Part shown: piece after piece, positions 1 through 64,000 of the stretch
Position numbering within the stretch: the stretch's first letter is position 1
Layout of the letters: each line of letters begins with the position of its first letter
Assembly: GCA_033763315.1 (NCBI GenBank)
Contig: JANRKS010000002.1
Coordinates: 288,001-352,000, forward strand
Length of the DNA: 64,000 nt
Direction of reading: 5' to 3'
Source: Deltaproteobacteria bacterium
GTDB taxonomy: Bacteria; Myxococcota_A; Polyangia; Fen-1088
The notes under the pieces: generated by a model
The model's database searches: none
Told to the model about the DNA's origin: nothing
The model's input: the letters and a program-made list of their open reading frames with translations, nothing else
Position numbers and translations under genes: made by a program

Positions 1-321
1 GCCGTGGAGGCCTTCAACGTAATCGATCTCGGTGCCCATCAAATACATCAGGCTCATCTGGTCGCAGATGATCTTGACGTTGTTGGCCTCAAAGTGGTGA
101 TCGGTGTCTTGCGCTTGATCGAAGTAAAGGTCGTAAGTGAAGCCCGAGCAGCCACCGCCCACAACTTTGACGCGCAGGAAATAGCTCTCCTCGATGCTCT
201 CCTCAGCGCGGATTTCACGAACCTTGTCGGCCGCGCCGGCCGTCAAAGTCACGAAGACGGGTGCTTCGTCGGAAGGCGTTACAGAAGGGCTGGCAACAAC
301 GGATTCGGCTGTGGCGGACAT
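1..321 (-). CDS. HesB/IscA/ErpA-family Fe-S cluster assembly protein (3' end runs off the window)
   Basis: Not in the ORF track; translated by hand from ATG at 321: MSATAES...LRVKVVGGGCSGFTYDLYFD...DQMSLMYLMGTEIDYVEG. GGCSG is the A-type carrier motif. Confidence 0.9.
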   Translation of the reverse strand, partial: MSATAESVVASPSVTPSDEAPVFVTLTAGAADKVREIRAEESIEESYFLRVKVVGGGCSGFTYDLYFDQAQDTDHHFEANNVKIICDQMSLMYLMGTEIDYVEGLHG

Positions 322-586
322 GATTTATCGGCTCCTCAAAGTGTGTGTTTCGTTTGGATGCGGCCGGGGCAAGACCGTCTCGTCAAAAACACCCAAACTA
401 TACTCGATTATATCGGTTTGTCCGCGCCCACCCACGAGGGTGCGGTGCCGGGGCGGTCTAGGTGGCGCGCTGCGGCTAGGGGCGAGCGTTGCGGCTGCCG
501 GAATCCCAAGCGGTGCAACGGCATCCTAGCCGACACGCGGGCCTCGTTGCGACCCGCGGCACCACGCGCTAGGAAGGGCGCCTCCC

Positions 587-1765
587 ATGGCCACGTTTTC
601 GAGCTTACTCAAAGACATCAAAACCCAGATTCGCGAGACAGACGTTCCCTCGGTGAAGGAAGTCGTCTCCGCCAAAGCCAAAGCGCCCGCGGGCGGTCCC
701 GTTCTCATCGACGTGCGCGAGAAGGACGAATATCTGGAAGGATACATCCCGGGCGCCAAGTGGATCCCCCGCGGCTTCCTTGAGTTGCGTGTGGAAGAGC
801 AAGTGCCCGAGAAGAACACGGAAGTGATCCTCTACTGCGCGGGCGGCACCCGATCAGCGCTGGCCGCAAAGTCACTTGAGGCGTTGGGTTACACAAACGT
901 GTCCTCAATGGCGGGCGGCTTCACAGCGTGGAAGCGCGCAGGCCTCGCGTTTGATCGCCCTTACGTGATGACGCAGGATCAAGCGATCCGTTATTCACGC
1001 CACACGATGCTGCCCGAAGTGGGTGAAGCGGGTCAGGTCAAGTTGCTCAAGTCAAAGGTGCTGGCCATCGGCGCTGGGGCGTTAGGCTCGCCCGTTTCGC
1101 TCTACTTGGCCGCCGCCGGCATTGGCACTTTGGGCATTGTCGACGACGACACGGTGGATGCGTCCAACCTGCAGCGACAAATCGTTCACGCCACGGACCG
1201 TTTGGGTACGCCAAAGGTGGAATCAGCGGCCAAGACGATCAAGGGTTTGAACCCAGACGTCAACGTTGTGCAGTTCAAGGCGAGGCTTTCGTCGGAGAAC
1301 GTGCTCGACATTATTAAAGACTTTGATGTCATCGTGGATGGCGTCGACAACTTTCCGACGCGTTATCTGCTCAACGACGCGGCTTTGAAGCTGAACAAGC
1401 CCGTCATTCACGCGAGCATCTACCGCTTCGAGGGCCAGGTGACGTCATTCATTCCCGGGGTCGGCCCTTGCTATCGTTGCCTCTATCCTGAACCCCCGCC
1501 CGCCGACATGGCGCCGTCATGCCAGGAGGCGGGCGTGCTCGGCGTTCTTCCTGGCGTCGTGGGTGTGCTGCAGGCCACCGAGGCCATCAAGATCATCTTG
1601 GGCCTCGGCAAGAACCTGGCGGGCCGCTTGATCATGTACGACGCGCTGAACACCAAGTTCCGTGAAATGAAGCTCCGCCGCGATCCTTCTTGCCCGACGT
1701 GCGGCGAAGGCGTTGATCGGTCGAAGATCGAGCTCATCGATTACGAACAATTCTGCGCTGTGTAA
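587..1765 (+). CDS. moeB: Rhodanese + ThiF/MoeB adenylyltransferase (MoeB/MoeZ-like)
   Basis: N-terminal rhodanese (IDVRE...YCAGGTRS), RYSRH, GAGALG, SNLQRQ, GPCYRC and CPTC zinc ligands. Confidence 0.92.
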   Translation: MATFSSLLKDIKTQIRETDVPSVKEVVSAKAKAPAGGPVLIDVREKDEYLEGYIPGAKWIPRGFLELRVEEQVPEKNTEVILYCAGGTRSALAAKSLEALGYTNVSSMAGGFTAWKRAGLAFDRPYVMTQDQAIRYSRHTMLPEVGEAGQVKLLKSKVLAIGAGALGSPVSLYLAAAGIGTLGIVDDDTVDASNLQRQIVHATDRLGTPKVESAAKTIKGLNPDVNVVQFKARLSSENVLDIIKDFDVIVDGVDNFPTRYLLNDAALKLNKPVIHASIYRFEGQVTSFIPGVGPCYRCLYPEPPPADMAPSCQEAGVLGVLPGVVGVLQATEAIKIILGLGKNLAGRLIMYDALNTKFREMKLRRDPSCPTCGEGVDRSKIELIDYEQFCAV

Positions 1766-1888
1766 AAGCCCTTTAACGTTTGGTTTGTGAGGCCGATGGC
1801 CGGCGAGGTTGTGTCTCCCACGAGGGGGCTCAGCCTCGTTGCATTTGTGGCCGCGGCTAATCGATTTTGTGATATTTACACCCACCCC

Positions 1889-3037
1889 ATGCCCAAGATA
1901 TTTGTTCCGAAAGAAACGCAGGCGGGCGAAACGCGCGTGGCCGCCACACCTGAAACCGTAAAGGCTTTCATCAAAGCCGGGCTTGAAGTCGTTGTGCAAG
2001 CGGATGCCGGGCGCGCCTCGCACATGCTGGATCGCTCTTACGTTGAAGCGGGTGCGCGCATCGTCGATGCGCCCTCTGCGGAGTGGGCACAAGCGGACAT
2101 GATCTTGAAGGTCAACGGTCCCACGCCCGAAGAGGCAGCGTCGATGAAGTCCGGGGCGATCTTGGTTTCGTTTATCTCGCCTCACAAAAACCTGCCACTG
2201 GTCAAAACTTTGGTGGCCGGCAAGGTCACCACACTGGCGATGGAACTCGTGCCGCGTATCACCCGCGCGCAGAAGATGGACGCTTTGTCATCGCAGGCAA
2301 GCATTGCGGGCTATAAGGCTGTGCTCATCGGCGCGAGCCGTTTGGGTAAATACTTTCCGTTGCTGATGACCGCAGCGGGCACGGTGCAACCGGCGAAGGT
2401 CGTGATCATGGGTGCGGGTGTGGCTGGCTTGCAAGCCATCGGCACGGCCAAGCGTTTGGGGGCGGTGGTGTGGGTCTCTGACGTGCGCCCCGCGGCCAAA
2501 GAGCAAGTGGAGTCGTTGGGCGGCAAATTCATCGACCTTCCCATGGAAGAAAGCGGTGAAGGCCAAGGCGGTTACGCCAAAGAGATGAGCAAGGAATTTT
2601 TGGCCAAGCAGCAAGCGATCATCGCTGAGCATGTGGCCAGCGCCGACGTGGTGATCACCACAGCTCAAATACCGGGCAAGCCCGCGCCCCGGTTGGTCAC
2701 AGCCGCCACGGTACAAAGAATGCGCCCGGGATCCGTCATCGTTGATCTCGCGGCCGAACAAGGCGGCAACTGCGAACTGACGGAAGCCGGCCAAGACGTG
2801 ATCAAGCACGATGTGTTGATCATCGGCACCACCAATTTGCCAGCCACCATGCCGCTTGATGCGAGCATGCTTTACGCGCGCAACGTGCAGGCCTTGGTGT
2901 TGCACTTGTTGAAGAAGGACGAAGCAAGCGTCTCGTTCAACATCGACAAGGAAGAAGAAGTCACGCGCGGCACGCTTTTGACTTACGCAGGTGAAGTGAT
3001 TCACGGCCCCACAAATCAAGCCCTTGCCAGCGCGTAA
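1889..3037 (+). CDS. pntA: NAD(P) transhydrogenase alpha subunit, soluble domain I
   Basis: PKET..GETRVAATP, RAQKMDALSSQ, GAGVAGL, GGYAKEMS, DLAAEQGGNC. Start placed at MPKIFVP. Confidence 0.93.
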   Translation: MPKIFVPKETQAGETRVAATPETVKAFIKAGLEVVVQADAGRASHMLDRSYVEAGARIVDAPSAEWAQADMILKVNGPTPEEAASMKSGAILVSFISPHKNLPLVKTLVAGKVTTLAMELVPRITRAQKMDALSSQASIAGYKAVLIGASRLGKYFPLLMTAAGTVQPAKVVIMGAGVAGLQAIGTAKRLGAVVWVSDVRPAAKEQVESLGGKFIDLPMEESGEGQGGYAKEMSKEFLAKQQAIIAEHVASADVVITTAQIPGKPAPRLVTAATVQRMRPGSVIVDLAAEQGGNCELTEAGQDVIKHDVLIIGTTNLPATMPLDASMLYARNVQALVLHLLKKDEASVSFNIDKEEEVTRGTLLTYAGEVIHGPTNQALASA

Positions 3038-3040
3038 TCG

Positions 3041-6000
3041 TTAATGAGTGGATGCGCTGGCGGCGAGCCCCGCGAACAGATCCGCAAGCTCGCCGTTGCT
3101 TAGCCCTTCGAGCAACCCAGCGGGCATCATTGACGTGTCGGCAGGCGCGCGGCTGGCGATGTCATTGGTCGACAACCGCACCAAGGCTTCCGGGCCCGTG
3201 CGCAAGATGAGGCGATCGGGGCCTTCGTATACAACCAATCCTGTGAGGGTTGATTGATCGTTCAAGGAGACTTGCAGCGCGCTGTAGGCGGGGGCCACAT
3301 CCGCGGAAGGAAACGCGATGGCGGTCAACAAATCCTCGCGCGACATGCGCGTGGTTACGCCTGAAAGCGACGGTCCCAGCGGATGGTCGCCGCCGTGGCA
3401 CGACAGGCAAGCGCGGGTCGCCAGCAGGACTTTGCCCTTCGCTGCGTCGCCGGCTTGCCAATTCACGACGCGCAGCCGATTCGCCCAGGCCGCGGGGTCG
3501 CCGCCTGCGTCTTGCACGGCGGACGCGAAGTCGGCGTCGTGTGCCGCCATCCAGGCAAACACGGGCCGGTAGGCTTCTTGAAGCGCTTGGCGTGTTTGTG
3601 CGCCATTCGCAACCGCGAAGCGTTGGCCGGTGTTCGCGGAAAGCAACGCCAGGGCCTGGTTTCGCAACGCTGGCGCCGCCGCGGCGTCAACAAGCTTGCG
3701 CAGATAGAGCGCCACCGCGCGGGATGTCTCTGGCCGCTTGTCTGGCGGCAAGGCGGCCAGCGCCGTCACACAAGCGTCGCGCACGGGTGCGGCGAAGGAA
3801 GCCAAGCCTTGCACGAACCGCGCTCGATCTTGAACGCTGGGGTGCGCCGCCAACACAAGCACGGCCGCGTCCCGCAGGTCTGGTGTGTCTGCCAGAGCGC
3901 GCACCCGCCCTTGATGTTCTTTCTGCGGCAGTTGAGCCACAAACTGCACGATGTCTTCCGACCACGGAAAAGGTCCCGTCGGCGCCATCTTCGGCAACAG
4001 CTTGCGTGCCGCGAGCGTGCGTTGTGGCGCAGGTAAGTTTTGGAACAAAGGGACCGCGGCCGGTGTGAAAGCCGCCTCCGTCTGAACGAACGTTTGCGCA
4101 AGCAAGGGATCCGAGGCAATCGACGCCGTTAGCGCCTCGCCCACACGGGCGGGCCAGTTTTGCGACAAGCGTTGCGCTTGCGGTCCCAACTTCTGCGATA
4201 GGCCAAGGTACGCACCCGCGATTGGTGCGCGCACCGATGCCGGGAGCGGCCCGTTGAGGTTGGCGATTACGAAGAGATAGTGCGCGTCGTCGGTCGCGGT
4301 GGAAGCCTCGCTGATTTGCGCGGCAAACAAAGGTGCCAGCTCGCGCGCCGGCCCGCGGGCCATGGCGGCCACGCGCGCAAGCTCGCGTTGAAACGCAGGC
4401 GAACCGGTCGTGAAGCGTTTGGCGACCAGCTGTGTGAGGCGTGCACGTTGTGTGGCCGAAACCTCACGTCGCGCGACGTACGCGCTTGCAAACTCGCTCG
4501 CCGGGGCCTCTAGCTTCCATTCGCCCATCGCAAACATCAGCAGCCGTATCGCGATGTCGTCACGCAAAGGCTCGCCCGGCATCGCCAACGCGGTGGCCGC
4601 AAGGTCGAACACGCGCTGCGCGGCGGCTTCATCATCGGCCAAGCCTCGCTCTCGGCCCGTAGGGGTGCGCCATACGGCGGCGATTTCCAACGCCAACGTT
4701 TCGGACGTGGGCGCGCTGCGATTTACAGAGGCGGCCAGCTGTTGCCACTGCGCTTGCGGCAGAAGCGACGCCAACCGCCACGCGGCCTGCCGTGCGCGCA
4801 CGTTCGAATCGATGAAGCGCGTCTTCAACGTCTGCAGGGCGCTCGCAGGCGCCTCTTGACGGCGCGCCATGGCTTCAAGCGCGGCGACACGCACGCGCGG
4901 GTCCGGGTCATCCAGCCAACGTGTCCAAATGGCGGGCGCCACCGTGCTGTGGTTCGTGCCCATGAGCCACGCCACACGCGCCCGCACTTGTGGCTCAACA
5001 TCGGTGGCCAACCGATCAACCGTGGTGGTTGGCAAGCCAGCAAACACACTTGCAGCCACTTCGATGGCGCGCACCCGGTCTGTGACCGATCGCGCGCGAT
5101 CAAGTGCAGCCCCCGCAAACGCGTCGACGCCCAGCCTTTGCGCAGCTGCATTCCAAATGGCGCGCGACCACGCACTTTGCGGTTGCGGCGCTTGCAGCAC
5201 ACCCGTCAGGTCGTCCCGGGCGTTTTGCGGCGTGGGCGCAGCGCCTGTCCAGGCGATGCGATACACACCACCGCGCGTTCCTCGGCCTCCGATGCTGACG
5301 AACAGCGATCCATCGGGCGCCACGTCCGCATCGGTGGGCGCGAAGCCATCGGTGCCCAGCGCTTCGACGATCGTTTCCAACGCGCCGGCTTTGTATGTTC
5401 CCTCTGCCGCTTGCAGCGGCAAGAAAGACAGGCGCCCAAACGTCCAATCCGCAAGGAACACGCCTTGCGTAAACCGCGCAGGAAAGGCGTTGTGCCGGTA
5501 CACAACAACGGCCGTCGGCGATCCCAAACCAAGACGAGCGACCAGTGGTGGCACGTCCGCGAACACGTCCAACCGTGCAAACGTGCGTTGCCATCCAGGC
5601 AGCAGCCACCCATGGTGGCCGGCGTAAGCGACATGATGCAACCGCGTGGGCGTGTACCAGGGCAGGCTGTAGTCGCGCTCGCCGTCCGAATCATAGACCA
5701 AGCTGTCGCCGCCCGCCGTGAAGTCAAAACGGTAAGGGTTGCGAAAACCATCAGCCACGATCCTCGGATGGCTGCCATCTTCGCCAAGCGCAACCAAAGC
5801 TCCACCGATCGCGTGACGGATCGGCGATGTGGCGTCGAAGCTGTTTAACTCGGCAACCTTCGACGAGTTAGATGCCAGGAAATAGAGTTGGCCATCTGGA
5901 CCCACCCGCGCCACGTGGCCGCCATGTTCGCCGAACTGGGCCTTCATGAGTTGTTGCGGCGCTTGCTGCAGCGGCGTGCCGGCCCCGGCAATCTTCCATA

Positions 6001-6400
6001 GGGCACCGTCGTGAAAGCTGTAAAGATCATCGCCGTCAAAGGTCAGGCCCATCGAGCCTGATTTGGTGGCCACGATGGATTGCACGCTATCCGCGCGGCC
6101 ATCGTGGTTAAGGTCGCGCAGGCGTTTGATGTAGCCAGCGCCACTGACCACCGCGTCGCCGTGGGCGTCGAACGTTAACGAGAAGATATCGTCAGCTTGT
6201 GTCGCGTCGGCGAACAGCGTGACAGCGAAACCTGGTGCCACTTTCAACCCTGGCGCCGGCGCCGGCCCCTCGGCTGGGCCTGCTTGCGCTGGTGTCACTT
6301 CTGTTTTGGCAGGCCTTTGCGCTGGCTCAACGCGTGCGCACGCTGCGAGCCATAGGCATGACAGCAAAGCACCACGCTGGAGAAAATGAATCGTTTTCAT
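3041..6400 (-). CDS. PVC-type membrane-bound dehydrogenase-like lipoprotein: beta-propeller + HEAT repeats + C-terminal cytochrome c
   Basis: Lipobox LAAC, EHGGH, GFRNPY, GLGSPT, HEAT-like 'DPDPRVRVAA' repeats, CLSCH...GPSLS...SMMP. Confidence 0.8.
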   Translation of the reverse strand: MKTIHFLQRGALLSCLWLAACARVEPAQRPAKTEVTPAQAGPAEGPAPAPGLKVAPGFAVTLFADATQADDIFSLTFDAHGDAVVSGAGYIKRLRDLNHDGRADSVQSIVATKSGSMGLTFDGDDLYSFHDGALWKIAGAGTPLQQAPQQLMKAQFGEHGGHVARVGPDGQLYFLASNSSKVAELNSFDATSPIRHAIGGALVALGEDGSHPRIVADGFRNPYRFDFTAGGDSLVYDSDGERDYSLPWYTPTRLHHVAYAGHHGWLLPGWQRTFARLDVFADVPPLVARLGLGSPTAVVVYRHNAFPARFTQGVFLADWTFGRLSFLPLQAAEGTYKAGALETIVEALGTDGFAPTDADVAPDGSLFVSIGGRGTRGGVYRIAWTGAAPTPQNARDDLTGVLQAPQPQSAWSRAIWNAAAQRLGVDAFAGAALDRARSVTDRVRAIEVAASVFAGLPTTTVDRLATDVEPQVRARVAWLMGTNHSTVAPAIWTRWLDDPDPRVRVAALEAMARRQEAPASALQTLKTRFIDSNVRARQAAWRLASLLPQAQWQQLAASVNRSAPTSETLALEIAAVWRTPTGRERGLADDEAAAQRVFDLAATALAMPGEPLRDDIAIRLLMFAMGEWKLEAPASEFASAYVARREVSATQRARLTQLVAKRFTTGSPAFQRELARVAAMARGPARELAPLFAAQISEASTATDDAHYLFVIANLNGPLPASVRAPIAGAYLGLSQKLGPQAQRLSQNWPARVGEALTASIASDPLLAQTFVQTEAAFTPAAVPLFQNLPAPQRTLAARKLLPKMAPTGPFPWSEDIVQFVAQLPQKEHQGRVRALADTPDLRDAAVLVLAAHPSVQDRARFVQGLASFAAPVRDACVTALAALPPDKRPETSRAVALYLRKLVDAAAAPALRNQALALLSANTGQRFAVANGAQTRQALQEAYRPVFAWMAAHDADFASAVQDAGGDPAAWANRLRVVNWQAGDAAKGKVLLATRACLSCHGGDHPLGPSLSGVTTRMSREDLLTAIAFPSADVAPAYSALQVSLNDQSTLTGLVVYEGPDRLILRTGPEALVRLSTNDIASRAPADTSMMPAGLLEGLSNGELADLFAGLAASASTH

Positions 6401-6404
6401 GCGT

Positions 6405-6418
6405 TGCAAACGGTTACA
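6405..6418. promoter_or_regulatory. Candidate LacI-family operator
   Basis: Imperfect palindrome TGCAAACGGTTACA with central CG, just upstream of the ATG at 6400. Confidence 0.4.
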
Positions 6419-6490
6419 TTTACGCCGTCAACGACACAAAATCACTTGCAAACGCACGTGCGCTTGGTCACCGCCGGCCCTACCTCAACG

Positions 6491-8095
6491 TTAGAGGGGG
6501 CGGGTGGATTCCTGGCGCCAATCACTCGAGCGCATGCCGATGACGTTGTAAACGTTCAGCTCTTTTTCTTTGCCTTTGACCTTGAGTGGGGGCAACCGTA
6601 CGGCGGCCACGCGGTCCATGACTTTGGCGTAGGTAAATTCCGAAACCAGCAGCTGGCCCGCCTTGGCGTTCGAGCACAAACGCGCGGCCGTATTTACGGC
6701 GTCGCCGATGGCCGTGTATTGCAGGGCGCGTGAGCTGCCGATGGCCCCCGTAACCACTTCGCCCGTGTTGATGCCGATGCCGATTTGAATCTCAGGCAGC
6801 CCTTCGGCCACGCGGATGCGGTTCCAGTCTTTGAGGACTTTAAGCATCTCAAGCGCACATTCAATCGCGCACAATTCGGCCGTGGGAATGCCCACAGGGG
6901 CCCCGAACAAAGCGATGACTTCATCGCCCACGAATTTATCCAAGGTGCCCTGGTGCGCGAAGATCACATCCACCATGATCTCGAAGTACTCGTTGAGCAT
7001 GCGCACGATCTCTTCAGGAGACGTGGTTTCGCTCATGCTCGTAAAGCCGCGGATGTCGGAGAACAGCAGCGTCACTTCGCTGCGTTGGCCGCCCTTTTCA
7101 AGCTGCAGTTTGCCCTGCACCACCTGTTCAACCAGATTGGGCGAAAGCAATCGCTGAAACTGTGCGCGGGTGCTGGCTTCTTGCTCAATCTTCTTCGCCA
7201 ACAGCGTGTTCGAGATCGCGACGGCCGCTTGGCTCGCGATGCTGCTGAAGATCTGCAGATCCTTTTCGCCGAACGCGTTTGCGGTTATCAGCGAATCGAG
7301 GTGCATGATGCCGAGCAGTTCGCCTTTGTGCAAAAGCGGCACGGTCATGGTGGAGCGGATGCCCTGAATGATGATGGAATGCGCGCCGGAAAAGCGGCTG
7401 TCCATGGAGGCATCTGAGGAAAGCACGGCGATCTTATTGGTGGTCACCTCGTTCAGGATCGAAGACGACAGCGCGATTTGTTCGGCGCGGCCATCACGTG
7501 TGCGCGCCGTGCGTGGCGTGGGCACGCCATTTTCCAGCAACAAGATCACGCCGCGATCGGCCGGCAGCAAATCAAAGGCCTTGGAGATGATCTTATCCAA
7601 CAGCACGTCGAGGTTCACTTCGAGGCCAATGGAACGCCCCACTTCATGAGCCATGCGCAATTTCTCGTAATCGCGCCGCAGAGCATCGATGTCGCTGATG
7701 CGTGCCTCCGGGAGGAACTCTTGATCCTCGCGCTGCGTTTTGATCGTTTGCCTGATCAAAGTTTCTGAAGAGTGCTCGATGGTGACTTGCTGCGCGGGGG
7801 GCGGCAGTGCGGCCTGTGCCCGGTAAACCAGCCTCACGGCGCCCATCACGATCTCGTCGCCTTCGACGAAGATGCGCTCGGTCACACGCTCGTCTTTGTA
7901 AAACGAGCCATTCAAGCTGCCTAAATCCCGAAACAGGTACCGGCCGTCAGGTTGGCGTATGACCTGGGCGTGTTCCTTCGACACGATCCGATCCAACAAT
8001 TGGATCGTGTTGTCGGGGTGGCGTCCGATCGTGGTGAACGGACCCAAATCGAAGTCTTTCTCTTCGTTGTTTGTTATGACAATGAGCTTGGGCAT
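6491..8095 (-). CDS. FHA-GAF-class III adenylate cyclase
   Basis: FHA (IGR...SKEHA...DLGSLNG), GAF, cyclase motifs FSDIRGFT, DKFVGD, GDAVNTAARL. Confidence 0.9.
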   Translation of the reverse strand: MPKLIVITNNEEKDFDLGPFTTIGRHPDNTIQLLDRIVSKEHAQVIRQPDGRYLFRDLGSLNGSFYKDERVTERIFVEGDEIVMGAVRLVYRAQAALPPPAQQVTIEHSSETLIRQTIKTQREDQEFLPEARISDIDALRRDYEKLRMAHEVGRSIGLEVNLDVLLDKIISKAFDLLPADRGVILLLENGVPTPRTARTRDGRAEQIALSSSILNEVTTNKIAVLSSDASMDSRFSGAHSIIIQGIRSTMTVPLLHKGELLGIMHLDSLITANAFGEKDLQIFSSIASQAAVAISNTLLAKKIEQEASTRAQFQRLLSPNLVEQVVQGKLQLEKGGQRSEVTLLFSDIRGFTSMSETTSPEEIVRMLNEYFEIMVDVIFAHQGTLDKFVGDEVIALFGAPVGIPTAELCAIECALEMLKVLKDWNRIRVAEGLPEIQIGIGINTGEVVTGAIGSSRALQYTAIGDAVNTAARLCSNAKAGQLLVSEFTYAKVMDRVAAVRLPPLKVKGKEKELNVYNVIGMRSSDWRQESTRPL

Positions 8096-8146
8096 CAGCC
8101 GTTTCGGCGCCAGTCTATCACGGGCTTTGCAGACGAAGGGGGACCT

Positions 8147-8578
8147 TCACCAGTCAACGCGTTTGGCGTCGGTCTCCACGTGAATGCTGTGGCGGGTGGG
8201 GTACCGCTTGTCTAGCCCCACCAGTTCAAACTGTGAGCTGTACGAGACGTCAAGGCTCACGATCTGCGGGGTCAGTTCCACCTTAACTTCGGCGTTCGGG
8301 TCGGTGACTCCCACGCGCGTCAGCGCCGTGCGGAAACTGGTTTCAAGCGCTTCCAGATCCCGGGCGCGTCGTTTGTCGTGCCGCAGGTTTAGCCGGTAAA
8401 ACTGAACCAGAAACTCCTGCATTTCACTTTTGGCATTCGATTTGAGACGGACGATCGGCCAATAGCAATACCCGGCATAACCGATGGCGCCCATCAGGGC
8501 GAACACCATGATGGACACTGGGTTAATGACGCTGGGTTTCTTGTATTTAATCTGCGCGCGAGGTTGCGGGCGCTGCAT
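8147..8578 (-). CDS. Small single-TM hypothetical protein
   Basis: N-terminal hydrophobic helix; co-oriented between the flippase-like gene and the cyclase. Confidence 0.65.
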   Translation of the reverse strand: MQRPQPRAQIKYKKPSVINPVSIMVFALMGAIGYAGYCYWPIVRLKSNAKSEMQEFLVQFYRLNLRHDKRRARDLEALETSFRTALTRVGVTDPNAEVKVELTPQIVSLDVSYSSQFELVGLDKRYPTRHSIHVETDAKRVDW

Positions 8579-8582
8579 CGGT

Positions 8583-9530
8583 TTATCCTTCGGTCGTGGG
8601 GCTGGGCTTGGTCAGCACGGTGGCCAGCTGGCTACGCAGGCACACGAGCCCGATCACCATCTGCACCACAATGGCGAGCGTCCAACCCGTGATGCTTGCG
8701 GCAAACACGGCGGCCTCACCTTGCGTGCGGGTGCCGGGGGCATAGGGCAAAAATACAGCGATCATGATCGCCTGAACGGCGCCCAAGCCCTGGCCGGGAA
8801 GCGGAATGGCTGCCACGAGGAAGGAGATCGGCAGAAACAGAAGCGCCTGAAGGGGCGGCACCTTCACGCCGAAGGCATAGAGGTATAGGTAAGCGAACAC
8901 GACCAGCGACATGATGTGCGGCAGGCGCGCCGCCAACGCCTTGGCGTGGCCGGCCACCCCGGCCTCGAACAGCACGCTGAACAATTCGCGGCGGGCGATA
9001 AACGCCGGCTTGACCATTAGGAGCGCGATGTACACCGCCAGCCCGCCGTACCCGGCCCACGCCAGCACCCGCGCGGTGGCCAATGTGCCAGCGGCGCCGT
9101 CGGGTATATCTCGGCTCAGGGCCAAACCAGCGGTGGCCAAGAGCAGCAGCAGCAAGACGTTCGTGCCCATGATGAGCAGCACCGTGGCTGCCGACCTCAG
9201 CAGCGAAACGGCCTTGGTTTTGTGGAGAAAGTACGCAAACGCCCCTTGCCCCACGGCGTAGTTGACCATCGCCAGAATGTATGAGGCCCCCTTGACCGTC
9301 AGGGCCTCGCGGTAGGTGAGCGGCGCTGCAAACCAGGAAAAGGTTTTCCAGGCCGCGAACGTATCGGCCGCATAGACCACGAACACCATGCCGATGATCA
9401 CCGGCACGGTCCAGGGCGCCGCTTGTGACAAAGCTCGCCCCACTTCGGCGAGCGGGATCCTCACGAGCAAGTACACCAAGATGGCCACGGCGAAGGCCCA
9501 CGCCCCCAGGCGAACGGCGCGATTTTTCAT
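8583..9530 (-). CDS. Lysylphosphatidylglycerol-synthase TM/flippase-like membrane protein
   Basis: About 8 hydrophobic helices and an 'IPLPGQGLG' loop. Start placed at MKNRAVR. Confidence 0.75.
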   Translation of the reverse strand: MKNRAVRLGAWAFAVAILVYLLVRIPLAEVGRALSQAAPWTVPVIIGMVFVVYAADTFAAWKTFSWFAAPLTYREALTVKGASYILAMVNYAVGQGAFAYFLHKTKAVSLLRSAATVLLIMGTNVLLLLLLATAGLALSRDIPDGAAGTLATARVLAWAGYGGLAVYIALLMVKPAFIARRELFSVLFEAGVAGHAKALAARLPHIMSLVVFAYLYLYAFGVKVPPLQALLFLPISFLVAAIPLPGQGLGAVQAIMIAVFLPYAPGTRTQGEAAVFAASITGWTLAIVVQMVIGLVCLRSQLATVLTKPSPTTEG

Positions 9531-9660
9531 GCGCGGCCATACTCGCCGACCTTGCCGCAAACACCAAAACCCAAACGCGCCCCTGCGAAACAAAGCCCCC
9601 CGACGCCCGCTGAGAAAGTGCTGGGCGGGCGTGGGGCGGTTGAGGTACGCTGGCCTCGAA

Positions 9661-10614
9661 ATGAGCGTGTTTGGAAACAGCCCACGCGACCCTAAGCGAC
9701 CACCTTCCCCGGGCGGCGCGCGCTGGTTGTTTCCCGAGGGCTGGCTGCAGTCCGACGAGTGCAAACTGTCGGCGTATCTGCCGTTTGAATCGTTGGTGGC
9801 CAACCGCCGCGTGCTGGACGTCAATGGCGTTTCCGCCGCAAAGGATCGCCTGCGCCGGGCCAAGGCACGAACCGTGATGGGTGGGGGGGACGCCCCTTGG
9901 GATCTGCCTCCGCAGAGCGTGGACGTGGTCTTGGCCCTGGGCGAGGCCAACCCGCAAGATGACCTGCTGCTGCGAGAAGTGGCGCGCGTGTTGGCGCCCG
10001 GTGGCTTCGCTGCCCTGCGGTTTGGCGCGTCGTCGGTGAGCAGTCCCGCGTCGCTCGCGGCGGCGCTTGGCCCCGTGTTTCCTACGGTCGATCTGGTGGG
10101 TCAGATCCCCATCGTCGGCTTCACGTTTGACCGCGGGGGCAGCCCCGGTGTTGTGGTGGCGGAAGATTTCTTTCCCGTGGGCGCTGCCCCGACCCATTGG
10201 TTGGCGTTGTGCGCCTTGGGTGAGCCGCGGCCTTGGGCCGGCTTGGACACCTGGCTTGTGCCCCTGGCGCGGCCGAGCGAGGCTGCCAATGCCGGGCGCG
10301 TGGACGTTGCGGGCGCCAAAGACGAAAGTGACCTGCGCGTGGCGGAGCTGACGCGTGAGCGCGAGTATCTGCGCGAGCTCTTGATGACCGTGCAAGATGA
10401 GCGTGATCGGTTGGCGCGTCTGTCAGCAAACCTACGGCGGGACGCGGACCGCGGCTTGGCCCGGATGTCAGAGCAAGCTGCGGCGCTTGAGGTCTTGACG
10501 CTTGAACGGGATCAAGCCCTTCGGCGCGCCGCCGCGGCCGAGTCGCTGGCGCGCGAATCAGCTGCCCCCATCCATGATTTCGATGCGCCGAAAACGCGGC
10601 CCACATCTGCTTGA
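9661..10614 (+). CDS. Degenerate class I methyltransferase-like domain + coiled coil
   Basis: RRVLDV, SVDVV and EVARVLAPGG motifs; C-terminal heptad-rich helix. Confidence 0.55.
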   Translation: MSVFGNSPRDPKRPPSPGGARWLFPEGWLQSDECKLSAYLPFESLVANRRVLDVNGVSAAKDRLRRAKARTVMGGGDAPWDLPPQSVDVVLALGEANPQDDLLLREVARVLAPGGFAALRFGASSVSSPASLAAALGPVFPTVDLVGQIPIVGFTFDRGGSPGVVVAEDFFPVGAAPTHWLALCALGEPRPWAGLDTWLVPLARPSEAANAGRVDVAGAKDESDLRVAELTREREYLRELLMTVQDERDRLARLSANLRRDADRGLARMSEQAAALEVLTLERDQALRRAAAAESLARESAAPIHDFDAPKTRPTSA

Positions 10615-10639
10615 CCAATGTCGAAGACTCCCCTATGGT
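10611..10639 (+). promoter_or_regulatory. Sigma70-type promoter of tRNA-Leu
   Basis: TTGACC-17 nt-TATGGT, 12 nt upstream of the tRNA. Confidence 0.75.
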
Positions 10640-10651
10640 TCCGGTCCCGTC

Positions 10652-10735
10652 GCGGTCGTGGCGGAATTGGTAGACGCGCTAGATTCAGGTTCTAGTGGTG
10701 GAAACACTGTGAGAGTTCGAGTCTCTCCGACCGCA
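10652..10735 (+). tRNA. tRNA-Leu(CAG)
   Basis: Acceptor GCGGTCG/CGACCGC, D-loop GGAATTGGTAGAC, anticodon arm CTAGA-TTCAGGT-TCTAG, long variable arm, GTTCGA. CCA not encoded. Confidence 0.97.
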
Positions 10736-10839
10736 CAAGTGAGGCTTTGGCGCGCAAGCGCGAGCCGTCTGCCACCGCTGCTGCGTTCGCCGTTCGGTCC
10801 TGAGTTCAACGGCGGCTTTCGCCAGAAGGAATTGCGCAG

Positions 10840-12021
10840 ATGAAGCGTCTTGTCCTCGTGTTTTTGTTGGCGTTGGCTGGCAGCAAAGCCCACGCGCAAG
10901 AGGTGCCACCGCCCCCCTCTGACGTGCCCATGCCGCCATCGGACGCAACGTCATCTGCCGTTACAACCGGTGCTTGGGATCAAGATTACGACAAAGCACG
11001 TTTGCTGTTGCGTGATGGCCAATTCAACCAAGCCGCCGAAGCGCTTTCCACCTTGGCCGGCCACGCACCCGACGTTGGTCGACGGCGGTTGGCGCTGGAG
11101 CAATCGTGGCTTGCTCTTTACTGGTCAAAGCGCGGATACCAACTTGAGCTCGTGTCGCCAGAAGAACGCTCAACCGCGGCGGCGCGCTTTCGCGACAAAC
11201 GCACCACCGATGAACTCGGTTGGTTGTACACGACGTCAGTGTTTTATGGCATAGGCTCCGGCATTGCCTTGGCCATGTACACCGAGCCGGACTCTCCCGC
11301 CGGTGCCATTTTGCCCACGTTGGCGTTGTCGGGTCTGTCGGTGAGCTTGGTGTACGGCATCGATAAGAAGCCGCTTCGCTATGGGGGAGCGCAGGCCATT
11401 ACCTCGGCCTTGTTCGTGGGATTCGAAGAAGGTCTGGTTTGGGTGTTGTGGCGTGAAGCGGCCTCCTCCTATGAGACGGATCTCAGCGGCAAACAGGTTG
11501 CAGGCTATTTGTGGGGCGCCACAACGGCGGGTGCGGTGGTGGGTGGCCTCGTGGGGCAACTGTACGGCATCACGCCCGGGCGCGCGTCTTTGATCGGTTC
11601 GGGCGCGTTGTGGTCTTCTTTGGTGGTCGGCATGGGCGTGGGCGCTATGACCGATCGCTCAAGCACAGGATTGCTTTCCGCTGCCATTGCGTTGAACGTG
11701 GGTGCCCTGGGGGGGTTCGTGCTTGGTGACCGCGTTCAACCCAGCATTGGCCGCGTGCGCTTCTTGGATTTGGGGGTCATCTCGGGAGGCCTGGTTGTGG
11801 GCGGCTTGGCGTTCGCCTTGGCCGGCGACAACGCCGATGGGCGGGGGCTGCTGGGCGCAACGGCGGCGGGCATGGTGGCCGGCTTCACCACAGCATGGGT
11901 CATGACCCGCAACATGGCGCCCGATGATCCGCAGCGCGCGCCAGCTGTGGCGTTGGTGCCGACGTTGATGCCAGCGCACAACGGTACCGGCACTTTGCTG
12001 GGCGTGGGCGGCGTGTTTTAG
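10840..12021 (+). CDS. Exported/membrane protein: TPR-like helix pair plus Gly-rich hydrophobic hairpins
   Basis: Signal peptide ending AHA, many Gly/Ala-rich helices, C-terminus GTLLGVGGVF. Confidence 0.7.
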   Translation: MKRLVLVFLLALAGSKAHAQEVPPPPSDVPMPPSDATSSAVTTGAWDQDYDKARLLLRDGQFNQAAEALSTLAGHAPDVGRRRLALEQSWLALYWSKRGYQLELVSPEERSTAAARFRDKRTTDELGWLYTTSVFYGIGSGIALAMYTEPDSPAGAILPTLALSGLSVSLVYGIDKKPLRYGGAQAITSALFVGFEEGLVWVLWREAASSYETDLSGKQVAGYLWGATTAGAVVGGLVGQLYGITPGRASLIGSGALWSSLVVGMGVGAMTDRSSTGLLSAAIALNVGALGGFVLGDRVQPSIGRVRFLDLGVISGGLVVGGLAFALAGDNADGRGLLGATAAGMVAGFTTAWVMTRNMAPDDPQRAPAVALVPTLMPAHNGTGTLLGVGGVF

Positions 12022-12118
12022 CCTGCCATGTAGCGCTGCGGTTAAATGTTTCCGCATGGCCGCGGAAACGCACGCGCGGGCCTTGTCAAAGCGGCTTTGC
12101 TGCGACAGGCATTGGCTG

Positions 12119-14797
12119 ATGCCCAACAAAGATGGCGATGCTGTAGCGGAGCTTGGCACCGAAGCGGCTCCGGCGCCTTTGCGCAATGAAGTGAATACGC
12201 TGGCTCGCGCCCTGGGGCAGCAGATCCGGCGTCTGTCGGGTGCCGAAGCGTTTGCCTTGGCCGACGAAATACGCACGTGCGTCAAGGACATCCGCAAAGC
12301 GGCAGGCAGCGGAGACGCATCCCAAGCCGATGCTTTGCACCAACGCATCGCCGCGCTTTCCACCGAACGCGCCGAAGGGTTGGTGTCGGCGTTCTCGCTG
12401 TATTTTCACCTTGTCAACGTGGCTGAAGAGCGCCAGCGCGCGCGGGTGAACCACGAACGCGAGGCCAACAGCTCTGCTGATCATCCACGCCGCGAATCTT
12501 TGATGGCCATGGTGGGCACGTTGAAGCGCGATGGCTTTAGTTATCAAGAAGTGGTGGATCTGTTGTCGCGGGTGCAGTTGCACCTGACGTTCACAGCGCA
12601 CCCCACAGAAACCCGGCGCCGCACCGTTCGCCAACACATCGAACAGATCGAGCAGGCCCTGGAACGCAAGAATGACGAAGAAATCACGGCGCGCGTGGGC
12701 TTGCTGTGGGCCACGCGTGAGTTGAGACAAACGCGGCCCACGGTGGAGGATGAAGTGCGCGGCAGCCTGCATTACTTGCCGCAGGTTCTGTGGCACACGC
12801 TGCCGCGGATTGTGGACGGGCTTGAGGGCGCGGTGCTGGCGCACTATGGGCAACGCCCCACCTTGCCACCGCCGGTGGTGTTTCGCAGCTGGATTGGCGG
12901 TGACCGCGACGGCAACCCGAACGTTGTGGCCCCTGTGACCGCGTGGGCCCAGACCTATGCGCGCGAGCAGGCTCTGGATGGTTACCGCAAAGAACTGGAC
13001 GTGCTTTTGCGCGACCTGTCTGTCTCCGCCGATCGCGTGGCGATTCCGCCAGCCTTGCAGGCAAAGTTGACTGACGCTTTGGCGCGTTTGCCCGCCGAAG
13101 CGATCGTTAACGACGAACCGTTGCGCAGTTTGTGCCGGCTCATGCAACGCCGGCTTGGTGCGGGCGCGGACGCCTACGAAGACAAGCAACAACTATTCGA
13201 AGACGTGGCGTTGTTGAGCGAATCCCTGCAGGCCTTGGATCTCGGCGAAGCCACGCGATGCTTGGTGAGGCCGTTCGAGGTGCGTGCGCAAAGCTTTGGT
13301 TTGGATCTCGTCACACTTGATCTGCGTGAAGAATCACGCGCTCACACCGAAGCGGTGGCTGAGCTTTTCACGGCGGCCGGGGTCAACACTGCCTATGGAA
13401 CGTTGGATCCAGCGGCGCGAGAGGCGTTGTTGACCAATGAGTTGGCGAGCCGCCGCCCGTTGGCTCCCGTGGGCTGGAAGCCGACCACACGTGCGTTGCA
13501 AGTGGCGGTGGAAAGCTTGCGTGCGTGGAAAGCGCGCGGCGCCTACGTGGTGAGCATGACCCGATCCGCGGCTGACATGTTGGAGGTTCTGCTGCTGGCG
13601 CGCGAAGTGGGCTTATTTACGCCGGGCGAAGCTTTGCCGTTTGATGTGGTGCCGCTGTTTGAAACGCTGGCCGATTTGCAGAACGCGCCCACCACTGTGA
13701 GCCGGCTATTGTCCCAACCTGTGTTCGCCGCCCATGTCAAAGGCCGGGGCGGCTTGGAAGTCATGATTGGGTATTCCGATTCAAACAAAGACGCGGGCTT
13801 TTTGGCCGCCAACTGGGCGCTGTACCGTGCGCAAGAGGAGATCGCGGCGGAGGCCAAACGATTCGGTGTGACCGTATGGTTCTTCCACGGGCGCGGCACA
13901 TCCACGGCGCGGGGCGGTGGCAGCGCCGGTCGTGCGCTGGCCAGCTTGCCACCTGGCACAGTGGGCTACCGCATGCGGCTTACCGAGCAGGGCGAAGCCT
14001 TGGCGGATCGTTACAGCCACCCCGAGTTCGCGCACCGTCACCTTGAACAGCTGCTGTTCCATTTGAGTTTGGCGGCGGCGCGCGATGTGCGCGGGGAACA
14101 TCAAGATGTGCCCCAGGCGTGGCGGCAAGCCGTTGACGAAGCGGCCGCCACGTCCACCGCTGCGTACCGAGCGCTGCTTGCGGTGCCAGGCTTCTTTGAG
14201 TTTTACGAGCAGTTCACGCCGATTCGTGAAATCGGCGCGTTGAAGATCGCTAGCCGCCCGGTTTACCGTTCAGGCCGCGTGCGAGAGCTGCGCGATCTAC
14301 GTGCGATTCCGTGGGTGATGTCGTGGACGCAGGTGAGGTTGCCTGTGCCGTCCTTCTTTGGTGTGGCCGAGGGGTTGCGCAAACTGCCGGTGCAGCTGCG
14401 GCGGCAAATGTTGGCGCAGTGGCCGTTTTTCGCGAGCACTTTAGATAGTGCCGCCACTGCGTTGGGCAAGGCCGATCCGCTTGTGGCCAAAGAGTACTTG
14501 AGCCTTGTGGAGCCCGGTCTGGCTGAAACGTTCTATCCGCTCTTGAAGCGCGCGTTCGACGACGCACGCGATCTATTGGAAGAGACTTTCGAAGGACCGC
14601 TGTTGGCCAAACACCCAACGTTGGCGCGGCAGATTGACTTGCGAAATCCTTACGTGGATCCCATTGGTCGCATCCAGGTGGAATTGCTGCGTCGTTTGCG
14701 TGCCTGCACTCCCGACGATGCCGCGCGGCCTGGGCTTGAACGAGCGTTGATGGGGTCGTTGGTGGGCGTGGCCGCGGGGCTCCGCAACGCTGGCTAA
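12119..14797 (+). CDS. ppc: Phosphoenolpyruvate carboxylase
   Basis: TAHPTE, SWIGGDRDGNP, MIGYSDSNKDAG, FHGRG..ARGGG, TEQGE, LRAIPW, C-terminal GLRNAG. Confidence 0.96.
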   Translation: MPNKDGDAVAELGTEAAPAPLRNEVNTLARALGQQIRRLSGAEAFALADEIRTCVKDIRKAAGSGDASQADALHQRIAALSTERAEGLVSAFSLYFHLVNVAEERQRARVNHEREANSSADHPRRESLMAMVGTLKRDGFSYQEVVDLLSRVQLHLTFTAHPTETRRRTVRQHIEQIEQALERKNDEEITARVGLLWATRELRQTRPTVEDEVRGSLHYLPQVLWHTLPRIVDGLEGAVLAHYGQRPTLPPPVVFRSWIGGDRDGNPNVVAPVTAWAQTYAREQALDGYRKELDVLLRDLSVSADRVAIPPALQAKLTDALARLPAEAIVNDEPLRSLCRLMQRRLGAGADAYEDKQQLFEDVALLSESLQALDLGEATRCLVRPFEVRAQSFGLDLVTLDLREESRAHTEAVAELFTAAGVNTAYGTLDPAAREALLTNELASRRPLAPVGWKPTTRALQVAVESLRAWKARGAYVVSMTRSAADMLEVLLLAREVGLFTPGEALPFDVVPLFETLADLQNAPTTVSRLLSQPVFAAHVKGRGGLEVMIGYSDSNKDAGFLAANWALYRAQEEIAAEAKRFGVTVWFFHGRGTSTARGGGSAGRALASLPPGTVGYRMRLTEQGEALADRYSHPEFAHRHLEQLLFHLSLAAARDVRGEHQDVPQAWRQAVDEAAATSTAAYRALLAVPGFFEFYEQFTPIREIGALKIASRPVYRSGRVRELRDLRAIPWVMSWTQVRLPVPSFFGVAEGLRKLPVQLRRQMLAQWPFFASTLDSAATALGKADPLVAKEYLSLVEPGLAETFYPLLKRAFDDARDLLEETFEGPLLAKHPTLARQIDLRNPYVDPIGRIQVELLRRLRACTPDDAARPGLERALMGSLVGVAAGLRNAG

Positions 14798-14803
14798 GCT
14801 TCG

Positions 14804-14840
14804 AAAAGCAAAACGGCCCGGGCGTTCGCCGAGGCCGTTT
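14804..14840. terminator. Intrinsic terminator between convergent ppc and RRM genes
   Basis: Stem AAACGGCC...GGCCGTTT (14811-14840); adjacent A-rich run gives a U-tail on the minus strand. Confidence 0.75.
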
Positions 14841-14861
14841 CACGTCTAACGGGCTTGCTGG

Positions 14862-15263
14862 CTACCAGCGACCGCCGCCACCACCGCCGCCGCGGTAGTC
14901 ACGGTCACCGCCGCCGCCTCCGCCGCCGCGATCGCGGTCACGACCGCCGCCACCGCCACCACCGCGAGGACCACGGCCGCCGCCGCCGCCACCACCACCA
15001 CCACCACCACCGGCGCCGCGCTCAAGAGCCTCGCTTACGCGAAGGCTGCGACCGCGCAAGTCGCGGCCGTTAAGGGTAGAAATTGCATTGGCGCAGTCAC
15101 TTTCAGAACCCATTTCCACGAAAGCGAACCCGCGGGGGTTGTTGGTGTATCGGTCGAGGGGGACCGCCACTGAGCGAACATCGCCACACTCCGCGAACAC
15201 CTCGCGCAGTTCGTCCTCGCCAACATCAAACGACAGATTTCCAACAAACAGCTTGTTTCCCAT
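14862..15263 (-). CDS. RRM RNA-binding protein with Gly/RGG-rich tail
   Basis: RNP2 KLFVGNL, RNP1 RGFAFVEM, poly-Gly tail. Confidence 0.95.
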   Translation of the reverse strand: MGNKLFVGNLSFDVGEDELREVFAECGDVRSVAVPLDRYTNNPRGFAFVEMGSESDCANAISTLNGRDLRGRSLRVSEALERGAGGGGGGGGGGGGRGPRGGGGGGGRDRDRGGGGGGGDRDYRGGGGGGGRW

Positions 15264-15439
15264 AATACTCGTCCTCGTCTCTTATGCCCTGCGGGCTTTG
15301 CCTTTTGGCGCCTTGATCACACACCGGCGAATCCAGTGTCAGCGAACCAGAACGTCCGCCCTCACACCACAATCGCGTCCTCGGAACACCAAGGCGAAAA
15401 AGCAACAAGAGGACGGGAAGAACCGTACGCTGAGAGGGG

Positions 15440-15468
15440 ATACTAGCGGCTTCGATCGCCCTCGTCCA
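15440..15468 (-). promoter_or_regulatory. Candidate sigma70 promoter of the RRM gene
   Basis: Minus strand TGGACG-17 nt-TAGTAT, implying a leader of about 170 nt. Confidence 0.5.
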
Positions 15469-15561
15469 CGAATCGCCCTTGAGGCAAAATGCTGCGTCGT
15501 GTTGCGAAGCCGCGCAGGGCATTTTGTGGCCTTGCGGTCGCCCGCCTTATAATCGCAGCGC

Positions 15562-16809
15562 ATGCCGTTGCGCCTGACGTTGGGGGTTGTATTGATGGTC
15601 GTCGCCCCTCGCGCGGCCATCGCTCAAACGATGCGCGACGCCGTGAAGGAGCACGTCAAAGACAACCTGCAAGCGCCGCCCAACCCACCGGCCCCCGATC
15701 CGGTTCCGCCCAAGAAGAAGGCCGTCAAACCGAGTGGGCCTGTGACTGGGGCCAAAGCGGGCAACCCAGACGCGACGTGGTCGTTCTCAAGCGACGAGGC
15801 CACAAGCCCGCGCATCGTGAGTGCTGTGCCGAAGCGTCCTTTAAGTCCGTGGTTGCAACTCGACCTCAAGGTGGATGGCGCCTACCGCGGCTGGCTTCCG
15901 CAGCAATACAAAAGCGCTGACGTGAAAGTGGGCGGCTATTACACGTGGAGCGTGGAGTTGCGAGGCAAGCTGTTCAAATATGTGAACCTGCACCGCGGTT
16001 ACTACGAATCCAATTCACTTGCGGCGCCGCGCACGAATGAAGCGGCGGTCGCGGCGCAGGTGGGGCAACATTTGCCGAAGGCAGCGTGGCTTTTGGCCAC
16101 CGTGGGCGTGCCCATCTCGAAAGCCTGGGAGCCCACCGTTCGTTATGAATCACGTGCGTTCAACACCAGCGCAACGCCGAGAATTCCTGTGTGCATCGTG
16201 GATAGGGGTGCTTCTGGCGATTTACAGGATTGTCCCAAGACGATGAACAAGTTGAACATCGTTTCAGGCTTCGAGACGTTTACGATGGGCGTGCGTTACA
16301 ACCACGCCAAGGCCGGCGGCCCTGTGATCCAGGATCACGCGAGCAAAATTCCTCCGGTGTTCTTTGGGCTCGGTTTGATGTCGTACACGAAGCCGTATCA
16401 GGTGACGATCAACGGCAACACGTTGCAGGACTACCTCTTCGATGGGCGGTTTCGCGGCGCGGGCCTGGCCTTGGGCACGAACCTAGGCGGCGGGGTGCGA
16501 CAGCTGTTCGTCGATGCGGATCTGCAGGTGGGCCTTGGGCAAGTGTCACTTACCAACAGCTTGACCCTCAACGAACTGACGCCGGGCGACTGGTTGATTG
16601 GCTACGCGCAAGGCAACGTGACGTGCGGCTATCGGTTTGTGTTGTTTGAAGGGCCGCCAACCATCTTTTTCACACCCGTGGCCAGCGGCGGTGGCGCGAG
16701 CTTTCACTTCGTCAAGACCAAACAGAATGCCGACGAGCCGCAACGGACGCCGAATCTGAACTGGGATTTTCTGTGGTCTGTGCGGGCCGCGATCGAGGTG
16801 GCGATCTAG
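15562..16809 (+). CDS. Exported hypothetical protein, probable outer-membrane beta-barrel
   Basis: Signal peptide, Pro-rich linker, amphipathic beta-strand pattern, ends WSVRAAIEVAI. TATAAT lies at 15548-15553. Confidence 0.6.
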   Translation: MPLRLTLGVVLMVVAPRAAIAQTMRDAVKEHVKDNLQAPPNPPAPDPVPPKKKAVKPSGPVTGAKAGNPDATWSFSSDEATSPRIVSAVPKRPLSPWLQLDLKVDGAYRGWLPQQYKSADVKVGGYYTWSVELRGKLFKYVNLHRGYYESNSLAAPRTNEAAVAAQVGQHLPKAAWLLATVGVPISKAWEPTVRYESRAFNTSATPRIPVCIVDRGASGDLQDCPKTMNKLNIVSGFETFTMGVRYNHAKAGGPVIQDHASKIPPVFFGLGLMSYTKPYQVTINGNTLQDYLFDGRFRGAGLALGTNLGGGVRQLFVDADLQVGLGQVSLTNSLTLNELTPGDWLIGYAQGNVTCGYRFVLFEGPPTIFFTPVASGGGASFHFVKTKQNADEPQRTPNLNWDFLWSVRAAIEVAI

Positions 16810-18428
16810 TTGGTGTGCTTGTTGAGGTAGGTCACGAGGGCGTCCCTGATGGCGGCCCGTTGCGCGTTTGGCGACGACGTTGGGTAATACTCCGTGATGT
16901 AGAACGAAACTGTGGCTTCTGCCGCGTCGGCACTGCAGCCACCAACTTCGACGTATCCGTAAAAATCCATTTGTTCGGGTCCCTCCGTCCAAAACGGCAA
17001 AGGAGGATCCGGAAGCCTCTTCATGACATCCGTCCAAAAGCGCAGCAATTCGAGGTGAGGCGCGGGCGCGATCATTCTTAGGTTTCCTTTGTCATCCTCG
17101 AACCGAACCGTTGGATGCTGAGGCACAAAGCGTCCGCGTAGATGGATGCGACGGCCAAACAAAGCGAACGGGTTCGTCAGCAGAGCACCGATATCGACGT
17201 CCTCCGTCGGTTCACCAAGTAGCGCTGCCAAGGGGCGCTCGCGCCATGGCAGCGGGGTGGCGGGGCGCAGGGGCACTTCCTCGAGCACAACGCCGCTTTC
17301 GTTGATGTGAACGAGGCCGGCGGCGCCGGCGGCCACCCACCAGCCTTTGTTGCCGTCGCTTGTGGCGTCCACCGCTTTGATGCCATCGAGCACAAACACC
17401 GCGCTCCCCGACCGCGTTCCCAGCAGCAGACCTTTGCGTTCGATGTATCCGCAAAGCCAACGCCCAGCGCCGTCTTCGCGAATAAACCCAACGCCTCGGC
17501 CCCACTCTTCGTTTGGCAACGTGACGGGCTCTGTTCCGATGTAGAGCTTTTGCGGCGACGCAAACAGCGGCGAGGGCTGAGAAGACGACGACACCGTGCG
17601 CACGTCGACCGCGGCGGCTGCAGGGGCGGCTTCCCAGCGGCTGCCACCGACGGTGACGTTGAGGCGGGCGGGACCAGTGGTGGCGGTGGTGGCCCAGAGG
17701 TTACCCGCGCTGTCTTTGCCCAAAGCCTTGAGGTTCTCGGGTGGCATCGAAGGAAGGCTCCACGGCGCGTCGTCCAAGCGATCGATCATGGCACCCACAA
17801 GGTGCGCCGCGCCTCCCGACACAGCGGCCAACCACACGCCACCATTTGGATCCTCCACCAGCGGCTGTCGGGCACGCTCGCCCGCGTGAACAAGCGGCGC
17901 CGCACCGAAGACGCTGAGGTTGGTGTTGGTGTCGTAAGCGTAAAGATAACCTCGGCGTGAGGTGATCCACTTCGTTCCATCGCTGCCCAAAAGCAGTGCA
18001 TGAACGCCGCTGTCTGGCACGCGTGCGTTGTAGGCATCGAAGTAAGTCCAAGCGTTGCCTTGGCGACGGAACAGGCCATGACAAGTGGTGCCAGCCCACA
18101 ACGTGCCGTTGGGTTCAAGCGCCACCGCCGTGGCCTCCGTGCCCATCAACGCAACGGCGGATGCCCCCGCTGTGAGCGCGCTCGAAAGGCTGACAGGACC
18201 AGGGGTTACAGGTGGCGCTGCCTCGGACGGACACAGATTCGCGCAGATGTTGAGCGCCGTACAGCAAGAGAAACCTTTGGCGCAAGGGCAGGGTTTGCCC
18301 TTGAGCGGCAGTGGCTCTAAGCAGCCGCCCACGCATAGGAGCGCCAGCAGGCAAACAATCCCACCCAACAACAGGGGGCCTCGCGTCGCCGCTTTACCAG
18401 CGACCAGACAATGCGAACGCAACGCCAT
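16806..18428 (-). CDS. Cys-motif lipoprotein with two-component-regulator-type beta-propeller
   Basis: Lipobox VGGC, then CPC..CC..C, then repeated 'D.NGG.W' / 'DSAGNLW' propeller blades. Start uncertain; overlaps the upstream caspase gene. Confidence 0.65.
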   Translation of the reverse strand: MALRSHCLVAGKAATRGPLLLGGIVCLLALLCVGGCLEPLPLKGKPCPCAKGFSCCTALNICANLCPSEAAPPVTPGPVSLSSALTAGASAVALMGTEATAVALEPNGTLWAGTTCHGLFRRQGNAWTYFDAYNARVPDSGVHALLLGSDGTKWITSRRGYLYAYDTNTNLSVFGAAPLVHAGERARQPLVEDPNGGVWLAAVSGGAAHLVGAMIDRLDDAPWSLPSMPPENLKALGKDSAGNLWATTATTGPARLNVTVGGSRWEAAPAAAAVDVRTVSSSSQPSPLFASPQKLYIGTEPVTLPNEEWGRGVGFIREDGAGRWLCGYIERKGLLLGTRSGSAVFVLDGIKAVDATSDGNKGWWVAAGAAGLVHINESGVVLEEVPLRPATPLPWRERPLAALLGEPTEDVDIGALLTNPFALFGRRIHLRGRFVPQHPTVRFEDDKGNLRMIAPAPHLELLRFWTDVMKRLPDPPLPFWTEGPEQMDFYGYVEVGGCSADAAEATVSFYITEYYPTSSPNAQRAAIRDALVTYLNKHTN

Positions 18429-19926
18429 CCATATGAGCATTGTCGGCAGCGCGCGGCAGTGCAAGTAGCATCCACCCTGTGGTGGCCGCACCGGCCGCTA
18501 AACCAAGCCCGATCGCCGCCGCCCATTGCAGCGTGTGGGCGCGATCGTTGAGTTTGTCGGCTCTGGCTTGATCGGTGCGAGCGTCGGCTTCATGCAACGT
18601 CACATACGCAGCTCCGAACGACAGCACGCTCGCCGCGGTCAGCGCGCCCGCCGTCCAAAATGCGGCCTTCGCAAGCGGTGGTGTTGGTTGTCTTGGAGCG
18701 GGGGGAAGGGGCTCGGCAACCGCCTGGTCACGCAGGTCAATGGCCGCGAGCTTCTGTGCACTAAATGGCAGCGCGAACAAGCTGCGGAATGCATGGTCAG
18801 CGGCGCCGCGGGCACTTGTGCGGCGCTGTTGCGGTGAAAACGCCGCCAGATTCACGACTCCATCGACGCGGCTCAACTGCACCTCTGTATCGCTGTCGTC
18901 ATCGAATACGTACAGCGTTGATGCGTTTTGCGGCCACACCAAATGCACTGCCTGGCCTTGGGCGTTGTGAAAATCAAGCACGCGAATGCCGTTGCGATCC
19001 TCAATCGCGTGGTGGGCCGACGTTGCCGTGCCCGAGACGAAGATCTGGTTGTGCAGCGCTGATCGTAGGTCTGCAAGCGTCCGCGTGTGCTCCGGTGGCA
19101 AGGCGTGAACGCGCGGGCGATAAAGTTCGTTCGCGATCGGTTCGGCCGCCAAAGCCACGAACCGCTGCAACTCCTCGTAGGTGACCAGCCCATCCAGATC
19201 CACGTCAGCGGCGCCCGCCAGGCCCGAGCGCACCAAGTGGCTGAACACGCCTGCGGCAAAGCCTTCGTATTCGAACGTTTGGGTCATGCTGCTGGTGGCA
19301 AACATCAAGCCCACGCGGCGATCCAAGGCACGCCGGGCCACCTCGCGCGCGAACGGCGACAGCGCACGCCGTTGACCTCCTGGCCCGCGCGCCTCGGTCA
19401 AGAACTGTGAATTGCAGGCATCAACGATGACGTGAAACGTATCTGCGTTCACCTTGTCAACCAGCGAAGCAAACAAGCGGCTGGCGTCCAGGCGCGCGTC
19501 CGCCAAGGTCAAAAATCCCTCCTGCGTTTGCTCGTCGCGCGCGCCGTGGCCCGCATAGATGAAATACACAACCGTTGCTTCGGAAGCCGCGCGATCGTCT
19601 GCCACGCGTTGTTTTAGCCACGTGGTGGCGGCATCGAATTCTTTCCACGTAGGTGGCTTGAGAGCATGAGCCTCCTCGAATAGCCGTTGCGTGTTTGCGT
19701 CCGGATCGGACAACGTCAACGTTTGCGCGCCCAAGGTGCGGAGCAGGGCTGTGTATTTTAAAGCGTCATCATCTGCGAACCGCAGCGGCGCAAGCCCCGC
19801 CTCGTTCGGCTGATTCACGCCGATGATCAACGCGTATGTTTTTGTGGCCGCCGGCGCGGCGAGCGCCGTGGGCTGCCAAAGGCACGCCACAAGCGGCATA
19901 AGCCACAACCAATTATTGCGTGGCAT
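18394..19926 (-). CDS. Exported caspase-like (peptidase C14) protein with C-terminal hydrophobic hairpin
   Basis: Signal peptide ending ALA, YALIIGVN, LRFADDDA, catalytic YAGHG and DACNS, ADVDLDGLVT. Two C-terminal hydrophobic helices. Confidence 0.88.
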   Translation of the reverse strand: MPRNNWLWLMPLVACLWQPTALAAPAATKTYALIIGVNQPNEAGLAPLRFADDDALKYTALLRTLGAQTLTLSDPDANTQRLFEEAHALKPPTWKEFDAATTWLKQRVADDRAASEATVVYFIYAGHGARDEQTQEGFLTLADARLDASRLFASLVDKVNADTFHVIVDACNSQFLTEARGPGGQRRALSPFAREVARRALDRRVGLMFATSSMTQTFEYEGFAAGVFSHLVRSGLAGAADVDLDGLVTYEELQRFVALAAEPIANELYRPRVHALPPEHTRTLADLRSALHNQIFVSGTATSAHHAIEDRNGIRVLDFHNAQGQAVHLVWPQNASTLYVFDDDSDTEVQLSRVDGVVNLAAFSPQQRRTSARGAADHAFRSLFALPFSAQKLAAIDLRDQAVAEPLPPAPRQPTPPLAKAAFWTAGALTAASVLSFGAAYVTLHEADARTDQARADKLNDRAHTLQWAAAIGLGLAAGAATTGWMLLALPRAADNAHMDGVAFALSGRW

Positions 19927-20701
19927 CGTCCGCCTCCCCCGCCACCGTCAGAGGGTGCGTTGCAATCTGCGCGGCACGATCCAATGTGCGCAAAGTGTGA
20001 TCGCCGCGCTGCCAAGCGGATTCGGCCTCGCGAACGTTGAGCTTCGACTTCAAGAACACAGCCACAACTTTGGCCGGCCCCGGCGCAAACGCGTGTGCCA
20101 CCGCATCGTCCATGGCGTACGTACGCTGCGGCCGGATGGCCTTCCCCGTGGGCGTTTGGCGCGCGTCGTTCCACGCAGGCTCGTACCAAAACATCTGTCC
20201 CTTGGCGTCGATAGCGAACACCATGACAAACGCAAACCCAGCGGGCGCCCGATAAGAAAGCGTCAGTTCACTCGCCTTTGTGATCACCGCTTTGGGCGCC
20301 AGCGGTTGCCGTTGATCGTTGGAGCCCACTTCATAAACGGCCAGGGCGCCGTTGTCGGTGTTGCCACGTTCACTCCAACCATCGGGCGGAGCCTGCGTTC
20401 GCTGTGATGGCGTCAACCAGAATACGCATGCCGCGGCCGCCAACGCGACTGCGCTTGCCGCCCACGCCCACGGGCGCACAACGCGTGGGGGCTTCTGTAA
20501 ATCAAGCGCCACGCGAAGCCGCTCTTTTGCGGTTGGTGCGTGCGGGGTCAATCTTGAAACGACCAGCGCGCGTTCGTAATAAGCGCTGCACGCCAAGCAG
20601 TCAGTTAGGTGCGCACGCATGCGTTGCTCCTCGGCTGCCGTCGTGCTCAAGGCAAAGTGTGCATCGATGAGTTTGGTGGCGTGGCCTTGGCTGTTGGTCA
20701 T
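19913..20701 (-). CDS. Zinc-finger anti-sigma factor (ZAS + TM + periplasmic DUF4384-like domain)
   Basis: HLTDCLAC (HxxxCxxC), TM helix, beta-rich C-terminal domain. ATGA overlap with the sigma gene. Confidence 0.8.
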   Translation of the reverse strand: MTNSQGHATKLIDAHFALSTTAAEEQRMRAHLTDCLACSAYYERALVVSRLTPHAPTAKERLRVALDLQKPPRVVRPWAWAASAVALAAAACVFWLTPSQRTQAPPDGWSERGNTDNGALAVYEVGSNDQRQPLAPKAVITKASELTLSYRAPAGFAFVMVFAIDAKGQMFWYEPAWNDARQTPTGKAIRPQRTYAMDDAVAHAFAPGPAKVVAVFLKSKLNVREAESAWQRGDHTLRTLDRAAQIATHPLTVAGEADDATQ

Positions 20702-21252
20702 GATGTTCGGCTTTCTTTCAGCATCCGACGCAGGAGGCGACGCAATTGTAGCTCTTGGTAAGCCAAAGTTGTGCGGTGCATGTTCAGGGTGGCGGCGGCA
20801 TCCCGCTGCGACAGTTGCCTTACGAAGCGCGCTTCAAAGACCTTGGCCCACTTCGCCGGGATGGCCGCGTTGATCTTTTCAAGGAAGTGGCGCGCGTCGA
20901 GCTGCGACGACAGGCGATCTTGGGCTTGCCCCTCATCATTGGGCATCGTCGATTGCGTTTCCTCCAACAGGGGCCGTTCACGCGCCACAACGCGGCGGTG
21001 GTGATCAATCGCGCGGTTACGTGCCACCACGCGAAGCCACGCGCCCAAAGAGCCACCCATAAAACTGCGCCGCAACTCGCCGCTTTCCAGCAAGGCCAGG
21101 AACACTTCGTGAACCACGGTGTCGCGATCCGCACCCTGCAACACGGTGCCTACCGCCTGCCACACATCCTCAAAGTGCCGTTCGTAGCAATCGGCCATCG
21201 CGCGCCTGTCCCCGTTATGGAACAGCGTCAGATCATCGGGATTGTGGCTCAT
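20698..21252 (-). CDS. ECF sigma-70 factor
   Basis: GDRRAM, DTVVHEVF, WLRVVARNRAIDHHR (region 2) and LSQRDAAATLNMHRTTL (region 4 HTH). Confidence 0.92.
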   Translation of the reverse strand: MSHNPDDLTLFHNGDRRAMADCYERHFEDVWQAVGTVLQGADRDTVVHEVFLALLESGELRRSFMGGSLGAWLRVVARNRAIDHHRRVVARERPLLEETQSTMPNDEGQAQDRLSSQLDARHFLEKINAAIPAKWAKVFEARFVRQLSQRDAAATLNMHRTTLAYQELQLRRLLRRMLKESRTS

Positions 21253-21320
21253 GGCGTGGTGCAGGCGCGTGCCAAGCGAGGCGTGCCACGGGTTGTTAGC
21301 GGTCCACATACAAAGACCCG

Positions 21321-21348
21321 AACGAACGAGCGCCCGCGCTTGGACGAA
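21321..21348 (-). promoter_or_regulatory. Putative ECF promoter, copy 1 (faces the sigma operon)
   Basis: Minus strand: A8-CA-TTCGTCCAAG-cgcgggcgctcg-TTCGTT. Confidence 0.65.
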
Positions 21349-21402
21349 TGTTTTTTTTCATTTTGACCTTCACCCAAGGCGCGCGCTCTGCCCAGAAAAA
21401 TC

Positions 21403-21430
21403 TTCGTCCAAGACCGCGGGCCTCTTCGTT
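21403..21430 (+). promoter_or_regulatory. Putative ECF promoter, copy 2 (faces the LamG lipoprotein)
   Basis: Plus strand: A5-TC-TTCGTCCAAG-accgcgggcctc-TTCGTT. Boxes and spacing are identical to copy 1. Confidence 0.65.
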
Positions 21431-21487
21431 TCAGTTCCAACACCACCTTGCGACGTGGTGCGCTTAAACCCGTGACTTGGAGCAACG

Positions 21488-22432
21488 ATGAAAAAGCAGA
21501 CTCTCTTGGTGAGCTTAGCGATCGCGACGAGCCTGTGGGCGGGACTCGGCTGTTCCCCCAACGGCGGCGATGATGAGCCCGTCGTCAACGGCGGTGGAAA
21601 AGCGGGCAAAGGCGGCGGCGGCATGGGTGGTGGTGCTGGCGGCAAAGGTGGTGGTGCTGGCGGCACTTCAACGTCACCGGGGGGCAGCGGCGGGGTGATA
21701 AGCGATGGCGGCGCCAGTGGTCAAGGCGGTCCTGTGGGCGGCGCCGTGGGCGACGGGCTGATTGGCTATTGGCGCTTCAACGAAGGCTCAGGCACCGGCG
21801 TCAAAGACGCCTCAGGCAAAGGCAACAATGGAACTATCTTGGCTGGTTCCATTCAGGATTCGCCCTTGGCCGCCAACCCCAAATGGATCAAGGGACGCTC
21901 CGGCCAAGGTTTGGAACTCAACGGCAAGGACGAATGGGTGAAAGTGCCCGCTTCAGAATCGATCAACGAGACGTCGACGAACGGCGGATCCGTCACGATG
22001 GCCGCGTGGGTTCAAGTCAAGAGCATCGATGCCACGGGTGAAGACTACAACTTCATCATCAGTCGCCACGAAGTTGGCACGGCCTACGAGTTGTTCGGCT
22101 TGGGCTTGGTTGCTGGAAAGGTGAGCACCAGCATTCACTTCTTCCCAGCCACGGGTGCCCAAACGGTGCCGGTGGACGGCACGTGGCATCACATTGCCGG
22201 CACCTACGATGGTATCACGCAGGTTTCATACTTAGACGGCCTGCCACAAGGCTCTTATGACAGCGGCTGGCCCGTCGCCGCCGACAACACGCCGCTCATC
22301 ATCGGCGGAAACCAAAACACAGATACCGTGAAAGAATTTTGGGATGGCGCGCTCGATGAGGTTCGCCTTTACAACCGACCGCTGACGGCGCAAGAAATCG
22401 CCGCCTTGGCCGCCGAGCCGCCTGCGCCTTAA
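21488..22432 (+). CDS. LamG/concanavalin A-like lipoprotein with Gly-rich linker
   Basis: Lipobox GLGC, Gly linker, LIGYWRFNE, WHHIAGTYDG, FWDGALDEVRLYNRPLT. Confidence 0.9.
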   Translation: MKKQTLLVSLAIATSLWAGLGCSPNGGDDEPVVNGGGKAGKGGGGMGGGAGGKGGGAGGTSTSPGGSGGVISDGGASGQGGPVGGAVGDGLIGYWRFNEGSGTGVKDASGKGNNGTILAGSIQDSPLAANPKWIKGRSGQGLELNGKDEWVKVPASESINETSTNGGSVTMAAWVQVKSIDATGEDYNFIISRHEVGTAYELFGLGLVAGKVSTSIHFFPATGAQTVPVDGTWHHIAGTYDGITQVSYLDGLPQGSYDSGWPVAADNTPLIIGGNQNTDTVKEFWDGALDEVRLYNRPLTAQEIAALAAEPPAP

Positions 22433-22440
22433 AACAAGAC

Positions 22441-23724
22441 CTATTTCGCTGGCTTCACAGCGAGCACAGGCGTGAGCAGCACTTCGATCCGCCGGTTCTT
22501 CGCAAGGTTCTTGCTTCGCGGTTTGTACTGCGAATAAGCCGCTGCGGAGATCCGGTTGGGATCGACGCCCACTTCTTCTACAAGGTAACGAACCACATTG
22601 ACGGCGCGTGCAGCCGACAATTCCCAGTTCGTCTCGAAGCCACCTTTTTTCTTCAATGGTCGGTCGTCGGTGTGGCCACCGATCACGATTTGCCGATCGG
22701 TCGTTTCTTTGAGCAGCTTGCCCACGCGCGCCAGGACGCGAAAGCCAGACAACGAAAGCTCGGCCTTGCCGCTCGGGAACATCACGTCATCGACGAGGCT
22801 CACCGAAACGCTTTTCCCAGCCGCTTCGATTTCACCTTCTTTGCTCGAGAGCAGTCCCTTGAGGGCACCGATCAACTTTTGGTCTTCGCCCGACGCTGTG
22901 TCCTTGGCGGCCACTTCGTCTTTCATCGTGGCCAACGCACGCTCTGCCTCAATACGAGCCTTTTCGGCTGCCTCGGCGCGCGTTTGTGCCTCCACCAGGC
23001 CTTGCGCTTGTTTGGCCTGAGCCGCCACAAGCTTTTCGCGATCGTCTAGGCCAAGCACAACTGCGGCCGCGAGAGCCGCGAAGCCAAGCAGCGCCATAAG
23101 CCAGCCCATACGTCCGCGCCGACGAATCGCGCGCAGGTGCGCCGACGGAATGGTTTCGGTGGCGTAGGGATCGTCGCCCGCCCGTTGAGACTTGGCCGCC
23201 GTGCGCCCGAGCAGACTGTCAGGGTTCGGTGCGCGTGCCGGCCAATCGTTGCCTTGGCCTGGCTGTTGCCCCGTGTTCTGCGCCGGGTACGCGGACACCG
23301 GCGGTGGCGCGCCGTAGGGACCCGTGTTCGGATAACCCGAGGCGGCTGGCGCTTGACTGTAGCCTTGCGCGTAACCTTGAGGTTGGCCGTATCCCTGGTT
23401 ATAAGCGGTTGCCACGGGCGGTGGCGTCGGTGGGTAAGCCGCGGCTTCGTTGTGCACCGGCAATGGCTCGGGGCTCGAAGGGGTGAGGTTGATTTCATCC
23501 CAAGGTGCCATGGCCGCAGGACCAAGTGATGAACTTGAGGGCGTTGCAGGCATCGCACGCGGCGGCGTGTATCCCGGCGCGGCCGGCGGGGTCCAACTCG
23601 GTCGCGAGGGGCTCGCTTTCACACGCCCTGCCGGCGGCGGAGGAGGTGGCGTGGGACGAGGAGGTGGCAACCCTGGCCCAGCTGACCGGGTCGAAGGGGC
23701 CTTTGGGAAGCCGGGGCCAGACAT
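22441..23724 (-). CDS. OmpA/MotB-like peptidoglycan-binding protein with Pro-rich N-terminus, TM and coiled coil
   Basis: FPSGKAEL, GHTDD, NWELSAARA, NRRIEV. Start chosen at MSGPG, 7 nt after an extended -10. Confidence 0.85.
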   Translation of the reverse strand: MSGPGFPKAPSTRSAGPGLPPPRPTPPPPPPAGRVKASPSRPSWTPPAAPGYTPPRAMPATPSSSSLGPAAMAPWDEINLTPSSPEPLPVHNEAAAYPPTPPPVATAYNQGYGQPQGYAQGYSQAPAASGYPNTGPYGAPPPVSAYPAQNTGQQPGQGNDWPARAPNPDSLLGRTAAKSQRAGDDPYATETIPSAHLRAIRRRGRMGWLMALLGFAALAAAVVLGLDDREKLVAAQAKQAQGLVEAQTRAEAAEKARIEAERALATMKDEVAAKDTASGEDQKLIGALKGLLSSKEGEIEAAGKSVSVSLVDDVMFPSGKAELSLSGFRVLARVGKLLKETTDRQIVIGGHTDDRPLKKKGGFETNWELSAARAVNVVRYLVEEVGVDPNRISAAAYSQYKPRSKNLAKNRRIEVLLTPVLAVKPAK

Positions 23725-23820
23725 GGCCCACAAGATACCACACGGAGTGCGCCAAGACAGGTCCAAATGGCCTGGGCCTCGCCGCCTTGTGTACCCGCCG
23801 CAGCGCGATTGCGCCGCCCG

Positions 23821-25545
23821 TTATTCGTCCTTCGGCGCCACCTTCGACCACGAATCCTTGAGTGTAATCGTGCGGTTGAACACCAGCTTGTCAGGACGAG
23901 AGTCTTGGCTATCGACGCAGTAATAGCCAAGGCGTTCGAATTGAAAACGAGTCCCGTTGGCGGCCGTGGCCAAGCTGGGCTCGACGCGTGCTTCTTGCAG
24001 CACTTCAAGTGATTTTGGATTGAGATGTTTACGGAAGTCACCGCCCAACGCCTCGTCGAGCGGGTTCTCAACCGTGAACAACCGATCGTAGTTGCGAATC
24101 TGGGCGGGCAAAGAACCCGTGGCCGAAACCCAGTGCAGGGTGCCTCGGATTTTTCGACCGTCGGACGGCGAGCCGCCGCGTGAGTTGGGATCCCAGGTGC
24201 AGCGCAACTCAACCACTTCGCCCTGATCGTTCTTGATCACACGCTCGCACTTGATGATGCATGCGTACCGCAAACGCACCTCAGCCCCCGGGGCCAATCG
24301 GAACCACTTTTTGGGTGGCACTTCCGCGAAATCATCGCGTTCAATGAACACCTCGCGGGTGAGCGTGAGTGGACGGCTGCCGGCGCTTGGATCTTCCGGG
24401 TTATAGGCGCCATCGAAAGTTTCTGTGTGGCCCTCGGGCAAGTTCTCGATCACCACCTTCAACGGCTTCAAAACCGCAAAGACGCGTGGGGATGTGGCGT
24501 TCAGATCTTCGCGCAAGGCGTACTCAAGCAGCGAGATGTCAACGATGCCATCGCGCTTAGACACGCCAATCCGATCACAGAACTTGCGCAACGCTGTGGG
24601 CGTGAAACCTCGCCTGCGGAGGCCCGCGAGCGTGGGCATTCGCGGATCGTCCCAACCATCCACGATGCCTTCTTTCACCATCTGCTGCAGGCGGCGTTTG
24701 CTCAAGACGGTGTACGTGAGGTTGAGCTTGGCGAATTCAATTTGGCGGGGCCGCCGCTCGGGCGCCACGTCGGCCAGTTGCTCCAGGTACCACTCGTAAA
24801 GCGGCCTATGATCCTCGAATTCCAGCGTGCAAATGCTGTGTGTGATGCCTTCGATGGCATCGGATTGCCCGTGCGCCCAGTCGTAAACCGGATAGATGCA
24901 CCACGCATCGCCCGTGCGGTGGTGGTGTGCGTGCTTGATCCGATACATCAACGGGTCACGCATGTTGATGTTGGGATGGGCCATGTCGATCTTGGCGCGC
25001 AGCACGTGAGCGCCATCAGGAAATTCGCCCGCCCGCATCCGCGCGAAGAGATCGAGGTTCTCCTCGACCGAGCGGTTGCGGTTGGGGCTTTCGTCGCCCG
25101 GCTTGTAGAAATTGCCGCGCGTCTCGCGAATTTGTTCGATTGTTTGGCTATCGACGTAAGCCTTGCCGTCTTTGATCATCTGGACGGCCCACGCGTACAG
25201 GCGCTCAAAGTAATCGGAGGCGAAGAATAAATTCGTGCCCCAGTCAAAACCCATCCATTTAACGTCGTTCTGGATCGAGTTCACGTACTCCACGTCTTCG
25301 GTGCTGGGGTTCGTGTCGTCGAAGCGCAGGTGACACTTGCCGTTGGCGCTTTTCTGCGACAGCGGGAAGTTCAAGCAAATCGATTTGGCGTGACCGATGT
25401 GAAGGTAGCCGTTCGGTTCAGGCGGGAAACGCGTGACCACGCGCCCCTGGGTGCGTCCGGTGCGCAGATCTTCATCAACGATGTCTGCAATGAAGTTGCT
25501 GGGGTTGGCGTCGTTGTTTGAATCGGTGGCGGTGGGTGACGTCAT
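23821..25545 (-). CDS. glnS: Glutaminyl-tRNA synthetase
   Basis: TRFPPEPNGYLHIGHAK, THSICTLEF, LSKR, WDDPRMPT, FQFERLGY. Confidence 0.97.
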   Translation of the reverse strand: MTSPTATDSNNDANPSNFIADIVDEDLRTGRTQGRVVTRFPPEPNGYLHIGHAKSICLNFPLSQKSANGKCHLRFDDTNPSTEDVEYVNSIQNDVKWMGFDWGTNLFFASDYFERLYAWAVQMIKDGKAYVDSQTIEQIRETRGNFYKPGDESPNRNRSVEENLDLFARMRAGEFPDGAHVLRAKIDMAHPNINMRDPLMYRIKHAHHHRTGDAWCIYPVYDWAHGQSDAIEGITHSICTLEFEDHRPLYEWYLEQLADVAPERRPRQIEFAKLNLTYTVLSKRRLQQMVKEGIVDGWDDPRMPTLAGLRRRGFTPTALRKFCDRIGVSKRDGIVDISLLEYALREDLNATSPRVFAVLKPLKVVIENLPEGHTETFDGAYNPEDPSAGSRPLTLTREVFIERDDFAEVPPKKWFRLAPGAEVRLRYACIIKCERVIKNDQGEVVELRCTWDPNSRGGSPSDGRKIRGTLHWVSATGSLPAQIRNYDRLFTVENPLDEALGGDFRKHLNPKSLEVLQEARVEPSLATAANGTRFQFERLGYYCVDSQDSRPDKLVFNRTITLKDSWSKVAPKDE

Positions 25546-25685
25546 AGCGAGGCTCTTTCCCTTACCATACCGCGCCTTGGCATGGCTCATACAGTTCCTG
25601 AATACGAAGTCGTTCACCACCCAGATGACGCAGCGTTTACCGGCTGAAGATACGAACCAACCCTGCTATGGTTCGCGTCTTTTCC

Positions 25686-26741
25686 ATGCGCCCAACGAAT
25701 AACCTTCACGTCAAAGACTACAAACTGCTGGCGTCTCCCGCGCAGATCGTGGCCGAGATCCCCATGAGTGATGCCGCCTCCGAGACGGTGGCCACCACGC
25801 GCGAAGAAGTGCGCCGCCTCATCCACGGCGAAGATCAGCGCCTGCTGGTGGTCGTGGGCCCCTGCAGCATTCACGACCTTGGCATGGCCGAGGAATACGC
25901 CGCCTTCGTGGCGTCGGCTCGCAAAGAATATGCGTCGTCTTTGCTGATCTTGATGCGGGTCTATTTTGAGAAGCCCCGAACGACCGTGGGGTGGAAGGGG
26001 CTCATCAACGATCCGCACCTTGATGGCACCTATGATGTGGAGACGGGTTTGCGCCTCGGCCGGCGTCTGCTGGTGTCGCTCGCTGAGCGTGGCATCCCCG
26101 CCGCGTCTGAGGTCCTGGATCCGATCTCGCCGCAATACTTGGCCGAAGCGATTGCGTGGGCGGCGATCGGCGCGCGCACGGTTGAAAGCCAAACCCACCG
26201 TGAGATGGCCTCGGGCCTGTCGATGCCGATCGGCCTTAAGAACGGCACCGATGGATCACTGCAGACCGCTGTCAACGCCATGAAGTCGGCAGCGCAACCG
26301 CACCATTTTCTGGGCGTCGACTCGCATGGCCGCGTGGCCATCGTTGAAACCTCGGGCAACAAGGACACCCACTTGGTGTTGCGTGGTGGTCTGGCAGGGC
26401 CCAATTACGACGAAACGAACGTCATCAGCGCCGCAGCGGAATTAAAGAAGGGCGGCTTGCCTTCGCGGATCATGATCGATTGCAGCCACGACAACAGCCT
26501 CAAGGACTATAGCCGCCAACCCACGGTGCTCAGCGACATCGCCGCGCAGGTGAAACGTCACAACCACATCCTGGGCGTGATGATTGAATCCAACCTCGTG
26601 GCCGGCAAGCAAGCGTTTCCGCCCGCCCCAGGCGTGGCCTTGCGCCACGGTCAAAGCATCACCGACGGCTGCGTGGACTTGGACACAACGCGCACCATGC
26701 TTGACCAGCTGGCCAGCGCGCACGCAAAACGTTCCGCCTAA
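25686..26741 (+). CDS. Class I (AroF/G/H-type) DAHP synthase
   Basis: GPCSIHD, RVYFEKPRTTVGWKGL, IGARTVESQ, DCSHDNS, SITDGC. Confidence 0.95.
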   Translation: MRPTNNLHVKDYKLLASPAQIVAEIPMSDAASETVATTREEVRRLIHGEDQRLLVVVGPCSIHDLGMAEEYAAFVASARKEYASSLLILMRVYFEKPRTTVGWKGLINDPHLDGTYDVETGLRLGRRLLVSLAERGIPAASEVLDPISPQYLAEAIAWAAIGARTVESQTHREMASGLSMPIGLKNGTDGSLQTAVNAMKSAAQPHHFLGVDSHGRVAIVETSGNKDTHLVLRGGLAGPNYDETNVISAAAELKKGGLPSRIMIDCSHDNSLKDYSRQPTVLSDIAAQVKRHNHILGVMIESNLVAGKQAFPPAPGVALRHGQSITDGCVDLDTTRTMLDQLASAHAKRSA

Positions 26742-27499
26742 ACCCGCAGGCCAGACCAGCCGCCCGTGCGCAGTTGTGCCTCGGCGTGGCTGCGTTCGTC
26801 GGGCGTATCCACTTCCAACCAGCCGTGACCGCTGATGTCGCGGCAGTGCGGCGGGGTGCTTGTGCGTGCCAAACGAGCCAGCACACGCTCGACGTGAATG
26901 TCGAGGCCATCTTGCGCCATCGCCGCGTCCACTTCAGCCAGGTAGCGGGCGCGCGCCCCGCCGGGAACGCGGGTCATGCCCACGTAGCCGCAGTCGAAGG
27001 TGGTGAGCGTCTTCGCGATCTCGGCGATGCGGCCGCGGTCATCGCGCAGCACCTTCATGTCATCGTTGCCCAAAGACCGATCGGTGTCGATGAAGCCAGT
27101 GACGTCATCAACGGCGGCGGTCACCACACGGGCGATGGCAGGCCGATAGATGTGGTCGACGTTCAGCAGCACAAAATCATCCGTGAGGTGGGGCCGCGCC
27201 GCCTGGAAGGAGAGGATGTTGCCGCGACGAAATTCCGTGTTGCGCACAAGTTCGATGGGCAAACCGGCAGCTGAGCCTTCAGACAATGCGCCGAGCGTGC
27301 TTTGCACTTGGTCGAACTCGAAGCCGCCCACGACGATGATCTTGCGGGGCGAGAGCAAGCGCGCGAACGCCAACCCGTAAGCCAACAGGGGACTGCCGTT
27401 CACAGCGATCAAAGCCTTCGGCAGGCTGCGCGTGAGATCTCCCAAGCGGCTGCCGAGGCCGGCCGCCATCAACACCACGTCAAGTGCGGCCACGCTCAC
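26738..27499 (-). CDS. NTP-transferase, LicC/phosphocholine cytidylyltransferase-like
   Basis: MAAGLGSRL..PKAL, DDMKV, WLEVDT. Overlaps the HAD gene stop codon. Confidence 0.8.
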   Translation of the reverse strand: MSVAALDVVLMAAGLGSRLGDLTRSLPKALIAVNGSPLLAYGLAFARLLSPRKIIVVGGFEFDQVQSTLGALSEGSAAGLPIELVRNTEFRRGNILSFQAARPHLTDDFVLLNVDHIYRPAIARVVTAAVDDVTGFIDTDRSLGNDDMKVLRDDRGRIAEIAKTLTTFDCGYVGMTRVPGGARARYLAEVDAAMAQDGLDIHVERVLARLARTSTPPHCRDISGHGWLEVDTPDERSHAEAQLRTGGWSGLRV

Positions 27500-28224
27500 A
27501 TGCCTGCGGCGGAGGCCACGTTCCAGAACAAGCTGGGGATGTCGCCAAAACGATCCACCACAGGATGCTTCGGAAACTTCAACATGAAGCGCTCGCGCGA
27601 GAAGGTGCCGGCCACGCCGATGAAGCGCAGGTTTTCAACTTCGGCGATGTCGCCATCGTGAAGCGAATCGCCCACGAACATCAAATCCTCGCGAGCCACA
27701 CCAAAGTGTTTCATCGCCAGTTCCACGTGCGCCTTGCCTTTGGCCAAGCCATTGCCGTAGCCCAAGGCCAAGTCAAATGGGAACGGGTTGTGCTTGATGA
27801 AGGTGTTAACGTTTTCGGTGCCGTTGTTTGACGAAACCACCACGCGAACACCGCGTGAGCGCATTTCTTCCAGGGCCAAGCGCGTGTCGGCGGACAGCTT
27901 GGCGGTGCTGCAGCGGGCGGGCTTGGCAGCCTCGAACCGATCGGACGCCGCTTGGTTGCGGGCGTCGCCTGGGCAAATCACGTCCAGCTGGCGGATGAAG
28001 GGAAGGCCACATGTGGCGAGGTACATGTCCCGGGCCAGGCCACGGTCCATCCCGTACATCTCTTCAAGCACCTCGGTGGCCAAGTCGGCCAAAACCGGCA
28101 TCGTGTCGATGAGCGTTCCATCCAGGTCGCAAAGGATGACCTTGGGAGCCGCAAGGCGAGGCGAAACCGCGCGGGACACCCGGCGAGGCGTGGAGCTGAA
28201 AGCGGCAGGAACCTGGATGTCCAT
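27496..28224 (-). CDS. HAD-superfamily phosphatase
   Basis: DLDGTLID, SSN, K, GDSLHD motifs. Confidence 0.88.
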   Translation of the reverse strand: MDIQVPAAFSSTPRRVSRAVSPRLAAPKVILCDLDGTLIDTMPVLADLATEVLEEMYGMDRGLARDMYLATCGLPFIRQLDVICPGDARNQAASDRFEAAKPARCSTAKLSADTRLALEEMRSRGVRVVVSSNNGTENVNTFIKHNPFPFDLALGYGNGLAKGKAHVELAMKHFGVAREDLMFVGDSLHDGDIAEVENLRFIGVAGTFSRERFMLKFPKHPVVDRFGDIPSLFWNVASAAGM

Positions 28225-28240
28225 GTTGGGGTAGCCCTAA

Positions 28241-28256
28241 AGCAAGGCCCGATCCA
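28241..28256 (-). promoter_or_regulatory. Putative sigma54 promoter of the HAD/NTP-transferase operon
   Basis: TGGATCGGGCCTTGCT, which fits GG-N10-GC. Confidence 0.65.
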
Positions 28257-28385
28257 TATGCCCCAGGTAGAGATAAGTGTCTAAAAAGACATCAATTTGC
28301 CACAATCACACGTGGCAGAAAGGCTTACAGGTGGTGAACTTTCACCATCTCAAGTGTTCAAAACCAAACGCCGATGTGCCCGGGC

Positions 28386-28700
28386 ATGGACGAACAGGTG
28401 CGGCAGCAGGCGAAAGCAAAGCTTGGTGGGTTGATTGCCAAGGTGCTTGAAGACGGCGTGATTGACGCCGGTGAACGCGAATCCCTTCAAGGTTTTTTTC
28501 GGGACGCGCTCTTAACGGTCAGTGATGTGAAGGCCGTCTATTTGGACTCCGTTGGAGCCCTCCAGGCCGAAGTTTTGGCCGACGGCGTGGTCACGGCCGA
28601 GGAAGCCCGGCGCTGCAAGTTGGTGGTGGAACAGTTGCGCATCCCCCTGCGCATGTTGCCGCCCGAGATGGTTGCCATCGTCACGGGTCAAAAACCGTAG
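28386..28700 (+). CDS. Small TerB-like helical protein
   Basis: Internal duplication DGVIDAGE / DGVVTAEE. Confidence 0.6.
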   Translation: MDEQVRQQAKAKLGGLIAKVLEDGVIDAGERESLQGFFRDALLTVSDVKAVYLDSVGALQAEVLADGVVTAEEARRCKLVVEQLRIPLRMLPPEMVAIVTGQKP

Positions 28701-28712
28701 CGGCAGGCGGCC

Positions 28713-29405
28713 TCAGTGTGGCCGGGCCGGGCCTTGGGGCGTGGGCCCATTTCGGGCGTCATAGCCCTTCGGGTCCCAGGTGCGCGCGACGAGCTCGGAG
28801 TGCATGAGCAGGATCTGGCCGGACACCAGGCAGAACGCCGTGCAGACAATGAACACCTGAACGCGAGCCAAGGTGGGGTACCGGCTTTTCAAGAACGAGC
28901 GCAGCGGCGCCTTCCAAAGCGCCAACAGCATCACGGGCAGAAAGTACAACGTCTCAACCAAAGAGACTTGAATCCCGCGCCAAGACAAAAACGCGATGCC
29001 CGACGGCGCCACAGGGATGGGCCGCAACGGCATGACGATGCGTTCGTCGAACAGCGGCCACAACAAGTGGATGCCTCGGCTGTCCGTGGTGGAGGCGTCG
29101 AGCAGCCCATGGCTGGCCACGGTGAGGAAGGTCAGCACGGTCACGCGGATGGGGTTGCGGCCTTTGCGGAATAGGAAGTAAGCCACCGCCGAAACCAGCG
29201 CCGCGAATAACCACGTGTGGGAGATCCCGCGGTGACCGCAGAGCCCCTTGTCGTGAACGCCGAAGGCCAACGGTACGATATCCAGATCCGGCAGCAGAGA
29301 CAGACCTGCATAGGCCGACATCGTGGCCATCAGATCTTTACCGTTGCGGGCGCCGTGCAGTCTGCCCGCCAGCATTCCAACGGCAACGTGCCCGATGCTG
29401 GCCAT
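28713..29405 (-). CDS. YdjM-family membrane metal-dependent hydrolase
   Basis: MASIGH, LPDLD, GHRGISH, SHGLLD. Confidence 0.88.
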   Translation of the reverse strand: MASIGHVAVGMLAGRLHGARNGKDLMATMSAYAGLSLLPDLDIVPLAFGVHDKGLCGHRGISHTWLFAALVSAVAYFLFRKGRNPIRVTVLTFLTVASHGLLDASTTDSRGIHLLWPLFDERIVMPLRPIPVAPSGIAFLSWRGIQVSLVETLYFLPVMLLALWKAPLRSFLKSRYPTLARVQVFIVCTAFCLVSGQILLMHSELVARTWDPKGYDARNGPTPQGPARPH

Positions 29406-29529
29406 ATATTAAAGCTAGCAAGGTTACCTTCAGTTCACCTGTTGAAAATTCACCACGCGAGCGCCAGCCCTATGACGGTGGTTCATTTCGCGGCTCGTCG
29501 AAACTCTGCTACGCTCGGCGGCTTCGCGC

Positions 29530-32013
29530 GTGCCACCTTCGCTGCAAATACATCCCGTTGCCAAGCGCTACGCCGCTTGGGTCAGTCGCCACCCCTTTGC
29601 GATCCTTGGTGTGGCCTTTTTGGCTTTCGTTTTGGGCGTCGTGCTGGTGTCACGACTTGAACTGAAAACGGCCTTTCACGAGCTGTTGCCCAGCAAAGAT
29701 CCGGGCGTCATGGCTCTGTTGCGATCGCAGAAGCGCACGGGCGATCTCAGCCTTCTCGCGATCGGCATTCGCTCGCCGGACAAAGACGCCAACCTTAAGT
29801 ACGCCGAAGCGTTAACGTCCAAGTTGCGCAAGCTGCCCATTGATATCTCGGAGCTAGCGACCTACAACGTCTTAGATCTGAAGGCGTTCTTTGAAGCCAA
29901 CCAATGGCTGTATTTGAAGACCGACGATCTCGAAGAGATTCGCGATCGCTTGCGCAAAGAGATCACGAAGAAAAAGAACCCGCTGCTCATTGATTTGAGC
30001 GATCCCGAAGAAGACGCGGCCGAGGAGAAGGCGTTAAAGGCGCGCATTGAAAGCGAGCGCGGCTCGTTGTCGGATCGCTTTCCTGGCGGTTACTTCATGA
30101 GCGAAGATGGCAAATACGTCTGGGTCGTGGCTTTGCCTCCAGGCGGTATGTTCGTGGAGCGCGCGGGGGAGGCGTTGCTGGCCGAGACCAAGGGCATCAT
30201 CGCGGCGATGGACCCCAAGGGGTTTCACCCGCAAATGACGGTCGAGCCTGGTGGCCCCATCGTCACGGCCATCGCCAGCCGTCGCGCCGTGGAGCGCGAC
30301 ATCGTGTGGGTCACCGTTACCTGTTTGGTGGTGGTGGCGATTTCCATCGGTGTTTACTTCCGCAGCCTGCGGAGCGCGCCTCTCATCGGCGTGCCGGCGG
30401 TGCTTGGCACTGTGTTGGCCTTTGGCGTGGCTGAATTGGCGTTCGGGTATCTGAACGCGTCCACGGCATTTTTGGGCTCGATCATATTGGGCAATGGCAT
30501 CAATTACGGGATCATCTTGCTGTCCCGCTACGAAGAAGAACGAGCACACGGTCATTCGCACATCGACGCCTTGGCGGCCAGTTTGGCCGGTGTCTTGAAG
30601 GGAACCTTGACCGCGGCCGTGTGCGCCTCGGCGGCGTACCTTAGCCTCGTGCTCACCAGCTTCCGCGGGTTCTCGCAGTTTGGTGTGATGGGTGCATCGG
30701 GGGTTCTGTTTTGTTGGTCGTGCACATTCTTGGTTCTGCCGGCGTTGTTGGTGTTGGTGGACCGCTGGTCGCCACGCACGCTTTCACACCGTGCGCCTTG
30801 GTCGATGCAACCCGTGGGGCGTGCGTTGAGCCGATGGGCGACGCCGTTGTTGGTGATTTCGGTGGTGGTAACGGTGATTGGTGCCTGGGGCGCCACACAC
30901 TTCTTGAATGCGCCCTTCGAATACAACTTCCGCAAGTTGGCGGCGAACATCGATCAAACGCAGAACCAAAAAGAGTTCTCTAGCAGCCTCGATAAGTTGT
31001 TTGGTCGGTGGCCCCAGCCCACCATCGTGCTCGCGGATGAGCTGAACGAGGTTGAGCCGATTCGCAAATCGCTGTGGGCACAAGATAAGGCCCGCCACGC
31101 TGACAAACCCCTCATCGGACAAGTCGTCACGATCTACGACATGTTGCCCGGTACACCCGAGGTTCAGGCTGAAAAGCTTGAGCTCATCAATCACATTCGC
31201 CGGCTCGCGCACGATCCCGCGCTTGAGGTGCTGACTGACGAAGAGCGCAAGAAGCTGGGTGTGGTGGATCCACCCGAGGGGCTGAAAGTTTTGGAGCCCA
31301 CGGATTTGCCACCTTTGGCCCAACGCCCCTTCCGAGAGGCCGATGGAACCGTCGGCAAAGTTGTGCTGTTTTATCCCGTCGAAAAAGGCTTCTCGGTATG
31401 GAACGGCCGCGATCTACTGGAGATGGCCGCCATCACGCAGCAGATCCACGTCAAACTAGCGGATGGCAGCACCAAGGTCATTGAAACGGCTGGCCACGCG
31501 GTTGTGTTTGGCGCGATGATTCGATCGATCCTGAAAGACGGCCCCATCGCCACCGGCGTTTCGCTGTTGGCGGTGATTGTGCTGGCCTTGTTGATCATGC
31601 GCCCCTGGTGGGCCGCGGGCGCTTCCGTGCTGTCGCTGCTTTTGGGGGTGTTGTGGATGTTGGGCGCGGCAGGGTGGGGGGGCGTGGCGATCACGTTCTT
31701 GAACTTCATTGCGCTGCCGATCACGTTTGGCATTGGCGCCGAATATGCGTTGAACGTGATGGCGCGCTACCGCGATGATCACGACGTGATCGCCGCTGTT
31801 GTTTCAACTGGCGGCGCCGTAACGTTGTGTTCGTGGACCACGATCGTGGGCTATGGCTCACTGTTGGCCGCGCGCAACGAAGCTTTGCGCGGGTTTGGTG
31901 CCATGGCCATTCTTGGTGAAGTGGCTTGTTTGTTGGCCGCAATCGTCGCGTTGCCGTCGCTGTTCGTGGTGTTGTCGCGTCGGCGCAAGACGCCCGCCGC
32001 GCCGCTGCACTAG
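29530..32013 (+). CDS. MMPL/RND-family exporter
   Basis: Two repeats of 1+5 TM helices with periplasmic loops; GNGINYGI and GIGAEYA. Confidence 0.9.
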   Translation: MPPSLQIHPVAKRYAAWVSRHPFAILGVAFLAFVLGVVLVSRLELKTAFHELLPSKDPGVMALLRSQKRTGDLSLLAIGIRSPDKDANLKYAEALTSKLRKLPIDISELATYNVLDLKAFFEANQWLYLKTDDLEEIRDRLRKEITKKKNPLLIDLSDPEEDAAEEKALKARIESERGSLSDRFPGGYFMSEDGKYVWVVALPPGGMFVERAGEALLAETKGIIAAMDPKGFHPQMTVEPGGPIVTAIASRRAVERDIVWVTVTCLVVVAISIGVYFRSLRSAPLIGVPAVLGTVLAFGVAELAFGYLNASTAFLGSIILGNGINYGIILLSRYEEERAHGHSHIDALAASLAGVLKGTLTAAVCASAAYLSLVLTSFRGFSQFGVMGASGVLFCWSCTFLVLPALLVLVDRWSPRTLSHRAPWSMQPVGRALSRWATPLLVISVVVTVIGAWGATHFLNAPFEYNFRKLAANIDQTQNQKEFSSSLDKLFGRWPQPTIVLADELNEVEPIRKSLWAQDKARHADKPLIGQVVTIYDMLPGTPEVQAEKLELINHIRRLAHDPALEVLTDEERKKLGVVDPPEGLKVLEPTDLPPLAQRPFREADGTVGKVVLFYPVEKGFSVWNGRDLLEMAAITQQIHVKLADGSTKVIETAGHAVVFGAMIRSILKDGPIATGVSLLAVIVLALLIMRPWWAAGASVLSLLLGVLWMLGAAGWGGVAITFLNFIALPITFGIGAEYALNVMARYRDDHDVIAAVVSTGGAVTLCSWTTIVGYGSLLAARNEALRGFGAMAILGEVACLLAAIVALPSLFVVLSRRRKTPAAPLH

Positions 32014-32954
32014 CTGTGGCTGTCTAAGTCACCGACGATCGCACGCAGCGAGCCGCGGTGTTGCACGAGCAACTCTTTGGCCTTCAAAGCGTTGACGTGT
32101 GCGTGGTGCATCACCAGGGCGACCTTGGCGCGGCCACCAGCTTTTTTGATCAGCGCCAGCGCGTCCGCTTCGGGCAGGCCGGTGAGGCGTTGGACGATGC
32201 GTGTGGCGCGTGCCCACAGTTTGGTATTGGTGGGGCGCACGTCGACCATGAGGCCGCCATACGTTTTCCCCAGCAACACAAACGCTGTGGTGGAGAGGGC
32301 ATTCAAAGTCACCTTCGTGGCCGTGCCTGCCTTTAACCGCGTTGACCCCGAGATCACCTCGGGACCCGTGGCCAACTCGATCACGACGTCGGCGATCGGT
32401 GTGCCGTCATCATAGGTAACCGTGCGGCCGCACGTGATGAAGATGGTGGCTGCGCGGCGGCCGTGCGCGTATTCCAACGCTGAGCGCACGAATGGCGTCA
32501 CGCCTGAAGCCGCGATGCAGATGACCACGTCCTTGGGGCCGACGCCGATGCGTTTGCAACGCTGTTCGGCTTCGCGCGTGTCGTCTTCTGCGCCTTCAAC
32601 GGATTTCACGAGCGCGCGGCTGCCGCCTGCCACAATCGCCTCCACCAACGATGGCGGAATGCCAAAGGTGGGCACGCACTCGGCGGCGTCGAGGTTGCCC
32701 AGCCGGCCCGACGTGCCCGCGCCGACATAGATCATGCGGCCGCCTTTGGCGAGCGTATCTGCAATAAGCCGCGCGCCCTTGGCTACCAGTTCAGATCGCG
32801 CTTTGACGGCTTTGATCGCGTTGGACTCTTCGTCCAACATCAATTTCACCACGTCATCGGGCGGCAGTGTGTCGAGAAATTCCGAACGAGGGTTGTCGGC
32901 CTCGGTGGGCAAGGCCGCGTAATCGGGCAGGGCTTCTTTGCGACGACGAGCCAT
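32010..32954 (-). CDS. murQ: N-acetylmuramic acid 6-phosphate etherase
   Basis: GAGTSGRLG.LDAAEC.PTF, EGAED, GPEVISGSTRLKAGTA. Confidence 0.95.
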   Translation of the reverse strand: MARRRKEALPDYAALPTEADNPRSEFLDTLPPDDVVKLMLDEESNAIKAVKARSELVAKGARLIADTLAKGGRMIYVGAGTSGRLGNLDAAECVPTFGIPPSLVEAIVAGGSRALVKSVEGAEDDTREAEQRCKRIGVGPKDVVICIAASGVTPFVRSALEYAHGRRAATIFITCGRTVTYDDGTPIADVVIELATGPEVISGSTRLKAGTATKVTLNALSTTAFVLLGKTYGGLMVDVRPTNTKLWARATRIVQRLTGLPEADALALIKKAGGRAKVALVMHHAHVNALKAKELLVQHRGSLRAIVGDLDSHS

Positions 32955-32963
32955 GGCTGGCCG

Positions 32964-33767
32964 CTACTTCAAGCCCAGCACATCGCGCATGTCGTAAATG
33001 CTAGCCTTGCGTCCCGCCAACCACTGCGCCGCACGCACGGCGCCTCGCGCGAAAGCATCGCGCGAAGAGGCGCGGTGGGTGATCTCGATGCGCTCTTCGG
33101 GCCCGAAGAAAAACACCGTGTGATCGCCCACAACGTCGCCGCCGCGCAAGGTTTGAATGCCGATCTCGCCTGCGGGGCGTGGGCCAATGTCGCCGTGGCG
33201 GCTATAGCAGGCCACGTCTTTTAAGGGCACACCGCGGCCTTCAGCCGCCGCCTCGGCCAAACGCAAAGCTGTTCCTGAGGGCGCGTCGCGCTTCATCTTG
33301 TGATGCGCTTCCACGATGTCGATGTCGTACGCCTCGCCGAGTGACCGCGTGGCATCCGCGACAAGCTTAAGCAACACGTTCACGCCCACAGACATGTTCG
33401 GGGCCAGCACCACAGGGCACGCTTGCGCGAGCCCGGCGATCTCTTGCTTTTGTTCATCGTTGAGGCCCGTGGTGCCAATCACGATGCCAGCGCCTGCCGC
33501 GGCGGCCGCTTTCACATTGCCAATCGTTGCGGTGGGCAGTGTGAAGTCTATCCAAACGTCGGTTGTGCCCGGCGCGGGCGCTTCCGTGGTGACAAGCACG
33601 CCTGTGGGCGCCAAGCCAGCCAAAGCGCCGGCGTCTTGCCCGGCTTGTGGTGAGCCAACGCGTTCAACCGCGGCCGCCAGACGAGCGTTCGGCGTTTCAC
33701 TGATGATGCGAATGATGGCGCGGCCCATGCGGCCCGAGGCGCCCAGAACGGCAATTCGTGTGGTCAT
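32964..33767 (-). CDS. dapB: 4-hydroxy-tetrahydrodipicolinate reductase
   Basis: GASGRMG, GTTG, NMSVGV, EAHHKMKRDAPSGTA. Confidence 0.97.
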   Translation of the reverse strand: MTTRIAVLGASGRMGRAIIRIISETPNARLAAAVERVGSPQAGQDAGALAGLAPTGVLVTTEAPAPGTTDVWIDFTLPTATIGNVKAAAAAGAGIVIGTTGLNDEQKQEIAGLAQACPVVLAPNMSVGVNVLLKLVADATRSLGEAYDIDIVEAHHKMKRDAPSGTALRLAEAAAEGRGVPLKDVACYSRHGDIGPRPAGEIGIQTLRGGDVVGDHTVFFFGPEERIEITHRASSRDAFARGAVRAAQWLAGRKASIYDMRDVLGLK

Positions 33768-33780
33768 GGCAGTGACACGC

Positions 33781-34653
33781 TTAGAGCAGTTCGAGATCCG
33801 CCAGTTGGTGCTTGAGCTTGTCGCGGAACTTTTGCGACAAGGGATACAGCGGCGGGCGAATTTCTTCAGAGATGCGGCCCATCATGGCCAAGGCGGCTTT
33901 GACGGGGATCGGGTTCGATTCAACGAACAGACCCTGCGCGATGCCAAACAACTTGTAGTGCAGATCGCGGGCTGTGTTCCATTCACCAGCGGCCGCTGCG
34001 TCCCACATGGCGGACATCAGGCGCGGCGCCACGTTTGATACCACCGAGATGCAGCCCTTGGCGCCGAGCGCGTACAAAGCGAACGACGTGGCGTCGTCAC
34101 CGGAAAGCACAGTCAGACGATCGCCCGTGCGCGCGATGATTTCGGCAGCACGCGTGGCTGAACCTGTGGCTTCTTTCACAGCGACCACTTGCTTGATCGC
34201 GCACAAACGCTCCAACGTTTCGGGCAGCAGATCGCACGCGGTGCGGCCTGGAACGTTATAGACCACGGTGGGCAACGGCACGGCCTCGATGATGGCCTTG
34301 AAGTGATTGAACAAGCCGTCTTGCGTGGGCTTGTTGTAGTATGGCGTCACTTGCAGCATGCCGTCGGCCCCAGCGGACTTGGCCGCCTTTGACAGCGAGA
34401 TGGCTTCCTTCGTTGAGTTGGCGCCGGTGCCGGCGATGACGGGCACGCGTTTGGCGGTTTCCTCCACCACGATCTTGATGACGCGCAGGTGCTCGTCGAC
34501 ATCAAGGGTGGCCGACTCGCCCGTGGTGCCACAGGGAACAAGACCATCGATGCCGTTCGCGATCTGGTCGTTAACAAGGCGGCGCAAAGCCTCCTCGTCC
34601 ACGCGATCGTTGCGGAACGGCGTTACCAGTGCGGTGATGACTCCGGAAAACAT
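33781..34653 (-). CDS. dapA: 4-hydroxy-tetrahydrodipicolinate synthase
   Basis: GTTGES, PYYNKP, YNVPGRT, KEATG, SNPIPVK. Confidence 0.97.
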   Translation of the reverse strand: MFSGVITALVTPFRNDRVDEEALRRLVNDQIANGIDGLVPCGTTGESATLDVDEHLRVIKIVVEETAKRVPVIAGTGANSTKEAISLSKAAKSAGADGMLQVTPYYNKPTQDGLFNHFKAIIEAVPLPTVVYNVPGRTACDLLPETLERLCAIKQVVAVKEATGSATRAAEIIARTGDRLTVLSGDDATSFALYALGAKGCISVVSNVAPRLMSAMWDAAAAGEWNTARDLHYKLFGIAQGLFVESNPIPVKAALAMMGRISEEIRPPLYPLSQKFRDKLKHQLADLELL

Positions 34654-34710
34654 AGGGGCGGGACAGTACCACTTCGCGCGGGCAAATCCCAGCGCAACTG
34701 GCGATGGCCC

Positions 34711-35220
34711 TTAAGCCGAAGGCAAAGCGGACCGCGCCATAGGAATGAAGGCGCCATCCCTCACGATGCCGCAGGCGGCGATCGCGGAATGCAAGCCCGG
34801 TGCGGCCACGGCAATGCGGCCAGACGAAGCCGACACGGTTAGCTGACGACGCACGGTTTCGATGCCGTCCGGACCTTTGACCACAAGCATCACCTCCAGC
34901 ACCGGCGGGGAGGGCGTGGGCGGCAGCGCCCAGGCGACGATCGCGGCGCTCTCGCCGTCGGCGTCTTGTCCTGTCACCACCAGCACGCCCGGGGCTCCCG
35001 GCAAGGGCACTTCGTGTGGCAACGTGGGCCCGCCGTCTTCTTCATCCCAAGCGTCTTCCAACTCCGCGAGTTTCGCGGCCCACCGCCCTGCGGCCGCGTG
35101 ACCGGGATGGCCCTGCAACAAATTTTTAAAAATGGCGATGGCCGCGCCGAAACGGCCTTGCCGGGCACAAAGCTCGGCCATGGTTTCGGTCTCAAACGGC
35201 TCGGCGGCTTTGCTTGGCAT
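34711..35220 (-). CDS. Hypothetical protein with an N-terminal TPR-like motif
   Basis: TMAELCARQGRFGAAIAIFKNLL; lies in the ribF-dapA run. Confidence 0.6.
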   Translation of the reverse strand: MPSKAAEPFETETMAELCARQGRFGAAIAIFKNLLQGHPGHAAAGRWAAKLAELEDAWDEEDGGPTLPHEVPLPGAPGVLVVTGQDADGESAAIVAWALPPTPSPPVLEVMLVVKGPDGIETVRRQLTVSASSGRIAVAAPGLHSAIAACGIVRDGAFIPMARSALPSA

Positions 35221-35235
35221 CGTCACAAGGCAACG

Positions 35236-36192
35236 TTAGCCGTTTGCCGGCGGCTTGGAAAGCTTCTGCCGCGTTTGCTCGACGTCGTGACCGATGGCAG
35301 CCACCAAAGCCTCGATGCTTTCGAAGCGACGTTCTTCGCGCAAGCGGGACACAAAATCGATGCGCAGTCGTTGGCCGTAAAGGTCTGCGGAAAAATCCAG
35401 CAGGTAGGCTTCGATCGAAAGCGTGCCCGCTTGTGTGAAAGTGGGGTTGGTGCCAACGCTGACGGCGGCCATCACCGCGTGGTGGCCCGCGCCATCGGGC
35501 ACCTGTGCCCACGCCGCGTAGATCCCCGCGCGGGGCAAAAGCTCGGTTTCGGCCGCGATGTTGGCCGTGGGATACCCCAGCTGCCGGCCGCGCTGCGCGC
35601 CTTTGACCACGATGCCTTCGAGCGCAAACGGACGCCCGAGCAACATCGCGGCGCCCTCAACGCGCCCCTCTAAGACAAATTCTCGAATTTTCGTCGAAGA
35701 GCAGACGAGGCCGTCAACGCCCACGGCCGCGACCACATCGACGGCGATGCCCACTTGCGCGGCAAGCGTTCTCAGATCGGCCGTGGAACCTTTTCGACCT
35801 TTGCCAAACGCGAAGTCGTAACCCACAACAACCCCCGCCACCTGCAATTTGCGGTGAAGGTAGTCGTGCACAAAGGCTTGCGGTGTGAGCGACGCCAAAG
35901 CTGCATCGAAGGTCTCGACCAACACAAAATGGGCGCCCAGCTCGCCGATCAGATTCAGGCGCCGCTGCAGCGGCATGATCGCCGGCGGCGCCAAGGTGGG
36001 AGCGAAGAAACGCGCGGGATGAGGATCAAACGTCAGCACGCCCCACGGCGCCGATTGAGCCTGAACTTGTGCCTGCGCAAGCAATGCCTGATGACCTAGA
36101 TGCACGCCATCAAAATTCCCGATCGCCAAGACGGATGATTGGTAGCGAGGGGCTGTGGCGGCCCACGTGTGGCTTCCACGGATGATCTGCAT
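35236..36192 (-). CDS. ribF: Bifunctional riboflavin kinase/FAD synthetase
   Basis: IGNFDGVHLGH, TFDPHP, SSTKIR, GYPTAN, GTNPTF, LREERRF. Confidence 0.96.
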   Translation of the reverse strand: MQIIRGSHTWAATAPRYQSSVLAIGNFDGVHLGHQALLAQAQVQAQSAPWGVLTFDPHPARFFAPTLAPPAIMPLQRRLNLIGELGAHFVLVETFDAALASLTPQAFVHDYLHRKLQVAGVVVGYDFAFGKGRKGSTADLRTLAAQVGIAVDVVAAVGVDGLVCSSTKIREFVLEGRVEGAAMLLGRPFALEGIVVKGAQRGRQLGYPTANIAAETELLPRAGIYAAWAQVPDGAGHHAVMAAVSVGTNPTFTQAGTLSIEAYLLDFSADLYGQRLRIDFVSRLREERRFESIEALVAAIGHDVEQTRQKLSKPPANG

Positions 36193-36247
36193 CTGTGGGG
36201 AAATAACGTTTGCCTTGGTGGTCGTCAAGCTGGAGGCCTTTTGCCGC

Positions 36248-36505
36248 TTAGCCGTCAAGGGCCACCCCGGAGCGTGCAAGAACGATCCGTTTGATGGCCA
36301 TGGCTGCCACCACCAAGGCGACCAATAGAGCTCCGCGCACAAGCCGCACTTTGAACACGCGCCGTTTGAGCAGCTCGTAATAGGCAACGGCTTCGTGTTG
36401 CGGAAGTTGCCGCAAGATGAGCTCTTCTTGTTTGACCCGCAGCCGTTCGGAAAGTTCGTTTCCTAAGGCCAAAACAAGCACAACGATCAGCACTGAGCCG
36501 AACAT
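36248..36505 (-). CDS. Small 2-TM protein (pair member B)
   Basis: TM-LRQLPQHEAVAYYE-TM. Confidence 0.6.
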   Translation of the reverse strand: MFGSVLIVVLVLALGNELSERLRVKQEELILRQLPQHEAVAYYELLKRRVFKVRLVRGALLVALVVAAMAIKRIVLARSGVALDG

Positions 36506-36507
36506 GT

Positions 36508-36771
36508 TCAGCGACCTACCGTGGCGGCTGTGTTGTGAGGGGCGGGCAAGATGATGAAAGCGTAGATCGCAAGGCCGGCGGCCACGAGACATACGACCCC
36601 GGTTAGAAGAATCATCGTTCGTTCAGCGCGCTTTCTGTGCCGTTCGTGCTGCGCCATCGCTTGCCTGACAGGCAACGCGCGCAGCTGCGCGAAACGCCGG
36701 CGCTCTTGCCAATATTGGCTGGCCGCATAGGCCGCGGCGGCGGCGGCCAAGAGCAAACGAAGAGGTCGCAT
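36508..36771 (-). CDS. Small 2-TM protein (pair member A)
   Basis: TM-LRALPVRQAMAQHE-TM; starts 7 nt after the kinase stop. Confidence 0.6.
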   Translation of the reverse strand: MRPLRLLLAAAAAAYAASQYWQERRRFAQLRALPVRQAMAQHERHRKRAERTMILLTGVVCLVAAGLAIYAFIILPAPHNTAATVGR

Positions 36772-36778
36772 CGTCTGT

Positions 36779-38524
36779 TTAGGGGGTGGCAGGAACGGCC
36801 GCCGGTGGTTCGGCCGGGTGATCTGTGGCCGCGGGGTCAACGGGGAGCGGCGCAGGCTCCGTGTGCACGGGAGCCACGGGCTCAGGAGGCGCGGCCTTAT
36901 CGGGCAAAGGCAGCGTGCCATCGGGCCCCACTGTCTCGGGGGGGGGCGGTCCAACCGAGGGTGGTGGCAACGCCAGCGTCGGGGCGATCACCGGGGCTTC
37001 TGCGCGTGGAGCGGCGGGCTTCGTGGCAGGGACCACAGGCGCCGCGGCCACACGCGGTTTTTCCAGCGGGGCTGTTTCCTTGGCGGCGGTTTTGGCCGGG
37101 TCTTGGATTGGCTCTTTGGTGGGCTCAGGACGGGGCGCTTCTGGGGCGGCTTCCTTGCGAGGCGCTTCTTTGGCCACGATGTCTTTGGTGGGTGCAGCAG
37201 GGGCGGGGGCGCGATCTTGGCCAACGGCGCTATCGACGTTCTGGCTGGCGAGGCCATCGCTTGCCTCAAGCGCTTTTCGCTGTTTGAGAACCTTCCAGAC
37301 GCCCGCCGCAGACGCACCAATCACGATCGCCATGACCAGCATGACGCTTGCGCTCGATCGCTTTGACGGAGCCGTGGATCGGATGGCCACGGGCGTTTCT
37401 TGGTCGATCCACGTGGGGCCGATGCGCAGGTCGGCCACGGTGGCCTCCGCCCCGGTCATCCGCGCCAACCGCTCCTTGCGAGAGGGCGGATCGTGCAACA
37501 GCGTGGGCTCCACGTTTTCGCCAAGCACCAGATCGTGCCCGACCTCGGCGATGCCATCCAATGATTCGTCCGGCTGGCCGAGAAAATGTTTGCCGATCGG
37601 AGGCTCGCCATCGAGCCGTGACAGCTCTGCCAGCCAGTGTTTCAGCTCCGTTTGGCCCGGTGACGAAAACACCGATCGCAGCGCGCTTTCGATGTCGGCC
37701 AACATCTCGTCCGCCGAGTTGTAACGTTGTTCGCGATCGAACTGCATCGCTCGATCGATGACGGCCGCGACCGCTGGCTCCATGCTTGGCATCACGGTCA
37801 ACGGCGGCGTCATCTCGCCGTTTTGCACCCGCAACAAAATCTCCAGATCGGTGGCACCTTCAAAAGGCCGCACGCCCGTGACCAATAGGTAAAGCAACGT
37901 GCCTAGCGAATAAAGATCCGACCGCGCGTCCAGCTCTTGCCCCATCGCCTGCTCGGGCGACATGAAGGCAATCTTGCCCTTCACGACGCCCGTGTCGGTG
38001 CTCTCGCGCTTGCTGCGTCGTGCTTTGGCGATGCCAAAATCGGCGAGCTTCACGTCACCTTGTTCGCTGATCAGGACATTCTGCGGGCTGACGTCGCGGT
38101 GAACGATGCCCAAGTGCTTGCCGCTGACGTTGGTTTTGCTGTGGGCGTATCCCAACGCGCGGCAGACTTGCGCCACGATGTACAAGCCGATCTCGGGGGG
38201 AACCGGCACGTGCGCGTTGGCGGCACGGCGAATGATCCGGCCAAGGTCCCATCCTTCGATGAGTTCCAGAACCAGGAAATATCGACCGCCCGCCTGGCCT
38301 AGATCCAACACCTGCACGATGTTGTTGTGCATGAGGCCCATCGAGATGTGGGCCTCGTCGATTAGCATGTTGCGGAACTGCTCGTCTGCGTAAAGCGCCG
38401 CATGGATGCGCTTGAGCACGACTGGTTTTTCGAATCCCTGCGAGCCGTGCTGTTTGGCGAGAAAAATCTCCGCCATCCCGCCTTCGGCGAGTTTCCGGTT
38501 CACGGTGTAGCGGCCGTGTTGCAT
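36779..38524 (-). CDS. Transmembrane Ser/Thr protein kinase
   Basis: GGMAEIF, VLK, HRDVSPQN, DFG, GKIAFMSPE; TM helix and Pro-rich tail. Confidence 0.95.
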   Translation of the reverse strand: MQHGRYTVNRKLAEGGMAEIFLAKQHGSQGFEKPVVLKRIHAALYADEQFRNMLIDEAHISMGLMHNNIVQVLDLGQAGGRYFLVLELIEGWDLGRIIRRAANAHVPVPPEIGLYIVAQVCRALGYAHSKTNVSGKHLGIVHRDVSPQNVLISEQGDVKLADFGIAKARRSKRESTDTGVVKGKIAFMSPEQAMGQELDARSDLYSLGTLLYLLVTGVRPFEGATDLEILLRVQNGEMTPPLTVMPSMEPAVAAVIDRAMQFDREQRYNSADEMLADIESALRSVFSSPGQTELKHWLAELSRLDGEPPIGKHFLGQPDESLDGIAEVGHDLVLGENVEPTLLHDPPSRKERLARMTGAEATVADLRIGPTWIDQETPVAIRSTAPSKRSSASVMLVMAIVIGASAAGVWKVLKQRKALEASDGLASQNVDSAVGQDRAPAPAAPTKDIVAKEAPRKEAAPEAPRPEPTKEPIQDPAKTAAKETAPLEKPRVAAAPVVPATKPAAPRAEAPVIAPTLALPPPSVGPPPPETVGPDGTLPLPDKAAPPEPVAPVHTEPAPLPVDPAATDHPAEPPAAVPATP

Positions 38525-38736
38525 GGCTAAGGGGAGCGGCTAAGGAGACGCCGATGGCGCCGAAAGAACACAAGCGTAAGCGGCCCAAGCATAGGCGTCC
38601 ATGTAGGTAAAGGAAAGCCTTTGATGTTTGTCAGTGGAGAATGGGGTCATTTACCCGCCTCCCGCGACCGTAGACTGGCCTTTTGAAGTGGATATTTCGA
38701 CAGCGGCTCATGTTTGTCGTTCCATTCGTCTGAACC

Positions 38737-40056
38737 ATGGATGTGTCGCTTCCCATTCCCCGCCCTGCGCCCCGCTTGCCCCTGCATGTGGCCGCGGTGG
38801 CCCTGGTGGTGTTCGCGGCCGGCACGCCGTTGGGGCTGTTTCGGTTAGGTGACGCCGCCGTGTTCTCATCGGCGGTCACTGGTCGCCACAGCGCGGCTTG
38901 GGCTCCCCCCGTGTTCGACGTGTGGAGCCTGGCCCTGGGGCGCTTGGCGCTCGCGCTACCGTTTGGCGCCTTGCCCGCCCGTTTGGCTCTGGTGTCGAAC
39001 GTTTTTGCTGCCGTGGCGCTTGGGCTTTGGGTGCGTGTGGGCCTGGAATTGGCGGGCTTGTTGCGGCCCCTGCCGCGCGCGCGCCTGACGGCCAAAGACC
39101 GGCAGCACGAGCCGGTGGCCGTTGTGGGCGCTGTGGCCTTGGTGGGTTTGTCGATGCCCTTGTTCGCGGTGGCCAGCCAGCCTGGCGGAGGCGCGGTGTT
39201 GTTGGCCCTCGTGGCCGGGTGGGTGTGGTCGGCGAGCGTATTGCTGCGCGACCCGAATGCGCCTCGCCCCGCGCTGTTTGCGGCCGCGTTGGCTGGCCTC
39301 GTGATCGGCTCCGCGCCGGCTCTGGGGGTGCTTGTGGTTCCACCCACGCTGGTGATTTGGGGGTGGGGGCTCAAACGAAAGGCGCGTTGGGCGCTGTTGA
39401 TGCCATTTGCTTATGCGGTGGGCGCGGGTGTTTTGGTCGCTTGCGCGGCGTGGGGCCGCGGGCCGTTGAGTCACTTCGCTGGGTGGTGGCGGGCGCTGAG
39501 CCTCGCAGACTTGCGCGATGCCACAGTGGATCCGCAAGCGTGGTGGCAGGGCGTTGTGGCCTTGGCAGATCACCTGGGCGTCGTCGGAGGGCTGCTCGTC
39601 GTCTTCGGGTTTGTGACGATGGTGTGGCGCCATCCCGGTTTGGCAGCGGTGGTGTTTTACAGCCTGTGGGCGACCATGTTGATGAACGCGCGTGTAGCTA
39701 CAGACGCGGCGTGGGATGGCAAATGGTTATTGTCCGCTTGGATGGGTGTTGCGGTTGTGCCTTTGGTGGCGGGGTTGCTGCATTTTGCGGGCAAGCTGGG
39801 GCGCGCGAAGTTACCTGGAACGATCGCGTTGGTGGTTATGGGCGCTGTGGCGCCGATGCTTTCGGGTGGTTGGGCCCGCTGGCGGCCCGACGTGCGTTTG
39901 GCAGATCATTTGTTGCTCAAAGCCGAGTGGGCTTTGCCCGTACACAGTTCGGTCGACCCGGGGTCGCTGCCACTGCGGCAGGTGTTCGAATACGGATCCG
40001 CGCTGGGGGTCAGGCCTGATTTGTCCCCGCGCGAAAGCCACGCCGCCAAGAATTAA
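38737..40056 (+). CDS. Polytopic membrane protein (DUF2723/GT-C-like)
   Basis: About 11 hydrophobic helices; family assignment is tentative. Confidence 0.55.
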   Translation: MDVSLPIPRPAPRLPLHVAAVALVVFAAGTPLGLFRLGDAAVFSSAVTGRHSAAWAPPVFDVWSLALGRLALALPFGALPARLALVSNVFAAVALGLWVRVGLELAGLLRPLPRARLTAKDRQHEPVAVVGAVALVGLSMPLFAVASQPGGGAVLLALVAGWVWSASVLLRDPNAPRPALFAAALAGLVIGSAPALGVLVVPPTLVIWGWGLKRKARWALLMPFAYAVGAGVLVACAAWGRGPLSHFAGWWRALSLADLRDATVDPQAWWQGVVALADHLGVVGGLLVVFGFVTMVWRHPGLAAVVFYSLWATMLMNARVATDAAWDGKWLLSAWMGVAVVPLVAGLLHFAGKLGRAKLPGTIALVVMGAVAPMLSGGWARWRPDVRLADHLLLKAEWALPVHSSVDPGSLPLRQVFEYGSALGVRPDLSPRESHAAKN

Positions 40057-40098
40057 CTTCAACCCCGAGTGCCAGCCGCGTTCGTTGCGTATGCTTTC

Positions 40099-40962
40099 GT
40101 GAACGTGCCGTCGCTCCTTTCACTCGTTTCGAATCATCGGGTGCTGCTGCTTACCGGCGCCGGTTGCAGCACGAAATCAGGCATTCCCGACTATCGCGGC
40201 GTTGATACGGGGCGTGCGCCAAAGCAGCCGATTCAGCACGCGGCTTTTTTGCGAAGCGCGTTCGTGCGGCGGCGGTACTGGGCTCGGAGTTGTTTGGGTT
40301 GGCCACGTTTCGCGGCGGCGCAACCGAATGCCACACACCTTGCCTGTGCGGCGCTGGAAGACCTTGGACGCGCGGTGGGCGTGGTTTCTCAGAACGTTGA
40401 TGGTTTGCACCAAGCCGCAGGCAGCCGCAGCGTAATCGAATTGCATGGCTCACTGTCGCATGTGACATGTTTGGCGTGCGGGCAGGTGTCCAGGCGCGCA
40501 GATCTGCAAGAGCAGATGTTGCAGAACAACCCCGGCTGGGTGCAGTTGGTGGCCGTGTCAGCGCCCGACGGCGACGCTGATTTGCCTGAGGAACTGGTGG
40601 AACGTTTTTATCCGCCTGCCTGTGCTTGTGGCGGGGCGCTGATGCCGAACGTTGTGTTCTTCGGCGGCAACGTAAAGCCACCTGTGCTTGAGGAGGCGTG
40701 GTCACTGTTCGGGCAAGCCGAGTTGTTGCTGGTGGTGGGGTCGTCGCTAACGGTGTTCTCTGGTTACCGTTTTGTTCGCAAGGCGGTTGAACGCGCCATG
40801 CCTGTGGTGATCGTGAATCGTGGCCGCACGCGCGGGGATGACGTGGCCGCCTTGAAAGTGGACGCTGAAGCGGGCGATACGCTTACAGCTTTGGTGCAAG
40901 GTCTTGCATCCGGGGCAGGCGTGAACGCTTCCTTGAGGGTGCGATCGCTCACGCGTCCTTAG
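40099..40962 (+). CDS. NAD-dependent protein deacylase (sirtuin, class II/SIRT4-like)
   Basis: GAGCSTKSGIPDYRG, RRRYWAR, QNVDGLH, ELHG, APDGDA, PNVVFFG, GSSL. Confidence 0.93.
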   Translation: MNVPSLLSLVSNHRVLLLTGAGCSTKSGIPDYRGVDTGRAPKQPIQHAAFLRSAFVRRRYWARSCLGWPRFAAAQPNATHLACAALEDLGRAVGVVSQNVDGLHQAAGSRSVIELHGSLSHVTCLACGQVSRRADLQEQMLQNNPGWVQLVAVSAPDGDADLPEELVERFYPPACACGGALMPNVVFFGGNVKPPVLEEAWSLFGQAELLLVVGSSLTVFSGYRFVRKAVERAMPVVIVNRGRTRGDDVAALKVDAEAGDTLTALVQGLASGAGVNASLRVRSLTRP

Positions 40963-41021
40963 CCATCGCTGTGTTTCATCAACGTTTGTGCTGTTCGATG
41001 TTGTAGCTTGCTCAGCGTCGT

Positions 41022-43796
41022 ATGCGTTGTCCTAGGTTTAAAAACATTTTGCTTCTGGGCCTTGTGGCCCTTGCGTTTGCCGTGAGCGCGCGACCGGTGC
41101 AAGCCGAACCAGCTCTGCCGGGTGTGGCCCGTTTGCTTGAGGCCGCAGCGCGAAAACGTGTGCCCCTCGCCGTCGCAGCGGAGGCCTTGGCATCCGAACT
41201 ACGCTGCACCCGTTGCCACGCGGGTAACACAACTTTGGAAGTGCCACTGGCGCCGCCCCTGGCAGATGTTGGTACGCGCGTGTCAGCGGCTTATTTGAAG
41301 GCATTTTTGCTGTCACCCAAGTCCTTGAAACCCGGCACGTCGATGCCCGACATGCTAGCCGGCGTGGCGAATCCCCAAGCCGTGGCCGATGATCTGGTGG
41401 CGTATCTGTTGAGCCGTGGTGGCCAGCTGCAAACGGGCGATGATTGGAGCGATTCGTTTAACCGCGACGACGGTGAGGCGTTGTTCAGCAAATTGGGCTG
41501 CGTGGCTTGCCACGGCTCACAGGCCGTTGCGCCTGACGCTGGTGAAACGTTTGTCCCGCTGGGGGCGCTGGCCCGCAAAACCACATTGGGGCAGCTGGCG
41601 GCGTTCCTTCAAGATCCAGCGGCTGTTAGGCCGGGCACGCGCATGCCGAATTTTCGATTGACCGATACAGAGAGCGCGGCCTTGGCGACGTACCTTCTGC
41701 GCGAACAGTTGCCCTCCAGCGCCGCGGAGGCCGCTCGTTTGTTGAAGCCAGGTGTGCGCTACGAATACTACGAAGGCAACGTCCGCGAAGGTCCGCCGGA
41801 CTGGAAGTCGATGACGTTCGTGCGTCGCGGCTTCACCGACACCTTCGCTCTTCCGCCGAAAATACGCGACACCAAGATAGCTTTGCGCTTCGACGCGGTT
41901 CTCAATGTGAAGCGCGCAGGCACTTACACGTTTTTCACAGACTCGAATGATGGTTCTGAGCTTTCGGTCGATAAAAGGTTGGTGGTGAACAACCACGGTT
42001 TTCATGGGTCATTGGAGGCCCATGGAAAGATTGAGCTCCACCCGGGTTTGCATGCGGTTACCGTGCTGTTCTGGCAGGACGAAGGCAGCAAGGGGCTCAA
42101 AGTGTCATGGGAAGGCCCGGGCTTGACGAAGCAGCTGATTCCGGCTGAGTTGTTGTTCGCGGCAGGTTCGGCCGCAATGAAGCCGCTTGGTTGGCAGGCC
42201 AGCCGTGTGGACGCAACGCAAGCGCAGCGAGGCGCCGCGCATTTTGCGCAATTAGGATGCGCCAGTTGCCACGACAAAGCGCAGCCGAACGCAAAACCAT
42301 GGCGTGCACTTGTCCCTGACCGTGGCTGCTTGTCGCCGTCACCCTCGGCCACGGCGCCAAACTTCAACTTATCAAGCGTTCAACGAGATGCTTTGAACAC
42401 GCATGTCAGGACGCGTCCTTCAAAGAGCCCAACCGATGCCAAGGCGCGGGGGCTGCAGTTGTTGGCCACCCACAACTGCGTGGCGTGCCACGAGCGCGAC
42501 GGGTTGGGTGGACCGGCCGCTTCCGTGCAAGCCAATTTCTCCCAAACCGTCGAGGTCGACCTTGGTGAAGAAGGACGTTTGCCGCCCACGTTGACTGGCG
42601 CAGGTGCGAAACTGCGCACGCAAGCCATTCGTCGCATCGTGGGTCACGCCGAGTTGCATGTGCGGCCTTATATGGCCACGCGCATGCCAACCTTTTCAGA
42701 AGCGTTCGCGAACACGCTTTCAAGCACCCTCGCCAAAGCCGATGCAGGCAACGCGTTTACGCCGAAGGTGGCGCCGCACAAGACGCGCGAGGAGGGGCGC
42801 CGGTTGTTGGGATTGTCCTCCGATCCGGCACGCACGGGGTTTGGGTGTGTGAACTGCCATGCGGTGGCCGGACACCCAGGCCCAGGGACACCGGGGCCGG
42901 ATCTCGCGCTGGCCACGCAGCGTCTGAACTACGCGTGGTTCGAGCGATGGCTCGCCGGGCCGCAAGCGGTTCGCCCCAACACGCGCATGCCTGCTTTTTG
43001 GGGTGACGAACCGTTGTTGCCTGATGTGGCTGGTGGCTCCGCGGTTAAGCAACGCGCCGCCATTTGGGCTTACCTTGCCCAAGGTGCCACGCCCTTGCCT
43101 GAGGGCTTGATCGTAAAGAATGCCGCGCGCGAATTGAAGGTGGGGACCGAGCCCATTGTCTATCGTACGTTCGGCAAGCAGATCGGTCCTCGCGCGATCG
43201 TGGTAGGCAACCCGGAACTTGTGCACGTGGCGTTTGACGCGAACGTGGTGCGCATGGCGCAAGCTTGGCGGGGGCGCTTTTGGGATCCGTCGGGCACGTG
43301 GACGGGCCGCGCGGGGTCGTTCCTCGAACCGCTGGGCGATCACGTACTGCCTTTCCCCGTGGGGCCCTCGTTTGCGCGTTTGCCCGAAGCCAGCGCACCG
43401 TGGCCACAACCGAAGCTCGACTCGCGTGAGCTGGGTGGCCGCTTTTTGGGCTACCGTCTCGACGAGCACCGGCGGCCGGTGTTTCGTTACGTCTTGAACG
43501 ACGTGACGATCGCCGAAGCGCACCGCCCGCTTGTGTCTGCGCAAGGCTTTGGTTTGTTGCGCAGCTTCACGTTCGACAAGAGCCCTAAGGATCTGACGTT
43601 TCTCGCTGGCGAGGGCCGCCACATCGAGAAGCAAAGGGCTGGACGCTACATCATTGACGGCCGTTTGACTTTGGCGTTTACGGGCCCGGTCGCGTCAGCT
43701 GCGCGCGTGCGGTCGGCAGGCCACGAAACGCAGCAGTTGGTCTTGGATCTGCCCGCGAACTTGCGGTCGTTGCAAGTGGAGATGTTTTGGCCATGA
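41022..43796 (+). CDS. Multiheme cytochrome c with PA14 domain (Planctomycete-type)
   Basis: Signal peptide; five CxxCH motifs (CTRCH, CVACH, CASCH, CVACH, CVNCH); repeated T[SR]MP; PA14 'YTFFTDSNDGSEL'. Confidence 0.85.
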   Translation: MRCPRFKNILLLGLVALAFAVSARPVQAEPALPGVARLLEAAARKRVPLAVAAEALASELRCTRCHAGNTTLEVPLAPPLADVGTRVSAAYLKAFLLSPKSLKPGTSMPDMLAGVANPQAVADDLVAYLLSRGGQLQTGDDWSDSFNRDDGEALFSKLGCVACHGSQAVAPDAGETFVPLGALARKTTLGQLAAFLQDPAAVRPGTRMPNFRLTDTESAALATYLLREQLPSSAAEAARLLKPGVRYEYYEGNVREGPPDWKSMTFVRRGFTDTFALPPKIRDTKIALRFDAVLNVKRAGTYTFFTDSNDGSELSVDKRLVVNNHGFHGSLEAHGKIELHPGLHAVTVLFWQDEGSKGLKVSWEGPGLTKQLIPAELLFAAGSAAMKPLGWQASRVDATQAQRGAAHFAQLGCASCHDKAQPNAKPWRALVPDRGCLSPSPSATAPNFNLSSVQRDALNTHVRTRPSKSPTDAKARGLQLLATHNCVACHERDGLGGPAASVQANFSQTVEVDLGEEGRLPPTLTGAGAKLRTQAIRRIVGHAELHVRPYMATRMPTFSEAFANTLSSTLAKADAGNAFTPKVAPHKTREEGRRLLGLSSDPARTGFGCVNCHAVAGHPGPGTPGPDLALATQRLNYAWFERWLAGPQAVRPNTRMPAFWGDEPLLPDVAGGSAVKQRAAIWAYLAQGATPLPEGLIVKNAARELKVGTEPIVYRTFGKQIGPRAIVVGNPELVHVAFDANVVRMAQAWRGRFWDPSGTWTGRAGSFLEPLGDHVLPFPVGPSFARLPEASAPWPQPKLDSRELGGRFLGYRLDEHRRPVFRYVLNDVTIAEAHRPLVSAQGFGLLRSFTFDKSPKDLTFLAGEGRHIEKQRAGRYIIDGRLTLAFTGPVASAARVRSAGHETQQLVLDLPANLRSLQVEMFWP

Positions 43797-45274
43797 ACAT
43801 GAAACAACTGCACGTGCGTTTTATCAGCTCGCTCATGTGGCTATGCGCGGCGTTGATGTTGCCTGGGCTCGTCCACGCAGAGGTCGAAGAAGATTTTTAT
43901 CCCATTACGGCCTTTGAACCCGGCGGCATCGAGCTGGAAGTGTCGGGCTTGACGGTGCTCGCCGATAATCGCCCGCTTGTGGCCACACGCGGCGGCGAAG
44001 TGTTCCTTGTGGAAGGAGCCCACGGAGATCCCAAGGCGGCGAAGTTCAAACCGTTTGCTTTCGGCCTCTCGACACCGCTTGGTCTGCTGGAGCAAAGCGA
44101 CGGCATCTATGTGGCCCAGCGAGGCGAGCTGACGCGGATGAAGGACACCGACGGCGATGGCCGCGCTGATTGGTTTGACACCATCTCGGATCAGTGGGAA
44201 TTGGGCGGCAATTATCACGAATACGCGTTTGGCCCGGTGATAGACAAACAAGGCATGATGTGGGTGACGCTGAACAAGCCGTTTGGTGATCAGCCTTATG
44301 GTGACGTGCCTTGGCGCGGCTGGGCGATGCGCATCGATCCAAAGACAGGCGCCACAACGCCTGTGGCCGCCGGCTTGCGCAGCCCTTCGGGCATCGAAGT
44401 GAGTCCCGCCGGCGACGTATTTTATTCAGACAACCAAGGCGAATGGTGCAACGCCTCGAAACTTTCGCAGCTTGAGCCAGGGGATTTTCACGGGCATCCG
44501 TTTGGTTCACGGTCCGCCAGCTTGCCCCGTTCAACGCTCCACGCGCCGTTGGAAAAGGATCTGCCTGCGGCCGCGTATATGAAGGATCTGTCGCGGACGA
44601 TCCCCAATTTCAAAATGCCAGCCGTGTGGCTGCCCTACGACAAGGCTGGCCAGAGCCCCACCGGCTTTCGTTGGGACACCACGGGCGGAAAATTCGGCCC
44701 CTTCGCGGGCCAAGTGTTCCTGGGCGATCAACATCATGCGTCCCTGCTGCGAATCTCTTTGGAAAAGATCAAAGGGCGTTGGCAAGGCGCGGTCTATCCG
44801 TTCCTCGAAGGCTTTCAAAGCGGGCTTGTGCGCGTGGCGTTTAGCAAAGATGGCGCTTTGTTTGCCGGCATGACGAACGCAGGTTGGGGCGGGCGGGGCA
44901 CGCGGCCCTATGGCTTGGCGCGCGTGAACTGGACGGGCAAAGTGCCGTTTGAGGTCAAGGAGATCAAAGCCACCCCACGTGGTTTCACCGTTGAGTTCAC
45001 GCAACCCGTGAATGAAGCCTCGGCTCGCGCAGCATTGGCCTTCAAAATCAAAAGCTACACGTACCGTTTGCGCAAAGACTACGGTGGACCCGAAGAAGAC
45101 GTCGCCGCCCTCACGGCGCGCGTGGCTTCAATAAGTGGAACGAAAGTGGAATTGTTCGTCGACAACCTTCGCGCAGGTTACGTGCACGAATTCGATCTGG
45201 CGGACGTGCGGTCGCACAGCGGTGGCAAGTTGCTTCACGCCGCCGCTTACTACTCACTCATTCAGATCCCTTAG
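43793..45274 (+). CDS. Exported glucose/sorbosone-dehydrogenase-like beta-propeller
   Basis: DTDGDGRAD, GNYHEYAFG, GLRSP.G, DNQGEW. ATGA overlap with the cytochrome gene. Confidence 0.8.
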   Translation: MNMKQLHVRFISSLMWLCAALMLPGLVHAEVEEDFYPITAFEPGGIELEVSGLTVLADNRPLVATRGGEVFLVEGAHGDPKAAKFKPFAFGLSTPLGLLEQSDGIYVAQRGELTRMKDTDGDGRADWFDTISDQWELGGNYHEYAFGPVIDKQGMMWVTLNKPFGDQPYGDVPWRGWAMRIDPKTGATTPVAAGLRSPSGIEVSPAGDVFYSDNQGEWCNASKLSQLEPGDFHGHPFGSRSASLPRSTLHAPLEKDLPAAAYMKDLSRTIPNFKMPAVWLPYDKAGQSPTGFRWDTTGGKFGPFAGQVFLGDQHHASLLRISLEKIKGRWQGAVYPFLEGFQSGLVRVAFSKDGALFAGMTNAGWGGRGTRPYGLARVNWTGKVPFEVKEIKATPRGFTVEFTQPVNEASARAALAFKIKSYTYRLRKDYGGPEEDVAALTARVASISGTKVELFVDNLRAGYVHEFDLADVRSHSGGKLLHAAAYYSLIQIP

Positions 45275-45744
45275 CGACGTGTAGATGGCTTGCTTGTGCG
45301 GGCGTGTTTCGCACGCGCGTGGCGGCTCGGCGCTTTGCGTGCCGTGCCTGCCGGCCGGGTGACGGTGCTTGGCTTTTTCGCGGCGGCCACGGCGGGCGCC
45401 TTGGCTGGCGAAGGTTGGACCTCAGTTGGCGTTGGCGGCGGCGCCACGATCTGACTCGAAGGCTCCGCGGATTTGCGCGCTTGACCTCCGCGAAACGCCA
45501 ACACGGCGGCCAAGACCATAAACAGCACGCCCGCGGCGATGCCCAGCTTTTGATAGAGCTCAAGCGCCGCCAGCTGCCCCAGCCAGCGCCGCCACCGCGT
45601 GCGCGGCACGCCGATCACCTCGGGGGGCGCCGTCATCTCCCCGGCTTCGATCGCCGCGGCGCGCTCGAAGAACAGCTTCTCCATGCCGTCGAAGGTTCCG
45701 GCGCGGCCGGTGCGTGCAGGTAAGGGCGTAAGATTGCGGCTCAT
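45271..45744 (-). CDS. Small single-TM hypothetical protein with basic tail
   Basis: EKLFFE motif, one TM helix, Pro/Lys-rich tail. Confidence 0.6.
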   Translation of the reverse strand: MSRNLTPLPARTGRAGTFDGMEKLFFERAAAIEAGEMTAPPEVIGVPRTRWRRWLGQLAALELYQKLGIAAGVLFMVLAAVLAFRGGQARKSAEPSSQIVAPPPTPTEVQPSPAKAPAVAAAKKPSTVTRPAGTARKAPSRHARAKHARTSKPSTRR

Positions 45745-45890
45745 TACGGTCGTCCGTGACTGCTAAAGGATAGCTAAGTTATGGAAAAAGCCCAAGCTGA
45801 GGACTTGCCAATTTGCATCGGCAGAAACGCCATCTGAGTCAAATTGGCAGGAATCGCGGCCCAAAGGCGCTAAAAAGCGTCTCGTTTTCA

Positions 45891-45906
45891 TGGTCTTGCG
45901 TTTGCA
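45891..45906 (+). promoter_or_regulatory. Putative sigma54 promoter
   Basis: TGGTCTTGCGTTTGCA (GG-N10-GC), with an upstream inverted repeat TGCCAATTTG/CAAATTGGCA at 45806-45849. Confidence 0.55.
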
Positions 45907-45919
45907 CACAAGGTGTTTC

Positions 45920-47686
45920 ATGCGGCGATTGGCTTATATCTGTGTTTTTCTCAGCGTGGTCGGTTTGGGTAGCCCAACCGACATGGCGAAGGCTGCCACC
46001 GAAGGGGCTGAGGCCTTGGTGGAGGAAGACTTCACGTTTACCTTCGACAAGGAGACAGCTGCTGGCGGATACACCGCGCTTGGCAATTCCGACGCCGTCT
46101 TGAACACGCACCTCAATCAATCGCGGTGTCTGTGTGAAGAGAAGTTCCGCATCAACGTGGTTCTGAGCTCGGCTGGCCAGGCGAAACTTGGAAATGACAC
46201 CGTCGTGGGCCAGGTGATGGTTGGCGCCGGGTGCGAAAAGGAAGGTTCGAAGTGCTCAAACGTGGCCGGCGAATTCAAGTTCACTCGCACGGCGGGAACG
46301 CTTACAGCCGAGACGGACGCCAAAAAGTTGTTCACCGCGGTTGCCGGCACGAAGCAGGCCTGCAGCGAAGTCGAAGGTACATTTACGTTTTGGCTGAAGC
46401 TGTTGAAGGACGGCAACACGTTGTCAGCGATGCCATCAAAATCGCTCGACTTTGACTCGAAACCGCCTGAACAACCTTCGATCAAAACCGTCACACCAAG
46501 CAATGGAGCGGCCCGTGTGGAGTGGAATGCGGGCGCAAGCGGATCTTTGGCTTACTATCAGGTCTTGTGTTCACCGAACCCCGCCGACACTTACAGCCCT
46601 GCGTTTACATACTGTCCGGCAGATGCGTCGCAGGCGCTTTATAAGGATCTCAAGTTCTGCAGTGAAAGAGTTTCATCAAGCGCCGCGGACCACCGGGTGC
46701 TGAACCTGGAGAACGAGAAGCTATATGCGCTTTCATTGGTGGCCATCGACAAGAGCGGCAACGTGAGCCCGGTGTCTGCAGACGTGCGGGTCACGCCCGC
46801 GCCTTCGACCAGTTTTCACGATCTATACAAAGAGAACGCGGGACAAGCGGAAGGCGGTTGCCAGATCGGGGCACGTGGTGGAGCGCCCAGCGTTGGGGCA
46901 CTGTGGTTTGCGATGATGGGTTTGTTTGCGGTGTTTCGGCCCTTGAGACGGCACCGAACGAAAGCCGCGCTCTTGCTCTTGGCTTTGGCTTACGGGTGGT
47001 CGCCGACGAACGCCCTGGCCGACACGTTGGGCATCATCGACCCGGCCCCTGCGCATGAACGAGACAAACTTGCGACGAGCGAACGCGGCTACAATCTGAA
47101 TTTGGGTGTTGGATTTTATCGACCGGACGTCGACAGCGAGTTCGGTGGCGACGGACCGTTCACGAAGATCTTTGGCAAAGATGATCATCCTTTGTGGCAA
47201 CTTAGGCTCGAACGCCTGCTGTGGCAGAAGATCGGCACGCTATCCGTGGGCCTGGGCGTCGGCTACTACGGCGTTTATGGCAAGGCGCTCACCAAAGATG
47301 GCGGGAAGAGCGCGGATGAAACGTCGCTGCAAGTTGTGCCCGTCACCGTGGATCTCGGCTACCAATACGATATGTGGGTGCGCCGCGGGTGGGGCTTGAT
47401 GCCGTTCGCTCGCGCTGGGCTCGATCGTGCATTCTGGTTCATGCGCGACGAAGATTCGATTGACGATAAAGGTGGCACAAACGGTTGGCATGCGGCCATC
47501 GGTTTGGCCTTTGCACTAGACGCATTGGATCCAGAATCTGCGCAGCAGTTGGACAGCGAGACAGGCGTCAATCACACGCTCGTCTACGTTGAATACCTTG
47601 TGCAGGATCTTTCAGGGCTGGGGAGCCGCCGACGACTGCAACTTTCCGATTCCATGCTTTCACTAGGCATTTCGCTGCAGATGTGA
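45920..47686 (+). CDS. Fn3 surface domain + internal MYXO-CTERM + second signal peptide + outer-membrane beta-barrel
   Basis: Fn3 (LENEKLYALSLVAIDKSGNVS), GGCQIG-TM-RRHR, AALLLLALAYG..ALA, then barrel strands ending LGISLQM. Confidence 0.75.
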   Translation: MRRLAYICVFLSVVGLGSPTDMAKAATEGAEALVEEDFTFTFDKETAAGGYTALGNSDAVLNTHLNQSRCLCEEKFRINVVLSSAGQAKLGNDTVVGQVMVGAGCEKEGSKCSNVAGEFKFTRTAGTLTAETDAKKLFTAVAGTKQACSEVEGTFTFWLKLLKDGNTLSAMPSKSLDFDSKPPEQPSIKTVTPSNGAARVEWNAGASGSLAYYQVLCSPNPADTYSPAFTYCPADASQALYKDLKFCSERVSSSAADHRVLNLENEKLYALSLVAIDKSGNVSPVSADVRVTPAPSTSFHDLYKENAGQAEGGCQIGARGGAPSVGALWFAMMGLFAVFRPLRRHRTKAALLLLALAYGWSPTNALADTLGIIDPAPAHERDKLATSERGYNLNLGVGFYRPDVDSEFGGDGPFTKIFGKDDHPLWQLRLERLLWQKIGTLSVGLGVGYYGVYGKALTKDGGKSADETSLQVVPVTVDLGYQYDMWVRRGWGLMPFARAGLDRAFWFMRDEDSIDDKGGTNGWHAAIGLAFALDALDPESAQQLDSETGVNHTLVYVEYLVQDLSGLGSRRRLQLSDSMLSLGISLQM

Positions 47687-47789
47687 AAAGCAGCAGGATG
47701 TAAAGAAGGCATCGCCAGTCGCCTTTCCGTTGACCCTCCAGGGTTCAAAACTATACTTGGGAGTCCAGCTTTGCTTGGATGCCCACCGA

Positions 47790-49082
47790 ATGCAGTTCTT
47801 CGCCGCGCGCCCTAAGACCCTTTGTATTGTCCTGGTTCTGGCGTGGGCGGCGAACCCACGGACGTCTTGGGCGCGAAAGATTGGCATCGGCGTGACTGAG
47901 TGTGGTGGATGCCACGAAGGTGGAAACAAAGCCACCGTAACGTTGACACCAACGAATACCAAACCAGCCTTGGGAGACACGGTTCGTTTTAATGTCTCCA
48001 TCGAGGCACCCAACGTCAAGGGCGGTGGCATGTACTTGGAAGCCTTGTCCACGGAGCTTGAGCCCAAGCCGCTCGGCACGTTGACCTTGGTGGCCGGGCA
48101 GGGGTTGCGAACGGAGGGTCAAGGCGTGACCCACACCATGCCGAAGCTTGCCGTGGGCGGGAAGGTCACGTTTGCCGTTGATTGGAAGGCGCCAGCGTCT
48201 AAGGCGGGCGCGGTGATCAACGTTTCTGGCATCGCCGCAAATCTAAGCGACACTGACGTCGGAGACGCCTTCGGCAAAGCCAGCGCGACACTTGCCGTGG
48301 GCTGCGACGGCGGTACGGACCATTGGGTTGATTTTGACGGCGATGGATTCGGGTCAAATGACGCGGCACCGGTCAAAGCGTGTGCTCCCGGCCCGGGCCT
48401 CGCGGCGAAAAAAGGTGATTGCAACGACACCGAAAAGAACGTTTATCCAGGCGTTTCAGAATCGTGCAACAACGTGGATGACAACTGCGATGGCTCCACC
48501 GACGAGGGGTTTCCGCAGATGGCGCTTTATACCGACGTTGACGGTGATGGCTTCGGTGCAGGCACGGAGATGAAGATGGGCTGTGGGGCCACGTTTGGTT
48601 GGGGGATCGGCAACAAAGACTGCAACGACAGCGTCAAGGCCATCAATCCGGGCGCGATGGAGATGTGCAACGGCAAGGATGATGATTGCAACGGCCGGAT
48701 TGACAACGGCGTTCTGCCCACCTGTGGCAAGGGTTTGTGCCTCCGAGAAGCGCCCAGCTGTGACAGCGCAAACTTGTGCAAGCCGGGCGCTCCGAAAGCA
48801 GAAAAGTGCAACCTGCTCGACGATGACTGTGACGGCGAGGTGGACAACGGCGCCGACATCTGCGGCGCGGGGCAAGCTTGTGTCGAAGGCAAATGTTCGG
48901 ACAGTGGCTCTGGTGGCGCGGGCGGCGAAGGCGATTCAGGTGGCGCTGGTGGTGGCTCGAACGACAACAACAATGATGGTGGCGGCGGCTGTCAAATCGG
49001 AACCGGTGGCACACCCCCTGCCGCTGTGTTGTTCACCTTGGCGTTGGGCGCTTTCATTATCGGTCGCCGCCGCAGGCGCTGA
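47790..49082 (+). CDS. MYXO-CTERM surface protein: CxxCH/Reeler-like domain + MopE-related metal-binding repeats
   Basis: CGGCH; DxDGDGFG...DCND...PG..E.CN..DDNCDG repeats; tail GGCQIG-TM-RRRRR. Confidence 0.85.
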   Translation: MQFFAARPKTLCIVLVLAWAANPRTSWARKIGIGVTECGGCHEGGNKATVTLTPTNTKPALGDTVRFNVSIEAPNVKGGGMYLEALSTELEPKPLGTLTLVAGQGLRTEGQGVTHTMPKLAVGGKVTFAVDWKAPASKAGAVINVSGIAANLSDTDVGDAFGKASATLAVGCDGGTDHWVDFDGDGFGSNDAAPVKACAPGPGLAAKKGDCNDTEKNVYPGVSESCNNVDDNCDGSTDEGFPQMALYTDVDGDGFGAGTEMKMGCGATFGWGIGNKDCNDSVKAINPGAMEMCNGKDDDCNGRIDNGVLPTCGKGLCLREAPSCDSANLCKPGAPKAEKCNLLDDDCDGEVDNGADICGAGQACVEGKCSDSGSGGAGGEGDSGGAGGGSNDNNNDGGGGCQIGTGGTPPAAVLFTLALGAFIIGRRRRR

Positions 49083-49132
49083 CGCCCGAGGCGCGGACGA
49101 AGGCAAACGCTGCATTTGTGCCGCGTTTGCGC

Positions 49133-50419
49133 TTAGGGGAAGATGCCGCGATCGATGTACGTTTTCGCCACGCGATCCAAGGCGATGCAGAACGCGGCCG
49201 TGCGCCAATCGCACTTGTGGTGGGCCGCGTAGTCCATCACGCTGGCATACGTGCGCTTCATGCGCTTGGCCAAGCGATCTTCCACGTCTTCAACATCCCA
49301 GATCTCGGAGCGCTTGTTTTGCAGCCACTCGTAGTAGCTGACGGCCACGCCGCCTGAGTTTGCGAGGATATCAGGAATCACGTCGATGCCTCGATCGGCC
49401 AAGATGGCGTCGGCGTCGTTGTCGGTGGGGCCATTCGCCGCTTCAACAATCATCTTGCATCGAGCCGCGCGCGCTTCTTTCTCGCCAATCTCAAGCTCAA
49501 GCGCCGCGGGCACAAGAATGTCGGTTTGCAGGGCGAAAAATTCATCGCGCGATATTGGCTGGCTGCCCGGGTACTCCGCAACGGTGCCGGTCTTTGCGAT
49601 GTATTCAGAAAGCTTGAAGGGGTTGATGCCTTCGCCGTTGTGAATGTAGCCCTTCCAGTCGCCGACCGCGATCATGGACGCCCCGGTGCGCGCCAGGATC
49701 TTCGCCGTGTTCGAACCCACATTGCCGAAACCTTGCACGGCGTATGTGGCTCCGTTGAGGTCAAAGCGCTTCTCGCGCGCCCACTCGGTGATGCAATGAA
49801 CCACACCTTGTCCTGTGGCGGAGGCGCGGCCGTGCGAGCCGCCACACGCCAAGGGCTTGCCGGTGACCACGCCGCGGTTGGCTTGCCGGTTGCCGGCGGC
49901 GGTGAAGCTCACGAACGTGTCCATCATCCACGCCATGGTTTGCGCGTTGGTGCCCACGTCGGGGGCGGGGATGTCGTGCTCAGGCCCGATGTTGTTGCCC
50001 AGCTCAAACGTGAACCGTCGGGTGATGCGCTCAAGCTCGGATTGAGAATGCGAGCTGGGGCTGAATTTGATGCCGCCTTTGGCGCCGCCAAACGGTATCT
50101 CGTGCAGCGCGCACTTATAGGTCATCCACGAGGCCAGGGCCTTGATTTCGTCGAGTGAAACCTCGTGGTGGTAACGAATGCCGCCTTTATAAGGGCCAAT
50201 GGCGTTGTTGTGCTGAACCCGGTAGCCCTTGAACAACTGATAACTGCCGTCGTCCATGCGGACGGGGAAGTTCACAATTAGTTCGTTCTTGGGTTGCGAA
50301 AGAATCAGCCTGATTTCGTCGGCCAAACCTGACAAAGTGGCCGCTTTCTCAAACTGAACCTTCGCCACGGCGTAGGGATTCGGCTTAAGCGTCTTTGCAC
50401 CCGTGCCCGTTTCGCTCAT
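49133..50419 (-). CDS. gdhA: Glu/Leu/Phe/Val dehydrogenase (glutamate dehydrogenase)
   Basis: GPYKGGIRYH, MTYKC, GGAKGG, PAPDVGT, QGFGNVG, EAANGP. Confidence 0.92.
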   Translation of the reverse strand: MSETGTGAKTLKPNPYAVAKVQFEKAATLSGLADEIRLILSQPKNELIVNFPVRMDDGSYQLFKGYRVQHNNAIGPYKGGIRYHHEVSLDEIKALASWMTYKCALHEIPFGGAKGGIKFSPSSHSQSELERITRRFTFELGNNIGPEHDIPAPDVGTNAQTMAWMMDTFVSFTAAGNRQANRGVVTGKPLACGGSHGRASATGQGVVHCITEWAREKRFDLNGATYAVQGFGNVGSNTAKILARTGASMIAVGDWKGYIHNGEGINPFKLSEYIAKTGTVAEYPGSQPISRDEFFALQTDILVPAALELEIGEKEARAARCKMIVEAANGPTDNDADAILADRGIDVIPDILANSGGVAVSYYEWLQNKRSEIWDVEDVEDRLAKRMKRTYASVMDYAAHHKCDWRTAAFCIALDRVAKTYIDRGIFP

Positions 50420-50447
50420 ATACCAAGATTACCATAGGACCCTCTTT

Positions 50448-51824
50448 ATGACATCTCGCAGCCACGACGCTCAGCCCGACATTGACTCCCCCTCGAAGCA
50501 CCGCTTGGCGGGCAACGCACGCGACTTGGCTTTGCAGGTGACGGCCGAGATCCGGGCCGAATGGTCGTATGCCACGGACATCATGAGCCGCGCGTTCCGC
50601 GTCCACCGGGGCCTCGCCAGCCGCGATCGCCGTTTGGTGGCCGAAACGGTTTACGGGTTGTTGCGCATGGATCGGCGGTTAGACGCGCAAGTGGATGAGC
50701 TGCCGCCGTTCAACCGTGGGCCAAAGCGCACCTTGACGCCCATGATGCGCGATCAAGCCAAGTTGCTGTTCTGGGAGCTTGGGCAGCAGATCATTTCTGC
50801 CGATACAGCGGCAGCCGAACTCAAACAAATTGTGGGCTATGGCGTGCCGGCAGAGCGCATTTGCGACGCCGATTTCGGCTTGGGAAAGAAACAAGGCTTA
50901 GAACGCGAGGCCATTCGCCATTCGTTTCCCACCTGGATGCTGGAACGCTTCGTTGAAGATCTCGGAGAGGCCGAGGCTCTAAAGCTGGCCGCTTCGATGA
51001 ACGAACGTGCGCCCTTGATGGTGATGACCAACACCCGCTTGATCACCCGCGAAGATCTCATCGCGCGTTTGGCGTTGGAAGGCGTGCAAGCGGAGCCCAC
51101 AGCCCTGGCGCCAACTGGGCTGCTATTTCGCACCCGCGTGAACGCTTTTGCTTTGCCTTCATTTCAAGAAGGTTTGTTCGAAGTGATGGACGAAGGCAGC
51201 CAGTTGGTCGCGGAAGCCGTGGCCCCGCCGCCCGGCGGCCGCGTGGTGGACGCTTGCGCGGGCGCGGGTGGCAAGACGTTGGCGCTGGGCGCCCTCATGC
51301 AGGGCAAGGGCCGTTTGTTTGCGATGGACGTGGCGGGCAAAAAGCTCGAAGAGCTGCGCCGCCGCGCACGCCGCGCGGGGCTCTCGAATGTGGCCGCGCG
51401 GGCCGTGGAGGGCGTGCAATTGCCACCTGAGGCCCGCGCCGAAGCGTGGGATCGGGTGCTGGTGGATGCGCCTTGCTCAGGGTTAGGCACGCTTCGCCGC
51501 AACCCCGAAGCGCGATGGCGTCTGACCCCATCGGACGTGGCTCGCTTTCCCAGCCTGCAGCTTTCGCTGTTGGTGGCTTACGCCCCTTTGGTGGCTGTGG
51601 GAGGTAGGTTGATCTTTGCGACGTGCACGGTGCTTCGCTCAGAGAACGAATTGGTGATCGAAGCGTTCTTGAAAGAGCGGCCAGAATTTGTGCCCGTGCC
51701 GCTTAAGGAAGTGATGGGCAAAGCGCGGGCGGAAACGTTGGGTGACGGCGACACGCTGCGCTTGTTCCCGCACCGCCAAGGCACCGATGGGTTCTTCACG
51801 GCCGTGATGCGCCGGGTGCGCTAG
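50448..51824 (+). CDS. RsmB/NOP-family RNA m5C methyltransferase
   Basis: DACAGAGGK, DAPCSGLG, TCT, TDGFF. Confidence 0.92.
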   Translation: MTSRSHDAQPDIDSPSKHRLAGNARDLALQVTAEIRAEWSYATDIMSRAFRVHRGLASRDRRLVAETVYGLLRMDRRLDAQVDELPPFNRGPKRTLTPMMRDQAKLLFWELGQQIISADTAAAELKQIVGYGVPAERICDADFGLGKKQGLEREAIRHSFPTWMLERFVEDLGEAEALKLAASMNERAPLMVMTNTRLITREDLIARLALEGVQAEPTALAPTGLLFRTRVNAFALPSFQEGLFEVMDEGSQLVAEAVAPPPGGRVVDACAGAGGKTLALGALMQGKGRLFAMDVAGKKLEELRRRARRAGLSNVAARAVEGVQLPPEARAEAWDRVLVDAPCSGLGTLRRNPEARWRLTPSDVARFPSLQLSLLVAYAPLVAVGGRLIFATCTVLRSENELVIEAFLKERPEFVPVPLKEVMGKARAETLGDGDTLRLFPHRQGTDGFFTAVMRRVR

Positions 51825-51841
51825 GGCTCGTGCACCGTTCG

Positions 51842-52453
51842 CTAGGGCGTATCGAACTGCACTTCAACGCCTACCAGGGCGTCCAAGCTGGCGAGCCCGC
51901 GCGACAACCCGGAGGCCTTCTCGTGGGATGCGAAGCCGACGGTGGTGCCAATCTCCAAACCGAAGCCGAGCCAATCGTATAGGTAATAGCGCCCTGAAAT
52001 TGAGCCGCGCACGCCCAGGCCCATCGCTGCGCTGTACTGGTCAGGAAACACAAACAAGAAGCCGCCAGCCAACGTACCCGTGAGGATCACAGGCACGTCC
52101 ATGCGCAACCGATACGAAAGGCCGCCCATCGTGTCGGCCATCTGCCCGCATGTGGCGCACGCCCGACCATCCACGGGCTTGTCCGAACCATCCACAAAAC
52201 CCACGTGCAAGTTGAGCCACAAACTGCCAACAAGTTCGTACTCAAAGGCGGCTTTCAGTTTCAGGCCGCCGATGCCGCCACCCGAAGCGGCATGAAAGCC
52301 ACCCGCCAGCTGCAGCGCGTTCGGCTTAAGGAACGGGTGTGGTCCGCGGAGCAAGCCCCCATCCGCCGGTCCGGTGGCTGCTGCGGCTGCACTCGAAAGC
52401 CCAAGCCATGCCAAGGCCGCGAAGGTAACAAAAGCCTGCGTGTAAGCGCGCAC
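51842..52453 (-). CDS. Small outer-membrane beta-barrel hypothetical protein
   Basis: Signal peptide and about 8 amphipathic strands. GTG start 6 nt after TATTCT. Confidence 0.65.
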   Translation of the reverse strand: MRAYTQAFVTFAALAWLGLSSAAAAATGPADGGLLRGPHPFLKPNALQLAGGFHAASGGGIGGLKLKAAFEYELVGSLWLNLHVGFVDGSDKPVDGRACATCGQMADTMGGLSYRLRMDVPVILTGTLAGGFLFVFPDQYSAAMGLGVRGSISGRYYLYDWLGFGLEIGTTVGFASHEKASGLSRGLASLDALVGVEVQFDTP

Positions 52454-52571
52454 GGGCGCAGAATAGCTGAAAGTCACCCAACGAGCGTATTTTGCGGCAG
52501 AATCGGCGCGCATGACTTCGCGTCGACAACGTGCCCATTCGAACACGTCCCGCCTTTGGGGGCGCAGGGCG

Positions 52572-52892
52572 ATGGTGGTTGCCATGTGTGCATCGTTTGT
52601 GGCCTGCAGCGCGCCTTACCGGGGAGCCAAATTCGTGGGTGGCGTGAGCGGTGTGTTGGCCGCGGCGGGAGGCACGGCGTGGGTGGTGGGAGAGAACACC
52701 GATTCGAGCGGACTCATTGTGCCCGGCGTGATCGCAACCATCATCGGTGCCGTGGGCATGGCGACAGCGGCGATGGTGGTGGCGGCGCAAAGCAGTTGCG
52801 CTGCCGACGCCGAATGCTTGGACGGCTATCAATGTCGCGAGTTACCGGCGCCTGCGGGGCAGGAGCCATACAGCCAATGCGTGCCCCGCTAG
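52572..52892 (+). CDS. Small lipoprotein with hydrophobic hairpin and Cys-rich tail
   Basis: FVAC lipobox; C..D.EC..G..C motif. Start may be 52512. Confidence 0.55.
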   Translation: MVVAMCASFVACSAPYRGAKFVGGVSGVLAAAGGTAWVVGENTDSSGLIVPGVIATIIGAVGMATAAMVVAAQSSCAADAECLDGYQCRELPAPAGQEPYSQCVPR

Positions 52893-52905
52893 CGCGGCCA
52901 CCGCT

Positions 52906-53787
52906 TCAATTTGCGCAGCTGGTGCGGCACTGCCCGAATGACATGTTCATGAACGAGAATGGGCAGCACACGGTTCCGCCTCGGCATTGCTCGGAGTTAG
53001 CACACAATACGGCCGTGTTTGGCGTGGCCTCACAGGCCAACGGTCCTAAACATACGCTCCTGACGCTCACCCCTGTGGCCTCGCCGCAGCACACCTGACC
53101 GCTGTCGCAGTCAGACCGCTCGTCACAATACAAAAAGCTGCTGGTACCGCACTCGGCGGCATTCTTTAAACAACGGAAGCCAGATTCGCGGCGGCAGCAG
53201 TACTCGCCCCTACCGCACACGTCGGTGCCACACTTGATGGCGTCTGGCGTTCCGGGCATTTCGATTGTGCCCATGGTTCCGCCCGTGCCTTGTGTGCCGC
53301 CTGTGGCCATCGCGCCGCCCGTGCCTGGTGTGCCGCCTGTGTTGGCCCCGCCTGTGCCGGACACCCCACCGGTCGTCATCGCACCGCCTGCATTCATGCC
53401 GCCCATGCCACCCGCCCCGCCTGTTGCGGGTGAGCCCCCTTTGCCAGCCGTGCCCGTCATCCCGCCCTTGCCGGGCGCACCTCCGGCCGCCGGGGGTGAG
53501 CCCCCTTTACCACCCGTGCCCGCAGGGGTGCCCCCCGCTCCGCCCGTTCCGCCCGTTCCCGCCATACCTGGGGTGCCGCCGCTGGCGTTGCCGATTATGC
53601 CACCGGTGCCATCTTCACCCTGGCCGTTGGCCGCGCCGGCATTCATGCCATCGCCGCCCGCCGGAGAGTCATCCTCCACGTTCGTTTCAAGACCGTCGCC
53701 TGAAACGCTACAAGCACCATTGGTTAAAGCGAACAAACCGGCCGTAAGGCCAAGCAGGGTCACCAACGAGACGTTTGCAAACTTCAT
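52906..53787 (-). CDS. Gly/Thr-linker lipoprotein with Cys-rich C-terminal repeats
   Basis: NGAC lipobox, GTGG repeats, three C....C..G..CC units. Confidence 0.8.
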   Translation of the reverse strand: MKFANVSLVTLLGLTAGLFALTNGACSVSGDGLETNVEDDSPAGGDGMNAGAANGQGEDGTGGIIGNASGGTPGMAGTGGTGGAGGTPAGTGGKGGSPPAAGGAPGKGGMTGTAGKGGSPATGGAGGMGGMNAGGAMTTGGVSGTGGANTGGTPGTGGAMATGGTQGTGGTMGTIEMPGTPDAIKCGTDVCGRGEYCCRRESGFRCLKNAAECGTSSFLYCDERSDCDSGQVCCGEATGVSVRSVCLGPLACEATPNTAVLCANSEQCRGGTVCCPFSFMNMSFGQCRTSCAN

Positions 53788-53939
53788 GAGGCACGTCTTT
53801 CGAAAACAAAGCCAAGGAGATCGGCGTAACCGCTCTTATCTATGTTAGTGCCGCCTGCACGCAGCGCCCTGCAATTTTTTTTGTCGTGGTTGCCACTTTG
53901 GTACCCCACTGTGGGCCTTTGACGTACGATTGATTGATC

Positions 53940-55265
53940 TCAACGCTTTAGAACGGGCGGCGTTGGCAACTCATCGTCCACTAAGTCGGCTTGCGGCGCC
54001 ATAAACGGCCAGGTCGAGCGCCGTTGCGTTGGCAGGCTGACCTCGGGCGCTGGCGTGTTTGGACCAAAGGGGAGCGTCTTATGACCCTTTTTCTTCGTGA
54101 GAAGCAGCGGTTTGCTTCCTTCGGGCGCAGTGGCCGTGGTGGGCGTAGGCGGCACGGCGGACGGCCGAGGGGCACTGGTTTGCGTGGGCAGCGGCGTGCT
54201 CACCGCGGGTGCGGGCCGCACGGTGGGCACCTTGGGCCGCAACAACGGGATGGGCCGCAGCAGCGCTTCGGCTTCGGGCGTGAATTCTTCAGGCACGGCG
54301 TTGCCCACACGTCGAAACCGGGTGCTGCCGTAACAGCGCTGCATGTCTGCGTAGAGTTCTTCCATCCGTTGATGACGTCGCTCAGGCGCCTTTTCGAGCG
54401 CTTTGAGGATCACGCGTTCAGCGTCAGGTGTGATCTCAACATGCGGGTTGCGGCGTCGAGGGGGCTCCGGCTCATCACGAACATGGGCGAGCATGATGGC
54501 GGCGGGATCTTCGCCATCAAAGGGCAGCGTGCCTGTGAGCGCCCGATAGAAGATCACGCCCAGGGCATAGATGTCCGAGCGTTGATCCGCCACGCCGATG
54601 CGTGCTGTTTCCGGCGCCATATATTGCGGGGTGGCGATGACCACGCCGTTATCGCTCGTGCGGCCATCAACAGCGCCCCAAAACATGGCGGCACCGAAAT
54701 CAAGCACCGTGGCGAAATCGAACTTCATCTCAGATTCGATCGTTTCCAGCGTGCCGTGGGCGTCGCGCGTGGTGCGCACCAGTTCGCGCCGTCCGGGGCG
54801 GCGTTCAATCATGATGTTTTCGGGCTTCAGATCGCGGTGAATCACACCGCGTGCATGCGCGGCCCCCAGCGCGCGCGCCACTTGCCCCAGCATCACCAAA
54901 ACGCGAAACAAGGGCAGGGGCCCCTCGCGTTGCATGAGGCGCTCCATGGGCTCGCCGTCCACGTGTGACATTACGAGGTAGACGGTGCCGTTTTCCGCCT
55001 CGCCGAAATCGGTGACGCCCACGATGTTCGGGTGATCCACCAAGCTTGCGGCGCGGGCTTCTTGCAAAAAGCGCTCACGTGCGCCTTTGTCGTGGAAGAA
55101 GCGGTTGTCGAGCACCTTTACCGCCACGCGCTTACGGATGTAGATGTGCTCGCCCTCGTACACCACACCCATGCCGCCGCGTCCGAGCAAACTCTTTAGA
55201 GCGTAGTTGCCAAGGCGGGTGCCAAGACGGGCGTCGGGATCTTCTTTGGGCGGCGGTGGCGACAA
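53940..55265 (-). CDS. Cytoplasmic Ser/Thr protein kinase
   Basis: [26 protein letters not shown]. No TM helix; TTG start uncertain. Confidence 0.92.
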
Positions 55266-55372
55266 ACTGTTTTATGGTTGCATGCCCCGGCGACGGCGAC
55301 AACCGCAGAACGTGTGGCGGCCCCCGGTTTCTCGGGTTGACATGGCAACGCCCTTCCTTGATTGTCCCGTGC

Positions 55373-56080
55373 ATGCGACCCGACGGGCGACTGCCAGACC
55401 AACTGCGCGACGTGCGCATCACCCCCGACGTGAACCGTTACGCAGAGGGCTCGGTGCTGATCGAGTTTGGGCACACAAAGGTTCACTGCACAGCCAGCCT
55501 GGAAAACCGCGTTCCACCTTTTCTTGAAGGCAAGAACACCGGTTGGGTCACCGCTGAGTATGCAATGTTGCCTCGGTCAACCCACTCTCGCTCGGGACGC
55601 AACCCCGGGGGGCGCGGCACTGAGATCCAGCGGCTGATTGGCCGCGCGCTGCGGGCTGCCGTCGATACGCGCGCCTTAGGGCCGCGCCAGATCACGATTG
55701 ACTGTGACGTCATTCAAGCCGATGGCGGCACAAGAACGGCCGCCATCACCGGGGGCTGGGTGGCTCTCGCCTTGGCCATCCGCCGCTTGCAGCAAAAAGA
55801 ATCTTTGAACAAGAACCCGGTCGTGCGTGCGATCGCCGCTGTTTCGACGGGCATCGTGGCAGGCGAAGCGCGCTTGGATTTGGCTTACGAAGAAGACTCC
55901 AAAGCGGACACAGATTTCAATTTTGTGATGACGGACGACGGTCGGTTCGTTGAGATCCAGGGCTCCGCGGAGGCTGAACCGTTTTCACAAGAAGAATACG
56001 AGAGGCTGTGCGGTTTGGCGCGCGCGGGATCGGCGCAGCTTTTCGCTTTGCAACAGCAGGCGTTGATCGCGGCGAGGTGA
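55373..56080 (+). CDS. rph: Ribonuclease PH
   Basis: [36 protein letters not shown]. Confidence 0.97.
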
Positions 56081-56086
56081 CTGAGC

Positions 56087-56710
56087 ATGACAAAGCAACT
56101 TCAGATCGTGGTGGCCAGCCGCAACGCTCACAAGGTGGCGGAGATCCAGTCGCTGTTAGGCGACGTGCCCGTGACGCTCGTAACGATTGACGAAGTGGCT
56201 CCGGGCGTTGAACTGCGAGAAGACGAGCCAACATTTGAAGGCAATGCCCTGGCCAAGGCGCATCAAGCCGCGCGTGCGACGGGTATGTTGGCGATTGCCG
56301 ACGATTCCGGTTTGCAGGTGGACGCGCTCGGTGGTGAGCCCGGCGTGTGGTCGGCTCGATACGCCGGTTTGCCCAGCAACGATGCGCGCAACAACGCCAA
56401 GCTACTGCAGGCATTGCACGGGGTGCCTGATGACAAACGCACAGGTCGCTACCAATGCTGTGCGGTGTTTGTTGATCTGCAGAACCAAGAGTCACTGGTG
56501 CAGTTTGGCGCGTGCGAGGGGCGCATCCTTTCGCACATGCAAGGGGCGGGCGGCTTCGGCTACGATCCCATGTTCTTTTTGCCGTCCCTCGGCAAAACGA
56601 TGGCGGAGATCACATTGGAAGAGAAAAACCAGCTTTCCCACCGGGCCAAGGCCTTCCGAGCCTTGGCGGCCGTGTTGAAGCCCTACTTGGCGAGCCTTTC
56701 CTTCACTTGA
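56087..56710 (+). CDS. rdgB: dITP/XTP pyrophosphatase (HAM1 family)
   Basis: ADDSGL, PGVWSARY, GFGYDP, EKNQLSHR. Confidence 0.96.
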   Translation: MTKQLQIVVASRNAHKVAEIQSLLGDVPVTLVTIDEVAPGVELREDEPTFEGNALAKAHQAARATGMLAIADDSGLQVDALGGEPGVWSARYAGLPSNDARNNAKLLQALHGVPDDKRTGRYQCCAVFVDLQNQESLVQFGACEGRILSHMQGAGGFGYDPMFFLPSLGKTMAEITLEEKNQLSHRAKAFRALAAVLKPYLASLSFT

Positions 56711-56791
56711 GCCGTCAAAGCCCCTGGCGCCCGCCGGTCGCTTGTAGTATCAAGCTCCTCCCGGGTTTGCGGTTTGCCGCAAGTCCGGTAT

Positions 56792-56868
56792 CGGGGTGTA
56801 GCGCAGTCTGGTAGCGCGCCTGGTTTGGGACCAGGATGCCGTAGGTTCGAATCCTATCACCCCGACCA
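56792..56868 (+). tRNA. tRNA-Pro(TGG)
   Basis: Acceptor CGGGGTG/CACCCCG, anticodon arm CCTGG-TTTGGGA-CCAGG, GTTCGAA, encoded CCA. Confidence 0.97.
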
Positions 56869-56960
56869 CTTTGGCCGATCCGTTCGGCTTTCCTGTTGCC
56901 GGCGCGCACGTGTTTTGCGACGTTGGCGCTGTGGGCACCTCAGATCTCCAAGGGTCAGGT

Positions 56961-57881
56961 TTGGAAGAGAACGTCGTCCATCGCAAACGCACGGCTTGGC
57001 TATTGGTTGAAACCGCCGCCGTCTATGCTGCGTTGGCATTGGCGATCTTGGTGAGCGAGCGTTGCCACGCACCACCGGAGGTTAAGTTGTTGCCGGTTGT
57101 GGGGCTGGGCTTTTGGTTTCACCGCCTTTATGTCGTGGCTCACGAGGCGTCTCACCGCAAGTTGTGGCCCCAGAGTTCGCGCATCAACGATGCACTTGGA
57201 CAAATCATGTTGCTGCCCCTGATGGTGCCGCTGCGCATTCATCGCAAGATTCATGCGTTTCATCACGCGCACAACCGACGCGACCACCATCTGTCGGCGC
57301 TTGATACTTATGTTGTCCGCGGTCGTTGCGGGTGGGGGCGTCGCGTTTGGTGTTATGGCCTGTGGTACGTGGGCGTGTTCGCCGGCGGCTGGTTCGTGCA
57401 TTCGTTGGTGTCAGTCGTTTTGTTTTTGTGCATGCCGCTGCGCTTGGCGCGCAGAGTGTCGCCGGCATTCAAAGGGTGGCGCCGGCGTGATCAGCTTGCG
57501 TCGCTCGCCGTGTTTGCTTGTGGGGTGAGCCTTCACGTAGGCATCGCGTTCGCGTTTGGGGCGCGCGTTTGGCTTCTTCTGTTTGGTTGGCCCCTGCTCG
57601 CCTTTGCGTGGTGTTATTCGCTGTTGGTGTACATCTATCACTACGGCACTGGTTACGGTCCTGCCGTGCGCGAACACGTTCGCAGCCTGCGGCCAAGCCC
57701 CCTGTTGCGTTGGTGGCTGCTTGGCTTTTCAGATCACGCGGTTCACCACCAAGAGCCGCAGCTGCCCTGGTACGCGTTGGCGGCCCGCGACCAAGGCGCA
57801 GACGCCAGTAAACGTCAAAGTGTGGCTTCCGCGATCTGGAATCAATGGCGTGGGCCCACGATCGTGAAAGGCCCGTCGTGA
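56961..57881 (+). CDS. Membrane fatty-acid desaturase family protein
   Basis: His boxes HEASH, HAFHH and HAVHH. Start uncertain (TTG at 56871 or 56961). Confidence 0.85.
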   Translation: MEENVVHRKRTAWLLVETAAVYAALALAILVSERCHAPPEVKLLPVVGLGFWFHRLYVVAHEASHRKLWPQSSRINDALGQIMLLPLMVPLRIHRKIHAFHHAHNRRDHHLSALDTYVVRGRCGWGRRVWCYGLWYVGVFAGGWFVHSLVSVVLFLCMPLRLARRVSPAFKGWRRRDQLASLAVFACGVSLHVGIAFAFGARVWLLLFGWPLLAFAWCYSLLVYIYHYGTGYGPAVREHVRSLRPSPLLRWWLLGFSDHAVHHQEPQLPWYALAARDQGADASKRQSVASAIWNQWRGPTIVKGPS

Positions 57882-58543
57882 TAGCGCTTGATGAGGATAC
57901 ATGTTTGCGACGCGGTGAGGTTTGTGATGTCGACGCGGTCATGCGCATCAAAAAAGCGCTGCCCATGCCGGCGGCCGAGCACACGACTCGCGGCGGATTT
58001 CTGCTCGGCTGCGAGCCGCAACAATACGCTGGCCTTCTTGAGGCCGGCCAGGTGTGGCTGCTGCAGGTGAAGGGCACGGCGGTGGGCTTTGCAGCCGCCT
58101 TGACCAACGCGATGTTGAGGGCCTCGCCGCTGTGGCACACGCGAGACGCGATTGACTGGGACGCAAGCTTTGACCCGCAGCCTTGGTTGGGCAAGCGCAT
58201 AGGCTTCTTCGATCAACTGGCGGTGCTGCCAAGCGTTCGTTACCGCTACTGGGGTGCCGCTTTGGCTTTGCGCGCGCTGCTGAGCCTCACTGAAGACGAT
58301 CGTGATGAACTTGTTTTAACCACGACTGTTGTCGCCCCGATCGTCAACGCCGCAGCGTTGCCCTTCCTCGTGCGCGTTGGCGCGCAGGCGGTGGGCCGCC
58401 TGGTGGAGCACAATACGCCCCGCGGAACGATCGTTTCCGCCGTTCACGCCATTCACGTTGATCGTTTTCGCGAAGCGATGGTGAGGCGACGTGGCAAGCT
58501 GCAACCCGCTGCCTTGCGGGTCGTGGAAGCGGTGTGGCCGTAG
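57878..58543 (+). CDS. GNAT-fold protein
   Basis: AVGFA, FDQLAVLP..R..WGAAL, N.AA..F..RVG. GTGA overlap with the desaturase. Confidence 0.65.
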   Translation: MIALDEDTCLRRGEVCDVDAVMRIKKALPMPAAEHTTRGGFLLGCEPQQYAGLLEAGQVWLLQVKGTAVGFAAALTNAMLRASPLWHTRDAIDWDASFDPQPWLGKRIGFFDQLAVLPSVRYRYWGAALALRALLSLTEDDRDELVLTTTVVAPIVNAAALPFLVRVGAQAVGRLVEHNTPRGTIVSAVHAIHVDRFREAMVRRRGKLQPAALRVVEAVWP

Positions 58544-58561
58544 TCGCCGGCGTGCCAAGCT

Positions 58562-59890
58562 TCAACGACGATTGTCGAACAGATCGTCCTGGTTGGCAGA
58601 GGTCGGCGCCGGACTTTTCTTCCTGTTTCTGATGATCACTGGTTTCGGTTTCATCAATGCCGGTGATACCTCTGCTGCATCTGGGCGAGGTGCCTCTTGT
58701 GGTGTTGTTGGCGAGTGTGCAGGGCGTTTTTCGCTTACAGTGGCGTCCCGAGTGGTTGCTTGGGGTGAGACGCTCACCGTCTGGGACGAGGCGGACCGCA
58801 GGAGCCACAGCACCAAGGACAGCACCACCAAGCCACCAGCCGCCGCGGCCAAGTGGAGGGTACGCTTGTAACTTTTGCGGGGCTCAGGCCGCGCGGATCG
58901 GCTGCTTGATTCGGCCGTTAGGATCGCCGCGCGCACATTCGACCGATCGCCTGACGCCACCGTGGGATCATTCGCAATGTCTTTGCCGAGGATGCGTGAG
59001 ATTCTGTCGGCATAACCGTCGCCTTCCTCTTCTAGGATCGGCGCAAGCATACGCGCCAGCGCGCCGACGTTGATGGGGCGATGATCGCGGTTCTTTTGCA
59101 GGCACGCATCTACGGCTTCAATGAGTTGCTTCGGGAGCGAAGGCTCCAAGCTCTGCAGATCCAAAGGGCTTTCGGTCATCGCTTTCACGATAACTTCCGT
59201 GATCGTATCGCCTTCAAACGGAAAGCGGCCCGAGCACAAGCGAAACAGGATGACCCCAAGCGCCCAGATGTCTGTTCTCAGATCAACGTCACGCGACGAA
59301 CGCAGTTGCTCTGGGGACATAAAGGCAGGCGAGCCGATGGTTGTGGTGGTGCCAGTGACCTGAGCGCCCGAAGAATCGCTGAGAACCCCGGGCGCCACCT
59401 TGCTGATGCCGAAGTCGAGGATCTTGATCAGTTTTGTGCCGTCTAACTTGGTGGTGAGAAAAAGATTTGCGGGCTTGAGATCGCGATGAACGATGCCCAT
59501 CACGTGAGCTTCTGCGAGCCCTTCGCAGGCTTGCATCACGAACCGAACCGCCACGTCCACCGGCAGCTTTCCCGTCTTTCTCGCGATCGAATCGAGGTCC
59601 TCGCCCGTCAGCAGCTCCATCGCGATGAAAGGCATTCCGTACTCGGTTTGCCCAGCGTCGAGCACACGGGCAATATTCTCGCCCCGAAGCCTTGCGATGA
59701 TGTGGGCTTCTCGCTCAAAGCGCTTTAGCACGTCGCCGTCGGGGCGCGCGTCGCTGCGAATCAGCTTTAAGGCGACGTTCTGCTTCAGGAATAGGTGTTT
59801 GGCCACAACGACCTCACCCATCCCGCCTTGACCCAACGGACCGATGACCTCGTACCGGTCTGCGATGATGGTTCCGGGGGCGATGGCCAT
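58562..59890 (-). CDS. Transmembrane Ser/Thr protein kinase
   Basis: GQGGMG, VALK, HRDLKPAN, DFGISK, GSPAFMSPE; TM helix; tail DDLFDNRR. Confidence 0.95.
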   Translation of the reverse strand: MAIAPGTIIADRYEVIGPLGQGGMGEVVVAKHLFLKQNVALKLIRSDARPDGDVLKRFEREAHIIARLRGENIARVLDAGQTEYGMPFIAMELLTGEDLDSIARKTGKLPVDVAVRFVMQACEGLAEAHVMGIVHRDLKPANLFLTTKLDGTKLIKILDFGISKVAPGVLSDSSGAQVTGTTTTIGSPAFMSPEQLRSSRDVDLRTDIWALGVILFRLCSGRFPFEGDTITEVIVKAMTESPLDLQSLEPSLPKQLIEAVDACLQKNRDHRPINVGALARMLAPILEEEGDGYADRISRILGKDIANDPTVASGDRSNVRAAILTAESSSRSARPEPRKSYKRTLHLAAAAGGLVVLSLVLWLLRSASSQTVSVSPQATTRDATVSEKRPAHSPTTPQEAPRPDAAEVSPALMKPKPVIIRNRKKSPAPTSANQDDLFDNRR

Positions 59891-59898
59891 GGCGTTGT

Positions 59899-60960
59899 TC
59901 AGAAACGACCAAACAGCGCGGCGCCGCCACCCGCGTCTTGAAGCCATGGCGCGACGGCAACGGTGCTTTCTTTTTTCGGAGTGGAGGTCAACCAAAGCAC
60001 CCCGGTCACGGCGGCGGCGACACCCGCTGCCGTGAATGCCAGCGTTGATAATGTGCCCCAACTTTTGGCGCCGTCACCACGGTCGCGTTCGTCAGATGTG
60101 CAGTCGCCGTTCTCGCGGCACTGCGCGGAGACTCCATCCCATCTTTTGTAGGCGATCAACCCCGCCACACTTCCAAAAACCACAGAAGCCGCGGTGATGC
60201 TGCCGCCCACCCACAGCGCCGTGTGGTTGGGTGATTGTTCATAAGTCAACGGCGGGCGCGTCTGCGTCTGTACGTTTGCCGAATGAGTCTCGCTGACGGG
60301 TGGCTCTGCCTCGCGCGTAGGCACGGGTTGCACCGCTGAGGTTTGAAGGAGCCCCACAGTTATCTCTTGCACTTTCGCTGGCTCGGCAACCACTTGCCCA
60401 GTCCAATCGACGAACCCTGCCGCTTTCGCTACCACTGTGTGAACCCCAGGATCGATTGGCAGATCTGTGTTCCACGCGGCCGGGGGAAGCTCGTCGTTGT
60501 CCACCCTGATGACCACGTCCTTTGGCAGGTTTGCGGCCGTGGCTGTGATGCGTACGCGCGCGAGCTTGGTGGCCAGCGCATTCGCACGCGATGCGGCCAA
60601 GCGTTTTCGTTTGTTGTCTTGCGAGGCTCCTGCCAAGTCAGCTGCCTCTCGGAACTCTGCCCACGCGCTTGCCGTTTTATTGATACGCTCGTGGCAATCG
60701 GCCAAGTTCAATAGTGTGCCCACCGCGGGATCCAGCGATTGGCTGGCTGCGAACTTCTCACACGCCTCGGCGATTTTATCAGATTTAAGTAGGTTACGGC
60801 CTTCGACAAACAAGGCTTCTGCCTGTAAGTTCCGCGCCGCATCGGGTTTGCCACACCAACCGGGGCTAGGTATAAGAATCCACTGCAGGCCCACAGATGC
60901 CACGACAAGAAGTACGCGGCTTCGCACGACGGCAGACCTCGTTTCGGTCGCTCCTAACAT
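59899..60960 (-). CDS. TPR + PEGA-like protein with C-terminal hydrophobic hairpin
   Basis: AEALFVEGR..ACEKFAASQ.LDP..GTLLNLADC, IDPGVHTVVAKAAG, ends GGGAALFGRF. Start uncertain. Confidence 0.85.
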   Translation of the reverse strand: MLGATETRSAVVRSRVLLVVASVGLQWILIPSPGWCGKPDAARNLQAEALFVEGRNLLKSDKIAEACEKFAASQSLDPAVGTLLNLADCHERINKTASAWAEFREAADLAGASQDNKRKRLAASRANALATKLARVRITATAANLPKDVVIRVDNDELPPAAWNTDLPIDPGVHTVVAKAAGFVDWTGQVVAEPAKVQEITVGLLQTSAVQPVPTREAEPPVSETHSANVQTQTRPPLTYEQSPNHTALWVGGSITAASVVFGSVAGLIAYKRWDGVSAQCRENGDCTSDERDRGDGAKSWGTLSTLAFTAAGVAAAVTGVLWLTSTPKKESTVAVAPWLQDAGGGAALFGRF

Positions 60961-61068
60961 GGACGAAACGCTGAGGCGGTTCAGGTTTCCTTCAAACATG
61001 CGGGAAAACGGGCGTCTCATGGAATGTGCCAAAGCAATGGTACCATCAAGCAGAACGTCCAGGGCATC

Positions 61069-62661
61069 ATGTCGCAAGCCACGCTAACCATCGACCTTTC
61101 TCGCGTCTTCGTGAAGATCTTGCTTTTGGTCGCCTGTGGCGGCTTGGTCGCATGCACACAGGTGCTCGGCATCGAAGACCTACCGGGCTCACAGGACGCT
61201 GCTCCATCGTCGTCGGGCGGTGCTGCCGGAATGGGCAACTCACAGGGTGGGTCGGGCGGTCAGGCCGTGGGCGCTGGGGGCGCGAACACCGGAGGCGTTA
61301 TGGCCAATGATGGCGGCGTCGACGCCATCATCGACAACGGGTGTTTTGAGGGCAAAGCCACTAAGTCCGCGCCACCGCAAAGTGTCTTTACGTTCGGCGG
61401 CACGGGAGACGACATCACCAACGGCTTTGCCATTGATGGCGTTAACCGCATTATGGCGGGGCAGTTCGACGGCACCTTCAAAGTCACCGCGGGTGATGTC
61501 ACCGAGACGATGGTGGCGCAGTCGACCGACGCCTTCCTCATAAAGACAGACGCACAGGGGCAGGTGTTGTGGGCTCGTCAAATGGGTGGGCCAGACTTGG
61601 ATGCCGCGTATGCCGTCGCCACGGACGCGAACGGCAGCATCTTCCTCGCGGGGGGCTTCAGCAACACCGCCAAATTTTCTGGACAGGTTAAGACGAGCGC
61701 AGGTGACGTTGATGTGTTCGTCGCGAAATTCAGTCCTTCGGGCGGACTGTTATGGGTCAAAACGTTTGGAGGGACAGGGGCCGATTACGCCTTAGGGGTA
61801 AAAGTCACTTCAGACGGAGAAGCCATCGTCACTGGGGCTTTTGAAAGCACCGTATCGTTCGGCGCCCAAACATCGACGGCGCGAGGCAAGGACGCTTTCT
61901 TGATGCGGATGAAGGCCAACGGCGACGTGGCCTGGACCGAGGTTTTCGGAGACACGGGAGATGATCAAGGCGTCTCCGTTGCGATAAACGCCAAAGATCA
62001 AATCGCTGTGCAAGGCGTTTTCACCTACCAAATCAATGTGGGCGGAAGCGATCTGAAGATACGGAACGACCCTTTCAGGTCGCACTCGATCTTCACGACT
62101 TTGAGAAGCTCCACCGGCGTTCACATCTGGTCATTGGCTATGGGTGGTGGCGACGACATCTCGGCAGAGATCAAGTTCGATGACGAGGGGCACCTGCTGT
62201 CCTTGGGCTCGTTCACAGGGGAAGGGTATTTTGGCGGGCAGTTGATGACGAGCACGGGGCCTCAGGATATGTTCATTGTGCGCATCTCGCCCACAGGCAA
62301 CCTGGATTGGGCGCGTCACTTTGGCGGCATGATGGAGACGTATGGCTACGGCGTCGCTACGAAGGCAAACAACGTCTACATCTCTGGCAGTTTCTGGGAA
62401 AAACTAACGCTAGATGCGCTTGAGCTTACGGGCAGAGGGCGGGAAGGCTTCGTGGCGAAGCTGGATCTCTGCAAAGGCAACACGGTTTGGGCTTCGTCGT
62501 TCGGCGGCTCAGGCATCGACGAAGGCTATGGCATTGCCGTCGACGGTGCCGGCAATGTTGTTATCAGCGGCACGTATGAAGGCGCCGCGTCCTTCAACGG
62601 GAAGCCGTTGAGCACCGATGTGGGCAAAGGCGAAGTCCTCCTCGGAACGTTGTCGCCGTAG
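61069..62661 (+). CDS. SBBP-type beta-propeller lipoprotein
   Basis: LVAC-TQVLGIED lipobox; repeated 'D.F..K....G..LW...FGG...D' blades. Alternative GTG start at 61111. Confidence 0.85.
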   Translation: MSQATLTIDLSRVFVKILLLVACGGLVACTQVLGIEDLPGSQDAAPSSSGGAAGMGNSQGGSGGQAVGAGGANTGGVMANDGGVDAIIDNGCFEGKATKSAPPQSVFTFGGTGDDITNGFAIDGVNRIMAGQFDGTFKVTAGDVTETMVAQSTDAFLIKTDAQGQVLWARQMGGPDLDAAYAVATDANGSIFLAGGFSNTAKFSGQVKTSAGDVDVFVAKFSPSGGLLWVKTFGGTGADYALGVKVTSDGEAIVTGAFESTVSFGAQTSTARGKDAFLMRMKANGDVAWTEVFGDTGDDQGVSVAINAKDQIAVQGVFTYQINVGGSDLKIRNDPFRSHSIFTTLRSSTGVHIWSLAMGGGDDISAEIKFDDEGHLLSLGSFTGEGYFGGQLMTSTGPQDMFIVRISPTGNLDWARHFGGMMETYGYGVATKANNVYISGSFWEKLTLDALELTGRGREGFVAKLDLCKGNTVWASSFGGSGIDEGYGIAVDGAGNVVISGTYEGAASFNGKPLSTDVGKGEVLLGTLSP

Positions 62662-62674
62662 TGACTTGGTGGCG

Positions 62675-63967
62675 TTAGGCGGCGGCCGTGGGTTCGAGCT
62701 GCTCGGCCGCTTGCTCTAGCGTGATCTGCAACTTTTCGCGGCGCGCGGCTTCCGCCACGCCGATGTGTCGCGACACCGATTCCCATGCGGCTGAAGCTTT
62801 GAGCTGCGCTTCGTTTTTGCGGTTCTGCGGATCTGCGAGCAGATCTTCAAGGTCTGCCAACGTGAGGCCACCGATGTGCCGCCGCAAAAGGTACTCCGTG
62901 CCTTCTTCGTCTTCGCGTCCTGTTAGATCGACAAGACGCTTATCCACCAAAGTGTCGATTGCCACTTGGCACACGCCCACCGGCAGCCCCGCCGACTTCG
63001 CCAAGGTGTCAGTTGTGATGGGCAGGCCAGAACGGAAGTGTTCCCACGTCGCGACCATCACGCGCGCCAAGATGCGCAGGCTGGGTGGAGCCGGCTCCTG
63101 CTCCGGCTCAAGCGTGAGTTTGCTGGCATGACCCCGGGCGCATGTGTAAGACGCGCCAAACAGCACGATCCACCAACTGAGGTAGATCCACATCATCAGA
63201 AGCGGCAGCACACTCATCGCGCCGTAGATCGCGCTGTATTTGCTGGAAGCGCTTGAAGACCATACGAAACCCGCCTTGGCGATGTTCCAGATGATGGCCG
63301 CTGTGATGCTGCCAACGGCGGCGTCTTTCCACGGCACATGGATGTCGGGAACGATGACGTAGATCAAAAAGAACACCAAGGCGATGACAACCGGCCCCGT
63401 GAGGCTCAGCAGCAAACTCGCCACCGCAACGCCCAGCCAAGCGCGCACCGTCTCTTTAATGAACCCCGTTGAAAGTGAGACTGAAAGGGCGATGATGGGT
63501 GGGGCCAAAGTCAGGATGCACCAGTAGATTGCCAACCGCATGTACAGCGGCCGCCGCAAGCGCACATTCCAAACACGGTTGAATGCCTGTTCCACGTTGG
63601 TAAGCAGGCCGAGCGCCGAATAAAACAGCACCAACAAACCCACGCCGGCGATCGCTCCACCATTGACTTGTGTGACGAAACCCTGCAGCCATTCGCTCAC
63701 CTGGTGTGAATCGGCCATAGGGATTTGCGAGAAGATCAGGTGTTCAAGCGGTTGCTGCAACTTTTGAAAGCCACCGAATGCTTTGAACAACGCGAAGGCC
63801 ACCGCCATCAACGGCACCAGCGATAGCAGCGTGTGATACGTCAAAGCCGCAGCCCGACGCGAGATCTCGTCGTTTTGGATGGCCCGCGCCACGCGCAAAG
63901 CCACGAACACTTCGCGTTTCACAAAACGAAGGCGTCGGTTGTCGGATCCGGCGCGCAGCCAGTCCAT
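62675..63967 (-). CDS. YihY/BrkB-family membrane protein with C-terminal wHTH-like domain
   Basis: AAALTYHTLLSLVP, EQAFNRVW, YSAIYG, WIYLSW..VLFGA. Frame stays open to the window edge, so the start may lie outside. Confidence 0.9.
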   Translation of the reverse strand: MDWLRAGSDNRRLRFVKREVFVALRVARAIQNDEISRRAAALTYHTLLSLVPLMAVAFALFKAFGGFQKLQQPLEHLIFSQIPMADSHQVSEWLQGFVTQVNGGAIAGVGLLVLFYSALGLLTNVEQAFNRVWNVRLRRPLYMRLAIYWCILTLAPPIIALSVSLSTGFIKETVRAWLGVAVASLLLSLTGPVVIALVFFLIYVIVPDIHVPWKDAAVGSITAAIIWNIAKAGFVWSSSASSKYSAIYGAMSVLPLLMMWIYLSWWIVLFGASYTCARGHASKLTLEPEQEPAPPSLRILARVMVATWEHFRSGLPITTDTLAKSAGLPVGVCQVAIDTLVDKRLVDLTGREDEEGTEYLLRRHIGGLTLADLEDLLADPQNRKNEAQLKASAAWESVSRHIGVAEAARREKLQITLEQAAEQLEPTAAA

Positions 63968-64000
63968 CAGACGCTGGTAACCAACTTCAAGGGGATTGGC

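Follow-up and report, generated by a model that had tools for sequence, protein, structure and literature searches.

A conserved myxobacterial gene cassette of ECF sigma factor, anti-sigma, exported caspase-like protease and lipoprotein as a possible envelope signalling system

Anti-sigma factors are known targets of regulated intramembrane proteolysis, as in the RsiW/PrsW/RasP system of B. subtilis and the RseA/DegS/RseP system of E. coli. The site-1 enzymes of these systems, the metalloprotease PrsW and the serine protease DegS, are not co-encoded with each sigma factor. For the myxobacterial anti-sigma DdvA, removal of the periplasmic domain makes cleavage by RseP possible (PMC11506125). 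Operons that join sigma-70 and metacaspase genes were noted in 2012 by Asplund-Samuelsson et al.: four of the five metacaspases of M. xanthus DK1622 lie in operons with sigma-70-family factors, and the arrangement also occurs in Anaeromyxobacter, Haliangium, Sorangium, Ralstonia and Fibrobacter (PMC3501461). Further links between caspases and sigma factors are the Csx29/Csx30/RpoE connection of CRISPR type III, which is cytoplasmic (10.1101/2022.08.17.504292), and the Haliangium PCaspase, a Peptidase C14 enzyme that cleaves a putative sigma factor, PCc-sigma (10.1101/2023.06.23.546230). A sequence-only reading of the DNA considered here named Csx29/Csx30 and overlooked the 2012 operons, DdvA and the PCaspase.

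The window is the whole 64,000-nucleotide stretch of DNA that was analysed. The sequence-only reading described four overlapping minus-strand genes, encoding an ECF sigma, an anti-sigma, a C14 protease and a propeller lipoprotein, together with a divergent LamG lipoprotein gene. This observation is confirmed, and all five genes lie where they had been placed:

16806..18440, minus strand: lipoprotein gene (P0004): Cys-rich module at the N-terminus, Reg_prop beta-propeller, C-terminal domain of unknown family
18394..19926, minus strand: exported, predicted membrane-anchored C14 (meta/paracaspase-like) protease gene (P0003; PF00656, E 1.4e-10)
19913..20701, minus strand: single-pass zinc-type (ZAS) anti-sigma gene (P0002), with an RsiW profile match and near-invariant zinc residues
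20698..21309, minus strand: ECF sigma factor gene (P0001), with Sigma70_r2, Sigma70_ECF and TIGR02937 above cutoff
21488..22432, plus strand: LamG (Laminin_G_3) lipoprotein gene (P0005; PF13385, E 1.4e-23)

The genes do overlap, by 4 nt, by 14 nt and by 47 nt or more, and two of the proposed starts are revised. The sigma factor, placed at 21309, probably begins at Met20, about nt 21252: its homologues align from query residue 17-29 onward, and only 12 nt separate the predicted -10 element from the first ATG. For the lipoprotein, a GTG at 18491 gives way to an ATG at 18440, which overlaps the 3' end of the caspase, or at 18428.

The linkage of these genes is not chance. Among the 80 loci of the best caspase relatives, sigma, anti-sigma and caspase follow one another in that order on one strand in 74; of the remaining six loci, five are truncated at a contig end and one has no regulator genes. 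The cassette is conserved across myxobacteria, and the outcome named earlier as a refutation, no conserved linkage across genomes, is clearly contradicted. With start sites chosen heuristically, a 4-nt overlap is found at the sigma/anti-sigma junction in 60 of 69 cases and at the anti-sigma/caspase junction in 45 of 77. A search for an anti-sigma-caspase fusion protein found none.

Our preferred reading is that the cassette is a lipoprotein-based surface-signalling module in which a membrane-anchored caspase would cut the anti-sigma at site 1, a proposal that we consider plausible, if not quite probable. Indirect support comes from an invariant Arg-Gly in a predicted disordered linker of the anti-sigma, an acidic S1 signature in the protease, and the apparent membrane anchor of the latter. 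The two sites concerned are:

19414..19548, minus strand: catalytic stretch of the protease, His127 (GHG) to Asp169-Ala-Cys171, confirmed by translation
20363..20380, minus strand: juxtamembrane linker motif GWSERG (consensus GFxARG) of the anti-sigma, coordinates confirmed by translation

The protease comprises a signal peptide, a caspase domain (residues 28-262) with an EF-hand-like loop (E 1.5e-6), a beta-sandwich (272-360) and a C-terminal helical hairpin (417-489). Its model (pLDDT 81) is closest in fold to the Arg-specific MALT1 caspase-Ig3 and metacaspases (Foldseek, E 6e-8 to 1e-5). The earlier description of an exported enzyme with signal peptide and intact dyad holds; what it overlooked is the pair of C-terminal hydrophobic helices, whose hydropathy is about 1.1-2.4 across 32 relatives and at least 1.5 in most. 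The protease appears, from these predicted helices, to be membrane-anchored. All 32 aligned relatives share H127, D169 and C171, and the GHG and DAC motifs are present in 80/80 of the best loci. D169 precedes the catalytic Cys by two residues; D52-D54, where helix 1 begins, are likewise invariant. In known enzymes, acidic S1 residues lie on L4 and alpha-1 (D462 and D365 of MALT1; D211 and D95 of TbMCA2; PMC4357240). Judged by motif and secondary-structure position, D169 and D52-D54 would correspond to these acidic residues of Arg/Lys-specific meta/paracaspases.

The anti-sigma carries HLTDCLAC, an HxxxCxxC motif, and H15, H31, C35 and C38 are nearly invariant in the family alignment. Compared as a profile, the family matches RsiW (anti-sigma domain 5wuq_C, E 4.7e-5), and zf-HC2 is found in 20/38 orthologues. 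Cytoplasmic helices are followed by a helix at 77-95, read as transmembrane (19-residue hydropathy peak of 1.8 from residue 79), a linker at 98-116 and a periplasmic beta-sandwich at 120-253. The model has an overall pLDDT of 83.7, which falls below 50 over residues 98-116. Within this otherwise variable and gapped linker, conservation is concentrated in one motif: R in 38/38 orthologues, G in 37/38, F in 31/38 and A in 27/38. The strict GFxARG pattern recurs in 64/72 wider orthologues, and four of the eight misses show ARG or PRG. GWSERG is thus a candidate site-1 cleavage site, with cleavage after Arg112; the invariant Arg-Gly could also be the site of another protease or a structural contact.

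The fourth gene combines a constant N-terminus with a changing remainder. In the window, the constant part is:

18231..18323, minus strand: lipobox Cys57, 10 residues and the six-Cys motif CPCAKGFSCCTALNICANLC, together the conserved 'CPC module', from the translation

The six-Cys motif occupies C68-C87 of P0004; its consensus is CPCxxGWxCC...C...C, usually 10 residues after the lipobox Cys. A CPC motif regex finds it in 65/80 loci, and among the 64 plus-strand motif genes that passed the filter the spacing from the preceding Cys is exactly 10 residues in 52. The same regex over the six-frame ORFs of the window gave no match, P0004 included, whose CC-to-C spacing exceeds the pattern limit. Among the domains behind the module are Reg_prop, Beta_propel, FG-GAP plus fn3, RCC1, Kelch, PD40, LamG and VWA, and Reg_prop look-alikes carry annotations as kinase sensor domains that bind ligands. 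The first 30 or so mature residues make up a conserved six-Cys module, and the remainder is a variable, putatively ligand-binding domain, here a propeller of the Reg_prop sensor type. Strong full-length homologues of P0004 lie downstream of the caspase in loci L001 and L002. P0005, as read from its translation, does not carry the CPC module.

The sigma factor (Sigma70_r2, E 1.3e-5; TIGR02937, 50.4 bits against a cutoff of 42.9) is preceded by a predicted promoter that recurs in the window, with three exact matches where 0.05 are expected:

21321..21347, minus strand: predicted ECF-type promoter of the operon, TCGTCCA-N16-CGTT, exact match
21404..21430, plus strand: sigma-type promoter again, second exact match, 58 nt 5' of the LamG gene
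28367..28393, minus strand: third exact match, 143 nt 5' of a HAD hydrolase gene that is followed by an NTP-transferase gene (26738-28224, minus strand)

GTCCA-N16-CGTT is found in 43/70 sigma-upstream regions and in no shuffle, and the strict pattern precedes 45/71 sigma genes and 30/64 Cys-motif lipoprotein genes, where the background rate is 0.016 per 300 nt. In L001 and L002, too, the motif lies on the strand of the divergent LamG gene. P0005 is a predicted regulon member, and the third match may mark a further, uncertain one. Since roughly half of the lipoprotein genes possess a sigma-type promoter themselves, they fit the role of output as well as that of sensor. The earlier proposal that lipoproteins are both is borne out in part, by these promoters and the copy 5' of the LamG gene on one side and the ligand-sensor type of the propeller on the other.

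Taken together, the locus may tentatively be viewed as one copy of a four-component myxobacterial envelope signalling cassette. At rest, the sigma factor would be held at the inner membrane by the anti-sigma. The variable domain of the lipoprotein would receive a signal and the conserved Cys module pass it on; calcium at the EF-hand loop would be another possible input. The signal would activate the membrane-anchored protease, which would cut the anti-sigma after the invariant Arg of GFxAR|G, some 15 residues beyond the membrane in the predicted disordered linker. An RseP-type site-2 protease, which the operon does not encode, could then remove the short stub. The freed sigma factor would transcribe from TTCGTCCA-N16-CGTT promoters, namely those of its own operon and of the Cys-module lipoprotein gene, joined in this genome by that of the LamG lipoprotein gene. 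This would provide positive feedback.

One alternative, which we consider unlikely, is that the protease matures or sheds exported products of the regulon, such as the Cys-module or LamG lipoprotein, with which it is co-expressed, and that the anti-sigma senses its signal by other means, for instance its beta-sandwich or zinc site. The caspase gene does lie directly 5' of the lipoprotein gene in most loci, and the latter often has the same promoter type. L022 retains the caspase and a Cys-module gene, but the 7.9 kb upstream contain neither sigma nor anti-sigma, so that the protease can occur without the switch. In addition, Arg, Lys or His mostly precedes the CPC motif (of 64: RP 28, RA 5, HP 5, KP 3, KS 3). 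However, the residue after this basic position is usually Pro, a poor P1' residue for trypsin-like cleavage, and only 2/64 lipoproteins have a site comparable to GFxARG in the 120 residues that follow the Cys motif. The caspase, moreover, stays with the anti-sigma when the gene order changes: in L032, L038, L039, L048 and L049 the lipoprotein gene has moved 5' of sigma and the caspase still adjoins the anti-sigma. Eight loci with at least 4 kb downstream have no Cys-module gene there (L024, L026, L059, L060, L066, L068, L070, L080). This also implies that, unless its gene lies at another place in the genome, the lipoprotein cannot be a required sensor in every case.

It is quite unlikely that the protease acts on the switch without activating it, either by binding the anti-sigma beta-sandwich as an RseB-like co-sensor or protector, or by cutting a third protein or itself as a reset. 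A membrane-adjacent, Ig-like beta-sandwich is present in both proteins, and structure comparison places that of the anti-sigma near DUF4384-bearing clusters (TM 0.65-0.79), a fold that also forms the C-terminal domain of some Csx30 proteins (10.1101/2022.08.17.504292). The corresponding DUF4384 sequence match is, however, below threshold (E 0.13; 12.8 bits against a cutoff of 27), and 0/38 orthologues match at E <= 0.01. The dyad and S1 residues are invariant in 80/80 loci, which points to a catalytic role and not to one as a scaffold. An effector module for cell death or phage defence, comparable to the type III-E craspase, the Haliangium PCaspase or gasdermin-activating proteases is very improbable: caspase-family proteases are linked to sigma factors in Myxococcota defence loci and the protease weakly matches the PADLOC 'caspase' model (E 9e-8), but it has a signal peptide and would act outside the cytoplasm, no other PADLOC match occurs among the five proteins, Pfam scans of the neighbours show no CRISPR, CBASS, SAVED or gasdermin partners, and the flanking genes scanned in the window are of housekeeping type (PEP carboxylase and an OmpA-family protein).

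With site-1 cleavage by the caspase as the preferred reading, a classical parallel is RsiW, likewise a single-pass anti-sigma with a zinc-type N-terminal domain whose extracytoplasmic part a membrane-located site-1 protease is expected to trim. Here, in contrast to such systems, almost all operon copies encode a cysteine protease of clan CD. FecA/FecR/FecI offers a parallel for the lipoprotein: a receptor in the envelope, in which a conserved N-terminal part serves signalling and a variable part the ligand, is both sensor and sigma target, the FecA receptor gene being itself a target of its sigma. A Pfam search of the five proteins found neither a FecR domain nor a TonB-dependent receptor; the receptor candidate here is instead a lipoprotein with a six-Cys module, and the putative site-1 protease a dedicated caspase-family enzyme.

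In Csx29/Csx30 and the PCaspase, as proposed here, a protease of the caspase family acts on a sigma-related protein, releasing or cutting it; those systems are cytoplasmic, triggered by RNA or nucleotides and located in defence loci (10.1101/2022.08.17.504292; 10.1101/2023.06.23.546230), whereas the present protease is exported and predicted to be membrane-anchored, with no CRISPR or CBASS genes nearby. DdvS/DdvA of Myxococcus xanthus is the nearest analogue that has been studied: an ECF sigma with a zinc-type single-pass anti-sigma, in which a periplasmic caspase-fold His/Cys module is proposed to cut the juxtamembrane linker at site 1, ahead of RseP (PMC11506125). Periplasmic caspase-like control of a sigma factor is therefore not without precedent as a proposal. 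In DdvA, however, a TPR-CHAT domain is fused to an anti-sigma of about 990 residues that dimerises, and the DdvS regulon is a CBASS/CRISPR defence island (PMC11506125). Here a separate C14 protein has its own signal peptide, an Ig-like domain, a membrane hairpin and no TPRs, the predicted targets are lipoprotein genes, and the anti-sigma profile matches the DdvA N-terminus only marginally (E 0.055).

The operons noted in 2012 very probably represent the same gene arrangement, although gene identifiers were not matched. In the passages that concern them, that paper gives co-occurrence only and does not describe an anti-sigma, a cleavage motif, a lipoprotein module, a promoter or a mechanism (PMC3501461). 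New here are the Arg-Gly in the anti-sigma linker alongside acidic S1 residues in the protease, a fourth gene with varying domains behind a constant lipobox Cys and six-Cys motif, and a conserved promoter, TTCGTCCA-N16-CGTT, 5' of sigma, of many lipoprotein genes and of the LamG gene of the window.

Taken together, the open reading frames and family matches place four co-oriented, mutually overlapping genes beside a divergent LamG lipoprotein gene. This arrangement, described in the sequence-only reading, is borne out by ORF listing, translation and family matches. Genes were called by GC3-GC2 score in a window of 62% G+C. The cassette and its flanking genes are:

12056-14797, plus strand, flanking PEP carboxylase gene (E 2.7e-227)
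16806-18491, minus strand, propeller lipoprotein gene (P0004)
18394-19926, minus strand, C14 protease gene
19913-20701, minus strand, anti-sigma gene
20698-21309, minus strand, ECF sigma gene
21488-22432, plus strand, divergent LamG lipoprotein gene (P0005)
22441-23766, minus strand, flanking OmpA-family protein gene (E 3.6e-16)

From sigma to lipoprotein, the overlaps between neighbouring genes are 4 nt, 14 nt and at least 47 nt long. The flanking genes scanned around the cassette are of ordinary kinds, and the base composition, an even 0.58-0.66 G+C over the region, gives no hint of a foreign island. A 415-residue ORF (15562-16809, plus strand), for which no Pfam match was found, converges on the lipoprotein gene and has 4 nt in common with its stop; convergent genes of similar size (432 and 434 residues) occupy the same place in L001 and L002, the closest loci from other genomes.

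The first gene encodes an ECF (group 4) sigma-70 factor. The protein has sigma-2 and sigma-4 regions only, and ECF models score above threshold (PF04542, 25.4 bits, cutoff 24; PF07638, 21.4, cutoff 21.1; TIGR02937, 50.4, cutoff 42.9). Consistent with group 4, the 4-nt gene overlap marks a co-transcribed anti-sigma, and a bipartite promoter is predicted to be autoregulated. Only 12 nt separate the end of the predicted -10 element from the first sigma ATG, so the real start is probably Met20, and the alignment with homologues begins no earlier than about residue 17-29. Codons 1-19 of the longest sigma ORF (21252-21309, minus strand) are probably untranslated. Both lipoproteins carry a signal peptide and a lipobox Cys (LLCVGG-C in P0004; WAGLG-C in P0005) and are predicted to be lipidated. 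The former matches Reg_prop and the latter Laminin_G_3 (E 1.4e-23); membership of P0005 in TafC was rejected (38 bits, cutoff 410).

An alignment of 32 protease relatives (A1) led to 237 relative-encoding stretches, with one genome per species, and all six-frame ORFs of the 80 best (L001-L080) were compared with the window proteins. Homologues of the sigma factor, anti-sigma and protease lie in that order on one strand in 74 of these 80 loci. Five of the other six (L006, L009, L045, L058, L066) are cut by a contig end that falls in, or immediately ahead of, the anti-sigma or protease gene; L022 alone has 7.9 kb of upstream DNA without either regulator. With start codons chosen heuristically, a 4-nt overlap is found at 60 of 69 sigma/anti-sigma junctions and 45 of 77 anti-sigma/protease junctions. 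Named lineages among the loci records are myxobacterial or 'delta-proteobacterial', including M. xanthus, Archangium, Hyalangium, Pyxidicoccus and Labilithrix. By this survey of gene neighbourhoods, the linkage of sigma, anti-sigma and protease is firm.

Several loci show further features of organization. In L022, an 'orphan' pair (7935-10582) consists of the protease gene and then an RCC1-repeat gene with a Cys module, the six-Cys motif found shortly after the lipobox Cys of these lipoproteins; its upstream neighbours are an ABC-F-like ATPase gene and a membrane-protein ORF, rich in Pro/Ala, on the other strand. Two separate cassette copies occur in each of several assemblies (L022 with L040, L030 with L065, L036 with L080, L075 with L079), which fits the four operons of M. 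xanthus DK1622 described in PMC3501461. On two MAG contigs, the protease (L052:6823-9524) or the anti-sigma (L060:6739-7863) appears divided between two ORFs; such split or run-together genes are either assembly errors or decayed copies.

The cassettes also have a common predicted promoter. In a dyad-enrichment count, GTCCA-N16-CGTT occurs in 43 of 70 sigma-upstream regions and in none of the shuffles, and the extended consensus is TTCGTCCA-N16-(T)CGTT. The strict form GTCCA-N15-17-CGTT, with a background of 0.016 per 300 nt, lies upstream of 45 of 71 sigma genes and 125-219 nt before the Cys motif in 30 of 64 Cys-module lipoprotein genes. Within the window, exact TCGTCCA-N16-CGTT is present three times, against 0.05 expected:

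21321-21347, minus strand, predicted promoter before the sigma gene
21404-21430, plus strand, predicted promoter before the LamG gene
28367-28393, minus strand, third copy, 143 nt upstream of a HAD-family hydrolase gene
27496-28224, minus strand, HAD-family hydrolase gene
26738-27499, minus strand, MobA-like/nucleotidyl transferase gene, next after the hydrolase gene

Judging by the motif, the regulon may also include the genes behind the third copy; a small alternative ORF on the plus strand (28374-28700) runs across that copy. The divergent LamG genes of L001 and L002 likewise have the promoter motif on their own strand.

Beyond the protease, domain content differs widely. A Pfam scan of the 45 co-directional genes just downstream of it returned Reg_prop, Beta_propel, RCC1, Kelch, PD40, LamG and VWA domains, an ABC ATPase at one locus, and no match in 24 of the 45. 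FG-GAP and fn3 domains occur in fourth-gene proteins of ~1050-1300 residues from Myxococcus and Pyxidicoccus loci, including M. xanthus L018. P0004 matches many downstream genes over residues ~45-100 only. What fourth genes have in common is a signal peptide with a terminal Cys and, after it, a sequence of the form (E/D)x(R/K)P-CPCxxGWxCCxxxNxCVxxGxxC. A six-Cys regular expression has matches in 65 of the 80 loci; the L074 match and a second L040 match look spurious, the L044 match is on the minus strand near a contig end, and in L012 and L065 a variant lacking one of the Cys residues escapes the pattern. The motif starts 72-313 nt past the protease stop codon in most loci. A Cys-module gene lies just before sigma in five loci and between anti-sigma and protease in L047 and L078, and none was found in eight loci with at least 4 kb downstream.

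The distance between this module and the putative lipid anchor is nearly fixed. In 52 of 64 plus-strand motif genes the motif starts exactly 10 residues after the preceding Cys (range 8-12), which follows a hydrophobic stretch in all 64 and fits a loose lipobox pattern in 46. The window protein has the same layout by translation:

Lipobox Cys57, 10 residues, then C68-C87, minus strand, Cys module of P0004

In L051 (7277-11832), two Cys-module lipoprotein genes stand in tandem, each with its own promoter motif. The P0004 propeller is of the Reg_prop type. Its look-alikes carry annotations as sensor domains that bind ligands in histidine kinases and diguanylate cyclases; they score below the tool's confidence line and so serve only to back the Pfam match.

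The protease belongs to family C14 of clan CD. It matches Peptidase_C14 (PF00656; E 1.4e-10, 41.7 bits, cutoff 21.4) and has a caspase/hemoglobinase fold with an invariant His-Gly...Cys dyad; every one of the 80 loci has the catalytic and S1-type motifs. The NCBIfam 'caspase, EACC1-associated type' was considered and rejected (21.7 bits, cutoff 140). The structural model (mean pLDDT 81.1) comprises a caspase domain (residues 28-262), a beta-sandwich (272-360), short helices (375-401) and a long helical hairpin (417-445 and 453-489). The best solved-structure matches in Foldseek are the MALT1 'caspase-Ig3' fragment 4i1p_C (E 5.7e-8) and metacaspases of yeast, Candida glabrata, Trypanosoma brucei and Arabidopsis, with a further match to Geobacter GSU0716; the Foldseek probability is 1.00 for MALT1 and the metacaspases. 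Searching PDB sequences with the caspase-family profile returned EF-hand loops only and no caspase. The loop in the window is:

19120-19210, minus strand, EF-hand-like loop DxDxDG…E, protease residues 239-268 (E 1.5e-6 against calcium-binding proteins)

Located at the end of the caspase domain, this loop is kept in 75 of 80 loci under a strict pattern and could make calcium an input.

Over 19 residues, the mean hydropathy of the two C-terminal helices is about 1.1-2.4 in the 32 relatives and at least 1.5 in most. These hydrophobic helices, together with the N-terminal signal peptide, predict a periplasmic enzyme tethered to the inner membrane. The tail after the second helix (18394-18460, minus strand) is modelled with low confidence. 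The C-terminal residue is Phe or Trp in 29 of the 32 relatives in A1, after a short strand-like stretch (…GRF, …GRW, …SF), which we take to recall the C-terminal aromatic signature of outer-membrane proteins.

In MALT1 and TbMCA2, specificity for Arg is set by acidic residues at helix alpha-1 and loop L4, according to a structural review of clan CD, which names D365 on alpha-1, D462 on L4 and E500 for MALT1, and D95 and D211 for TbMCA2 (PMC4357240). Here, the family has an invariant Asp triplet, D52-D54, where helix 1 begins, and an invariant Asp two residues before the catalytic Cys (D169-A-C171). D462 of MALT1 and D211 of TbMCA2 presumably also lie two residues before the catalytic Cys. By motif and secondary structure, D52-D54 and D169 are at the positions expected, in comparison with MALT1 and TbMCA2, for the acidic S1 pocket of C14B, the metacaspase/paracaspase/orthocaspase subfamily specific for Arg/Lys; on this basis the enzyme is a candidate Arg-specific protease.

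The anti-sigma (262 residues) is of the ZAS (class I) type, with the HxxxCxxC motif HLTDCLAC in an N-terminal helical anti-sigma domain; H31, C35, C38 and H15 are conserved in at least 90% of 38 anti-sigma sequences. A zf-HC2 match is weak for the window protein alone (E 0.033) and is found in 20 of the 38 orthologues. Their profile matches the solved B. subtilis RsiW anti-sigma domain (5wuq_C, E 4.7e-5) and, marginally, M. xanthus DdvA (8rlz_A, E 0.055). The model (mean pLDDT 83.7) contains cytoplasmic helices (residues 2-65), a helix taken as the membrane span (77-95, hydropathy 1.8), a low-confidence linker (98-116) and a confident beta-sandwich (120-253). In Foldseek, the matches are generic Ig-like sandwiches only (best E 1.2e-3, TM no higher than 0.31), which suggest no function. 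In a language-model/structure atlas, the sandwich falls near DUF4384-bearing clusters (TM 0.65-0.79), one of which is from Fibrobacterota and combines zf-HC2 with DUF4384. Assignment to DUF4384 (PF14326) was rejected at 12.8 bits against a gathering threshold of 27 (E 0.13), and none of the 38 orthologues matched this family at E <= 0.01. The modelled resemblance is best treated as a lead.

The anti-sigma family is large and uniform. Its profile finds 3394 cluster representatives at E <= 0.001, of which 669 reach E <= 1e-30; the best 150 of the 3394 are 225-318 residues long, and no fused anti-sigma-caspase protein was found among longer proteins, which is weak evidence. Among the 38 anti-sigmas, the linker from membrane helix to sandwich varies in length and sequence save for one motif: G (27), F (31), a variable position, A (27), R (38) and G (37). 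In the window this is:

20363-20380, minus strand, linker motif GWSERG, from translation, in a segment modelled at pLDDT below 50

In a wider set, the strict linker pattern is present in 64 of 72 orthologues, and inspection of the eight misses reveals ARG or PRG in four.

Sequence comparison shows for the cassettes a conserved gene content and order, intact catalytic motifs, an invariant linker motif, a conserved Cys module and a shared promoter motif. The reading that these features support best, to which we give slightly less than an even chance, is a lipoprotein-based surface-signalling unit with a dedicated caspase-family site-1 protease. If so, the Arg-specific, membrane-tethered protease would cut the invariant Arg-Gly ~15 residues outside the membrane, as site-1 cleavage, leaving a short stub for an RseP-type enzyme in a putative site-2 role; the lipoprotein would act as sensor. 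The pairing of a putatively Arg-specific tethered protease with an invariant juxtamembrane Arg-Gly fits such a step. The sequence-only reading had proposed a periplasmic caspase acting as site-1 protease or sensor for its own anti-sigma, with the lipoproteins as sensor and output. That proposal is supported in part: the linkage is firm (74 of 80 loci) and the mechanism is plausible from sequence. Complex prediction with caspase residues 25-410 and anti-sigma residues 97-262 as alignments, run without controls, gave 0.01 and 0.19 against a mark of 0.32 and carries no weight either way on binding.

The main alternative gives the protease a part in maturing or shedding the lipoproteins, whose genes adjoin its own and, in L022, stay with it where the regulators are missing; but GFxARG-like sites occur in only 2 of 64 lipoproteins, and when gene order changes the protease stays beside the anti-sigma. 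A protector or co-sensor function for the protease is less likely. Also less likely is a role in defence or cell death, for which PADLOC gave a generic caspase model only.

The site-1 reading has a more ambitious form, which as a whole we consider improbable. The six-Cys module, held at a fixed distance from the lipid anchor, would be a universal adaptor that couples unrelated binding domains (propellers, FG-GAP/fn3, RCC1, LamG, VWA) to one caspase-gated switch, with ligand capture by the lipoprotein activating the periplasmic caspase-family protease and the anti-sigma being cut at GFxAR-G. If true, this would be a bacterial, envelope-located counterpart of receptor-triggered para/metacaspase signalling, and a myxobacterial genome would have several paralogous copies, each adapted to a ligand of its own.

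ECF sigma factors are a major bacterial signal-transduction route, with dozens in myxobacteria; to our knowledge, the signal and first proteolytic step are not known for most. The anatomy of the cassette names a candidate scissile bond, catalytic Cys, promoter and conserved lipoprotein tag. The cassette is common, with 669 anti-sigma representatives (E <= 1e-30) and 237 caspase-relative stretches in species-representative genomes. If the site-1 model is true, the cassette would provide the first case of a site-1 protease from the caspase family that is dedicated to an anti-sigma, would support the still-unproven proposal for DdvA, and would give most myxobacterial 'metacaspases' a physiological, non-death role.

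Literature outside subscription-only papers yielded no mechanistic study of the cassette and no paper linking metacaspase, anti-sigma and periplasm; its coverage of the cassette goes no further than a co-occurrence note from 2012. There, four of five M. xanthus metacaspases are in operons with sigma-70-family factors, and similar operons are noted in other deltaproteobacteria, Ralstonia and Fibrobacter; the section on operons offers no mechanism (Asplund-Samuelsson et al. 2012, PMC3501461). Neither caspases nor C14 appear in the main text of the ECF reclassification (Casas-Pastor 2021), whose supplement has a passage on ECF25/DUF4384.

M. xanthus DdvA is an anti-sigma with a fused periplasmic TPR-CHAT domain; the DdvA/DdvS study proposes CHAT-mediated site-1 autoproteolysis, which could not be demonstrated, and reports RseP-dependent loss of truncated DdvA (PMC11506125). 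In contrast, the anti-sigma here has a beta-sandwich in place of such a fusion, and no longer fused relatives were found. Two cytoplasmic precedents are described: Csx29/Csx30/RpoE, with DUF4384 as the C-terminal domain of some Csx30 proteins, and the PCaspase of Haliangium, an enzyme that cleaves a putative sigma factor. The type III-E craspase is a cytoplasmic TPR-CHAT protein on Cas7-11, whereas this protease has a signal peptide and a C14 rather than CHAT domain; no CRISPR or PADLOC partner was found for it. FecIR-type signalling employs a FecR-domain anti-sigma and a TonB-dependent transducer, neither of which has a Pfam match in the five proteins here. The cassette is a predicted ECF switch under regulated proteolysis, of a known kind; a C14 enzyme that is separate, exported and anchored in the membrane, and a family of variable lipoproteins that carry a tag, appear not to have been described before.
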